NCBI GenBank assembly: GCA_044892505.1
Contig: CM097883.1
Location: forward strand, 228,904,001-228,968,000
Length of the DNA: 64,000 nucleotides
Direction of reading: 5' to 3'
Source: Schmidtea nova
Lineage: Eukaryota
Positions 1 to 64,000 of this stretch are shown here, in pieces. The number at the start of each line of letters is the position of its first letter. The stretch's first letter is position 1. A program made the position numbers and the translations under genes. The notes below the pieces were generated by a model that saw only the letters and a program-made list of their open reading frames with translations, did not search any database and was not told where the DNA came from.

Positions 1-169
1 GGATAAAAATAAAAATAATGAAAAAGGGGGTCTCATCCTGTGTCCGCGAGGACGCCCACTACTACAAAAGCGGTTGCAATAATCGTTGTCAATTGAGTTT
101 GGTGTGTTTCTCAGTCCTTGTATGATTGTCGGGAGTTGGGTTAGCCAGTTTCTATCATCTGCTTTAGTT

Positions 170-430
170 CTAATACTTTCTTTTAGTGTTTTGTGCAGTC
201 TCGATTTTTCCGTTTGCTTGAGGGTTGTAAGCAGTTGTGCGGTTTCGTTTTATGTTGTATTTATTGCACAGAATACTGAATAAATCTGATTCAAACTGTC
301 TCCCTTCGTCTGTTATCAATATTTTTGGTTGACCGTAGCGAGCTATCCAATTGAATTCGATGTTGCTACTGTTGGGTATTTTGGTTAAGTCGGTGTTTAT
401 CTGACTCCTCAGTAATCTTATTAAAATCAA
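170..430 (-). pseudogene. Ty3/gypsy integrase core fragment
   Basis: ORF contains WIARYGQPKILITDEGRQFES...TTAYNPQANGKIE, covering the second Asp and the Glu of an rve integrase. Both ends are truncated. Confidence 0.85.
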
Positions 431-599
431 TGAACAAGACCCAACAGAAACTTTTATTAATAATCACTCTAATACACAATTTTCTTTATAATTTATTTAA
501 CTGCTTTTCAGTATTTTCGCAAAGGCGCAGGGATATATCTCCCAAAGGCAGATGTCCCTTTCTGGTGCGCGTACTAACAATGAATTTAAATTAGAATCT

Positions 600-1194
600 C
601 ACTGACCTAGTCGTTCTTTATACTTTTCACGCTTCGACCGTACTGGCGGTTTTGCTGATTCTGCCTCTCTTTTTATATGAAATTTTGCGAGTTGATTTAT
701 TTGTTTTTCAAATGGTAAATCGCCCGTTAAAGGTTATTAATCGTCAATTTTTTAATCTCGAAATTCCAATTTACATTTTGAGGCAATTTAGATGCTAATG
801 CCATTTGCCTTCTGCCGGGAACATTAATTTTCAAGGCAATTTACTTGTCACCTCGGGTTCTCCATTGGCTCGGGTTTTACGTTAGCTCGGGCTTTCCATT
901 AGCCAATTAATTCTTAATTAATATTTTAATTTTTTAAAATTATTTCTTTCTGGGACCCCCCATCGATTTTATTTTTATATATTTGAATTCGTCTCATCAA
1001 TCGGCATACACCCATACCAATTTCCCCTGCAATATGTTGATTTTCAATTTTCTTAATTTTTTAATTAGTGTTTTTGTATTTTAATTAATTTGTAGATTTT
1101 TGTGTTTTTATTAATTTCTATTTAACTATTTAAAATTTTTACTTTATTTTTTTAAGTCAGTTATGACAAACCCCAACATACGTACCTCCCCCTT
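600..1194 (-). repeat. LTR-like repeat, family A (copy 1), with polypurine tract
   Basis: Minus strand reads aagggggaggta..TGTTGGGG (PPT, then a TG start at 1178). Internal motifs such as aattggtatgg and gacgaattcaaa recur at 27656-28830 (+) and 47.2-47.76 kb (-). The left boundary is approximate. Confidence 0.55.
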
Positions 1195-1315
1195 ATAATT
1201 TAGTTTCGTCCTCGAATCCATTTTTTTGAGCATTTATCCTATTTTACTATTTATCAATATTATTTCTATTTTATTATTTATTAATCTAATAGCCATATTC
1301 ATCATATATTCATAT

Positions 1316-1319
1316 ACAC

Positions 1320-1396
<77 letters not shown>
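1316..1396. repeat. compound (CA)n(TA)n microsatellite
   Basis: Directly visible. Confidence 0.95.
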
Positions 1397-1398
<2 letters not shown>

Positions 1399-1703
1399 TA
1401 AATATTTGCATATTTTGCATCTTATAGATACGGTCTACTGATTTGTAGTAGCTCTAAGCTAATACCATAATAATACTAATAATATTGATAATTGATAATA
1501 ATAATGATAATGATAATGATGTTACTATTAATAATATTGATAATAACTATAATGAGAATAATAATAATAATAATGATCATAGAAAGTAGGTGTGCATGTG
1601 TCTGAAAGATGTATCAATAATAATGTTTAAACCAACTTTAGGAATGTTAAAAGCCAATTCGATTTATTTAATATATATTGAGTATTAATAGATAATTCAG
1701 TTT

Positions 1704-2297
1704 TTAGTAGACGGAATCTGGACCAATGATATCGAGAGTTGATCTGTACAAACTCTGCGACTGTCTGTATAGATTGATTTCCTGTGCAGATAAATGATGC
1801 ATTGAAAAAGACTGATTGTGATCCAGAGAATTGATTGATAGCGTTGTGAAGTTAGGCATCTCAGATGGGTCCGAATTGAGGTTCATGAGAGGTCCCTTGA
1901 TTGATAAACACATCTCTGTTTGTACAGGTTCTTTTCGCATTTCGACATTGAAAGAATTTTTCAATTTAGAGAACTGACAATTGCTTCTTCTTTGAATGTC
2001 AAATAAACGATAAAAACTTATGCATTCATGGTGTCGAACACGGCATTTGTTGCTATAAACTTTGCAGTCGGGTTCAGATTTTTGTCTTGACGTTTCGATA
2101 CTGATATTGTTGTTGTTCAGTAAAAATGAGTAATTGTGTAGATCTTGGATAAAATGTTGTGAATTCTCAATCATGAAAAATCGGTCGATGTAAATTGAGC
2201 TGTTGACCGAAGACATCGAATCGTTTGAAGTTGCATGCATTTTGTTTGTGTGATCAGCGTGAATATAAAAATATGTGAATATTAAAACAGCGTCCAT
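1704..2297 (-). CDS. hypothetical 197-aa Ser/Asn-rich ORF (possible host exon or orphan gene)
   Basis: A 594-nt open frame that is more GC-rich than its very AT-rich flanks. No motif recognised. Confidence 0.3.
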   Translation of the reverse strand: MDAVLIFTYFYIHADHTNKMHATSNDSMSSVNSSIYIDRFFMIENSQHFIQDLHNYSFLLNNNNISIETSRQKSEPDCKVYSNKCRVRHHECISFYRLFDIQRRSNCQFSKLKNSFNVEMRKEPVQTEMCLSIKGPLMNLNSDPSEMPNFTTLSINSLDHNQSFSMHHLSAQEINLYRQSQSLYRSTLDIIGPDSVY

Positions 2298-3530
2298 TAA
2301 TTATTTTGCTCCATTTAATAATTACTTAAATTAAATTAATTAATTTAAAAAATAAAAGAAATTTATAAAATTGAATATTTAATCTAGGGCACTACACAAC
2401 AATACTTTTTAAAGATTATGCAATTAGATAGCAGACTGAATACTGCTTTGATTGTATGGATTAGTAAACGTTAAAAATCTCAATTTTAACAACAACAAAA
2501 TAGTAGTCTTACAAAGAGAATTATAGTTTTTAATTGCTGTCTATTATGTTGAAAAGCACAAATTTATGAGACAAAAATTATTTTTTTAATCAATATTTCT
2601 TCCATTTTAACTAATTTAATAAAAATTTGAATTTTATTGGAAAATCCTAATTTAATTTTCCGAAAAATCTTTAACTGTATTTAGCAAAAATTATTGATTA
2701 ATTTGTTATTTAGGAAATCTTGAATTTAATTTAAGACTTAATCAGTTTGACGGATGCTAGGCATTTTATTTTATTTATTAGGCCATTAAATGGCTATTTC
2801 ATTATTTTTTTTTCAATTGGCATTTTAATGCCTCTTTTTCTCAATTGGCAGTTAACTTCCTTTAATTAATGGCTGAAATTTCCCTCTTTTTTAAATTATG
2901 AGGCCATTAAATGCCTATGTCATTCAATTAATTAATTTTCTTTTGTTTGCATTTTGATGCCTCAAATTTAATTTCTCAATTGGCAGTAAACTGCCTTTAA
3001 TTTATGGAGGAAATTTTCCCATTTAAAGGGAATTTCAAAGTAATTTTATTTTCTTATTTAAAAATTTTAATTTTTTGCAGTGGATGTTGATATGATATTG
3101 TGCGAAATGGTAAAAACATATATAAATCAAATACAAATTTTAGTCGCACCCTAAAGGGTTATCAAGTTAAATTATTAATAGTTTTCCTTCTGCTTGTTCT
3201 AATATTCGTGATTTATGAAATATTTTTTGAAAAAAAACTTCGGAATTAATTTTCCTTTAAAGGGAATTTCAAGGTATATTTTTTTTATTATTTTATGTTT
3301 ATTTATTAAAAGTTTTAATTTTTTTATTTAAATAATATTTTTTTATTAACGTAATTTTGACGAAAGNNNNNNNNNNNNNNNNNNNNNNNNNNNNNNNNNN
3401 NNNNNNNNNNNNNNNNNNNNNNNNNNNNNNNNNNNNNNNNNNNNNNNNNNNNNNNNNNNNNNNNNNNNNNNNNNNNNNNNNNNNNNNNNNNNNNNNNNNN
3501 NNNNNNNNNNNNNNNNNNNNNNNNNNNNNN

Positions 3531-4113
3531 TCCAGCCAATGTATACATTTACTAGCCAATGCATACATTCACTTCCCATTTCAGTCAAAGCGTTCGCTCA
3601 CTATAGGAATGAACACTTTAACTAGGGAATGCATGCATTAACTAGATAATGTATAAAGTTACTAACCCACTGCAGTCAAAGCGTTAATTGATGAATTTCA
3701 AAGTAAAGTTTTTAAAATTAAATTTTGAAAAATGAAACAGATTAAAGAAGTAACTCAGAAAACACATTAAAATAGATAAACATTTTGTTTACTAAAAAAG
3801 TTTAAACAATACACTATGCAACGTAAAAATTTAAATAACACATAAATAAATATACATTCTATATAAAAGAAAATAAAAATTTAAAACATAAAAATACAAA
3901 AAAATCTAACATAGAAAGAAAAAAACTTGAAACACAAAATATACAAATAAATATAAATAAGAAAAACACTTTGACTAGAGGCAGTCCGTGAATGCATACA
4001 TCCACTAGCAAATGCATTCATTTCGATTATAATGAATACTTTAACTACGGATCTCAGCTAATGTATGCATTGGCTAGTAAATGTACACATTTACTAAATG
4101 AATGCTTTGACTG

Positions 4114-4115
<2 letters not shown>
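3531..4115. mobile_element. non-autonomous TIR element with subterminal degenerate repeats
   Basis: tgcagtcaaagc (3671-3682) and gctttgactgca (4104-4115) are inverted. Short repeats of the aatgtatacatttactag type recur. The element abuts (TA)n on the right and an N-gap on the left. Confidence 0.45.

Positions 4116-4117
<2 letters not shown>

Positions 4118-4189
<72 letters not shown>
4118..4189. repeat. (TA)n microsatellite
   Basis: Directly visible. Confidence 0.95.
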
Positions 4190-4196
<7 letters not shown>

Positions 4197-4253
4197 AACG
4201 ACATATTTTATTGCCTAATTTATTTTATGATTAACGATATTCGAGTACGTTGT

Positions 4254-5083
4254 TGTAAGCGCCGTCATTGTTATGGACGGTGCCTTTGCGGTCACCGTGG
4301 ACTCCCCCTTTTTGTTGGTGTCTGTAAATTTTTTATTATTATTATGATTATTTAGAATTAAATTAATTTAAAAAATTAAATTCAAAATAAAATATCTAAG
4401 GATATAACAAAATAAAAAAATCGATCACAAATTAAAGAGCTAAGAGACAATTAGAAAACAAAAAAACGATCAAAAAGAACCTTGGAAATTGGTAAAAACA
4501 AAAACCAGAAAATCTGAAGACTAAAATAGAATATAGGAAATCGAAAAGAAACAACAATAAAAGAAACAATCTCAATTTGGCCCAATACAATCTCAATCAG
4601 AATTACCATAGGGATTATAAATTAGTTCTCGAATCTTTGGAACATATCTACGACTGTTACCCAGATTTTAGAAACTTAAAATTGAAATACCTAAAAAAAT
4701 AAAGAATCCACAAACTCTATTTCCCAACTCTATTCCTCAAATCAAAAAAATTAATTTAGTTGATCTATCAGGAAAAAAATACTCCAAACCTGAAAACGAA
4801 CAGAAACGCATTCAAATCCACCTGATCACTCCGAAACTCTATAATCCCCCTACAGTAACTTTTGTAAAATTGCATATTTGACATTGGTGATAATAGTTGT
4901 GTTTAGCGTTAATAATTAATTTATTTCAATATTGGTTGTCTTATTTTATTGTATACACTCTAGCACTACAAAGCATACACCCCGAGTGTCGGTACACAGT
5001 TAACGCCGGACTCTCTCGGGCTCTTACATTCTTCTAGAGTCACAAAACAGAATATAACCTTAAACACACATACGTAACATAAA
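4254..5083 (+). repeat. LTR-like repeat, family B (copy 1)
   Basis: Starts TGTAAGCGCCGTCATT and contains gcactaca..caccccgagtgtc...ctctctcggg. Both motifs are shared with the PBS-adjacent LTR at 16586-17453 (-). Ends at an N-gap. Confidence 0.6.
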
Positions 5084-5859
5084 NNNNNNNNNNNNNNNNN
5101 NNNNNNNNNNNNNNNNNNNNNNNNNNNNNNNNNNNNNNNNNNNNNNNNNNNNNNNNNNNNNNNNNNNNNNNNNNNNNNNNNNNNNNNNNNNNNNNNNNNN
5201 NNNNNNNNNNNNNNNNNNNNNNNNNNNNTCGTTGAATATTTATATATTTTTTTTAGATTTCAATAAATATATTAAATAATTAAGCCTTTCCAGCTCACAA
5301 TTCCCAAGCGAAACACAACAATCTTCTAGGTTCATGTCCCCTAATATTGAATGAAATGGTAATCTGGTTTTGTTTATATTTACAAGTTTTTATTGGCTAT
5401 ACAATTTACGAATATAACTGGCCAAAGTTAAAATCGGATATTAATTCTCAATCATGTCAATGTTTCCCTCGTCATTATAATATTTCACCAGTCATATGTT
5501 TAGCATATAAAATAAATGGATTGTTAAATTTGGTTTCTGTCTTTATTACCTACATTTGTCTTGTTATCCATTTAAACAAAAACCGATTTCTAATGAATAT
5601 CATATTTGAAACAAACATTTTATAAGATCTAGTATTTTATACTTTATTTTTGACTCTTACTATCTCATCACACATAGGTAAATCATATTTTTCTATTAAT
5701 TTTAGATATAGCTCAAATATACATTCTTCACCTGGTGCATCCGTTACATCTGCATAATATATTATTTCGCTTTTTGACGGTACATCAACTAATTGACTCA
5801 GTAAAACTTCTTCTACCCCTCAATAACCTCTCCAGTTTGAGCTTTTATCAATTTTCAGG

Positions 5860-6170
5860 TATTTAAATCAAGTGAAATTCCTTTTAACTGCTCCATAACG
5901 TCCATACCAATAAGGGCTTCTTCTCATTACTGTTACTCAGTGAATAATCTCCTGATCTCCAATCTTCAATTTTGCGTTAACTTTTCCTATAATATTTAGC
6001 AGATTATGCGACATTGATTTGATACGCTTATTTGTCGGCCTCATCTCTTTTCTTTCTCGACACGTTAATAATTCCTCTGACACTATAGTATGACTTGAAC
6101 CTGAATCTAATAAAGCTTGCACTCTTCGATCATTAAACAAAACATCGATCCGAGGTTGTTTTCCTCCCAC
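5860..6170 (-). pseudogene. retroviral-type aspartic protease (start of pol)
   Basis: PRIDVLFNDRRVQALLDSGSSHTIVS contains the D-S-G catalytic motif. After a stop and a frameshift comes LIGMDVM, the conserved C-terminal ILG.D motif. Confidence 0.85.
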
Positions 6171-6559
6171 CTTCATTGTCATAAATGCATAACTGCATGG
6201 TAATCCAAGCATATTTTTGCGTTCGATTTCCGCACTCGTTGGTTCAATTTTCTGTGATTCAATTCGAATCTCATCTAATGGTTTCATTTCTTTTAATTTT
6301 TCGTTTGGATATACAGGTGCTGTTGGTACAAATGTTGGAGTATACCATCGGGTTAACGTATGAATTCCGCCTAATTTTGGCATTGGTTCGAGCAAGAACC
6401 TAGTTTCTGTTTCTGTTTTATTTTTCAATATCCCTCTACGAAAATATTTCAAAATGGTATTACCTCCGTCATTGTTATTGTTATGACTATCAATATCTTC
6501 CGATTGACATAATGATTCCTCACTTTTTTGATCCTTTCTCAATTGTGCTCTTACATTTG

Positions 6560-8476
6560 CCATTTCTTTGTATTGATGATTTATTATGAAAAATCTGGCC
6601 AAAAATGGAATACAACCGATAATTATTTTCCATGACCATCCGGAAATAGCGTATATTCTGTGTGCTGACAACACTTGTGATACTATCACTTTCATTGTTA
6701 CTGCAATTACGTAGATTCCAATTAAACCTGCACAAGCTTGCCATAAGAACATAAATTTACCCCAAATCTTTTCCATTGTTTTATATGTGACTCTTTTAAA
6801 ATGATCGGGCGTTAACAAATATTCGTAATTAACTTTTCCTTATCCGTTGGGTAATATTGTATCAACCATTTCTGAAATTACCCTTTCCTTTTTTGATGGA
6901 AATAGCAAGTTTCTTTGAGCCTCTTGGATGTCTTCGCTCGCATACAACCCCATTTGTGCCATTTTATTCAATGACGTAAAATTTACCAAATATTCTAAAT
7001 TTGTTAGCTCTAATTTATCAGGAGTTTTAACTCCTCTGTAGTCAGGTAACGCAATCCATGAATCCGGCGTTAAGCGATATAACGGAGCAAGTAATCGATT
7101 ACATTGTAATATTTTTGGTTTAGCCTGTACTTCGAGCAATATTCGAGTGATTGGTTCCATAAATCGTAACTTACCACCAACACTTAAGGGTAATTCATTC
7201 GTACATTGTTCATATTTCGCAATTTTTACAGCAACTTCCTTACATTTGTAGCTGTACAAAGCTTCTCCAAAAATTCTCGCGAACACGCCACTTTCCGATA
7301 TCAACATTGGTGCTACCAAATTTGGGTTTGTGACTGCCATAACCATCCGATTTCGAAGAATCTCTTTATTTAATTTACAATCATTTAGGATCATTTCCCT
7401 ATATACATTCTCCATGACGTCCTGACTAAAATGGAATAAATAATCAATTTTATTATTAAAAAGTGCGTTAATTTAATGTCGCCTGTAAAAATTTTAGTTT
7501 TTGCGTCTTCAACTATTCCCTTTGAAATATAAACACCTTTATAATTTGTTGCATACACCACTCTTCCACATTTATTAGTAGGTTCCTTTTTTATGAAACG
7601 AATGCCGTCCGTTGGCGATGCTGACATCAATACTGCACTTGTTTGCCTGGTCATTACCGGAATCGATTTAATTGCCTCTTTCGGTTTATAATTCACGGCA
7701 AAACTATCAGGTCTTTCTTTGAATTGTTCTCCAATTATTTCTTTAAAATTCATTGTCTTTAAATGAGCCAAATTACATTTATTTACTTTAACATCATAAA
7801 CTATAATTGATTCGCCCATTTGACAATTTGTCTGTTTCATGTTGCAAAATGGACGTGTTTACAATTTACCTGTATCATCATCAAATGCTCCTGCGAACTC
7901 TCTCAATTCTGTAAGGTACTCCTCTAGTACTACCGTTTTATCCACAATTGTACCATCCATTTTATACGGTTCACCTTCGCAATCACCATTTGCTTTCATG
8001 GTTCCTTTCACAACTACTGTCTCTCTCGTTCTATGATTCAGTTTGGCTTTTAATCGAATTTCCGAACTTATTTTTGATTCTCCGGTTTGAAATGCTGTTA
8101 AACAATTTTCTGGAAAAATTTCAACGGGTCTAGTTATTGCTCTCACTTTTATCAATGACATGTGGCTCCATTTTCCACAATAAAACACAAACGTTGTATG
8201 TTTGACAATATACTCTCTAACTTTAGTTCGTCGTAAGTCTGACTCTTGATACACTTGGTATTTTACATCATTTTCAATTTGTAATTTACTCGGATAGGCA
8301 TCTGGGCATTCTGACATATCTATTACTGAGTAAATCGTTCCCATTTCGGTTTGGGAGCAATCATATGCAACCAATGACGTCGTCTGTGTAATAACTGTAC
8401 ACAAGATAATCATTGTAAACATCAACCATGGGAATATTCCAATTCTCTTTGTTTTCGAACTGACCTTATCACACAA
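6560..8476 (-). pseudogene. chuvirus/Jingchuvirales-like envelope (fusion) glycoprotein
   Basis: Hydrophobic signal WLMFTMIILCTVITQTTS is followed by AYDC..S..D...C, YCGKWSH, GDCEG, CG.V..TNY, C.L....L.N...A..P, GE..Y..KC..V.V, C..ELP, FM.P.TRIL, GLY...D and LFP..K. C-terminal hydrophobic segments are WGKFMFLWQACAGLIGIYVI and GWSWKIIIG. This order and spacing match the chuviral G consensus as I recall it. About 620 aa. Confidence 0.8.
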
Positions 8477-8491
8477 TTTTCTTGTCTCTTC

Positions 8492-8722
8492 CTAATTTTC
8501 TTTTATATCTAGTGGTGGACACAATATCTCCCAACCACCCTTTTCTTTTATCCAATTTATTAAATATTCATTTAGCATCCTGGCTGCCGTATCTATTAAA
8601 TCATCCAACTCTTTCGACTTTACAAACGCATGAGTTCTTATCTCTAAAATCGCATATTTCAAACTCGTCAATACTACTAAACTTTTATTAAATATAACAA
8701 ATTTGATTTTAACAAAACACAA
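8492..8722 (-). pseudogene. Bcl-2 family domain (BH2 region and preceding helices)
   Basis: LDDLIDTAARMLNEYLINWIKEKGGWE aligns with the Bcl-2 BH2 region (..EYLNRHLHTWIQDNGGWD). FNKSLVVL is a weak BH1-position match. A frameshifted BH3-like IIRKA(G)DE lies near 8810-8850. Confidence 0.7.
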
Positions 8723-9014
8723 ATGTTTATAACAGAAAATCTATTCTACATGGAATAGTCCATAAGTTGTTTACACAACTTTTTCTGTGGATTTTATCTG
8801 AATCTTTCTTCGGATATCTTCATCCGGCTTTGCGAATTATCTTAGACTTGAAATTTAGGTCATCGGCCGGTATCTCGCAGAGTCTCTCTATCTACACTCT
8901 AACTCTCCTCAAAATGATTTATATAATTGCACAAACTAGTTTATTAATTTACAAAAGTAATTGAGTTTTTATATACAAAGTTTTATTTTAATTACAAAAA
9001 TTTATTTACATTAA

Positions 9015-10466
9015 TTACGCAAGGTTTGGAATAAAACCTCTAGTATGATGGTACCAGATTTTGGCTGAATATGCAATATTGCTTATAGCACATTCTTTCA
9101 ACAGACCTTTTACTTTGTTCTCTGGGACACCCATTTTAACTAAAAGATCAGAGGTTTTTATGTCAACTGATCCTAAAGAGCCTATTATGCATGTTAATAG
9201 TTCAACTTTGTAATCAGGCTTAACCTTTTGAATGTCTAATTTTAATTGATTATATTTATTTAAATTTAATTTATCAATATGTTCATAGTTAGATACAGAG
9301 TCGATTGGACACTTCATATCAATTAGAAGGATAGTCTTTTTCTCTGTATTTGTGATTATCAAATCAACACGTAAAGTAGAGTTTGGAACAAGAGAGCACG
9401 CGTGATTAACAACTACAATTAAAGCTGGATTTTTGAGCTCTTTACAGATATTTTCAAGACAGGAATTGTGACGACTAGTAGCAAGTGTCTGATTAATTTT
9501 ACAGGTTTGAAAGACATGTAACATTGTCTCGTCTTCTAATTTACAACGACGACAAAGACGTTCCTCGCCAGTTTTAAACGGTTTGGCAAATGTTGAAAGT
9601 GTATTTGTCCGAGCACGATGGATAAATTTCCATTCAAACTCAGTCAAATCACTACGGAAAATTAATTTGTTGACTAATGGGCACAGCTTTATTGCAGATA
9701 TCAGTAAGTTGCTGTTATTACTTTGTTCCCATTTTTCCAAGTAAGAATCTTGAATTGCAGAATGAAGAATCTTAGATACTGCTTTTCTTAAAGTTGGTAA
9801 CAAGATTCTGGTACCAGTGAGAGATGTAGTAAAACGAATCGCAGGTTCACCATTAACAGTTTCAAAAAGTATTTTGATATTGTGAACTCTGCTAAAGTAC
9901 GCGATTGATGTTCGTAGGCGATAGTATCTTGTTTTTCTGCTATTATGACCAGGCTTGCTTTCTTTTCCATTAATCCACTGCAAACTCTGAGAAAGAGTTG
10001 GGTTCTTTACTCCAAGTCTTGGACCTGTCACAAATAACAGTAAATCAGTGTTTATCCTTTTTGAATAACCACAGGTCGACGTTAATAAACGAAAAAAGTA
10101 CACAATTGTTTGCGTGTGATATTCATCTAAAAGATCAATGCATCCAGCTCCTCCATGTTCAACAGAATTATAGAAGTAACTGATCTCAGAGTGATTTGGA
10201 AGATTCAGTATCCTTCGCAACTGACTTATCAATAAGCTGGTATTATTGACATTAATCTTTGGATTTTTATATGGATCAGTAAGAGAGCTGGTTTTGATTT
10301 GGGACGCCCAGATATTGATAAAAGTCATCGTTGGTGATTTTCTTGATATATTTGTTATTGACATGAATTCCGGTAATGGTTTCTGCTTTTGGGTATTAGA
10401 TATAAGCACACTTTTCTGGACGATATTCGAATCCAATTTCCTTGGCAGTATTAACAGACACGTCAA
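9015..10466 (-). CDS. non-LTR retrotransposon C-terminal part: thumb, CCHC zinc finger, restriction-like endonuclease
   Basis: CRRCKLEDETMLHVFQTC (CCHC), RHN, RVDLII...LLIDMKCP (PD..D/ExK-like), K..KY..L. Confidence 0.9.
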   Translation of the reverse strand: MTCLLILPRKLDSNIVQKSVLISNTQKQKPLPEFMSITNISRKSPTMTFINIWASQIKTSSLTDPYKNPKINVNNTSLLISQLRRILNLPNHSEISYFYNSVEHGGAGCIDLLDEYHTQTIVYFFRLLTSTCGYSKRINTDLLLFVTGPRLGVKNPTLSQSLQWINGKESKPGHNSRKTRYYRLRTSIAYFSRVHNIKILFETVNGEPAIRFTTSLTGTRILLPTLRKAVSKILHSAIQDSYLEKWEQSNNSNLLISAIKLCPLVNKLIFRSDLTEFEWKFIHRARTNTLSTFAKPFKTGEERLCRRCKLEDETMLHVFQTCKINQTLATSRHNSCLENICKELKNPALIVVVNHACSLVPNSTLRVDLIITNTEKKTILLIDMKCPIDSVSNYEHIDKLNLNKYNQLKLDIQKVKPDYKVELLTCIIGSLGSVDIKTSDLLVKMGVPENKVKGLLKECAISNIAYSAKIWYHHTRGFIPNLA

Positions 10467-12843
10467 TTAAATTTTGTAGATCAACAGTATTTGTGGCAAC
10501 AAGAGCAATGTCATCAGCATATGCCAATACTTGTACAGAAGATGTACCAATCATGAATGGATTAATGTTAGATGAAGTGACAGCATTCAGTACAGGGTTT
10601 ATGGCAATTGCAAAGAGGATCATTGATTTTGGACAACCTTGCTTGACTCCTTGTTTAATTTCAATGTTTGGAGACTGGAGTTTATTACAGCAGTAAAATG
10701 AACTTGTTCCAGTATGCAAAAGTTTGATTATATCAACAAAGTCATGTGGAACACTTCCAAAGGCATCCTTTATATCCAGCCAAGCAATAGAAACTGGTGA
10801 TGATTTGAGAGATTTGGTGTATTCATCAATCGCAGAAAGCACTGAATTATGTTCAATGCAACCTTCATATTCTGAACCACCTTTCTGGCCAATATGCAAC
10901 ATGAAGTTATCTTTTGTCCAGGTGCCAAGACATTTTGCAAGAATAGAAGCAAAGACTTTATAGATTACTGAAAGAAGAGCAATTGGACGCCATGAGGAGA
11001 CTTTATGATACTGTCCATTTTTATCAGGCTTAGGAATTAAAATTGTTTTGAATGATTTCCAGCTAGTTGGAATCATCTTTGTTTTGATAATTTTATTATA
11101 GAGAAATGATAAAAGTTTTCCCTCAGGATCAAGTAAAGCAAGGTCTTTATAGCATATATTATCGAGTCCTGGTGAAGTATTATCAGCTTTCTGAAGGATA
11201 GATAAGACATCTTTAGGCGTAATTTTATCTAGATTTAATGTTATTTTAGAGATTTTACTAAATTTATGAATATTCTCCCAATTATTAATTAAAGGATCAG
11301 GTAGACTGAATGAGTCGATTATATCCTGAAAGCTAGGTTCCTCAGACACGCTGTCATCATTTAATATTCTATATACTGTCCCTTTCATATTACTCATGAA
11401 TTCAGTAGAATTTTTAAATTTATTTACTTTATTAAATTTTGTCCCTAAATATGGTGTAGGGATTTTATGCTTAATTTGATTTTGAAGTCGTGGAATATTA
11501 TCGATTATGGTGTTGATAATCTCGTCTAAATTGGAATTTGACAATTTAATTAAAAGTCTATTTACCTTTTCCTTACGCTGAAGTAAATTTAATTTTGAGG
11601 CCCTAACTGCTTTTAATTTGATGCGTCTCTCATCTTTGACATTATCGATTTTGTTAATTATTGGAACTAAAGATTCGATAACATTACCAATTTCATGTAA
11701 CTTTATATTTGTCAAGGGAATATCCAGCGTAAAGTTTCGAATAAAGGCACAGATTAGTAGTTTACTGAAAAGCCCAGACCCCTTTATGTCATGAGGACAT
11801 GTAACATTAATCATTGCACGTCCAACGCTTTCTCTCAACTCATTGATTTTAAGTCGTATCCTATTGCAGTAGCGTTCTGTAATCGGATTTATTTCAAGAG
11901 TTACTGGACTTAAAATGTAGTGTTGATCTGCTTCATAATCAATTACCATAAGTAAATCATGAACTGTTGGAGGGGAAATTATTGTAAAAATTACGTCTGC
12001 TTTCATCATAGACTCAATATTCAAAAAGTCCTTCAAATATTGAGTGCAATCATCAAAGATTGCAATGCATAACATTTTGTTAAACAGGATATATTTGTCA
12101 GATAATTTTAGATTAGTAAAATATTCATCTATGATGTTACCAGTTATTTTACCATTGATTAGACTGAGGCCAGGAGAAATTTCGCTGCACGCTTTGCATT
12201 TAATTTTACTAAGCACAACAAACACTTTATCATGATCGGCAATTCTCTGAAAAACTAATCTTTCAACTAGCACAATGAACATTGATGCAAAGTATTTATT
12301 ATCATAAGAGAAGAATGTTGTATGCGAAATTTCATGATTAGCCTCAAATTCAATTCTTCGATTAAGAAAAAATTGATTGAGATAATCAGTAATTTTTCCG
12401 CCAATTTCCCTTAGCCTCTCATCTATATTTCGATAATTAAAATCAAAAATATAGCTTTTGTTTAATTTAGTAGAATAGATAAAAAGGCACCAGTCATTGA
12501 ATTTAGGGATAATACTGATGACATGTTCAATTCCTTTAAATTGTTTGAAAGTTACGTTGTCTTTTATATAGTTGTCATTTTGCGCAATAAGATTATTTGT
12601 TAATTCCACACTCAGAACTGCTATTTGAGTATTAGTCTCATAATATTTCGTAATTAAGGATGATATGCATGGATTTTCGTTCATTAAGATTTTGGCAACT
12701 TTTACAGAGTTATTTATTGCTTTCTTTTTAGCAATTGCTTTTTTGATATTAATTGCTGTTACATCCATTGGCCGATTAGCTCCCCCTAACAATTTCGGCG
12801 TCATCTGCTTTTTGGTCTTCTCTAATTTCTTTGATGAACCCAT
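10396..12843 (-). CDS. two degenerate Ulp1-like domains plus non-LTR reverse transcriptase
   Basis: SPGLDNI, WK...ILIPK, WRPIALLSVIYKVF, QKG, WLDIKDAFGSVPH, GVKQGCP.S..LF and LAYADDI are all present. Confidence 0.92.
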   Translation of the reverse strand: MGSSKKLEKTKKQMTPKLLGGANRPMDVTAINIKKAIAKKKAINNSVKVAKILMNENPCISSLITKYYETNTQIAVLSVELTNNLIAQNDNYIKDNVTFKQFKGIEHVISIIPKFNDWCLFIYSTKLNKSYIFDFNYRNIDERLREIGGKITDYLNQFFLNRRIEFEANHEISHTTFFSYDNKYFASMFIVLVERLVFQRIADHDKVFVVLSKIKCKACSEISPGLSLINGKITGNIIDEYFTNLKLSDKYILFNKMLCIAIFDDCTQYLKDFLNIESMMKADVIFTIISPPTVHDLLMVIDYEADQHYILSPVTLEINPITERYCNRIRLKINELRESVGRAMINVTCPHDIKGSGLFSKLLICAFIRNFTLDIPLTNIKLHEIGNVIESLVPIINKIDNVKDERRIKLKAVRASKLNLLQRKEKVNRLLIKLSNSNLDEIINTIIDNIPRLQNQIKHKIPTPYLGTKFNKVNKFKNSTEFMSNMKGTVYRILNDDSVSEEPSFQDIIDSFSLPDPLINNWENIHKFSKISKITLNLDKITPKDVLSILQKADNTSPGLDNICYKDLALLDPEGKLLSFLYNKIIKTKMIPTSWKSFKTILIPKPDKNGQYHKVSSWRPIALLSVIYKVFASILAKCLGTWTKDNFMLHIGQKGGSEYEGCIEHNSVLSAIDEYTKSLKSSPVSIAWLDIKDAFGSVPHDFVDIIKLLHTGTSSFYCCNKLQSPNIEIKQGVKQGCPKSMILFAIAINPVLNAVTSSNINPFMIGTSSVQVLAYADDIALVATNTVDLQNLIDVSVNTAKEIGFEYRPEKCAYI

Positions 12844-13390
12844 CTGGAAAGTAGTTCCACTCTCTGCTAATAATCACTGCATAAGCGCAAGTGAAAGGCC
12901 CACAGTCGAAGTTGTTGTCTTGGTATTTAAGATAGTTGTGGGGATTTGATAATATTCTCGCGTTTAAGTTGAAGTGCATATTGAGTGCAATGTTCAATTT
13001 TCGAGCCATTTGTTTATTGATCAGCTTGTTGCGAATATTAAAAATTGGATCAATGAAGTAGGAAGACAGAGATTTTCTACAATAGACAAAAAGGATCCAA
13101 TGTGAGTTGTTGATGTTGATGGGACAGAAGATAACTTCGGCTCTTGTAAGTGATGGTGGTATTGGAACAATCTCTTCTTGAATGTTTGAACAGAGAATGC
13201 TCACTAGATAACATTTGATATGTGCATGGATTGGATTTTCAATGTGGTTCTCCAGATACCAGTCAATATCATCATCGGCAAACCACATTTCAGGATCGCG
13301 ATCTTTATGCAATAAACTATTAATAATTATTGTGCTCTCTGCATCAGTCTCATTTGGAGAAACGACTGAGACTTGAGCTGATGCAGGCAC
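12776..13390 (-). CDS. Ulp1/SENP-like cysteine protease (peptidase C48)
   Basis: WFADDDIDWY, IFCPININNSHWILF (His), YFIDP (Asp), YQDNNFDCGPF (oxyanion Gln and catalytic Cys). Confidence 0.88.
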   Translation of the reverse strand: MPASAQVSVVSPNETDAESTIIINSLLHKDRDPEMWFADDDIDWYLENHIENPIHAHIKCYLVSILCSNIQEEIVPIPPSLTRAEVIFCPININNSHWILFVYCRKSLSSYFIDPIFNIRNKLINKQMARKLNIALNMHFNLNARILSNPHNYLKYQDNNFDCGPFTCAYAVIISREWNYFPDGFIKEIREDQKADDAEIVRGS

Positions 13391-13396
13391 ACATCC

Positions 13397-15524
13397 TCAT
13401 TTAGCAATTGAGGTTTGTTTTTTTAAAGCTGTTGTTTTTGATTTTGATGCAGTTTTTTTGGTTATTTTCTGAGTTTCATTTACGCAGTCAGTGTTGGATT
13501 CTAAACTGGTAATGGCATTTAGTAAGCAGTTTCCACAGACATTAACATTTACTCCTTCTTTAATAACTAGGCATTTTTCCAGTGTGTTTCCACATTTAAT
13601 GCACTTGATATCGTCGTTTATTATTATGACTTCTTGCGTATTGACGATTTCAACAGGTTCTTCAATGTTGTCAATATTTTCTTCTATTTTGTCTTCAATA
13701 TTAACTTTATTAACAATTTGCGTCAGTTCTTTGACGATATTCGAAATTTCATTTGCCATTTCCGACGTGCAATGTTTTTTGCAGTTTTCAAAGAGACGAA
13801 ACTTTTGATTTTGGCTTCTTAATCTTTTAAAGTCTCTCAACATAAAATAGATAAATCTCTTTGATTTTGATCCATGCATATCATCGGAAACCTTGATATT
13901 ATTTAAAGTTTCCATTAATTTATTTACAATTTTACCGTGTTCGATTTCATTCGGATATTTTATGTCAACAATATCAAGAAAGATGTTTAGAGAAGATATC
14001 GTTTCAGGAGAAATTAAGTTGTGAATCTTATTAATTTCACCAGATATCTTCCATTGTTTGAGTTTAAGGAGCTTTTCCTGGCAACTTACAAAATAATATG
14101 ACAATTTTGGGATTTTTTCAACAATATTTGCACCCCAACATTCAAAGTCATCTATTGGAAGTAACGATATATCGTTTAGTGAACATGTCGATGTTATCAA
14201 GCTGCAGTTTCTTATGTAGTTTCTAACATAGTCAGCATATGTTTGATTTTGTAAAAATTCAAGAGACCCTGTTAGTCCTAAATAATTAAGATAAAAAACA
14301 ATTTCAACAGTTTTAGAATGACAGTTGTTTTTTAACAAAAGCAATTTTAAATTGTCATCATTGTTGGACATTGCCACAAGATCAAATAGTCCAAGATTGA
14401 ACATAATATCAGGTGCAGAACTTATTTCAGTTTTAGTTTCCTTCGATTGGTAAAATTTCCCATCCTGATAGAAGATGTTGTTTGGAAATTTACTATTTTT
14501 AACAATAGAAGATGATTTTGATACTGAATTCTCAACAAAGCAAGCTTCTTTGATAGAAGGAAACGTTGAATATAGTTTACTAGTCTGAGATCTCGAAAGT
14601 TCACTAACATTATTCATCAAACAGTCAATATTTTCTGTAGATTTAATATCTGGATTTGTCAGATCTAGCAGAACAAAATCACCGTTTTCGTATTTTATTT
14701 TAGACCTTATCAAGTAATTAGGCAGTTGTTGGCTATTTATCAATTCAGTTAATATTTTATTGATTTTATTTCCCATCTGCTTCTCATCTTTTATTGATAC
14801 AGTTTCAGCTAAATCTGCAGATAAATTAAAAAGAAACTTTTTAATTGACATAGGAGCAGAAGTATAGACTGAAGAAGGAAATATTTTAATTATATTATCA
14901 TCACTTAAAGTTATTCTTTTAGCCGATACTTCAGGTTTATAAGATTTCAATTTATTTCGATTTTCATTATTATTTGATACAGAATTACTTTCAATATTCA
15001 GAGCCACACATAAATTTGAATTTCTGTAAAAAAAATATCCAAATTCATGGATATTTATGGGGTTATTTCTCAATTCACTTGTTAATAAAAAGTTGTTTAT
15101 TTTATTTAATTTTTCTCTAGATTCTTTAAGTTTAACTAGAGTAATAATTTCAGGGAAAGCTTTGAAAAGTCGCTGCCGTTCCCGTCTTGTAATTATACGG
15201 ACAAACTTTTTAAAAGTATATGAATTTTTAGTATTAGTTATTTGTTTGTCTATAATATTTTGAACTTTCACAGATTTCTGGTTGCCTGTGACAGAAATCT
15301 TCAAATTTTGTATTAGGGTAATTTTAGCTTTAGAATTTTGTGATTTCTCTTCAGAATTTATTTCAGGATTTTCTAATTTAGATATCTTGTCGTAACGTAA
15401 ATAATTATTTGATATTAGTTTATTATCTAAATTAATTAAGTTATTTACATTATCTTTATTTAAATTCAAAATATCGCAATCATTTTTATTTACATTAGAT
15501 TTAATATTACTATTAATATTATTA

Positions 15525-15598
<74 letters not shown>

Positions 15599-15610
15599 TC
15601 CATATGACAT
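13397..15610 (-). CDS. 737-aa N-terminal part of the NeSL ORF; unknown function, ends in CxxC..CxxC
   Basis: Long open frame in the same frame as the Ulp1 ORF (TGA GGA TGT GTG). CIKC...CGNC lies near the C-terminus. It starts within the (AAT)n tract. Confidence 0.65.
15517..15598. repeat. (AAT)n microsatellite encoding poly-Asn
   Basis: Directly visible. Confidence 0.95.
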
Positions 15611-16404
15611 TTAATTTGTCTGTTTTCGACTATGATTTCGTCGAATTTGCCGATTACGGTGTTTAATAATTTGTTTATGTTGTCGTTAGTTTCGTTGTTT
15701 TTGTTGTATACGGGGTTATTGTAGTGCGGTTTGTTTTTGTTGTTGTTTTGGGTGCTGCATATAGTCGGATAGATTTCCTCGTTGATCTTATCCGCTATGT
15801 TGGCAAGCGTTTCCACGTCAGCGTTGTTGCTGGCTGCCAGAATTCTCCTGATTTCTGGTGGCATTGCTCTCTTGAAAAATTCTTTCACCAGTTCGTTGGA
15901 GCCTGAATTTGTGATGTTGGGTTGGAGGTATTCTAATTTTTGCTTAAGTTGTCGGAGAAAATCTGTTGGTTTATTGTCGCCTAATTGCGTGTTATTGAGG
16001 CATGACTCCAGCATTTGTCTCCTGTTTATTTTGTTTTTATTCGTAAGGATGTTACACAGTTTGTTAAAGGGGTCCTCATCCTTAGAGATTTCTTCGATCT
16101 GATCCGCTATTTCATTTAGTTTGTTGCTGGGGAGTGCGGCTATAATGTTTGAGCATAGGGTTTTTGTGGATTTTATTCCTGACAATGTTAATGTTAATTT
16201 AGCAAATTCCAGCCATTTTTGTGGAGTGCCGTTTTCATCGGTGAAGTAGTTTGGTAAGTTGGGTTTTGGGTTAATTACCGAATTTATGGTATGTGTGTTT
16301 TCGGGGTTGTAATAGTAGTTGTTATTTTGGTGTTGGGATTGTGCATTTTCGCTGTCTATGGGTGCTTGGGTAATGTTTGTTTGGTTTAGTTGGTTGGTTG
16401 CCAT
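15605..16404 (-). CDS. Ty3/gypsy Gag (CsRn1/Kabuki-like), C-terminally truncated
   Basis: LGDNKPTDFLRQL, LVKEFFKRAMPPEIRRILA and VETLANIADKI match this gag type. It lies downstream of an LTR and PBS on the same strand. The poly-Ile tail in the ORF track is a frame artefact of (AAT)n. Confidence 0.8.
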
Positions 16405-16572
16405 CGTTTTTGTTTATGTGTTGCTTGTTGATGCAAAAAATCGAGTTTGTTTCAAGGATATGGCTTACTGTGTTCAGCCAAAAGATCTCACCTTCCTTTA
16501 TAGTTCTATACTAACTATTCTAAAAGGAAAAGGTGATTTGAGAAAAATTTCGTCGAGTGTGTGTATGTGTTG

Positions 16573-16585
16573 ACTTCTGACACCA
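16573..16585 (-). promoter_or_regulatory. primer-binding site, tRNA-Leu(CAA)-type
   Basis: TGGTGTCAGAAGT immediately follows the LTR and is complementary to a tRNA 3' end ...ACTTCTGACACCA. Confidence 0.8.
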
Positions 16586-17453
16586 GTTATTATAAGTCTT
16601 AGTGCGGTTGTTGTTTGTGTTTTTAATTTGTTGTGTATGAAGGTGGAGAAAAATTGTAGATCCCGAGAGAGTCAGACGTTAACAATGTGTCGACACTCGG
16701 GGTGTGTGCTGTGTAGTGCGGTTACTAATATGATGTAATAACAATTAAATATAAAAAGTATATAAATTACCAAAAAATGAACAGAACTATTTTGATTACA
16801 AATATTTATTAATAACCAAATAATAAAAAACCACGAAAGGTTACTTGTACAGTTTTTCTCCTTTAGCTTCTTCACAATTTAGCAGCCGTCGACGAGGGAA
16901 ATTGTAAATTGGAAGAATATATGAACTTTGATAAATATATGAACTTTGAATATATGAACTTGAATATATGATCGACGAGGGAGATTGTAAATTGGAAGAA
17001 TATATGAACTTTGATAAATATATGAACTTTGAATATATGAACTTGAATATATGATCGACGAGGGAGATTGTAAATTGGAAGAATATATGAACTTTGATAA
17101 ATATATGAACTTTGAATATATGAACTTGAATATATGATCGACGAGGGAGATTGTAAATTGGAAGAATATATGAACTTTGATAAATAATTCTTTTAATTCT
17201 TCCTTAGTTTTCTTTTATTTCTTACAGCTAATTATCTCTTGTGATCTAATAAAATTCTAAATCAATTTTTAATTAATTTTTTTCAATTCTGAATTCAGCT
17301 TACTATAGTTTCCTATAGTAAGCTATTTGAATTCAGAATTTAAATTTCTTAATTAAATTATTTTATTATTTTATTTTTTTACATTTATAAAAAATAAAAG
17401 GGGGGTTCCTGGTGTCCGCAAGGGCACCGTCCATAGTAATGACGGCGCTTACA
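16586..17453 (-). repeat. 5' LTR, family B (copy 2)
   Basis: Begins TGTAAGCGCC at 17453, ends ...ATAAC directly before the PBS, and shares motifs with 4254-5083. Confidence 0.7.
16890..17185. repeat. 83-bp tandem repeat, about 3.5 copies, with nested aatatatgaactt(t)g sub-repeats
   Basis: Units start at 16890, 16973, 17056 and 17139 and are nearly identical. Confidence 0.95.
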
Positions 17454-17471
17454 AACAAAAATCTAACATTC

Positions 17472-17554
<83 letters not shown>

Positions 17555-17789
17555 TCCAAGATAATTAAAAAAGAAAAATATCTGTTTTAATAATATATAT
17601 TTTTGAACGAAAGCGTGNNNNNNNNNNNNNNNNNNNNNNNNNNNNNNNNNNNNNNNNNNNNNNNNNNNNNNNNNNNNNNNNNNNNNNNNNNNNNNNNNNN
17701 NNNNNNNNNNNNNNNNNNNNNNNNNNNNNNNNNNNNNNNNNNNNNNNNNNNNNNNNNNNNNNNNNNNNNNNNNNNNNNNNNNNNNNNNN

Positions 17790-18250
17790 TGTTGGGACAC
17801 TCGGGGTGTATGCATATATGCTTTTATGTGTGGTGCTTGTATATTTGATTATGTTATTATAATGACAAATATCGAACAAATTAGTTAACGAAACGAGTTA
17901 TACAAAAACGTTTATTAAAGTTAACACTATGAAACTAAAAAGATATTTACTCACTGAAACGCTTCTTTGGAATATTTAGAAATGTTCTTTATATATTTTA
18001 GAGTTGATTATTAAATTTTTCTGATTTTTGTCTACTCTTTAGTAATTGCGGTTGTTACAGATTTTCGGATTTTCTCAGATAATTGCTAGTAGGTTCCAAG
18101 ATAAATATATTTTAAAATATTCTTTCGTATTTGTAATTTTTGAGGTGATAATTTTGCAACATGTCCCCAAATAGTATGTGTCTACCATTGTGAACCGAGA
18201 GAGGAAATAAAAATAAATTATTTATTTAATTATTTTGATCCACTAATAAA
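17790..18250 (-). repeat. LTR family B, partial copy 3
   Basis: gacactcggggtgtatgc is the same LTR motif. It starts at the edge of an N-gap; the right boundary is approximate. Confidence 0.45.
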
Positions 18251-19010
18251 GCTGAATTTTAACAACAATATGTATGTTGCTTATGATTTAACAACGAATT
18301 ACAAATATCCCTGGTTAATAACCAAACAGCAATATCAGGAAAATAATACAAAAATACAACATCAAATTGAAATTGAAATTTGGACAAAAAGATAAATAAT
18401 AAAATATCAATAGAATCAATAATAAAAGATATCAATGTATATTGGGAACCCCAGGAATCCCACCAAGTGAAAATTATCTTTCAAAAATAAACAATCGATA
18501 CGCTAAATCTCAAGAAACCCTATGTACATTATGTTAATTTAGAATTGTTCAAAACATATAATATCGTCATTCATTATTATGAAAAAGCATTACGGGAAAA
18601 TTTTACCGAAATTGATAATCAATGGTTCACAATTTGTTCCAGTCAACAATCTGTGACACTGGTGAATGAAACAAATCCGGTCATCTTTGAGTATTGAAAT
18701 CAGAAATTAAACGCATACCGATAAGCGGAAGTTAATAAAAGTCGAAATTTATTACTGCGGGAAAATTTAAGCAAGTAACATTACACATAAAATTTTATAT
18801 TTTCAAAGATTAAGATCTATATCGAATTCAAAATTTGTGATGATGAAAATCAAATACTATCGATTAAATTCTCATTCCAAACAATGGCAGATCACTCTTG
18901 TCGAAAACAAACTTGTTCGAGTTTCATATAACATTATTGATATTAATGATTCAAAAAACAATTATCTATATAAAAATATGACTAAAGAATTTCAAACGAC
19001 AATCACTCCT

Positions 19011-19089
<79 letters not shown>

Positions 19090-19092
<3 letters not shown>

Positions 19093-19495
19093 CGGCGGAA
19101 CTGCTGGACGCAGGACCCTGCGTTGCGGGGGGGCCTACCAGCTATAGGGGGCCCTCATATAAAAAAAATTATACTCTCAATAATATTTATACTATAAAAC
19201 TCTTTTCCGCAGGTATAGTGGGCCCTAAAATATAAAACTTGGATAAAAAAATGTCATCCATCGTATTAAAATATATTGTTCAAAAATTTATTTTTGTATT
19301 GGAGTGCGTAGTTTACATTTAAACTATTTAAGTTCGGTTAAGTTTTAGTTTCGTTTTTAAGTTATCTTTATCTTTATTTAATTTTTTGTTTTTAAATATG
19401 ATATATGAAATAAATATCTATTTAATATGTGAAGCTTTATTTTTTTAAAAAAAAACATTCTTTTGCGGGGGGGCCCAAATTTTGAAGTTCCGCCA

Positions 19496-19498
<3 letters not shown>
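19090..19498. mobile_element. 409-bp MITE inserted in (TA)n
   Basis: TIRs cagcggcggaact and agttccgccactg match 12/13. (TA)n runs lie on both sides (19015-19089 and 19499-19539). Confidence 0.75.
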
Positions 19499-19542
<44 letters not shown>

Positions 19543-20639
19543 GTGACAATTCTAAGAAAAGTATCATCTTCATCTAATGACAATGCAAAAACATGTATCA
19601 TTTTATCAACTATTATTACTAGTGCAACACCATTTATCATTGTTATTCTTCTCTCGCTACTGATTTGCTTTCAAAGAATAAACAATCGTGCAGTACGTCA
19701 ATCCAGGACACCAAGACCGTGGATTGTTTACGAGGAGGCGTTTGTATAGTGAGACATTTAATTTTGCATGCAATTATAATAATATATTAGTACTGTAATA
19801 GTAGGAACTTTCTTTTATCCATATTTATGTGATTTATTGTAAAATTTGCACTTTCGACCGGAAACAAATTTGATTGGTTGAATAAAAAAATAGAATTGAG
19901 AATATAAGGGAATCCCTAAATTAATAAATTAGAATAAAATTCAAAATTTAAATAGGTAATTAATTTTATTAATATTTATTATTTATACTATTATCAGCCA
20001 GGATAGTATCCCTATGGTACTCCACCTTAGCGATAACGTCAAATTTTAAAAAAAAGCAAAATTTTAAATTATAAATATTTCAGTAATCTAACAGATTCTA
20101 TGGATTCCAAACATTTTTGAAGCCTACCTCAAATTACATTTGAATCACATGGGGCAATGTCAATTTCAAATTGAAGACAACACAAAAATCCCAAATTATC
20201 TAAGAATAAGTGACAGGAGGATAAAAATGAGGATCATTCGAATAAACAAAAAAGCAGGAATAAAGCTGATGAGGGATCGAAAAGCAAGAAATGAAGAGGA
20301 ATTCACATTGAATGTGGTGAAAGGAAAAGTGAAAATGGTAGACGAAAATCAGCAAATATGGTGGGAGCTGCACCATGGATCATCATGGAGAAGGCGAGAA
20401 GAAGCAATAAAAAAGTTGAGAGCAGCAAACGAAGACACAATAATTGTGCTAGAAACAAGATTAAGAAACGGCAGAGAAGAAGTCCCATAAATTGATTCGG
20501 AACTATCAACAGATCCAACATTATTGCCGATATCGGAAAACATGCTTAAAAGAAGGTTATCGTTTATCAGAAAGGAATTAAACCAGGAGGAAATAAGAAA
20601 CAAATAAGAAACAATATGGCACACCAGAAAGTGGACAAA

Positions 20640-21057
20640 TTGGACCATTATCCATCGCAATTATGAACTACTTGGGCAAAATAGTTAAAAATACATACCT
20701 GACGCCGAGAGGAAAGTTCTGGCACTTTCAATCGCGGATCCATGGCATCACAGAATTTGCTAGCAGGAACCAATACGATCAATATTCCGAAATGAAGCAG
20801 GTTCAAAATTTAACTATTGGAAATATATTGGTTGGCCATGATCTGCTTGCGGAATTACGACATCTGAAAATCTGAACGAATCAATTATACGGCATTCGAG
20901 ACTTGTCAACCGCAAAAGCATTACAATTTAAAAGAGTTACACTAAAAGGCGAATTTTTCAAACTGAAGACAGTTGTCGAGGAAATTTTACGAGAACAAAT
21001 ACAAGTTAGCATCCATTCAGCCTAAGACGATGTTAAAAATATTCGAAAAATGTAAAT
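20640..21057 (+). pseudogene. DEDDh 3'-5' exonuclease (REX4/ISG20-like), intronless and disrupted
   Basis: One frame reads SIAIMNYLGKIV...HGITE...ILVGHDL..EL..L*...IRDLS...LK.V.EEIL.EQIQ...HSA*DD, with two in-frame stops. The ExoI D-x-E motif upstream was not recovered. Confidence 0.65.
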
Positions 21058-21710
21058 GAAAATCGAAAATTTATGGATTGATGACATACAAATCCCGAAA
21101 CTAATTCCATCAAAGAAGTATTCATTGAAAGAATATCGAAGAGTACATGCCATAGACGCATTGCAAACGACAAGTACGGCGATTACGACAACCGTTGTCC
21201 TTTCCATAGGAATTGAGAAAATAACAGAGCAAATCGATTTGACAGGATATGGAAATTGATTTGAAAAGTTGGAAATTGAAATTAAAATGGGCAACAGAAA
21301 ATTATCTCGAGGCAATTGAAGAAAACGTTGAGGTAATAACCGGTTTGGCCATCGCAAAAGTTATAATATCATTTGAAAATGGACCAATTTTGCACCTGGA
21401 TAATAGAAACAGAAAATATTTGCAGATTGAAGCCAGTGAAACTATAACGGTAAACGGAATTATTATTAGAAATAGCCTCNNNNNNNNNNNNNNNNNNNNN
21501 NNNNNNNNNNNNNNNNNNNNNNNNNNNNNNNNNNNNNNNNNNNNNNNNNNNNNNNNNNNNNNNNNNNNNNNNNNNNNNNNNNNNNNNNNNNNNNNNNNNN
21601 NNNNNNNNNNNNNNNNNNNNNNNNNNNNNAAATTTCCTTTGCTGTTATTATTGTACCCTGAAATTCAGATTCGGTCAAGGGTAAAGAAGATAAAGTTTTG
21701 ACAGCATTAT

Positions 21711-23247
21711 TTAAAGACTCGCTGACAAATTGATAAGAGTGTACAAAGTAGTACTCAGCTGATTTCTATCACAAAGACCCCTATGCCTATTAAAAGACTC
21801 ATTGTTCCTAAAACCGTTTACACACCTAGGACACCACTGGCTACAAATCCTAACAGGAGTGATTGAACTATTCCTACAATTAAGGAATCTATTTAAATCT
21901 GTGATTCCCACATAATGATAAGTATTCTTATTTTCAATTAATAATAAATTTATAGGTATTCCTCCTACTACCTTACTTCGATAAATTATATCAATAAAAG
22001 GATGCTTCAAAACTGCATCTTCATCAGAAATGTCTATCAAGGCCTTTTCGTCATAACTAAGGACATTAATACTAAACCGGGATTTTGATTTTCAAATTTA
22101 TTTATATTTGCCAGTTTCATCGGCATATCATTGGGGTCAAATTTAAGTTGTGTAAGATCGTAGGAAGTAGGACGATTTCTATGTTGTCTATTGACACTTT
22201 CATATTTAATAATCGATAGGAAACTATACAAAAAACAAAAATTGTCATTATTAATTACATTTATAAGACAGCTTAAATTTTTAATGATTTAGGGGTTTTA
22301 ATAAAACTATTGCCACTTAACCGACTTATTTCTGAAAATTTAGTGAGAACAAAACTTATGTACTCTATTTTACTGATAGTCCAATTACTACCTTTTTCAT
22401 TTATTTGAACTATTTTCTCATTTAAATTTGAAATACCTTCGTCAATGAAGGTATCACTCCAAACTCTGGCGGAATTTGAGATGACGAAAGATTGTAACTC
22501 ATCATCTTTCTCAAATTCCACCTTAAGGCAAAATTGAATTTTACATGATTTTAATTTATTAACATAGAAATTTAATTTATTTAACAAAATGTCAAGCACT
22601 GAGACCGTTTTTAATTCTAAATTTGTAACATCTAGTTTTATTATAACATGGTTGTCTTTCAAGTCAGAATTAACTTCGACTAACCCATATCCAATTTGAT
22701 TATTATTTATATTATTATTTAATTGAGAATTTTCATCATCACTGATGATGATTATTTCTTCATCGTCACTGATGGTTATAGTATGAATATTACTACTACT
22801 ATTATTAATATTATTATTAATATCTTCATCATCACTGATGTCGATTATTTGTATTTTTGTAGGAAATGAATCCATATTTGTTGTGTTTTTTCTTTTATTG
22901 ATATTTTGTAAATTATTATTATTATTTGTATTATTATTATTGAGATTATTGTTGTTAATGTTGGCATTTTTATTAATATTATTGTTATTATTATTATTTT
23001 GATTAAAGTTATTATTATTATTATGATTAAAATTAATTTGGTTTTGATTTAAACTCTTAAAAAGTGATTTTTTTGAAGGCATATATTGAGTAAGATGGGA
23101 CCTATGTTTGTTAAAGAATTCTCTATATGATATCGTTTCTATAATTTTACATTTAGGACAGAGGTGGGTGACACCATTATATTTGTAGGAATAGTATTTT
23201 TCCATAATGTGATGGCAATCATTATGTAAAGTACTATTACAGTACAA
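21711..23247 (-). pseudogene. Maverick/Polinton protein-primed DNA polymerase B, N-terminal region
   Basis: GSNWTISKI...LSGNSFIKTPKSL, P.....INKFENQN, INLLLI....HYVGI.DLNRFL and C.RC...F...ESF.RH...C are typical of pPolB N-termini. The region is fragmented into three ORFs. Confidence 0.7.
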
Positions 23248-23359
23248 TGGATAATCTGTACCTTTAAAATAATGATAAAATAATTATAAAATAATTATAA
23301 AATAATTGAAAAATAAACATAAGTTTAACCTATTATTAAATTATTAACATTTTGGTTAC

Positions 23360-24019
23360 TTAAATATCCGTGCTTTCGTCCACAATCAATGTATGGAAGG
23401 CAGATTCACGGATTTCAGTCGTGATGGTCTCTTGTACAACCGCATTGATGCATTCCACGAATTCAAATGCATAATTTTTGCTTCTCCAGCTTTCTGGAAT
23501 GGAAACGTACTTCGCCATATGATCATGAATTTCTTGTGCCGAAAGCATTGAAGAATTCATCGAAATTGCTAGCAATACATTGTCTATTAATATTTTTACT
23601 TGCTCGCCTGTTCGTTGTCGATCATTAAGGTCAATTCGCAGCTGCCTTTCAACGATGGACTCATTCATCAGAGTTTTAATACCAGTTCCAGAATTCAATC
23701 TTTTTATTTTTGCCAACGAATCCAAATGAATCTGTTGGGTAAGATGTCTTTTCAAATAATCAATTTTCCAATGCTCCCAAAATTTACCCACAGCAAAATC
23801 GCTTTAAGATTTTGCTTCTGAGCATATTTTACATACCACACCCTCCTCCATAGAAAAGCTAAAAATGCTCCCCATTTCAACACATTTGGTTTCTTTCGAT
23901 TCAATAGTTTCCGTTTTAATTAATTCTTTCAGCCATGACAGTTTAAAAGTAGCGGCAGATCGTTTCCGTGGTGTTTTTAACGCAAATAGTTTATCTTCGT
24001 CCAATTTTCGTTTTGACAT
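23360..24019 (-). pseudogene. hAT transposase 5' fragment (zinc finger to first catalytic Asp)
   Basis: FKLSWL...CKIC...LKRH.....H followed by HTLIVDESTDI. The two ORFs are in frame across one TAA, and the sequence is truncated after DESTDI. Confidence 0.75.
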
Positions 24020-24787
24020 TATATTTTATGGGGATTAAAAAATACAAAATTAATATTTAATATTGGTCTATATATTTAAAACTATAAGATGTACACCGAT
24101 AAAAATGCGTATAATTGACTCCCGAGCCGACTAGATGCAACGAAATAACACTCATAATGGTGGTTTGTGCTTAGGCCAAACTCGTCCACTCCGCAATAGA
24201 TTCTGCCCAAGCCCACAACCTTTAAAATATATTTAAAATTGAATTATGGCATCTTAGATTTTAAACGCATTATTCAGCTACAGCATATATTGATTGTGAA
24301 GGGGGTCTGGGAATGATCTTCATGGCATATACAAGAAGACATCATCTGAGCAACAGTGGCATTACGGTCTTCGGGTCAAGCATATAAATATCATTATTGG
24401 ACTAAATGCACTGAACATTAACATTTCATGTGAATATTTAAGAGATGGTAGAGCTGCCGATGGTTGGCCGACACGGAATTGATGCTACCGAGCTACCTCT
24501 CTAGTTAAATAATGTTCTGCTTCCTGCTATGGGGGCAAGAGTGATCCCTGATACACAGAACGCATGTTTGTTAGACTTCCCGTGAGACTGCAACTTAACG
24601 AAAAGGATAATGGTGCACGCACTTGATCTATTTGAGATTATCGTAAACATTGTATTCTATACCGACTGTAGCGAAAATGTTGAAAACTAAGTAGATAATC
24701 GGTTTTCGCTGCTGGTGATCCATTTACATCGACAATTTCCGTGAGCTTTTTACTGGGAACAACTGCCCTGAAACACTTGAATTAAAT

Positions 24788-25036
24788 TTACTGCGCTGAA
24801 AATAATTTTGCTGCGCGGGGGTGTTGGAGGTGCTGCGCGCGCGCACGCGCGCAGCTTAGAGGGAACGTTGGTTCTGAATTGTGTGAAATTATATTCATTT
24901 TGGGAAAATTTTCGGTAATTAATTTTTTCGGAGGTGCGAAACTCGTTTTAGATGGAATTAATGTTTCACGATTCTTTTTAATAACTTTTCTTAGTTTTGA
25001 TAGCTTTGGATGTTTAGCTCGTGCTTTAAGTCTCAT
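24788..25036 (-). CDS. small basic ORF downstream of the Maverick ATPase
   Basis: Lys/Arg-rich 82 aa. It occupies the same position relative to the ATPase as the basic ORF at 59560-59770. Confidence 0.35.
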   Translation of the reverse strand: MRLKARAKHPKLSKLRKVIKKNRETLIPSKTSFAPPKKLITENFPKMNIISHNSEPTFPLSCARARAQHLQHPRAAKLFSAQ

Positions 25037-25056
25037 GATTAATTTCGAACACGAAT

Positions 25057-25336
25057 TTAACTTTGTTTATAAACCATTGCTCCTTCTTTGTTAAAAATAT
25101 CAGTTCTAAAACGTAATTCATCACTACATTGTTGAGTAAAATCGAGAAAAATATATCCATGTGGGATTTTAGTTGCATCTTGAAATGCATTGATCAAGAA
25201 ATTCCGATTATTAGGGTAAGCCTGTCTTGCAAGAAAATCAATAACTGTAGCATCTCTAGGATTTTTAAAAATAATTAGATATTGAACATTCAAATTTCGA
25301 GTTCGATGACTACCACCCTGATGAAATAAATTCTGA
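25057..25336 (-). pseudogene. Maverick/Polinton packaging ATPase, C-terminal part (5' part falls in an N-gap)
   Basis: QNLFHQG...NLNVQYLIIFKNPRD...LARQAYP...QDATKIPHGYIFLD. Confidence 0.8.
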
Positions 25337-27647
25337 NNNNNNNNNNNNNNNNNNNNNNNNNNNNNNNNNNNNNNNNNNNNNNNNNNNNNNNNNNNNNNNN
25401 NNNNNNNNNNNNNNNNNNNNNNNNNNNNNNNNNNNNNNNNNNNNNNNNNNNNNNNNNNNNNNNNNNNNNNNNNNNNNNNNNNNNNNNNNNNNNNNNNNNN
25501 NNNNNNNNNNNNNNNNNNNNNNNNNNNNNNNNNNNNNNNNNNNNNNNNNNNNNNNNNNNNNNNNNNNNNNNNNNNNNNNNNNNNNNNNNNNNNNNNNNNN
25601 NANNNNNNNNNNNNNNNNNNNNNNNNNNNNNNNNNNNNNNNNNNNNNNNNNNNNNNNNNNNNNNNNNNNNNNNNNNNNNNNNNNNNNNNNNNNNNNNNNN
25701 NNNNNNNNNNNNNNNNNNNNNNNNNNNNNNNNNNNNNNNNNNNNNNNNNNNNNNNNNNNNNNNNNNNNNNNNNNNNNNNNNNNNNNNNNNNNNNNNNNNN
25801 NNNNNNNNNNNNNNNNNNNNNNNNNNNNNNNNNNNNNNNNNNNNNNNNNNNNNNNNNNNNNNNNNNNNNNNTTGCATTTATGTTAGCAGTATTCATACCA
25901 TTAATATTACTATTATTGTTATTATCATTATGAATATTAACAGTAGGAAGTTTTCGATTATATTATTCACATCATTGAGAACTATTATTTATACTAAAGC
26001 TATTAAAAAAACAATATTAATATGAAACATTTTTATTAAAAAACACAAAATGATGAATATCAAATGTTTATTAGAAAAAAAATAATAAAATAATAATAAC
26101 TTCCATGGTTCATTATTGCAGCATAAATTGGCCACAAAAAGGCATATATACGCATCCAGGAAATTTACAGACTCTTCCAACACAGGTATACAATTTTAAT
26201 ATTGCTTTCAAATACCTAAACCTAGGCCAATTTATGTCCTATGAGTTGATGTGAACCACTTGCAAGAATTTGGTGGTCTACTAGTCGTCTCGGTAACAGC
26301 ATCTTAAGGACGAGGTGTATTGAAATAGAATCATATTGGTTGATTATTATTTGATTATTGTTTGAATGTAGGATTTTCATTTCGAAATGACTTAACTTGA
26401 ACGCCGCCATCTTTATTGATTTTTTTCCCTTTATCATTATCTGTAAATGTACTTCTATTAATGACATAGATAAATATAACAATATATCACCAGAGAAGAA
26501 TATCTCTCATTGAGATTTTGGACGCATAGCTAAGATTTGTTGTCTGGTAGATAAATACTTCCATCTTGACAAACTGGATGTACTCTGAATTAAGTTACTC
26601 TTAAATTATGTGCACCGACAAAGTCAATGTCGTTCCGGTTTCGATAAAACACTGGTCACCTCCAGTAAGTCCACAAATATCTGAACAGGGAACACCATAA
26701 ACTGCTTCGGCATAGCTCCTTATCGTCGGGATTGTTCTTTCGATAATATTTCTACATGAGTCGAACCCATAATTATGAAAAAAAAATTAACTAAAATAAT
26801 AAAAGAATTATGTAAGAAAAAAGAAAATTACCAACCAATCACAAATAAATATGGCATGATTGGCCAGCAGATCTTCCGTTCTGGCAGCACAATTATCTGT
26901 CCCTGTGAAAAAAAACTGACAATTGGCAATGCTGACAAAATCAAAAAATCAGTTAAGTCGGCATTGCCGATCAAATAAATGATTAAAATAAATCGAGCTA
27001 AAAGCTCTGAAATTATTAAATATTATAATTATCGGTTTTGCCGATTTTAAAAATAAATAAATAAACGATTATCGGCAATGCCGAATTATTGTTATTATTA
27101 TTATTAAAATTATTATTATTGTCGTTTTGTTGTTGTTGATATTGAAATTCATTATTATTAAATAAAATCAAAAAATATAAATCAGAATTATTATCACGAT
27201 TAGAAAAAAAATATTATTTTTGTTAAATATAGTTATTATTATAANNNNNNNNNNNNNNNNNNNNNNNNNNNNNNNNNNNNNNNNNNNNNNNNNNNNNNNN
27301 NNNNNNNNNNNNNNNNNNNNNNNNNNNNNNNNNNNNNNNNNNNNNNNNNNNNNNNNNNNNNNNNNNNNNNNNNNNNNNNNNNNNNNNNNNNNNNNNNNAT
27401 TAATGGCATGGCAATATTATTATATTAAATTGTATAATTTTGTAGTTGGTATTGAGATTACTCTAACATNNNNNNNNNNNNNNNNNNNNNNNNNNNNNNN
27501 NNNNNNNNNNNNNNNNNNNNNNNNNNNNNNNNNNNNNNNNNNNNNNNNNNNNNNNNNNNNNNNNNNNNNNNNNNNNNNNNNNNNNNNNNNNNNNNNNNNA
27601 TTTTAATAAATGAAAAGATAGATTCGAGGACGAATCTCAAATAAAAG

Positions 27648-28830
27648 GGGAGGTATGTTGGGATTAGTATAAAAATCACAAAAGTAACAAGAAATAATGG
27701 TAAAAGCAAAGAAATATCAAAATAAATAAAAGTGGCAAAAGTTAATTAAAATTTATCAAAAAATTTAAAATTAATATCCATTGGGAGAAATGGGTATGGT
27801 TGAATACCAAATCTAAAGACGAACCAAAAAATTAATGATAGAAATTTAGTAAGGGCCCCTGAGGTGATACAATTAATATATAAATAAATATAATATTTAT
27901 ATTAAATATAAATTAAATATATATTAAGTATATATTAAATGTATACATGGTTGTAATATATATTTTATTATATAAATAAAAAAGAAAAGAAATTGTTTAA
28001 AAAAACTGTATATAAAGAAATACGTTTGTTTTAAATATGCTGTAGTTTAAAAATATACTTTTCTTGTTGTTGAATTTATTTTTATATATAATCCAGTTAG
28101 ACTATGAATACATCTGATTTTAAGTTTTTCAATAAATGAGCACTGATGATGTTCACACTACTGATCTATCATTAGCAGATTGCATCAATTATAGTGGAAA
28201 ATATGCGAAAATAATTGCCAAATCTGCTGGTCGTTATCAAACAAACGATTTAGAAAAGTACATTGTCCGATTGTTGGGCGATTAGCATGCTCTCTAATGA
28301 TGCACTGTCGAAATAATGAGGAAGGGATAAAAACAAACAATATCATTAAACATGTGTTTGAACTGATTTATTTGATGACCCGAGCAAATCAAATCCAAGT
28401 GATGGTTAACGCAAATATTTCAATTATGTTTCACAAAAAGAATACCGCTTTGGTACTGTTTGCAAATCACCCACAAGCTATGTAGGCAGTTCGAAATCTT
28501 GATGCCTGTTTCCTTCGGGGCAAACAAATTCATTTACATGTATCGAAAACCAATGTCATCCAATTACCGATGGACGATGCCAATCACGCAAATATCACAG
28601 CCCCCAGAGAAAGTTAGAGTAAAACTAAACTAATTAAGATTAATTAATCGCTCAATAAGAAGCCGAGACAATGGGAAACCATAGCGATGAAGGAAACCCG
28701 AGCCCAGTAGAGACCCGTGAGATCCAAGGCAAGAGATTGCGCAGGGCAATTAACGATAATCCATCCAAGTACAAACATAAAAATTTGTTTATGGAATAAT
28801 TAAGCCAAAGATTGGGTAACTTTTTGGTTG
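27648..28830 (+). repeat. LTR-like repeat, family A (copy 2), interrupted by a 740-bp insert
   Basis: PPT aaggggagg then TGTTGGG at 27656. It is colinear with the uninterrupted copy at 47.2-47.76 kb except for 27860-28599. Confidence 0.6.
28400..28599 (+). pseudogene. PTB/hnRNP L-like RRM (third RRM) fragment
   Basis: IMFHKKNTALVLFANHPQAM*AVRNLDACFLRGKQIHLHVSKTNVIQLP resembles PTB [49 protein letters not shown]. One in-frame stop. Confidence 0.7.
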
Positions 28831-28984
28831 TTGATGAAATTTATTTTTGACATTAGCGATTAACTGAGAGATTAACTAACAGAAAGTTATTAAAATTTAT
28901 TGAAATTAACCAAGAGAGAGAAAAGAGAGAACTTGCAAAATTCGAAAAATACAATAAACGATCGAAATTTTTCATGATTCCACT

Positions 28985-31455
28985 CAAACAAGAGTTCACG
29001 TTGACTTTCAAAATTGCTCAAACCATGACACCTATTTTAGGAGCAGATTTCTTGGCCCACTTTGACATATTAGTAGACTGCAAAAGAAATCGACTGCTAA
29101 CTGATTAAAATAAATCAGAGGAAAGTGGCACCTCAATAGTCAACGTTATCGGATAGAATACTGTCAACATTCCCATAAGTGTGGAGAAAGCATTATTGAA
29201 TATATTTCCGAATTGCGTGGCAAGATCAACAACAATGAACGATATGAGGAAAGCAGAACATCACATTCCAACCATAGCAACAGCACCGATTACTTGTAAA
29301 GTCAGAGAACTGAATTCTGAAAGAAGGAAAGTGGCAGAAGAAGAGTTCAGGCAGCTAGAAAGAGACGGAGTAATTAGGCGATCAGACTTAGAGTGGCCTT
29401 CACCTTTACATATTGTAACAAAGAAAAACGGATCTATTCGACCATGCGGAGACTACCGAGCATTAAACAGACTCACAAATCAGATGCTTATCCAATGCCT
29501 TTAATATCAGACATATTACATAGATTTAGTGAGTGCAAAGTATTCTCAAAAATTTACCTAAAGAAGGCTTATCACCAGTTACGGGTAGCGGAAAAGGATA
29601 TCGGAAAAACAGCCGTGGCAACTCCGTTTGGATTATTAGAGTTTTTACGAATGTCGTTTGGTTAAAAGAATGCATCTCAGTCGTTCCAAAGTTACATAGA
29701 TAAAGTATTATGTGACTCATATTTTGCGGTTGCTTATGTGGATGATGTGATAATAGCTTCTCAGAATTATTCCGAACACGAGAGTCATATAATGAACATT
29801 TTAGAGAAATTGCATGATAACAAAATGCAAATTAACATGGAAAAATGTCAATTTTTTAAAAGTGAAATCAAAATTAGCACAGATTCAAACACTGGCATTC
29901 CCGGATACCAAAGCAGAAGTATTTTTGCCAACTGATGCGTCTGACCTAGCAATTGGAGCCGTGTTACATCAAACAATAGACGAATAAATTCGACCAATAG
30001 AATTCTTCTCAAGAAAATTGTCACCTACCCAGGTTCGATATTCAGAAGCCATAAAACACTTTTCCTACATGCTAGAAGGAAAAACATTTACAATATTTAC
30101 AGGCCCAAACCTTTAGTTCATGCGTTAGAGGTGAAGAAACCTTCTCCTCGTCAACAACGTCAAATTTCATTGTTATCCGAATTTAATCTTAATATTAAAT
30201 ATACCGCAGGCAAAGATAACGTAGTAGCAGATTGTCTATCAAGATCTTCGATAAATGCTATTCCATTCCAAGGAGATCTCAACAATAACCGAATCAGAGC
30301 AAAGCCTCCTGAGAAGGCAGATGTATAAAGGTTTAAGAAGGTCATTGAAGAAGATGAAATATTTTACGATATGTCAATATCTGTGATGGCTAGGCCAATT
30401 TTATCTAAAGAACTAAGGAAGGAAGTATTCCAAACAGTACATCAACATCATCTCCTGGAGTCAATCTAACTTGTCAGCTGGCAAAGGTCAGAGCATGTTG
30501 GCCTGGAATGAAGAAAAATATTCAAGAGTGGTGCCGCAGTTGCGTCGAGTGTCAATCAAATAAAATTTACAAGCGATTAAAGCCCCAAATACAGAATTTT
30601 CCCACAGGAAATAGATTTGAAGTTCTGCATGTGGATATTGTGGGACCACTACCACCATCGGAAGGATTCACTTATATATTAACCATGATGGAGAGGTGTT
30701 CTCGTTGGCCGGAAGCAGTTCCAGTTATGTCAATATCGGCAAAACCTATTGCAAAAGTCATAATAAACACGTGGTTTGCAAGGTATGGAAATCAAAATCA
30801 TATTATAACCGATCAAGGGACCCAATTTGAGAGTAATATTTTTAATAATTTAGTTAAGATTTTGGAGTAAAGCACATACATACAACTGCGTATCATCTGC
30901 AATCAAATGGACTGATTGAAAGATTTCATTGTTCTTTGAAGACGTCATTAAAATGCATGGCACAGAAGTGCAGATGGACAAAAACCTTACCAATGGTACT
31001 ACTCGGATAGAGAAACTCTCCACACGCACCAACCAACATATCACCGGTGCAAATGTTATTTGGTAGCGGTACCATGCTACCAGGAGATATATTCTCAGCT
31101 TCTGGTGAAATAGAGTGAGAGGCACTAGAAGAGGCTCGTCGAAATTACAATACACAGAATACCAATCCAAATCTAAGATATCCTAAAGCAGATAAAAGAA
31201 ACGTTCCGTGAAATTAGACATCGACGAAACTGGTATGGCTAGAAGCACCGGAAGTGCATCACTTGAAACCAAGATACAGTGGGCCGTATAAAGTCGTGTC
31301 AATACAAGAAAACACTGTAACAATAAGCAAAGACTCAAAAGAAGTTACAGTAAATATGCAAAGAGTAAAACCTGACATAATCTAAGAAGAAAGAAGCAAA
31401 AATTCATATGAAGTGATTGAAGAAGATGGCGGCTCCGCTTAAAACAAAGGGGTTA
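28985..31455 (+). mobile_element. decayed Ty3/gypsy pol (PR tail, RT, RNase H, integrase) with PPT
   Basis: ILGADFL, SPLHIVTKK...CGDYRALN, YHQ...TPFGL, YVDD, TDASDLAIGAVL, NVVADCLSR, HVDIVGPLP, TDQGTQFES and YSGPY, with many frameshifts and stops. PPT aaaacaaagggg lies before the LTR. Confidence 0.92.
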
Positions 31456-31620
31456 TGTAGTGTTTTAGTATTATATAATTAAATGATATTGTAGAAATAT
31501 ATTACAATTATATTTGTTTAAATAAAGAGATAAAGAGAAAAAGGAGAAATTAGAATTTGGAAAGAACCAAAGTTATTATATAAATAAATTTTTGAATATC
31601 TTGTATTCGAATTTATAACA
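31456..31620 (+). repeat. 165-bp 3' LTR (TGT...ACA)
   Basis: Follows the PPT, starts TGTAGTG and ends TATAACA. Confidence 0.85.
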
Positions 31621-31772
31621 CCAACCCTCTATATTCAATAATAAACAAAATAAAACAATTAAAACAGGTTTATGTTAAAAATACAAATAAATATTCTGTA
31701 TTATATTTTATATATAATTTGTAATTTTATTTTCATAATATTTAGCCGACAGTAATCTAATTTAATTTCTAG

Positions 31773-31910
31773 GATTAGAATTTCTCGAAACTTCAGCGAA
31801 GGAAAATATAAATGTAAAAACGGTTTTCGAACGATTAGTAGATATTATTTGTGACAAAATGTCAGAGAGTTTAGAGGCTGATCATTCAGTTGGTAAAAGC
31901 TCTAATTCGG
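31773..31910 (+). pseudogene. inverted duplicate of Rab3 exon 4
   Basis: [45 protein letters not shown] with intact AG and GT flanks. No exons 1-3 are present on this strand. Confidence 0.9.
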
Positions 31911-32737
31911 GTTAGTTAAAATTAGAAGTATTTTTATCGAACAATTTTGCAGGAAAACATCATTTGCAAACTCGTAGATAACACAATTGTTATGATAACG
32001 AATTGAAATAAATTTCAATATACCATAATGCATGTTCATTTAACACGATAACCATTCTTTATGATATAACTTGGATAAGTTTCCTGTCTGTAACTATCTG
32101 CTAGTTTTGAACGTAACTGGTAGATAATAATTATTTCACCTTTTATTTCTGCGAGAAAAGTAACGACCTCTCGAAGATTTAGACCACACTGACAATGCAA
32201 ATTAGATTAGCAGCGTTTATTTATCAATCGCCATGCAAGATTTTCTTACTTTCTCGTGTTTATAATCTTTTGACATAAATGAACTTCAAATCTGACTTCA
32301 ATTGTTCTAAATAAAATGACCAATAATATTCAAACTGTTTTACAATATCATTTCTACAATTCTGATCTAAATTTTCACTGAGATGCATATTTACGGCTAT
32401 TACTTCTTTTACAATTTTTTTGAATCTTATTGGTAATTAATATTAATCTTAGAACACTTTCAGTATCCACAATGGTGTAACATTCTTAGTTTTTTAAAAT
32501 CTTTTTCTTCAGGGTTCCTTTAAGGAAACCGACATAATATGGCAAAATGATCTGTTAATCCTTTAATCATCTGTTATCCGTTAATTTCTCCACTGTCAGA
32601 ATTGAATGTTGTTTTCTATTTTACGAAGATTCACCGGGTAAGCAATTATCTTATTAGTTTATCCTTCTATAATAAAGTTTAGTGAAATCTAACACTTAGT
32701 GATAAAAAGTTTTGTATTTTAGTGATAAAAATTTTGT

Positions 32738-32755
32738 ATCCCACTTCTGACACCA
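32738..32755 (-). promoter_or_regulatory. orphan primer-binding site, tRNA-Leu(CAA)-type
   Basis: TGGTGTCAGAAGTGGGAT, an 18-nt PBS-like sequence. No gag follows it. Confidence 0.65.
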
Positions 32756-32789
32756 TTTTGGTGGTTCTATACCACAAATTGATTTGATT

Positions 32790-33090
32790 ATTAGATAACA
32801 CAAACATTGATGGAGTGAAAACGAAGACTTTCAAAACGATTGAATAAAATTTAAATCATTTTCTAATAAAGAAGTTTGAAACCATCTCGATAAAATGTCA
32901 GTCAAACCACAAGCTTCCATTTTTTTAATTATGTTCCTGTTCGTGATCTTAAGAATATTCAAAAAGCAAAGCTTTGTCTCGTAACTTCTTGGCTCTTCTA
33001 AATAATTGAGAATATTTTGATAATGACCAACAGATATGCCACCATTATAATTCAAATATTCAGCAAATTCATTCGTTGATAATAATTGTA
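32790..33090 (-). pseudogene. PNUTS/PPP1R10-like TFIIS N-terminal domain fragment
   Basis: YLNYNGGISVGHYQNILNYLEEPRSYETKLCFLNILKITNRNIIKKMEACGLTDILSRWFQTSLLENDLNFIQS resembles PNUTS [40 protein letters not shown]...LLNNWL...NNIPLLQQIL (recalled sequence, aligned by eye). Confidence 0.5.
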
Positions 33091-33428
33091 AATTGCAACT
33101 TCACAATATATATTAAAAACAAAACACAATTACAAAATAATATTTTCAAATCCAAAAGATAATTTACCAAAATCTGATTATTTAAACAACCTCGAAATAT
33201 CCAAAAAAAATATCTGATAATTAATATCATAAAACTTTTATAAAGTAAACTTTTTTTATCCACAAATAATAATAAAAAATTTGTACAGAGTTATTTAATA
33301 GTGACATTTAAACATATTTCCTAAATCAAAATCACATATAATCTGCTTCAATACAAAATTTGTAGAATGATAAAATATCGAAAATTAATGTCAAGGCATA
33401 ACATAAAGATAAATTTCAATTAATGTTT

Positions 33429-33828
33429 TTATTTATTAATTGGAGAACAAGAATTTTGTGAATCCTCTTGCGAAAAGTCAAAGCAGTTTTCCATCCATTC
33501 TGCATCACATTGAGGAGGTGACTTTTTAAGATGTTCAGAATTATAATGATCTTTGAAATAGCTTTTACTGTTTTTTCTTTTTGAAAAATAATCTACTACA
33601 GTTGGGGCAAATTTGAAACAATTCATTTTCTTTACTATGTTCAGCCTGAGTATATGAATGAGCTAAAAGTTCAAATGAGTTATTTAAAACTGCTTCACAG
33701 TATGAACATTGAGAAGGCTTTTCGTTCCAATCAGTATTGATTAAAGTATCCAATTCATCTACAGACTTGATTATCAGTTGTTCATAATCTATATCGCTAT
33801 TATGAGCAATTTCCAACTTTTCCCACAA
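33429..33828 (-). pseudogene. two C2H2-like zinc fingers, frameshifted
   Basis: CSYC-x12-H..H and CPNC...(frameshift)...DHYNSEH. Confidence 0.45.
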
Positions 33829-34151
33829 ACTCCGACATAGCCGCCGGACAAAATAAAACCCTCACCACATCAGCCCCCACGGGAAGTCGCGGAAGTGACA
33901 GGTACCCACAATAAGGTGATTGAAATGTAGTGAAGTCGTAGTTTAACGGGAGTTAGGTAATGATTTTCTGGGAAAATAATTTAGAGAAAATATATTAGTT
34001 AGAAGTTTAATTTCACATTGAAGAAAATACCAAAAGAAAACAATATAAAAGAATGATGTTTATTAGATGAAGTATCGGTAATATCGGAAATATCGCTCTT
34101 AAGGAAGTCAATGCAACAAGAAAGACTATATAAATTTCAGCATCAGATGAG

Positions 34152-35722
34152 TCAAATTGTCGTTGGAATAAACTCGGGCAAGTCGTGCAGGTGTAGATGG
34201 GTCTTGTCCTGACGTACCCAAATTTTATCGCAATGTGTTACTCTACCCGGAATTCGCTTTTTGTCAGGTTTTGCGAGAATTGAAGTAGGTTGTGGTATAT
34301 CTGGTGTTTCTACAACGGAAGTTTGCGGTATGTCCAGGTTATTGTTTTCACTAGTTGTTTTATAATTTGTGACAAAAGTACGCGCAATTTCGTTGGAATC
34401 GGGTAAGTTTTCATTGATATCAGATTCTGGTTCTATGGTGTACAATTCTGTTGGAGTTTTATCTAAATTTGGTTTAATTTCTTTTTCGATCACATCGTCA
34501 GACATTACGAAGGCAGGTTTAAGTCGACATAAATTTATAGTTTGTGTGATGCCTTTAATGACTATATGTGCGTTGTTGTCTGTTATGTCAATGAGTTCAT
34601 AAGGTCCAGAATATTTTGGTCTAAGACTGGAATCGGTTACATTACGGACATATACATGTTTTGCGTCCTTTAAGGTTTTCGGAACATACGGTGTGTAAGA
34701 TGTCGAAGAAGAAAACTGTGGGTTGCTATCAATCGAGAGAAAGTGATCTCTAGCAATGTCTAACTCTTCCAAAGTAGGAATGTTGTCAAAATCGATTAGT
34801 TCGCTCGGTAAAGAAGTTGCAGATCCAAACAACAACTGTGACGGAGATGTTCCAGTTGTTCTGGAAAGTGTATTGCGCCAACCGAGAAGAACAAAAGGTA
34901 AAGCTTTGGTCCAGTTTAAGTTATTGGAAAGAATTCCTAACGAGGTTTTTAGGGTTCGATGAAATCTCTCGATCATGCCATTAGTTTGAGGATGGTATGC
35001 GGTAGATCGGAGATGTTGAATTCCTAGTTTTGAAGTTAAGTGTTGGAATAACTGAGATTCAAACTGGGTTCCTCTGTCGGTGATTATGGACTTAGGAACG
35101 CCATATCTGGCTATCCAGTTTTGAAGAATTGCATTTGCTACGATTTCGGCAGATATGCTTTTCAAAGGAATTACCTCGAATCAGCGTGTTTTGCGATCAA
35201 TCATGGTTAGCAAATAAGAAAAACCATGATCAATAGGTAAAGGACTGACTAAGTCAATATGAAGGATTTCAAACCTATTCCCAGTTGGATAATGCATAAT
35301 AGGTGGTTTGGTGTGTCTGGTTATTTTGTGTTGTTGGCAACCGATACACTGACTTACCCAAAGTTTCACATTATGCCTCATGGCTGGCCAAATAACTTGC
35401 GAATGCAAAAGATTGAAAGTGGCGGAAGAACCTGGGTGATGCAAGTCGTGTACGGAATGGAAGGCTAGTTTGCGTAAAGAATCGTGTAAAATTGGTCGTA
35501 AAACACCTGATAAAGATGAATCAAAGTGAATTCCATCAACGATTTCATGGTTGTCGCCGAAAGAGACTATGTCTTTGGCTGAAGGTGGTTTTTCAAGAAG
35601 ATCGTTCGATGAGAACATTGGGTCGTGAAGAATAGCATTGGTGCTACGTGAAAAACAGTCAGCAATGACGTTTTCTTTGCCTGCAATGTGGCGTATCTCA
35701 CAAGAAAATTCGGAGATATAGC
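34152..35722 (-). mobile_element. Ty3/gypsy pol 3' fragment (end of RNase H plus integrase)
   Basis: ENVIADCFSR, HHPG...WPAM...C..CQ, HIDLVSPLP, TDRGTQFES, AYHPQTNGMIERFHRTLK and YSGPY. It is cut inside RNase H where palindrome homology resumes. Confidence 0.92.
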
Positions 35723-37229
35723 TGATTTAGATGTCTACTCGAATTGTTTGTTAAGCAAGAATTATACGTTCTAAATTATTCTGAAGAACACGAATATATT
35801 AATTTTTAGTAAAACAGGAAAATTAAATTCAATGCAATTCACTTCTACAATATCTTCATTAATAACTACACATTAAATGATGGGAAATTTACCAAAAATA
35901 AATACTGAAAGCCTATTTGCTTACCGATATTTATAGTTATATTAATTATTAATCATTAATTAATTCACTAATAACAAATATTCCGCCTTAAATCATTTAT
36001 ATTTCCATTTAGGAACTCGTCTTACCAGTGAACCTCAGAAAGTTCTCACTGATCAATGTCAGTGCTAGAGTTTTAAACAAATTTAGTTTGTCTAATTTTA
36101 AATATAATATTTTCCCATGTTAGAAATGATATATTACGGTTTATTTACCAAGCTGCTTTATGAATTAGTTCCACCAATTATTTGAGTGTGTGTGTGTGTG
36201 TGTTATTGATTGTATGGATAAATCTTTTTCATGTTATCGTTTAACAGAGTTGTTTATTTTATTGTTCTTCTAAATAAGCAACTGTAATTTTTTTTGTAAA
36301 GGGTATTTAATTTTATTAATTAAATTCTTTTATAAACTTTTAAATTCGTTTTTGGATTTTAAATAAATTTTCACAGTATACTTTCGTTTATTCAATAAAT
36401 TATCTTATTTGTTGTTTGTAGTGCCTATTGTCTTTGATATTTGTCAATAAAATTTTCTTTACTTTAAATTGTGTCATTTAATTATTTGTAAACATGAAGT
36501 AATTTAATAATGAATTTGTTAATTACAACACGTAGATAACGCAATTGTTATGATAACGAAATGAAATAAATATCAATACATGTTCTTTTAACACAATAAC
36601 CATTCTTTATGATATAACTTGGATAAGTTTCCTGTTACGATGTATTTATCTTTGACTATTTGCAATGATAATATAGGCATTGAACTTCGGTTTCATCTTC
36701 ATAAACATTGTTATCATCCTAAACCAATCATTTTATTGCGTAAGTAGGACCCATCTAAAAGGGTAAATGATGTTTCAGGTTTATCTTCGTTTTCAAGTTT
36801 AACAATTTTTTATATTTATTTTTTTACTTTCTGCACAACTTCTCATCTACTGTTAATAATGATTTATATTTGAAATAAAAGAGTTCGTCAAACACCAACG
36901 TGACACAAATTTAGTTAAAATATTATAAAAAATCATTTTAAAAATTAATTTATAGTAAAAACAATTCAAAAAAAATTCATTGAAAATCGTCTTATAATCT
37001 AACTCTTAATTTATGAAATTAAAAAAAAATTATTTGAATTGTTACTTTAATATTATTAATACTTTGCTTTATACTTTGCTTATTCTTGGTAAATAAATTT
37101 ATGACATAGAAAGATAGATCTGCCAGTGTTTTATTATTCTTGTAAAACTCCATTTAAATCAGTTCAAAATCGTGAAAATGAATTAACAGATGACATCAAA
37201 CTAATCATAAGAAATAACTAATTATTTTT

Positions 37230-37850
37230 GATAGACAATGTTGAAGATATTTAAATAATAAATAAAATATTATTACAAATAAACAAAATGATGACAACGA
37301 AATAAAAGAAATCAGAAAATTAACGAGAAAAGGTCATTCCTAATTGAGAAGTACAAAAAGGGAAAATAAATTTCAAAATCGAAAAACAAGAAGAAAGTTA
37401 ATATCTTGACAGCTTGTCAGAGATATCAGGATTGCAGGATAAAAAGTCGGAATTACAAAAAAAGAGAGAAGAATGGTATATCTCGACAGATGTCGGAGAT
37501 AAGGCAGGAGCTATGGATAATGCGAGAGGCAAAAATGAAAAAAAGACAAAATTATCTCAAGTACCACAAATTTGACGAACTACAAAAGGAAGAAAACAGT
37601 AGACGAGAGAGAAAATATAGTGTAAGATTCGAAAAGGAAATCTGCCAAGAAAATTGAGAAGAATTAAACTGTATTATTAGAAAACGTGGATCAAAGAAAG
37701 TTTGAGAAAATTGTTTTGAATTTATCGAAACAAGAAGTTGAATGAATAAAAGAGTCAATGTTTATCAAGCCAATTTCCAAGTCAAAGCAAGAAAACAATT
37801 AGCTAGTTACCCAATGTTGAATCTAAATCAGTAGCTAATGATCGTTAGAC
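37230..37850 (+). repeat. dispersed repeat family C, Lys/Glu-rich decayed coding sequence
   Basis: Mirrored at 39600-40227, with a more diverged copy at about 49850-50560 (-). Class not determined. Confidence 0.55.
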
Positions 37851-40235
37851 GGGAATATTGTACACGAGTGCTATTCCTTGCTCAGTGTTGTAATATTCGA
37901 ATGTTGTATATTTGAACTTGTCTAGGGTTGCACGGCCACACATAAACAGTTTACTGTCCATGTACCCGTAAATACTCTTTTGCATTTACGTTGATAATGT
38001 CCATGATTGGCGAATGAGAATCGGATGGTGAGCTTCTTTACAAAATCTACTCCCAAACCTATCATCTTGTGGACCGGTATGGTCGATGAGAGCTCGACCG
38101 GATCTGAATATTGATTAGTAAACCATTCAACCAGAATTTGTCTAATTTAGACTCACATTAAAAATCTGTAGTTAAAAGTGGATAGAATCGAGATACATTA
38201 AATGTAGTAACTTTTACCCATAGATAGTAAAATGATTTCGCAAAAGGATTTTCATTGCTAGTAACTCCGCCGAACTGGAAAAGCATCGTCATGAGGAATG
38301 GTCATACATCTCCACTCATTTCCTGGCAAAGGTTGTTGATACGAGTGTGTCTTGTTATTCAGATGAAATGTAATATAGCGAAGTACTAACTCTCTCAGCA
38401 CTACAGACATTCAGTATTTGTGTGTGTTTGTGAAATTTGTTCCCATTGGTGTCCATTATAAACTGTTCATTATAAACTGCAATATTTAAATAATTGCCTG
38501 ACTGGAGACTTTTGTTAGGCCGATGTATATTAATTATCGTTATTTACATTATAAAATTTATCTTTTTATTCTTTGAAGTTATCATCATCAACTGTCTTTT
38601 TCTTATTTGATGCTTTTGCGCACTCATTCTCTTTTTCTTCTAATTGTGTACGGGCGGATCCTTTGAGGTTGTATCTGAGTATTCTCGTTGAAGTGGTGTA
38701 TGGTATCATTCTGACAAGGTTATTGGTCTTATCAAACCCTTAATGTCGTCCGCTACGAATCTCTGTGTGATATATATTTAACAATTCCTCAACTAAATGC
38801 GAATGGCATCAAGTTCCAACTGTTGGTCTTCGTTCGCCTTCAATTCTGTGGCCAGCTTATCTAACCTTATTTTCATGTCGACCGGCGAGAAATAAGTACT
38901 TTCGATCTCGATGATTCTTTTCTTCAAGGCTCTTACGAGTTTTCTGTTCGTGGTATCAACTTTCATATTTTATATCTTACCTAGATTAAGAGTATTATTA
39001 ATTGTCTAGAATTTGGCAAATTCAGAAATGATATTGTATTTTTATGCAATGAGTGTTTACGCTCTATACAGCGACGATCTCGGGTTGATCTGAAAAGTCT
39101 ATTAGGATCTACTAGCAATTCCATTAAGCCGATAGGATTGTGTTTTACTTGTTATAAAAATGTATCCCGTATTTAACACTCCTTCTATTTTTACATCTCG
39201 TTTACTGCTCGACGTGTACTATCTATGGGGAAAAGTTACTACATTTAATGTATCTCGATTCTATCCACTTTTAACTACAGATTTTTAATGTGAGTCTAAA
39301 TTAGAAAAACTTTGGTTGAATGGTTTACTAATCAATATTCAGATCCGGTCGGGCTCTCATCGACCATATCGGTCCACAAGATGATAGGTTTGGGAGTAGA
39401 TTTTGTAAAGAAGCTCACCATCCGATTCTCATTCGCCAATCATGGACATTATCAACGTAAATGCAAAAGAGTATTTACGGGTACATGGACAGTAAACTGT
39501 TTATGTGTGGCCGTGCAACCCTAGACAAGTTCAAATATACAACATTCGAATATTACAACACTGAGCAAGGAATAGCACTCGTGTACAATATTCCCGTCTA
39601 ACGATCATTAGCTACTGATTTAGATTCAACATTGGGTAACTAGCTAATTGTTTTCTTGCTTTGACTTGGAAATTGGCTTGATAAACATTGACTCTTTTAT
39701 TCATTCAACTTCTTGTTTCGATAAATTCAAAACAATTTTCTCAAACTTTCTTTGATCCACGTTTTCTAATAATACAGTTTAATTCTTCTCAATTTTCTTG
39801 GCAGATTTCCTTTTCGAATCTTACACTATATTTTCTCTCTCGTCTACTGTTTTCTTCCTTTTATAGTTCGTCAAATTTGTGGTACTTGAGATAATTTTGT
39901 CTTTTTTTCATTTTTGCCTCTCGCATTATCCATAGCTCCTGCCTTATCTCCGACATCTGTCGAGATATACCATTCTTCTCTCTTTTTTTGTAATTCCGAC
40001 TTTTTATCCTGCAATCCTGATATCTCTGACAAGCTGTCAAGATATTAACTTTCTTCTTGTTTTTCGATTTTGAAATTTATTTTCCCTTTTTGTACTTCTC
40101 AATTAGGAATGACCTTTTCTCGTTAATTTTCTGATTTCTTTTATTTCGTTGTCATCATTTTGTTTATTTGTAATAATATTTTATTTATTATTTAGATATC
40201 TTCAACATTGTCTATCAAAAATAATTAGTTATTTC

Positions 40236-41398
40236 GGCATAATCCTATTATAAACTGTTTAATTAAAAACAAACTGTTTTAATAAAAACAAACTGTTTTA
40301 ATATTTATTGCAAATTATTTATTTTAAAGCACAATATACCGAAAAAATTTACCACCATTTCCGGATGACCAGCAGAATCTCATTGAAGACCTTAAACTTA
40401 TCACACTTCCGACGAAACAAAAACTCACTTAAATAACCCGCTAAATATAATTTTTTCGATCCGTATTGGTTTCGTAATTTTCTTTTAGCATGAGCCCATG
40501 TTGATTCGATATTTTGCGTATGAACGCTTTTATCTGTTGGTGAAACAAAGTTGTCCGCATGTATGACAACGTCGTGTGTAAAAAGCCCGCTTTCAATTAT
40601 ACGACGATAAGCCGCCCATCCATCGCTTATTACTCTTGTTCCTGGCAGAATACGCGTATTTATTATTCTTAATAGAGTATCAGCATTCCTATTAGGCACT
40701 ATTACCAAAAAACACTTCTTAGTACCCCTTTCATAAGCGCCGAAAACCCACTTACTGTTTGTTAGACGGCCTCTATTATATTTCCTTTTCGAAAAACATG
40801 ACTCGTCAATCTCAACCTCGATTGGATTTCCGTCCGCATCAATACCCCCCAATACATCGTTAAATCCCTCCAAACCCATCGCACACAATTCACGAAGATC
40901 TTTACATTTTTCGACCAATGTATTTTTATTTAAAGTCAAATCATTAGAAATTTCATCTTGTTGTTGATTTTTTGACCAAAAAAATATAGTCATCAACAAA
41001 TCTTTTAGCGGTAACTTGCTATTGAAAAATTTTGAGTCGAATCGCACAGAAGTTGATTTTCGGCATGGGAGTGTGCAGCTCCACACATAACCATCAACTA
41101 GCCTTTTCGCTTTTACTAACTTCATGTGTGCATTGCACATTTCACAATCCATGGTATTTTTAATAAGTCCTAAGCTAGCCACAAATTCTAATACTTCAAG
41201 TTTGGATTTTTTCAAGTCATCATAAAGACTGTCGGATTTAAATCTGGTTGCAATTAGCTCTTCATCGTTGTATATTAATTTCGTAAGTTTTGTTATATTT
41301 TGGATTCGCGGCATTTTTATTTTGGTTAAATATTTAAACAGTGTGTTTTAATTAAAACAGTTTGTTTTTAATTAAACAGTGTGTAATAGGATTATTCC
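40236..41398 (-). mobile_element. complete Merlin (IS1016/IS1595-related) DNA transposon, 1163 bp
   Basis: TIRs of about 48 bp start GG(C/A)ATAATCCTATTA and contain internal tandem repeats. An exact 8-bp TSD GTTATTTC lies at 40228-40235 and 41399-41406. The empty site is present in the other arm near 37210. Confidence 0.95.
40349..41314 (-). CDS. Merlin transposase (ISXO2-like DDE domain), intact
   Basis: 321 aa with C..C...M zinc-ribbon cysteines, VEIDES, ISDGWAAY and HTQNIESTW. Confidence 0.95.
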   Translation of the reverse strand: MPRIQNITKLTKLIYNDEELIATRFKSDSLYDDLKKSKLEVLEFVASLGLIKNTMDCEMCNAHMKLVKAKRLVDGYVWSCTLPCRKSTSVRFDSKFFNSKLPLKDLLMTIFFWSKNQQQDEISNDLTLNKNTLVEKCKDLRELCAMGLEGFNDVLGGIDADGNPIEVEIDESCFSKRKYNRGRLTNSKWVFGAYERGTKKCFLVIVPNRNADTLLRIINTRILPGTRVISDGWAAYRRIIESGLFTHDVVIHADNFVSPTDKSVHTQNIESTWAHAKRKLRNQYGSKKLYLAGYLSEFLFRRKCDKFKVFNEILLVIRKWW

Positions 41399-43644
41399 GT
41401 TATTTCTTATGATTAGTTTGATGTCATCTGTTAATTCATTTTCACGATTTTGAACTGATTTAAATGGAGTTTTACAACAATAATAAAACACTGGCAGATC
41501 TATCTTTCTATGTCATAAATTTATTTACCAAGAATAAGCAAAGTATAAAGCAAAGTATTAATAATATTAAAGTAACAATTCAAATAATTTTTTTTTAATT
41601 TCATAAATTAAGAGTTAGATTATAAGACGATTTTCAATGAATTTTTTTTGAATTGTTTTTACTATAAATTAATTTTTAAAATGATTTTTTATAATATTTT
41701 AACTAAATTTGTGTCACGTTGGTGTTTGACGAACTCTTTTATTTCAAATATAAATCATTATTAACAGTAGATGAGAAGTTGTGCAGAAAGTAAAAAAATA
41801 AATATAAAAAATTGTTAAACTTGAAAACGAAGATAAACCTGAAACATCATTTACCCTTTTAGATGGGCCCTACTTACGCAATAAAATGATTGGTTTAGGA
41901 TGATAACAATGTTTATGAAGATGAAACCGAAGTTCAATGCCTATATTATCATTGCAAATAGTCAAAGATAAATACATCGTAACAGGAAACTTATCCAAGT
42001 TATATCATAAAGAATGGTTATTGTGTTAAAAGAACATGTATTGATATTTATTTCATTTCGTTATCATAACAATTGCGTTATCTACGTGTTGTAATTAACA
42101 AATTCATTATTAAATTACTTCATGTTTACAAATAATTAAATGACACAATTTAAAGTAAAGAAAATTTTATTGACAAATATCAAAGACAATAGGCACTACA
42201 AACAACAAATAAGATAATTTATTGAATAAACGAAAGTATACTGTGAAAATTTATTTAAAATCCAAAAACGAATTTAAAAGTTTATAAAAGAATTTAATTA
42301 ATAAAATTAAATACCCTTTACAAAAAAAATTACAGTTGCTTATTTAGAAGAACAATAAAATAAACAACTCTGTTAAACGATAACATGAAAAAGATTTATC
42401 CATACAATCAATAACACACACACACCCACACTCAAATAATTGGTGGAACTAATTCATAAAGCAGCTTGGTAAATAAACCGTAATATATCATTTCTAACAT
42501 GGGAAAATATTATATTTAAAATTAGACAAACTAAATTTGTTTAAAACTCTAGCACTGACATTGATCAGTGAGAACTTTCTGAGGTTCACTGGTAAGACGA
42601 GTTCCTAAATGGAAATATAAATGATTTAAGGCGGAATATTTGTTATTAGTGAATTAATTAATGATTAATAATTAATATAACTATAAATATCGGTAAGCAA
42701 ATAGGCTTTCAGTATTTATTTTTGGTAAATTTCCCATCATTTAATGTGTAGTTATTAATGAAGATATTGTAGAAGTGAATTGCATTGAATTTAATTTTCC
42801 TGTTTTACTAAAAATTAATATATTCGTGTTCTTCAGAATAATTTAGAACGTATAATTCTTGCTTAACAAACAATTCGAGTAGACATCTAAATCACAAATA
42901 ATGTTTTTGAAAATAGGAAATTTTTTATCACTAAGTTTTATATTTCACTAAACTTTATTATAGAAGGATAAACTAATAAGATAATTGCTTACCTCATGAA
43001 TCTTCGTAAAATAGAAAACATTCAATTCTGACCGTGGAGAAATTAACGGATAACAGATGATTAAAGGATTAACAGATCATTTTGCCATATTATGTCGGTT
43101 TCCTTAAAGGAACCCTGAAGAAAAAGATTTTAAAAAACTAAGAATGTTACACCATTGTGGATACTGAAAGTGTTCTAAGATTAATATTAATTACCAATAA
43201 GATTCAAAAAAATTGTAAAAGAAGTAATAGCCGTAAATCTGCATCTCAGTGAAAATTTAGATCAGAATTGTAGAAATGATATTGTAAAACAATTTGAATA
43301 TTGTTGGTCATTTTATTTAGAACAATTGAAGTCAGATTTGAAGTTCATTTATGTCAAAAGATTATAAACACGAGAAAGTAAGAAAATCTTGCATGGCGAT
43401 TGATAAATAAACGCTGCTAATCTAATTTGCATTGTCAGTGTGGTCTAAATCTTCGAGAGGTTGTTACTTTTCTCGCAGAAATAAAAGGTGAAATAATTAT
43501 TATCTACCAGTTACGTTCAAAACTAGCAGATAGTTACAGACAGGAAACTTATCCAAGTTATATCATAAAGAATGGTTATCGTGTTAAATGAACATGCATT
43601 ATGGTATATTGAAATTTATTTCAATTCGTTATCATAACAATTGT

Positions 43645-43701
43645 GTTATCTACGAGTTTGCAAATGATGTTTTCCTGCAAAATTGTTCGATAAAAATACT
43701 T
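43645..43701 (-). CDS. Rab3: Rab3 candidate exon 5 (uncertain)
   Basis: A 55-nt GT..AG intron (43756-43702) gives phase-1 EVFLSNNFAGKHHLQTRR*. An alternative acceptor 27 nt further on gives the same frame. No terminal Cys motif. Confidence 0.3.
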
Positions 43702-43756
43702 CTGTGCATATAATTGCAAAATAAAGAAGTGACAAGCAAAACTAATTTTAACTAAC

Positions 43757-43894
43757 CCGAATTAGAGCTTTTACCAACTGAATGATCAGCTTCTAAACTC
43801 TCTGACATTTTGTCACAAATAATATCTACTAATCGTTCGAAAACCGTTTTTACATTTATATTTTCCTTCGCTGAAGTTTCGAGAAATTCTAATC
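43757..43894 (-). CDS. Rab3: Rab3 coding exon 4
   Basis: ttctag|GA TTA GAA..., (G)[34 protein letters not shown]; contains the G5 motif ETSAK; phase matches exon 3. Confidence 0.9.
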
Positions 43895-44046
43895 CTAGAA
43901 ATTAAATTAGATTACTGTCGGCTAAATATTATGAAAATAAAATTACAAATTATATATAAAATATAATACAGAATATTTATTTGTATTTTTAACATAAACC
44001 TGTTTTAATTGTTTTATTTTGTTTATTATTGAATATAGAGGGTTGG

Positions 44047-44647
44047 TGTTATAAATTCGAATACAAGATATTCAAAAATTTATTTATATAATAACTTTGG
44101 TTCTTTCCAAATTCTAATTTCTCCTTTTTCTCTTTATCTCTTTATTTAAACAAATATAATTGTAATATATTTCTACAATATCATTTAATTATATAATACT
44201 AAAACACTACATAACCCCTTTGTTTTAAGCGGAGCCGCCATCTTCTTCAATCACTTCATATGAATTTTTGCTTCTTTCTTCTTTTACTCTACATATTTAC
44301 TGTAACTTCTTTTGAGTCTTTGCTTATTGTTACAATGTTTTCTTGTATTGACACGACTTTTTACGGCCCACTGTATCTTGGTTTCAAGTGATGCACTTTC
44401 AGTGCTTCTAACCATACCAGTTTCGTCGATGTCTAATTTCACGGAACGTTGCTTTTATCTGCTTTAGGATATCTTAGATCTGGATTGGTATTCTGTGTAT
44501 TGTAATTTCGACGAGCCTCTTCTGGTGCCTCCCATTCTATTTCGCCAGAAGCTGAGAATATATCTCCTGGTAGCATGGTGCCGCTACCAAATAACATTTG
44601 CGCCGGTGATATGTTGGTTGGTGCTTGTGGAGAGTTTCTCCATCCGA
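44047..44647 (-). mobile_element. mirror copy of gypsy integrase tail, PPT and 165-bp LTR in Rab3 intron 3
   Basis: LTR at 44047-44211 is the reverse complement of 31456-31620. The copy is truncated inside integrase at 44647. Confidence 0.88.
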
Positions 44648-46052
44648 ATGACTCATCACATTCATGACTCATTTCAAATTTGAATTATATGACGTCATCG
44701 ATGAAAATTTTCAAATTTAAATAATTTTTAAAAATTTTTAAAAGTGCAAGTATCATGGTCAAATTTGGTATCGTTAGAAAGGCATTTCAATGACGCACAT
44801 GATGGTATTATTTTTCTAGGTGTATAATCAAAAAATAAAATTTTGAAACAAAAAAAATAAGATGTGCGAAGCCCAAGCTCCACTGTTATTTCTTATTTAA
44901 TCATGAGTTATTCCAATTCAATTCTATATCCAGCTCTAGAAATATTAGAGAAAATATCTGGAATAGTTTTATTTGAAAAGAAAAAAATAAAAGAATATTC
45001 CAAAGACAAGAAATTTATTGAAAAGGACGATTATAGTTTATCTAGTAATTTTACTAGTATTTTTGAATGGTGTGAAAAAAATTCCTAGAAATGAAACAAT
45101 AAACATCTTTTTCGAATCAGGAAATAAAATAATGAATTTAGAGTGGTTAGACTAAGATTTTTTAATGGCTTTAAATAATGTTTAAAAGTTAATTTAAATA
45201 TATCTTTTTTAAATTTAAATTTATTAATTAAATAGTAATTAAAAGAATATTAATAAATACTATTAACTGTGGTTTGTAATGAAATTTAAAAGTATTATCC
45301 TACTTTGTATGTAGTAGATGATTTGCCTTAAAAATAAAAAAAGATGAAAAAATAAACTAATTAATATTTAAAATTAATTCACCAAAGATCATTTTACAAT
45401 AGAATCTCTGCAAGTCAAGTCAAAATTTCACTATTTTTCTTTTCGAGAAAGTAAATTAGATGGAATATAAAATATTACGTATGTCATATATCTACAAAAC
45501 TAAATAATTTAAATTTTGAGAAGCAATAGATAGAATAGAAACAACAGAATAGATAAAATTAGAAAAATTCTTGGGTTAATATAAACTCTACCTATAGATA
45601 TGTAAAAGTGAGATAATAACAAAAAATATAAATATTCTAAATATTTAAAGTTGACCATTTGCAATATACAAGGTAATATGGTCTACACCCCTTATTATTC
45701 TTTTAAAAAATTTACTGTGCTACACACCATTGGAATTTACCATTCTTTACTTTTACTCCATATTTAACACTACTAAATTTTCAAACGTATGACGTCTTTT
45801 GATCAGATACTAGCATGTCGTTTGAGGGTGGTTCTATCTTCCAATCAGCCCTCACATGCGTACATCACTGATGTCAGTTATTTATTTATGAATTTTCATG
45901 CGCTGTAGTTTTAATTACAATTTATATTTTAGTTTTATTCTTCCGATATTAGATATGCATTATAAATATAAATTATATTATCAAATATAATTATTAAATT
46001 TTAAAAATATTAGTGAAATATTATAAAAATCAGTTTGCAAATAAAAAATCAC

Positions 46053-46177
46053 CCAATTGATTGGCTAAATGGCATCCTCTTTCTGTTGATATAATCCTGT
46101 CACCCTCCAAGTCACATTTATTACCAACTAATACAACTTGTGCATTATCCCATGAATAAGTTTTGATTTGCGTTACC
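46053..46177 (-). CDS. Rab3: Rab3 coding exon 3
   Basis: tttag|G GTA ACG...TTG G|gtga; (W)[41 protein letters not shown]; 125 nt; contains NKCD. Confidence 0.95.
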
Positions 46178-47199
46178 CTAAATATGGACACTTATTAATG
46201 TAAATTTAATGTAAATAAATTAATTTAATTATTCAGAATGTCATATTGGCCTTATGCATAAAGAAGCGATGGATGGTATATTTGTTTATTAGTAAATAAT
46301 TAAAATTCTTTCCTAATATTCAAAAAAATATAACAATTAAGCTCTGAAATATAAAAAGACCTCTTTTGGGGTTATAAGTAAAATATTATATTGTATATAA
46401 CAAATAAATGTTATAAAATATAATATAGTGTTACTAAATTTAAAATATTAAATGGGAACAGGAGTCGGACAATGATGAAAAATAACACTGTAAGACACAA
46501 ATCTCATTTAATTCGTAAAGAACATATGTAATTATTAAATCAATTCTCAATAGAATATTATTTCAACATTATTTTATCAAACCAATCATTTTAATTTTTT
46601 TTTTAATGTATAAGTTATAAATTTATGTGTTAAATACTTTTGCGATTTGGGCAGTTTTAAAACAAAAAAAATAAATTTAAAAATTAGAATTTATGTGTGT
46701 TTAACGAACACACATTTTATTTAATATAATTATTTTGTAAGTGGAGGTTTGCGAAAAGTTAATAGGATAATCTGTTTCCATTAATAATTTAATTCATCTT
46801 CATTTAGTTTTTTGAATATAATTGAAAACTAAATGAAGAAAAATAAAATATTATTTTTTTACGTTTTTAGCAGCTTTTTCAAACTGTTGGTTTGTTATAT
46901 ATTTTTAAAGATCGGTTCAAATATCTAACTTCTCTTTTTCTTTTATTAATCGAAAATCTTTAAAACCCAACACAGAATATTTTATTTGATTGCTCCCTAC
47001 AATTACAATTTGTCCTTGATATAAACTTGTTCAATTAATACAATTTACAATTTTCACTAATTTTCACTTTCTCTCGTTATCTGATAATAGTTTTTTCTGG
47101 TATGTTAATATTTTAATAAGTTTTATTAAAATCCTTTCTCACTTCCTTTTATTATCTTCTTCAGAACTCTGCACTTTAAAATTTTCTATTAATTTTAAA

Positions 47200-47760
47200 T
47201 CTTTTCGAACACTTGTTGTAATATTTTATGATTTTCACTTTCGACCAACTGGCGGTTCTTTTCTTTTCTGTTCCCTTTTTATAGGTTTATCGAAAGGCAA
47301 TTATCTAAATCTGGTCAACATTATTTGAAATTTTCTGGCCTAATTGACCCAACAACAAATTAAGTTGTTGATCTCTCGGGTGGATGTTATCCCTAATTTC
47401 TTCGCATAATCACCCGTCTTTGATCTCTCGGGTTTCTAATGCACTTCGGCTTTTTCTCATCGCTTGGGTTTCCCACTGTCTCAGGTTTTCCATTGGATCG
47501 GGCTTCCCATTGAGCGATTAATTAATTTGTTGTTTTTTTCAGTATAACTTTCGCTGGGTATCCCTCACGCAATTTTAATTACTAATTTTGAATTCGTCTT
47601 TTGATTCGGCGTTCAACCATACCAATTTCTACCGATGAATTTAATTTAAAATTTTTGATAAATTTTAATTAATTTTTTTCACTTTTACTTCTTTTGATAT
47701 TTGTTTTTGCTTTTACTGTTATTTCTTTCTACTTTTATGATTTTAATATCAATCCCAACC
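47200..47760 (-). repeat. LTR-like repeat, family A (copy 3)
   Basis: Shares ttgggatt...aaaatttatcaaaaa...aattggtatggttgaa...aattaatcgctcaat with 27656-28830. Boundaries are approximate. Confidence 0.6.
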
Positions 47761-48309
47761 ACACTCTCTGTTGGGTCATTATGTGTTATTGACGGAAAAC
47801 AAATGCTTTGTTGTCTATTTTGTAATTCATCAGTTTATATTTTAGAATAAAATATAGCGTATAAAGGACACGACATTCATTTAATAATCAGATTTGAAAA
47901 TATATTCAGCATGTCTTATTTAAAATATACGATAAAATAAATTCAATATATTAAAATATAGAACATTTGGAGAATTCTACTCAAAATTTTCGGAAAAATT
48001 TTTGGCATGATAAAAACCTGAAATAATTTGAACAGAGAGCATTTAAATCTTCAATTGTCACAATGAGATCACATTTAATTTGCTTAACAATTCTTGAATT
48101 TCAAAAAATTACAATATCTGAGATTTTCAGGATAAATATAAATTTTCAATTATTTCAAATACGAAACAACTCGACTAATATGCAAGCAAATTATCAATAA
48201 ATGTATAAATAATTAGTTTATGTTGAAATTGTGATAAATTCATTTTGATTATAACAAAATATTTAAAGATTTGCGTTCCGATAAATCTAAAAATATTGAT
48301 ATGCTCTAG

Positions 48310-49620
48310 CAGAGGGGTGGCCAACCCACGGTCTGGCGTGTATAATTTAGTGGCCTATAAAATTCAACTCGAATCAAACAAAAAACAAATCAAAGCTCAC
48401 AGAATTTAAGTCGCAATTTAAATGCTCAACAAAGAATATTTAAGTCAGCATTACAGAAACCATGTAATATTTTGAGGTAACTTATTCTATTTCATTCCTG
48501 ATTACAAAAAGAAATAAACTGTTTTTGGATGGGGAGTTTGTGAAAGAATGCTTTGAAGCTGTTGCAAAAAAATGCTTTTCCTGATAAAAACAAGTTATTT
48601 TCAAATATAAGTCTATCTCAACAAAAAATATATCGTCATGTTAACGATATTTCACATGAAATTGTCGCGAATCTGCAATCGAATTCGAGATTTCAAGTAT
48701 CTTTAACATTTGATGAAATTAAAAACAGCTCAACTTGTAGTATTTGTTTGTGGAATAAATGAATCATTACAAATATTCGAAGAAAAGTTAAACCTGATCA
48801 GTTTGAAAGATATTGCGATAGGAGAAGCTATTTCCTAGAATATTGTTAATTGTTTTTGCAAAAATAATTTGCGTTTGAAAAATCTAATTGATGGCTCACC
48901 AGCCATGATAGGCTATGATATTTTATAAAGGACTATAAAATTACTGATGAATACATTAGAATCAAACAACATCAAAACTGTGGATTTATTTATTATTCAG
49001 TTTGATTCATCAACAAGTTTCATGCGTCCAAGTATTATCAATAAATCATGTTATGCAAGCAGTAATAAAAAAGTGAATTATATTCGATCACACGCATCGA
49101 ATATTAAGGAAATTTTAAAAAATTGACTCTATATGGTGACATTGTATATTTAAGTCATGTCATGTAGTTAAGTCGTGGAAAATGTTTGCAAAGATTTTTG
49201 AGTTATGCTGAGAAATTTATTCATTTTTAAATGACAAGTAAAAATCAGTACCATAATTAAGTAAGAATGAGTGGTTGTTGGCTTTTTGCATTAGAAATCG
49301 TAGAAAACTTAATCAATTAAACTATATCAAAGCATTTCACAGAAATTATTGGTATTTGAATCTCAATTAGAAAATAATAATGTTCAACATTTTCTGTCAT
49401 TGAAAGAATTAAAAATTAGAATGTAACAAATTACTACAAATATGTCAAAAAATAAGAAAACTTATCTGTTTTTGACAGTCGCTTAACTAATTTAGACAAA
49501 CACAACAAAATATTTGAAAATTTTCCTCCTTTTTAAGTTGATATCGATCGGCTCAAAAATTCTGAAAACAGAACTATTTGACTTAGTGCAATAATAAATT
49601 AAAACTCATTTTTTTAAATA
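48310..49620 (+). mobile_element. decayed hAT (Charlie/Buster-like) transposon in Rab3 intron 2
   Basis: TIR-like cagaggggtggccaacc. Broken frames read DGEFVKEC..FPDKNKLFSNISLS..KI.RHV.DIS and SLTFDE. The right end was not located. Confidence 0.65.
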
Positions 49621-50909
49621 TGTTGGGTTATTGGGTTGTTGGGAAAGTTTAAAAATTACCAATCAAATTTCTGACTCCGAATGCGTGATTTATTAATCAA
49701 TAAAATAACAATTAGAACAGGAATCTTTATTGATACCACAACTGGTTTCAGAATTACACTGGTACACTCAATTAATAACCTTTGGCAATTATACAGTGCT
49801 TATCACAACACTTATGTGAGGAATAGTTCTTGTGTATAATCTCTGTCTAACGATCACCAACTACTGATTTAGATTTAATATTTAGATTTAATTACTTGTT
49901 TTCTTTGCTTTGACTTGAAAACCGGCTTACAAACTTTATATATAAATTTCACAATAGTTAATCTCCAATAAATTTTCATTAATCAATTCCTCAATAAACT
50001 TTTCTCTACCAATTTCTTGATGATTTCTTGTCATAAAACTTCTTTTGCAAATTCTTGCCGTAATACTTCTCCGCAAACTTCTCCACAAACATCTGTCTAA
50101 AACTGTTGTCTTTCTATTTTTATAGTTTGCCATTCTCCGGCACTTGTGATGATTGGCTGGCATTTCCAATTTTCTTTTTTAGCTCCCGTGTTACTCATAG
50201 TCTTAGACACTCGGGATAATTTGCTTTTTCCTTTTTGTCTCTGGCATTTCCCAATTTTTTTCATTTATCGAGTTATCTCTGACAACTGTCAAGATACCGG
50301 TTTTGTTTTTGTTTTCGTTTTTGAATTTCTGAATTCCAATTTTGTTTTCTTGCACTTATTAATTATAAGTGACCTTTCTCTGTTTTATTGTTTCATTTCT
50401 TTTATTTTGTTACCCTTTCCTCATTTCTCAATTTTTGCTTTTCCGTTTTCTTCTCCTAGCTCCAGAATGCTCTCTCAATCCCCCTATCGGTTTTCCCATA
50501 AGTTATTCAAATTATCTATAATATTATTTATTATTTAGGTATCCTCAACAAATATCAAAATTAAATAAAATTTTTATTATACATGTCACAAAGGAAAAAA
50601 ATTGTAATTTGAGACATCTGGCACAAAACTTTCTGAGCGCTTTTAGATTAACTTACTTCTACGAATCGTTCTTTTCAAAAATGGAATTCACGAAACAAAT
50701 CACGCGTATCTTGTGTGACAAAATCTGCAACATAAACTACGATATGCAAATACAAATATTGAGATCGACTTGAAAAAGCTGAGTGAAAGAAAAGAGAAAC
50801 TGATTGTTTTATTGATTGTTACCGTTATAATTATGTGTATAATTATACATATTTAACTGTTTTGTTTCTTTATGAATAATAAACACACTAATTATGATTT
50901 ATTCTGTTT

Positions 50910-50914
<5 letters not shown>

Positions 50915-51003
<89 letters not shown>
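50915..51003. repeat. (TA)n microsatellite
   Basis: Directly visible. Confidence 0.95.
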
Positions 51004-51007
<4 letters not shown>

Positions 51008-53292
51008 TCTTTGGGATTGTAATGCATTACCAAAGTGACTCTAGCAGCCAAAGTTTGTGTGTTTTGTGGTGAGAGATAATGTAATTAATATAATATTCCT
51101 TATTAAAGATGTCTAATGAAAATAAGCTTTTTACAAAGCTAAATGTACTTAGTCCATTTTTAAGGTACAAAAGCATTTATTCTTTGTGAACAAAATTAAA
51201 TGAATCCCAATACGTTGACTACTTGCAATACATTTGTTGACTCCTTATTGTAGGACGATAAATAATATTTGGATTAATTTATTTTAAATTTTGTTTCAAC
51301 GATAGAAAAATAATTATCATATTAACATCAATAAAATTCTGTTATGATTAATAAAAAATGCCTGCCGTCATATGGCGCTGCCCTATTTCAAGAATAGGTG
51401 TGTCGTATGACAATAAAAATGTTAACCAAGGAATTATGGATAGTTTTATGAAATGGCATTAATTTACTTTTAATTCATTTTGATAAAACTAACAATAACT
51501 TTGTGAATAATTTAAATTTTTTAGTCTATAACCTTATAAAAGAGGAGAAATTGAAAAATGTCCATTATGAGTGAAATTGATAGAAAATTATACTGATAGA
51601 ATGCCAATTTTGGAAATAATTTCAACATTCAATTATAATTTGCACAAATGCGGAAAGTCATAATAATTGATAACGCCCAAGTTCGTGTCTAAATTTATGT
51701 ATTATTTCAGTTCTTTTTTATTGAATATTAAGCTGGTAAGAAGCCGAGGCAGACGAAATGTGTTATTGAAAGTCATAAGCTAGAATCTAGCGAAAAGTTA
51801 GTTGAAATTCTTCTCACTTTGAAAAAATACATTTGTTTGCCACGACAAACACAGCACAATTATTGCTAATGGTGGTATTGTACAAATAAATGAGGAGTGT
51901 GAAAAAATTTGGTACATCAAAAACTATTATTTCATTAAAAAGAAAAGCAATAATGTTTTTTAGATATTTTTAACCGTTTTTTATGACCATTGTTAAAATA
52001 TATACAATTATAAGCATAATAATTCATAGAAACACACTTCTGGATAATAACTAGTAATAACTTTGACAACTTGCTCAATAAATAAAAAATTCATCTGGAA
52101 ATGATGAAAAACATATAAACTCCTTGTATTAACCAGCTTCCGTTTCAAAGAGACCAGCATCCAAAATTAAAAGTAATCAAAATGACTACTTCCGCCTTTA
52201 AAGTGTCAAAGAGGACTTTTAATTTTTTTATATTATTTCATATTGTAGTGTAAATATTTAATGCTTTTCTTTGTTTCAACATTTATTGACAGAACTTGTA
52301 TCAAATACTAAAAATACTCCTAAATGCATTAATTAAATTAAGCGTGCCAGATTTAAATGATCCGAAAGCTTGACATTTCTTTGTTTTGGAGATACCGAGA
52401 AGATCAATGAATAACATTTTGAGAAATAAAGTTATGGATAAAAAATGTATTTTTATTTAGAAAAATAGAATTTAAATAATTTATTAATATTTTATAATAA
52501 ATTTTACAACGAACTTCAAAGCTTTATGAATTCTCGTGTGTTCAGATAATTTTTACTTAATATTTTATTTTCGGAAATTTTCATTATTCATGAACACTAT
52601 AGATCAAATATTATTTTGTTAACCCTTTCCTATCCTTTGTCTGTAAAAAAATGACTTTTTTTTGACATTTTTTTATATAAACCTAAGTAAATAATTTGGA
52701 AGGATGTCTAAGCGTTTGCGTGGTGAAGAAGTGTTTTTTGAACTTTTTTTAAAATTTTATTAGGATAGGAACGGGCGGGACACATAAAATAAAGAAGATA
52801 GGAAAGAATTTCTAAATAATTTCTAAATAACAAAATTAGCATTTTCAGCAAAATTTTATTATGTGAAAATTCTGCAGCAAAGGCTTTATTTGTTATTTAT
52901 TTAATATTTAATTAATGCTGCTACCAAGAAACCATTATTTTATATACTAATTTTTGGCATAGCCTTTTTCAAGGGTGTACTTTAAAAAAAATTGATCTAG
53001 TCTTTATAAAAAAATGAAAATTTCTGAAATAGAAACGAAATGATCAAAAGTGAAAAGAAGACATATTAATGATTATTATTTTTAATTGCACCAGTAATTA
53101 ATAACATTTTTAAAATAGGATTTTAAATATCGGATGACGGGAAAATATGATGGTGGAAAAAAGTTTAAAAAAGAAAAACGAACAACACAAAAAGGATTAA
53201 GTGCGGTAAAAGAATATGTCTGATCGGTTTTATCTAGAGAAGAAAATTCAAAAAATTCTTTTATTTAAATTAAATGAAAAACTTAAACATAC

Positions 53293-53411
53293 CAGTCTTG
53301 AACTGCATTGAATGATTCTTCATTTGCAATGTCATACATTAGAATAAACCCCATTGCTCCTCGATAATACGCTGTTGTGATAGTGCGATATCGTTCTTGA
53401 CCGGCAGTGTC
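53293..53411 (-). CDS. Rab3: Rab3 coding exon 2
   Basis: ttag|GAC ACT GCC GGT CAA GAA...GAC TG|gtatgt; [39 protein letters not shown](W); 119 nt. Confidence 0.97.
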
Positions 53412-53759
53412 CTAACAATAACAAAAATTATAAAGTCACGTGATAAATGAAAAACTAAAGAATTCTCATAAAAAAACAATAATATAAAGGGTTTGAAATA
53501 TACTTTAATTTGTATTAAATAAAAATTTATTTTTTTATTATCTTGTTATCCAGAAACGAAGACCCTTCTAAGGGTATAAAGTAGAAAAATAAATGTTTTA
53601 CTTTTATTTAGTCAATATTCAACTCAGACTTATGAAATTTATACAAAAAAACCTTTTCAGAAAAAAACAGGAAATGCAAATCTCATCAAATTTTTAAACA
53701 TTAAAAGCTTTCTATTGCTTTTCAATCATCATATTCAAAAGACTTTTTACCTTGTTAAA

Positions 53760-55260
53760 AATATAAAGTTCATTGATTCATGCCAGTTTGTAAATTAATC
53801 TTTGGCGTGTGCGGGAACAATACAGAACTCAAAAGGTATTTTCCTTATAATTTTGCCACAAGGCTTGAAGTTCTGCAAGAAACTAGAGAGCTACCACCAG
53901 TTTGGGAAGGAGTTACACAAGCAGAATATGATAAAGCAGTCAACATATGGGCTGAAACTGAATGTGCAACATTGCTGGACTATATGATGATATATCTGAA
54001 GTTAGATGTATATCTGTCAGCAGATTACTTTCAACAATTCAGAACTAAATCATTAACTTATAATGGATTGGAACCATTAACTTTTTTTTTTTAAACTTTT
54101 TTTTAATTCCAGGAATGACGTGGGCATCGGCTTTGATGTCACTGGATAGACCTATTGAATTGTTACAATACAATGAAATATATAATTATTATGAATCCGG
54201 GATTCGAGGAATTATGACTTTTGTTAACAAACATCAAGTCAAGAGAAAAGAAAATAGAGTTATTATATATAGATATAAATAACTTGTACGGGTGGGCGCT
54301 TAGTCAGAGCTTACCATAAGGAAACTTTCAGTGGGTCCATGAAGATTTGGAAAATATATTAGAAGAATGAAAATTGTCTGACCTTGAAAATCTTTCATAC
54401 GGATATATATTAGAAGTTGACATGAATATTCCAGATGAAATTCATGATTTTTTGGATGACTTGCCCGTTGCACCAGAGAGGATGTGTTTAGAAGGAACAA
54501 AAGTACCAAAACTTTTGCTGGCACATTACCCGAAGAAAAACTATGTAATTCATTGGAAGCTATTAAAATTGTATGACTTTGGGTGCGGAATTTACAACTA
54601 TTCATCGGGCAATCAAATTTAAACAATCTTCAGTTTTCAAGCAGTATGTGGAGGCCAACACAAAACTACATCCGAACTGGAAAAAGGATATTATAAGTTG
54701 TTAAACAATAGCTTATATGGCAAATCGGTTGAGAATTTAAAGAAGCTGATAAATTTAAGGTTATACAATTCTCAAAAAAGATCTTAACATATTCGTCAAA
54801 ACTGACTTTAAGGAGAAGCATAAAGATTGCAGATGATTTAATATCCACACTTATGAATCAAGAGTGTGTATGTTTGGATAGACCTTCATATATTGTACAA
54901 TAAGTTTTAGACCTATCCAAACTACGAATGTATGAGCTTCAGTATATAGAGCTTCAAAAATATCGACAACAATACAATTGTGAGATATAAGTTTAAGGAC
55001 GAAATTAAAGGCGTCTTATTGACGAGTACATATTTCTTCGACCAAAACTATATAGTCTTTTAGGTGGTTCGAAGAAAACCATTAGAACCGAAGGTATTAG
55101 ATTAAATGAAACAGAGATAAATGATCAATCATACATTAATTGTTTTAACGGAATTGAAATACCTAAAGTTATACAAACGAGACTGGGTCCAAAAATCATC
55201 AACGACATACGTTTAAAACAACAAAGGTGGCTCCAACAAATAAGGATGATAAAATGGTCT
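53760..55260 (+). pseudogene. Maverick pPolB, C-terminal two-thirds
   Basis: YFPY, YLKLDV...AD.F..FR, PGMTW.SAL, YIDINNLYG.ALS..LP, GYILEVD, KNYVIH, YKLLNNSLYGKS.EN and RPKLYS. Confidence 0.85.
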
Positions 55261-55619
55261 GGATGGGGCCGAAGAAAAGTTTTGTGCGTGGACATTATTG
55301 TATAAATATTCTTGATAGTGATGATAATATGTTTGCATGAGTAAGTGATAAAATTTATCAATCAACAAATATTTTCAAACAATTGCTATTTTGAAATCAT
55401 CATCATCATCAACTATTTTATTTATATTCTGACATTTATGTAAATGTTTGTTATTAGTTTCGTGTTAATATTAAGAAATGTTGTTATAGTTATTTAAGAA
55501 AACTTGTATAGAAGCTATGTTATTTTAATTACTTTGTAAAATAAAGAAATCAAAACATTAACTAACATTTATTAAAGATAAAACACAACCAAACAATAAA
55601 ATATTGTCCGCGAGTAATT

Positions 55620-56660
55620 GTTAACGGATCTTGAAATCTTATTTTATTATATAAAATAGGTTTTGGTTACTTCGAAAGCTTTGAAACCAAGAGCAATCGA
55701 TAATAATAACCCATAGGATCAAATACGTGAATCTTTTCAGGTTTCACATAAATGACTAACCAATGTTCTCCGCCAAAACTGAAGAAATGAGTATTTACAA
55801 TAATGACATTGCTATTATCGAGAAAAAAAGATAATCACGATAATCAGAGTTCTTCGATAAAGTTAATGATGTTATACAGAAATGGTAAAATTTTGAGCTT
55901 GTTTCTGTATATGAACCGGTATATTGAGCTTCTGATTGAAAGGTTACAAGAATAACATTTGGCAAACGTTTATCTCCAAATATTTTTTCTTTATAAAATA
56001 ATGAAGAACCTTTGCTTATTGCAAATGCAACAATTTCTTTTGTTTTGATGGGATAGATTGCATGATGTTAATTGAGACCTACTTGATGACCTACCAACAC
56101 TGATGATTCAACTCTTACTCGACGCACCATTAATTTCGTATCAACCAATTGATATTTTGGCGCTCCTCCTGCAACAGTTGTATCCAAACAAAACTTTGAT
56201 TTTGATCTCTTTAGACGAATTTTAACATTAACACCGGGAATCAAATATTTGGGTTGATGCATAAAATTTAATTGTAATGATTAACACATTGAAAACAATC
56301 TTAATTTTGAAATCTAAGAATTTATTTCAATCAAAGCTGTTTGTGAATATGTGTTGTTTCCCCCTTCGATCTTGATATTATTAAATCCCAGTATGACATC
56401 TTTAAATAGAGTATGAAACATGAAGTTTCTCGGTACCACATTTACACCATCAGTCAAAAGTGTGTCATCGAAATATTCTGTTTGAGATCCAATAATATAA
56501 AATTCAACGTCGTTTCTCGAATAGGTAATTGAGTTCATGGGAAACTTATTTTTAAATGCACTATGTCCAATTACTACTTGAGGTGATCGATAATCAAAAA
56601 TACACAATTCAGTTTTCAAACACAAACCATTTTCAAATATGGTTCCATGACCTTTCCATT
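55620..56660 (-). pseudogene. Maverick major capsid protein (double jelly-roll)
   Basis: CLKTELCIF...PQVVI, VEFYI.G....Y.D, P.N...HTLFKDV....N, QPKYLIPGVNVKIRLKRS..F.L and LMVRRV.V. Confidence 0.8.
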
Positions 56661-57049
56661 GTTAGTCTATAAGAAACCTTTGACGTTTACGAGGTTTTGA
56701 TATATTTGTTTTTCTGGTTCACCTTTTTTGACTTAGGAAATATTTTTACAATTTCATCTATTACATGTCTTTTCAAAGTTGGGAGTATTTTCTAATCTTT
56801 CATAATCACATCCTTTACTGTTTTCATACCAAAATCACCAATAATTTTAAGTATAGGAATTGGAAACCTTCCAACTGTTCGCAGCAAACCGGATACATAT
56901 TGCTTTCCAACCAAATATGATAATTTTCCACCAGTTTGACTACCACTATACAACGAAACAATGTCAGGATTAGATATTCATCTTTTTTTTAAATGTAAAG
57001 TCAAATGAGTTTTTGAATATTTGGGAAAGTTTATTAATTTTTTATGTAA

Positions 57050-57994
57050 TCATCGTTTATATTAATTTCTATATTTTTTAATATTGTTTTGATGTTCTAA
57101 AATATAAATACATGAGATTTTCAATCTGTATTTGAACCACTTCAACCTGTTCATGTTTTTCAATCCATGCTGTTTTCATTAGAGGAATGTTTACATCACC
57201 AACAACGACATATTCTACAATATTACTATAAATGAACAATTGTTGATGAAGTTAAATTATTTTGGGTTTTGTTGTTCTTTCATTAACTTGACCATTTTGG
57301 AAATATGTTTCTTTTGATAATCTTAATGTTTTTACCAAATTCGACTCAAATTTCACTTGACTAATTTTAGAATTTATTTGGAATTAAAAAAAAACTTTTC
57401 TTTTTCTAATTCGACTAGTAAAAATCTTGTGTTAAATAAGCTTGTAATTGATCAAGATCTGTATGTATAATTCATCTTTAAAGGTATACACATGTTCAGA
57501 TATTTAATTGTACAATAGTTTAAATTTGAATTTCACTATCGTTTCGTTTTTCGGAAGAGTATCAAGTTCAATTTTCACTGTTTCATCAAATATGTCACGC
57601 AATAGCGTAAATCCAAGACGTTTTGCATCGGCTAACGTTTCAAATAAAATTTAAAATGTCTTCTTCAAACATTTTATGTACAAATATTTACCTTTTTTAT
57701 ATATAATCGCATTTGCATCTGTTTGATTCACTATTTCACATTGACCTATAATTATTTTTACTTTAATATTTTCTGATATTAATTGCTTTTGAATATATTC
57801 TATCTTGAATTTATTGTAAAATGTAAAAAGAGATTATATGCAAATTAAAAGTCCAACAACGCCACCTCCCAATTTCCGTTCAAATAGATTGGATTTTGAA
57901 GTTCATCCATAAATTTACTAGCCTCATTATTATGATGAATTAGAGGACAACTATTGCTTGGTAAGATCAAGATAAAACTACTTTTATTCATTTT
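57050..57994 (-). pseudogene. Maverick minor capsid (penton) protein
   Basis: FILILPSNS.....NN.AS.F...L.NPIYLNGNWEVAL at the N-terminus and VVGDV..PL near the C-terminus. Confidence 0.75.
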
Positions 57995-58019
57995 AATTGA
58001 GATTCTAATGTCCGAGTAG

Positions 58020-59007
58020 GGTTTGAATAAACATGCCATTTGACGTAATATTGTTTATATTTACCTATTCATTTTGCCTTTAGAAATTTTTGTATTCTAA
58101 AATATGTTGGCTTTGGAATAACTTTCAATTCTTGCTCATAATATTTCCCGATTATTTCGTTGTTATTGTAATCTTTAATGACATACATTAAAGAGCTCTG
58201 TTCGGTATTAATTTTTGAAATTTGAAAAAATTCATCGGTCCAATTGTTGTCAAAGTTCTTAATGAATGGAGAAGCACTAATTTTTGGTGTCCTTACATAA
58301 TTGTTGATTTTATATTTTGGTTTCTTTAATTTCAGGATTTGTCGTGATATCTACAATTTTACTTGATTATCATTTGAAACATCAACTGGTCTCAATCTGT
58401 TTAAACTGCGACGGGATTAATTATTATATGAATGAATTGGTTTTGTTAAAACATGTATCCTTGTTTTATTACCTTGATGCATGAATTATTTTTTCAATTT
58501 ACCTCTCAATGTACGATTAAAACGTTCGAAATGTTCTGCCTTGTACTGTGAATGTGCCATATAGTGATAAACATGATTTTCTTTCAGATTTTCTTTATTA
58601 TACTGTTGTAGATCTTTACTCAAATCAGTTTGCAAACTATCAGGATGTCCATCATCAAATAAAGTTTTGATTGCTTGAGCTATTTCATTGGCAGATTTAG
58701 TTTTAACAGGTATAGCTCTCGAAAATCGACTTAACACGTCAATGCACGTCAAAATAGACTTATAGCCTTTGTTGATAGTTGAATATGGAATCATCTCCAT
58801 AAAACCCAATTGCCAAGAATGATCAATGAGAAATGTTTTATATGCTCTTGTTGGAAATCTTTTTAACATTTGTTTGTTCAAACTATATGCAAGTTGGTTT
58901 GATAACCAATTTTGTGTTTCATCTTTTGATTTCTTGACTGATTTCTGCAGTCTGTCAACTCCGCCGAAGGTTGCTGAGACTTCTTGATTTGTTCTGATTT
59001 TCTCCAT
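58020..59007 (-). pseudogene. Maverick retroviral-like integrase
   Basis: FGGVDRL, W.....AYSL.K..., LTCIDVLSRF..A.PVKTK, LQTD, ERFNRTL, then NWTDEFFQI and GKYYEQEL. Confidence 0.85.
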
Positions 59008-59287
59008 TGGAACAATTTTAATTAAAATCTAGTTTGAAATTCGGTAATGAAGGAGTAGCATCCATTGTTTATGAACTTGGTTTTCTTAATAAACCTTCTC
59101 CGCCTATAATGATAATGCAAGAAGCAATAGTGCAGCAATAAATCCCCAATGTTTTTTATCCATAATCTTTCTCATTTGCTTCTTATTATTACTATTTACA
59201 AGAGATAAAAGAGATTTCTTGTGTTTTTTTCAAAATTTGTTTCTTTGTAATGCTAATATTTACCTTGCCATATACAACATTCATTAT

Positions 59288-59493
59288 TATTAATATCAAT
59301 AATTCCCATAATAGTAAGACTATAGATCAAAATTTCTTTAAATAAGTACACAATATTTCGGCACAGCCTTTATCAAGTGTATATTACTCAAGTGTGATAC
59401 ACACTTGATAAAGGCTGTGCCGAAATATTGTGTGCTTATTTAAAGAAATTTTGATCTATAGTCTTACCATTATGGGAATTATTGATATTAATA
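59288..59493. repeat. 206-bp near-perfect fold-back (93-bp arms, about 20-nt loop)
   Basis: 59288-59380 pairs with 59401-59493; two mismatches were seen. Confidence 0.92.
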
Positions 59494-59899
59494 TTAGAAA
59501 AAGATCAAATGTGAAACAAAAAGATAATTATGATATTCATTATTATGTCCAGTAAATAATCAATCACAAATGTAGGAAATGGTTGTAAAATTGTGATTCT
59601 CGCTTGTTTTTGAAGCTTTTAGCAATGAAGTAAAATACAATGAACTCAGTGGAATCTTGACTTGCTTAGATCTTTTGAATTCCTTGGGTTTTTGTTTGGA
59701 TAATGGAAACTCTTTTGGTTCTGTGTAACTAGTTTTTTGTAAAAGTTTATTTGACATTTTTTTCTTAAATTGTTTTTTAATCAATTTCTTTAAATTTCTT
59801 TTCTTTGAAGGTTTGACAATTATTTTTCTATTTATTATTAATATTTCTATTTGATCAACTTTGTTTATATACTGTTGTTCCGTTTTCGTTAAAAATATA

Positions 59900-60450
59900 T
59901 GTTCGAACTCGTAAATCGTCTGAACAATTTTGAACAAGTATAGAAATAAATAACCATGCGGAATTTTAGTTGAATCTTGAAATGTTTCAAGTAAAAATTT
60001 TCTATTGTTTGTATATGCTTATCTTGCTAGAAAATCGATAACTGTTACATCCCTTGGGTTTTTAAAAATTACTAGATAATGTATATTTAAATTACGAGTT
60101 TTATGATTTACTCCTTGATTGAACAGGTTTCGAGTTATAAATATGACAGTAACTCCAATATGTCTAGAAATCTTTGTAAACAAATTATTAAATTATTTTT
60201 CTTTGCTGGCTTCTTGATACAAATCATCATTGATTATAATGTCTCTCTTTTGTAAACGTTTGTTCTAATCTTTATCAAATACTTTGATAATTTTCATTCT
60301 GTTTGTGTTAATCATTTTTCAAACTCCGAACCCTTGTACCAATATATTTTGTTGAATTTTTCAACAAAAAGATTAGACTGCAATAATTTACATACAAAAA
60401 GTGTTTTACCACTACCACTCGGTCAAAAAATTTGAGCAGAAAGAGTATTT
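59900..60450 (-). pseudogene. Maverick packaging ATPase
   Basis: (G->*)PSGSGKT Walker A near 60400-60423, IIINDDL Walker B, SRH, NLFNQG and FKNPRD. Confidence 0.85.
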
Positions 60451-62020
60451 GATTTCCAACTTGTGTTATCAAAATTAACTTGATACACCGTTGCTGTTAA
60501 TGGGAAAAACAAAGTGTTAGAAGATGGGCGTAGAATAAGGGTTTTAAAATTAAAACATTATACAGTAGGAAATGGAAGATACAGGATAAATATACATGTG
60601 GATCAGATGGCAATGACAATTCAATAATCAATGGAAAATATCAAATTCAACGACATTATATGATGATATTTTACTGTTGATCTCATTTGACTTTTGTTTT
60701 ATTATCTGATGACTATCTGGCAATTTTTATTTTTATGGGATAATTTTATTTTGTTTCTGTTAATAAAATATTGTTGACAATTAATTTTTGTAATGACAAT
60801 TTATCAGCATGACAATTTATAATTTGACAATTTATCATTTGTGATATTGCGAACATTTATTGACATTTTTATGGTGATGGACAAAATTTTATATAATTTT
60901 GAAAAAATATTTTGTGTTGAAAATATTTTATGTAAATTAATTTTTTAACTATTTGGAAAATGGATTATATTTTCATTTATATTTTAATATTTTAATTCAA
61001 TAAATAATAATAATAATAAAATAAATACAGATTGTTTAAATAAATTAAAAATAAATAAATTACTGTTTGTTTAAATAAATTATATTTCTGACCTACAAGG
61101 TCAGAAAAATGAAATAATATCTCAAGGTTAAAAAATAATTTTGAAAACAATTCTGTTTTGAAAACAACTCTGTTTTCAAAAACAATTTCAATCAACTCAA
61201 GAGGCAAAATAACAATCATTATTGACAGATTAAGTGCCTTAAAATTTAGTATATAAACTGACTGATTTTTCAGTTAAATCACCCATAAAATCTTTGCGTA
61301 AGAAGAATTTCATAGTTGTTATCGACTATTGAAATAATAATTTCGAGCATACAAGATATCGAGCTCAGAAGGCATTCACACATACACACGCATACATATA
61401 TATTTACACATTATAGGAACAACATTGTGAATCTGTAATATTTTTAGGCAATTTGTATTTGTTGTATTTAAATAAATTCTTTGAACCAGTGTTATCTTAT
61501 TTATTTATATAAGATACCAAGTTGAGATTCTGGGAACCTCAACAAAAGTATTTGAATATCAATATTTTTCAAAGTTTTGGACAAAAAGACGTGACAGTTG
61601 TTTTTGAGTCGAATGACACTAAGCACCTTGAGATTGGTCGAGTAGATTACTCGGAATTTTGAATTTAGTGGAGATTATTTCAGTAATAAAATTTTATATG
61701 CGCGAAAACTCATAGTGGTCCATGGGGCTCACATCTACCAACTTTATACTAAACTATTTCCTGTCAGCATTAAAAATGTAAAGTTTGACCTTTCGTTGAA
61801 ATCGGGAAATTTTTAATCAAACCCTTTAAGTGACAAAAATGAAAATGGAAATAACTTTTATAATTTTGTTTTTAATTTCTACGAAAATAGAGTAAATTTG
61901 AACTAATGATTTGCAAGTGTTTGGGAAGGTGTATCTTTATAAAATAGATTTTATAAAGATGAAATAAAAGTACATATGTACATTGACAGATATATCTCTA
62001 CATACATTGAAATGGATATG

Positions 62021-62408
62021 CATGGGCAGCCGCACACTGGGGCAAGATAAGGTACTTAACCGCCCCTGGGAAATTAAAAACCAAATCCTTCTCACAAAAA
62101 CAATAATACAAAGTGCAACTTATTCATAAAAATTCAAAACATGCTATCACAAAATTCCCGTATCACCGTTACAACTGTTTATTTAAAGTGAACTTACATT
62201 ATTTTATCGGAACATAATTACGCCACATAAGATAAATTTCGCTAAATTTTAAGTGCAAATGATTTTGAAAATCTTATTTTTGGTATTTCAAAATTATTTA
62301 TCGATCTTAAAGATGCAATAAACAAGTCAGGAATCAAGATTAATTTTGAGAATCCCTAAAATTAATTGGTGTTTTGCTATCTTGTCAAAATTTCTGCTGG
62401 CGCCCATG
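62021..62408. mobile_element. 388-bp MITE-like element
   Basis: Termini catgggcagccgca and tgctggcgcccatg are imperfect inverted repeats. The 8-bp flanks tggatatg and tcgatata match 6/8. Confidence 0.45.
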
Positions 62409-62974
62409 TCGATATAGCTACTTTAGCAAACAAAGTCAAACTATCAGAGTTCTAATTAAAAGAAAATTAACAATTATTGTCTTGTTTAGTGTTTTAATAA
62501 TAACTTTGATAAGAACCATGACTTTGGTTTGCTTTGTTTTTATCATTTTGAATAAGTCTGCTTTTTTAATGGAGCTTACAGTTTTTCTAAGATTTGTCAA
62601 TCCTGACCTGGAATGGCAGATATTTGGAATTAGCTGGGTAAAGTGAAAAAGTTAAGATGTTGAACAATTTGTGATATTATTGTAACAGAATGGATGAATT
62701 TCATTGCGCCCTGCCTTCCTTTGTTCAAAACACTTTTATAATTAAACTTATATGCAATCATTAAAACCTTTTCAAATATAGGTAAAAATAATTTTCCCAT
62801 TCTAAACATTTTCCAGAAAATATATATTTTTATAATTGGATTTATTGGATAGATTCCAGTATATTTTACTATCTTGGAATATTAAAAATATAAATAAAAA
62901 AATAATTTAAATCAATAAATAATTGTTAAAAATTAATTTGAATTTTATTTATTACAAAAACAATAAATTCATAC

Positions 62975-63184
62975 CCATATTTGCAATTTTATTCTTTTAT
63001 CATCTTTATATACTGTTTTCACCTTAAAATCAATGCCTACAGTAGATACAAACGCAGACGTAAAACTATCATCCGCATATCGGAATAAAAATGAAGTTTT
63101 CCCAACTGACGAATTTCCAATAATTAAAATTTTAAACATATAATCGAAATTTTGATCTGAACCAGCGTCCTTTGTAGATCCCAT
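62975..63184 (-). CDS. Rab3: Rab3 coding exon 1
   Basis: [58 protein letters not shown]...KLQIW|gtatg; DQNFDYMFK and [21 protein letters not shown] are diagnostic of Rab3. Confidence 0.97.
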
Positions 63185-63188
63185 TGTG

Positions 63189-63251
63189 CTAATAAAAAAC
63201 AAAAGAATTGAAATCAATATTTCTTCAAGAATTAGTTTGAAGTTATTTTAC
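63189..63251 (-). other. probable 63-nt 5'-UTR intron of Rab3
   Basis: gtaaaa...ttttgttttttattag|cacaATG, with the acceptor 4 nt before the start codon. Confidence 0.45.
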
Positions 63252-64000
63252 TTGCTTTCTTAATTTTGGAATCGTCGTATTAAATCTGTCAAAGAATAGA
63301 TAAACTAAGTACAACTCTCATTTCGACAGTGTAAGTAAATGTATTTCTACTAAATTGAGTGTGTAAATACGATTATTGTATGTATTGCATCATGTGTGCA
63401 TCAATTTCATTTGAAGGAACAGGCTGCTCATTCAGTCATTTTCAAAGGCACACAATTTAGTTACAATCAGAGAAACAATAAATTTCCTAACCTATAATTT
63501 TGTAACAGACAATCTGTATTATCATCCCATTTATGCGATTGCTTCCGTAAGAATTCAAATTTTTCATGGGAAAAAATTACATATATCCTAGAATAAAATG
63601 CTATTTATCTAATATTGCATAAACATATTTATTAATAAATATGACTAATTTAGACTAACAGTTTTAGCTACTGTAAATAGAATAAATTAAATAATTGACT
63701 ATTTTTAATAAAATACTTTTGTTTAAATAATATCTAAATTCAAATTTAAAATATGTAAGAAAATTTTTCAGTCTTAATATTTTATAATATATACTTAGGA
63801 AACCTAAACGAAAATCAAAATGGAATTTCGAGGATATCAATTGGGAAGAATTTATGTCTCAGCAGTTCTTGTCTATCTATAACTTAGACAAGAAACCTTG
63901 CCAAATGAATAGTTGCAAGTAATTTATTTTCATAGCTTCTCATAAATTAGACTATGTCTAGAAAGAATTGCAGTGACAATCTGTATTGTATTAATAAATT

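Follow-up and report, generated by a model that had tools for sequence, protein, structure and literature searches.

A Bcl-2-like domain in frame with Env in a probable Burro-type retrotransposon fragment of Schmidtea nova

Introduction

A stretch of 64,000 nucleotides from Schmidtea nova, referred to here as the window, carries a Bcl-2-like reading frame directly before a sequence for a viral-type fusion glycoprotein. Is the Bcl-2-like segment a component of a retroelement or a piece of a host gene lying beside one, and what might such a domain do in an intact element? Burro/GYPSM1 elements, found in Schmidtea mediterranea and other Dugesiidae, are gypsy-like LTR retrotransposons of giant size (PMC6431247, which cites Grohme et al. 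2018 and Jurka 2007); in them a BCL2-like motif is followed in one ORF by an env matching mononegavirus fusion glycoproteins and then by a protease (PMC6431247). They also carry BIR, MATH/TRAF, and SUMO-like domains, and decayed fragments with stops and frameshifts are reported from Dugesia japonica (PMC6431247). The same source suggests that the BCL2-like domain meddles with apoptosis and calls for experiments; PMC11410931 mentions Burro once. An earlier note on this DNA pointed to reports of a Bcl-2-like ORF in Burro, and PMC6431247 confirms them. Because BCL2-env-PR is the published Burro order, the occurrence of Bcl-2 in a retroelement is already known.

Results

Reading frame and state of the copy

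The sequence LNEYLINWIKEKGGWE lies at 8575-8528 within an open frame of 82 codons on the minus strand (8740-8495). The same frame is that of the glycoprotein and runs on for 210 codons past a TAG at 8494-8492 (Table 1). This is the arrangement claimed in the earlier note, a BH2-like sequence in the glycoprotein frame with one TAG between, and it was found as described; the 15-nt spacing given there fits no landmark, as GGWE and the stop are separated by 11 codons, and Env's hydrophobic signal segment begins 16 codons past the stop, at 8443. Four long relatives from the homolog search described below (P0003, P0004, P0005, and P0017) align by tblastn across the TAG in one frame, from the domain into env, indicating that the stop is a lesion. 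The distance from BH2 to the conserved YDC of Env is 62 residues in the window and 56-86 residues in ten relatives, and this matching spacing, together with the single-frame alignments, shows the Bcl-2-like domain to be part of the element. The segment is thus a retroelement component and not a host gene. Allowing for lesions, the Bcl-2-like domain, env, and protease lie in one frame, which is broken by stops at 8494-8492, at 7861-7859 and 6842-6840 (both in Env, which is also damaged by a frameshift near 7470), and at 5939-5937 (in the protease, which contains a further frameshift). With its stops, frameshifts, AT-rich interruption, NeSL-like insertion upstream, and no RT, the copy in the window is dead and makes no functional product. 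About 3.3 kb of Burro-like sequence survives, and the locus is, with high confidence, an internal piece of a Burro-type Ty3/gypsy LTR retrotransposon that has become a pseudogene.

Table 1. Features of the fragment and of the element adjoining it, in window coordinates
Feature	Position	Strand	Remarks
Post-protease segment, Burro dUTPase-like slot	5640..5819	-	Weak likeness, 22% in protease-anchored alignment to P0011
Retroviral-type aspartic protease (LLDSG)	5820..6164	-	In frame behind env; PF13975/PF13650 E about 9e-4
Env, Monjiviricetes-type (chuvirus-like, HSV-gB-type) fusion glycoprotein	6580..8374	-	PF24664
Hydrophobic internal signal peptide of Env	8375..8443	-	Kyte-Doolittle peak 2.2; starts 29 residues after BH2
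In-frame TAG between Bcl-2-like domain and env	8492..8494	-	Lesion of the window copy; relatives read through the linker in one ORF
Bcl-2-like helices 5-8 (end of BH1 region to BH2)	8528..8674	-	Near gap-free alignment to nine element-borne relatives
AT-rich stretch over expected BH1 site	8675..8748	-	GC 0.162 vs 0.33-0.40 on both sides
Decayed coding-like N-terminal part of domain	8749..8910	-	BH3-like string and helix-4-like block; tentative
NeSL/LIN-like non-LTR element (Ulp1 protease, RT, RLE-type tail)	8911..17474	-	Boundaries approximate

Env matches PF24664 (Monjiviricetes_fusion) in three pieces in order, with E values of 3.9e-26, 2.5e-38, and 1e-11 (profile positions 5-191, 311-508, and 519-627), and has hydrophobic segments at 6737-6681 and 6638-6582. 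In the window and in all ten Bcl-2-bearing relatives, BH2 is followed at a distance of 24-56 residues by a hydrophobic 15-mer (Kyte-Doolittle 1.5-2.8), and the segment ends 7-18 residues ahead of the YDC/FDC that is conserved where mature Env begins. Relatives without the Bcl-2-like domain also have a hydrophobic Env signal segment; cleavage of the signal peptide was judged solely from hydropathy. The protease aligns with that of P0014 (tblastn E 7e-11). Neither a five-relative profile nor Pfam matched a dUTPase-like domain at 5643-5819. The element fades out ahead of RT, near an N gap at 5084-5228, and no RT remains of the element were detected before this gap. Rfam returned nothing credible for positions 4000-18000 (four weak rows).

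Sequence and fold of the Bcl-2-like domain

The BH2 motif, WIKEKGGW, is located at 8554-8531 on the minus strand, and the pattern W[ILVM]xxxGGW has this single occurrence in the six frames of the 64-kb window. Pfam PF00452 gives a weak match to the window frame (E 0.0038, 18.2 bits, under the 31.4-bit cut-off), in which WIKEKGGW aligns to profile positions 71-100, and the motif also aligns to Bax and Bcl-2 PDB chains, the best PDB sequence match of the segment being catfish Bax (5w63, E 0.0099) over 25 residues around BH2. Taken singly, four of the 29 relatives scanned match PF00452 (E 7.7e-5 to 2.1e-3); with at most 23.6 bits, these too stay below the curated cut-off, which no sequence reached. 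In a frameshift-aware alignment firm homology is confined to 8674-8528, and the helix-5 block is equalled by one of 400 control windows. A profile of nine relatives, with the window left out, matches the window frame at E 3e-8, the next best of 642 six-frame pieces being at 0.015; since the relatives were found with the window as query, this match is a consistency check and not independent. The relatives' profile found no second Bcl-2-like piece elsewhere in the 64-kb window.

When a profile of five relatives and the window (A1) was compared with the PDB, the best match was Bcl-xL (E 2.8e-4, from helix 4/BH1 to BH2), and the best 60 of 121 rows are all members of the Bcl-2 family. The model of an intact relative, P0024, was predicted from a nine-row alignment, with a mean pLDDT of 53.8 and values of about 70-84 over residues 71-140. 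Residues 41-153 of this model match A179L best (Z 8.6, rmsd 3.1, 112 aligned), followed by KsBcl-2, GIV66, BHRF1, and Bcl-xL, and the Bcl-2 fold accounts for 19 of the top 20 and 26 of the 50 structural rows; for helical bundles, a Z of about 8 does not settle the matter. In Foldseek the top match of the model is likewise Bcl-xL (E 0.009), with no match at E 0.001 or better in any Foldseek search, and the predicted model of the window's own shortened piece reaches a best E of only 1.9. A viral fold library returned several vBcl-2 rows (best E 0.022) interspersed with unrelated rows. The first Atlas match of the window piece, a cluster with PF00452 in 12% of its members (0.88), is a lead only, and the Atlas search with P0024 gave no Bcl-2 lead. 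Each of these lines of evidence is modest, and together they agree on a Bcl-2-fold domain. The Bcl-2-like module that had been proposed for the env-pol frame is thus upheld, both by profile matches (PF00452, below its cut-off, and Bcl-xL) and fold matches and by in-frame fusion in ten relatives.

The N-terminal part of the domain

The GC content of the AT-rich stretch at 8675-8748, whose boundaries were set post hoc, lies below that of all 2480 74-nt windows of the env-PR region (minimum 0.176). The BH1 site is disrupted in the window copy, and the stretch is probably a secondary insertion over it. It begins near a GT and ends near an AG; read by hand as an intron it gave no convincing frame. 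An origin from the 3' tail of the neighbouring NeSL element was also rejected, the likeness being weak (23/1000 shuffles) and other windows scoring higher. Farther upstream, the frameshifted BH3-like IIRKA(G)DE of the earlier note is indeed present as a string at 8840-8819 (IIRKA at 8840-8826, a frame break, then DE at 8824-8819), but it gains no support from the relatives' profile, in which 51 of 60 control windows and, for the helix-2 block, 290 of 400 score as well, or from Pfam, which returned no Bcl-2 match for a read carried across the frame break with an X. A BH3-like pattern, written post hoc, occurs in 13 of 1500 random 140-nt windows and in none of 489 coding-strand windows. The helix-4-like LCKQLMDYSM, in the third frame at 8778-8749, is equalled by 44 of 400 controls. 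A BH1-like third-frame reading at 8790-8692 (no Pfam match; 44/400 as a block) was rejected as BH1 because BH2 would then follow at too great a distance. Among the seven relatives whose sequence extends over BH1, the Trp and Gly of NWGR are found in none and Lys or Arg occupies the Arg position in all (five Lys, two Arg); no common BH3 consensus exists among the relatives.

The upstream NeSL-like element

The element upstream matches PF02902 (E 1.4e-9), PF00078 (E 1.1e-24), and zf-RVT, and the combination of an Ulp1 protease, a non-LTR RT, and a zinc-knuckle/RLE-type end has been described for NeSL-related elements (PMC4640811). Its AT-rich 3' end (GC 13.5% at 8911-9014) truncates the Bcl-2-like region, and the skew reverses near 9000. 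The module had been placed at the front of the frame; intact elements have it inside Gag-...-Bcl2-Env-Pol, with a CCHC knuckle upstream in P0003, and it seems to come first in the window frame because another element has removed what lay ahead of it. Searches with the N-terminal regions of seven relatives gave no match in the window at E 0.1, nor did the window yield any gag, MATH, BIR, ankyrin, SUMO-like, RT, integrase, or LTR sequence of a Burro-like element.

The NeSL-like element is itself preceded by a gypsy-type gag-like ORF (DUF7041, E 3e-4; 15490-16560 for the ORF and 9015-15610 for the body, both on the minus strand), shortly before which lies TGGTGTCAGAAGT, presumably PBS-like. An (AAT)n run marks the junction between the gag-like frame and the Ulp1-RT-RLE frame, and these may be two nested elements or else a chimera in which the 5' end of an LTR element is joined to an R2-like body. 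An 83-nt tandem repeat (3.6 copies, 99% identical, 16889-17186) is located within the 5' leader of the NeSL-like element. Two related 5' leaders are present in opposite orientation, at 4250-4311/4960-5025 (+) and 17400-17450/16660-16725 (-), each starting at an (AT)n run and containing two short conserved self-complementary blocks about 700 nt apart with diverged sequence between them; these blocks, for which Rfam gave no match, look like structured RNA elements.

Relatives and history of the domain

The Bcl-2-plus-env read was searched against 1.84 billion representatives and gave 188 matches, of which the best 150 were used. Domains were scanned in 29 relatives that apparently have sequence before env, and 27 of 151 proteins have at least 80 residues before the env start. 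Ten of these 27 carry the Bcl-2-like segment, with leave-one-out scores of 20.5-68.9 bits as compared with at most 3.1 for the other 17; nine of the ten were first chosen by a BH2-like motif, and the tenth is the one new relative among four matches of a profile search. In all ten, the domain is in one ORF with env. The long relatives are polyproteins with a CCHC knuckle (upstream of the Bcl-2-like domain in P0003), env, protease, RT, RNase H, and integrase, and RT-RH-IN is carried by the env relatives P0011, P0014, P0025, and P0029. BH2 (W/Y-x6-W/L with GG, QG, or GS) and the helical pattern are kept across relatives that are 26-39% identical. The homolog searches returned no host Bcl-2 sequences, and word-seeded searches among longer proteins, with either the 82-aa frame (31 candidates) or the 293-aa read (1097 candidates) as query, yielded no homolog.

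The close env relatives P0006, P0008, and P0011 are without the domain, which is therefore dispensable for the lineage. Near env relatives that lack it have a low-complexity linker in its place; a shared GRP motif stands ahead of this slot in P0003 and in three Bcl-2-less rows of the careful tree. In a quick env tree of 36 rows the window falls in a 20-row clade of gag-env-pol polyproteins (100*), apart from Pao and from stand-alone chuvirus-like glycoproteins. In the careful tree of 14 rows, from which short relatives were left out, the window is sister to P0003 (92/96, not starred) and the Bcl-2-bearing P0005 is sister to the three Bcl-2-less rows (99/98*). Grouping the five Bcl-2-bearing rows of this tree together was rejected (p-AU 0.0165); the group had been fixed before any tree was made, and the test was run after the quick tree was seen. 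One gain with several losses, or recombination, would fit this history, and the domain may have been lost or exchanged repeatedly among gag-env-pol elements.

Two further features of the relatives were observed. P0004, P0006, P0008, and P0011 have two or three aspartic-protease-like domains per polyprotein, some behind the integrase or far from the first. The closest env relatives, P0001 and P0002 (66-68% identity), are joined to unrelated host domains (MRP-L47 and FAD oxidase); they are probably chimeric gene models and uninformative on the Bcl-2 slot.

Other elements in the window

Large nested inverted repeats (95-100% identity, arms of up to 1523 nt) surround gypsy integrase pieces at 31003-44647, with an IS1595/Merlin-type transposase at 40349-41347 (E 1e-23) among them; the repeats represent a foldback duplication or an assembly artefact. 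DNA polymerase-like and packaging-ATPase-like pieces at 21711-25300 and 53777-60018, with an integrase at 58486-59028 (rve, E 0.003), resemble Polinton/Maverick genes by eye.

Discussion

The segment in the window very probably belongs to Burro or a sister family, to which it is likened by the published domain order. Common to both are the BCL2-env-PR order in a single frame, the mononegavirus-like env (PF24664, E 4e-26 to 2.5e-38), and the AT-rich, repeat-filled sequence, as in planarians. Burro has a gag with CCHC knuckles and accessory domains (MATH, BIR, ankyrin, and SUMO-like), whereas this region of the window is replaced by the NeSL-like element, and P0003, the nearest env relative in the careful tree, has a CCHC knuckle; Burro continues from PR through a dUTPase-like domain to gypsy RT-RH-IN and exceeds 25-30 kb with its LTRs, whereas the fragment ends before RT. 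An intact element would encode one long polyprotein, Gag-(accessory domains)-Bcl2-like-Env-PR-RT-RH-IN. Ty3/gypsy errantiviruses with a GAG-ENV-POL order and an HSV/gB-type Env are known from Nematoda, Bryozoa, and Platyhelminthes (PMC13524379). Points in common are the placement of Env between gag and pol and an ectodomain flanked by a signal peptide/TM and a TM; in contrast, "Bcl" is absent from the main text of PMC13524379, and here only a subset of the relatives has the domain.

Compared with the vBcl-2 proteins of DNA viruses (ASFV A179L, KSHV KsBcl-2, iridovirus GIV66, EBV BHRF1, and poxvirus F1L, M11L, and DPV022), the element-borne domain has the fold, a likely origin by host capture, a C-terminal hydrophobic anchor, and tolerated degenerate BH motifs in common. 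The viral proteins are products of free-standing genes with assayed activity, whereas the domain in the window is part of a retroelement polyprotein known from sequence and models, and its anchor would be the Env signal peptide. With the cellular family (Bcl-xL, Bcl-2, and Bax) it shares a BH2 of the form WIxxxGGW, the helix 5-6 hairpin, and a hydrophobic tail 24-56 residues past BH2; it differs in that the BH1 NWGR is degenerate, BH3 is not conserved, and the Pfam score is below the cut-off.

Our best explanation as a whole combines the identity as a Burro-type fragment with a mechanism in intact relatives, and we consider it likely. For the mechanism itself the chances appear about even. In intact relatives, the domain would have been captured from a host Bcl-2-family mRNA, and the polyprotein would be threaded into the ER in the style of flaviviruses. 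The hydrophobic segment that follows BH2 by 24-56 residues would serve as the internal signal peptide of Env and, after cleavage by signal peptidase, would stay on the Bcl-2-like domain as a C-terminal membrane anchor, by analogy with the capsid anchors of flavivirus polyproteins. The anchored domain would then face the cytosol, which is the normal topology of Bcl-2 proteins, and its divergent groove could bind Bak/Bax-like effectors or a small range of host BH3 motifs, so that the cell producing the element's RT, integrase, and fusogen would die later. That the direction is pro-survival is an evenly balanced judgment. The Arg of BH1 makes the hallmark salt bridge to the BH3 Asp, and mouse Boo, with SWSQ at the NWGR position, binds no pro-apoptotic partner (PMC5691656). 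Deerpox DPV022 has no recognisable BH motifs, yet binds Bak, Bax, and Bim, and F1L is tethered through a C-terminal TM (PMC11209288). Searches of the open-licence literature turned up neither a functional study of Burro's Bcl-2 domain nor an earlier proposal of the anchor.

In the same element, the Bcl-2 fold could instead be a scaffold for a role other than BH3 binding, such as innate-immune or TRAF/ubiquitin signalling, or membrane shaping and particle assembly next to Env. Vaccinia A49 has the fold without the function (PMC4358236), and MATH/TRAF and SUMO-like domains are found in Burro (PMC6431247). The loss of the NWGR Trp and Gly in all seven relatives, the lack of a common BH3, and the presence of vaccinia A52 among the structural neighbours of P0024 (Z 6.0, rank 50) are consistent with such a role. 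However, pro-survival proteins that bind BH3 (A179L, KsBcl-2, GIV66, BHRF1, and Bcl-xL) head the structural and profile matches, and the relatives retain BH2 and the basic BH1 residue, which to our knowledge poxviral signalling proteins of this fold mostly do not keep; we regard the scaffold role as possible but rather unlikely.

A pro-death function, as a Bax/Bak-like effector or as a decoy of host pro-survival proteins that would aid particle release or change cell turnover, is quite improbable. Among single-sequence PDB matches to the window segment catfish Bax ranks first, and BOK, BAK, and BAX are among the structural neighbours of P0024, the two classes being poorly separated by sequence; yet the Bax match covers just the 25 residues around BH2, the profile favours Bcl-xL, the BH3 position is not conserved, and killing of the host cell would be costly for a germline-resident element. 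We give equally little credence to a captured piece that is functionless and kept merely as a spacer before the Env signal peptide. The absence of the domain from 17 of 27 relatives with upstream sequence, among them near env relatives with a low-complexity linker, would agree with this, but BH2 and the helical pattern persist at 26-39% identity, where drift would have erased both. A chance motif, or a host bcl-2 exon lying beside the element by chance, which the earlier note had considered and which the weak Pfam score and the short-intron-like GT and AG near the ends of 8675-8748 might suggest, is effectively refuted by the in-frame fusion in ten relatives, the single-frame alignments from domain into env, the matching BH2-to-YDC spacing, the lack of any other Bcl-2-like piece in the window, and the lack of a GT donor directly behind the GGW codon, the usual site of an intron in host bcl-2 genes.

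The locus itself is ordinary, a single dead piece among thousands of Burro-like copies. In the published accounts found, the Bcl-2-like domain of Burro has so far been named from motif searches; to this are added here a family of ten in-frame relatives, the fold, and a conserved non-canonical BH1. The proposed topology, in which the Env signal peptide would double as the tail anchor of a pro-survival domain, would explain why the domain lies exactly before Env. More speculatively, Burro-type elements might be enveloped reverse-transcribing viruses of flatworms that cut an anchored vBcl-2 with an NWGR-less groove from Gag-Env-Pol and so keep the producing cell alive, the module being exchangeable among lineages; we find this conceivable but lean against it. 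Because BURRO1 is highly abundant, active, and PIWI-repressed in planarians (PMC8532177), the question is testable in these animals. If the domain is active, a genome-resident retroelement would be steering host apoptosis, and, if true, this would be a functional vBcl-2 outside DNA viruses, in a regenerating animal that relies on apoptosis for its cell turnover.
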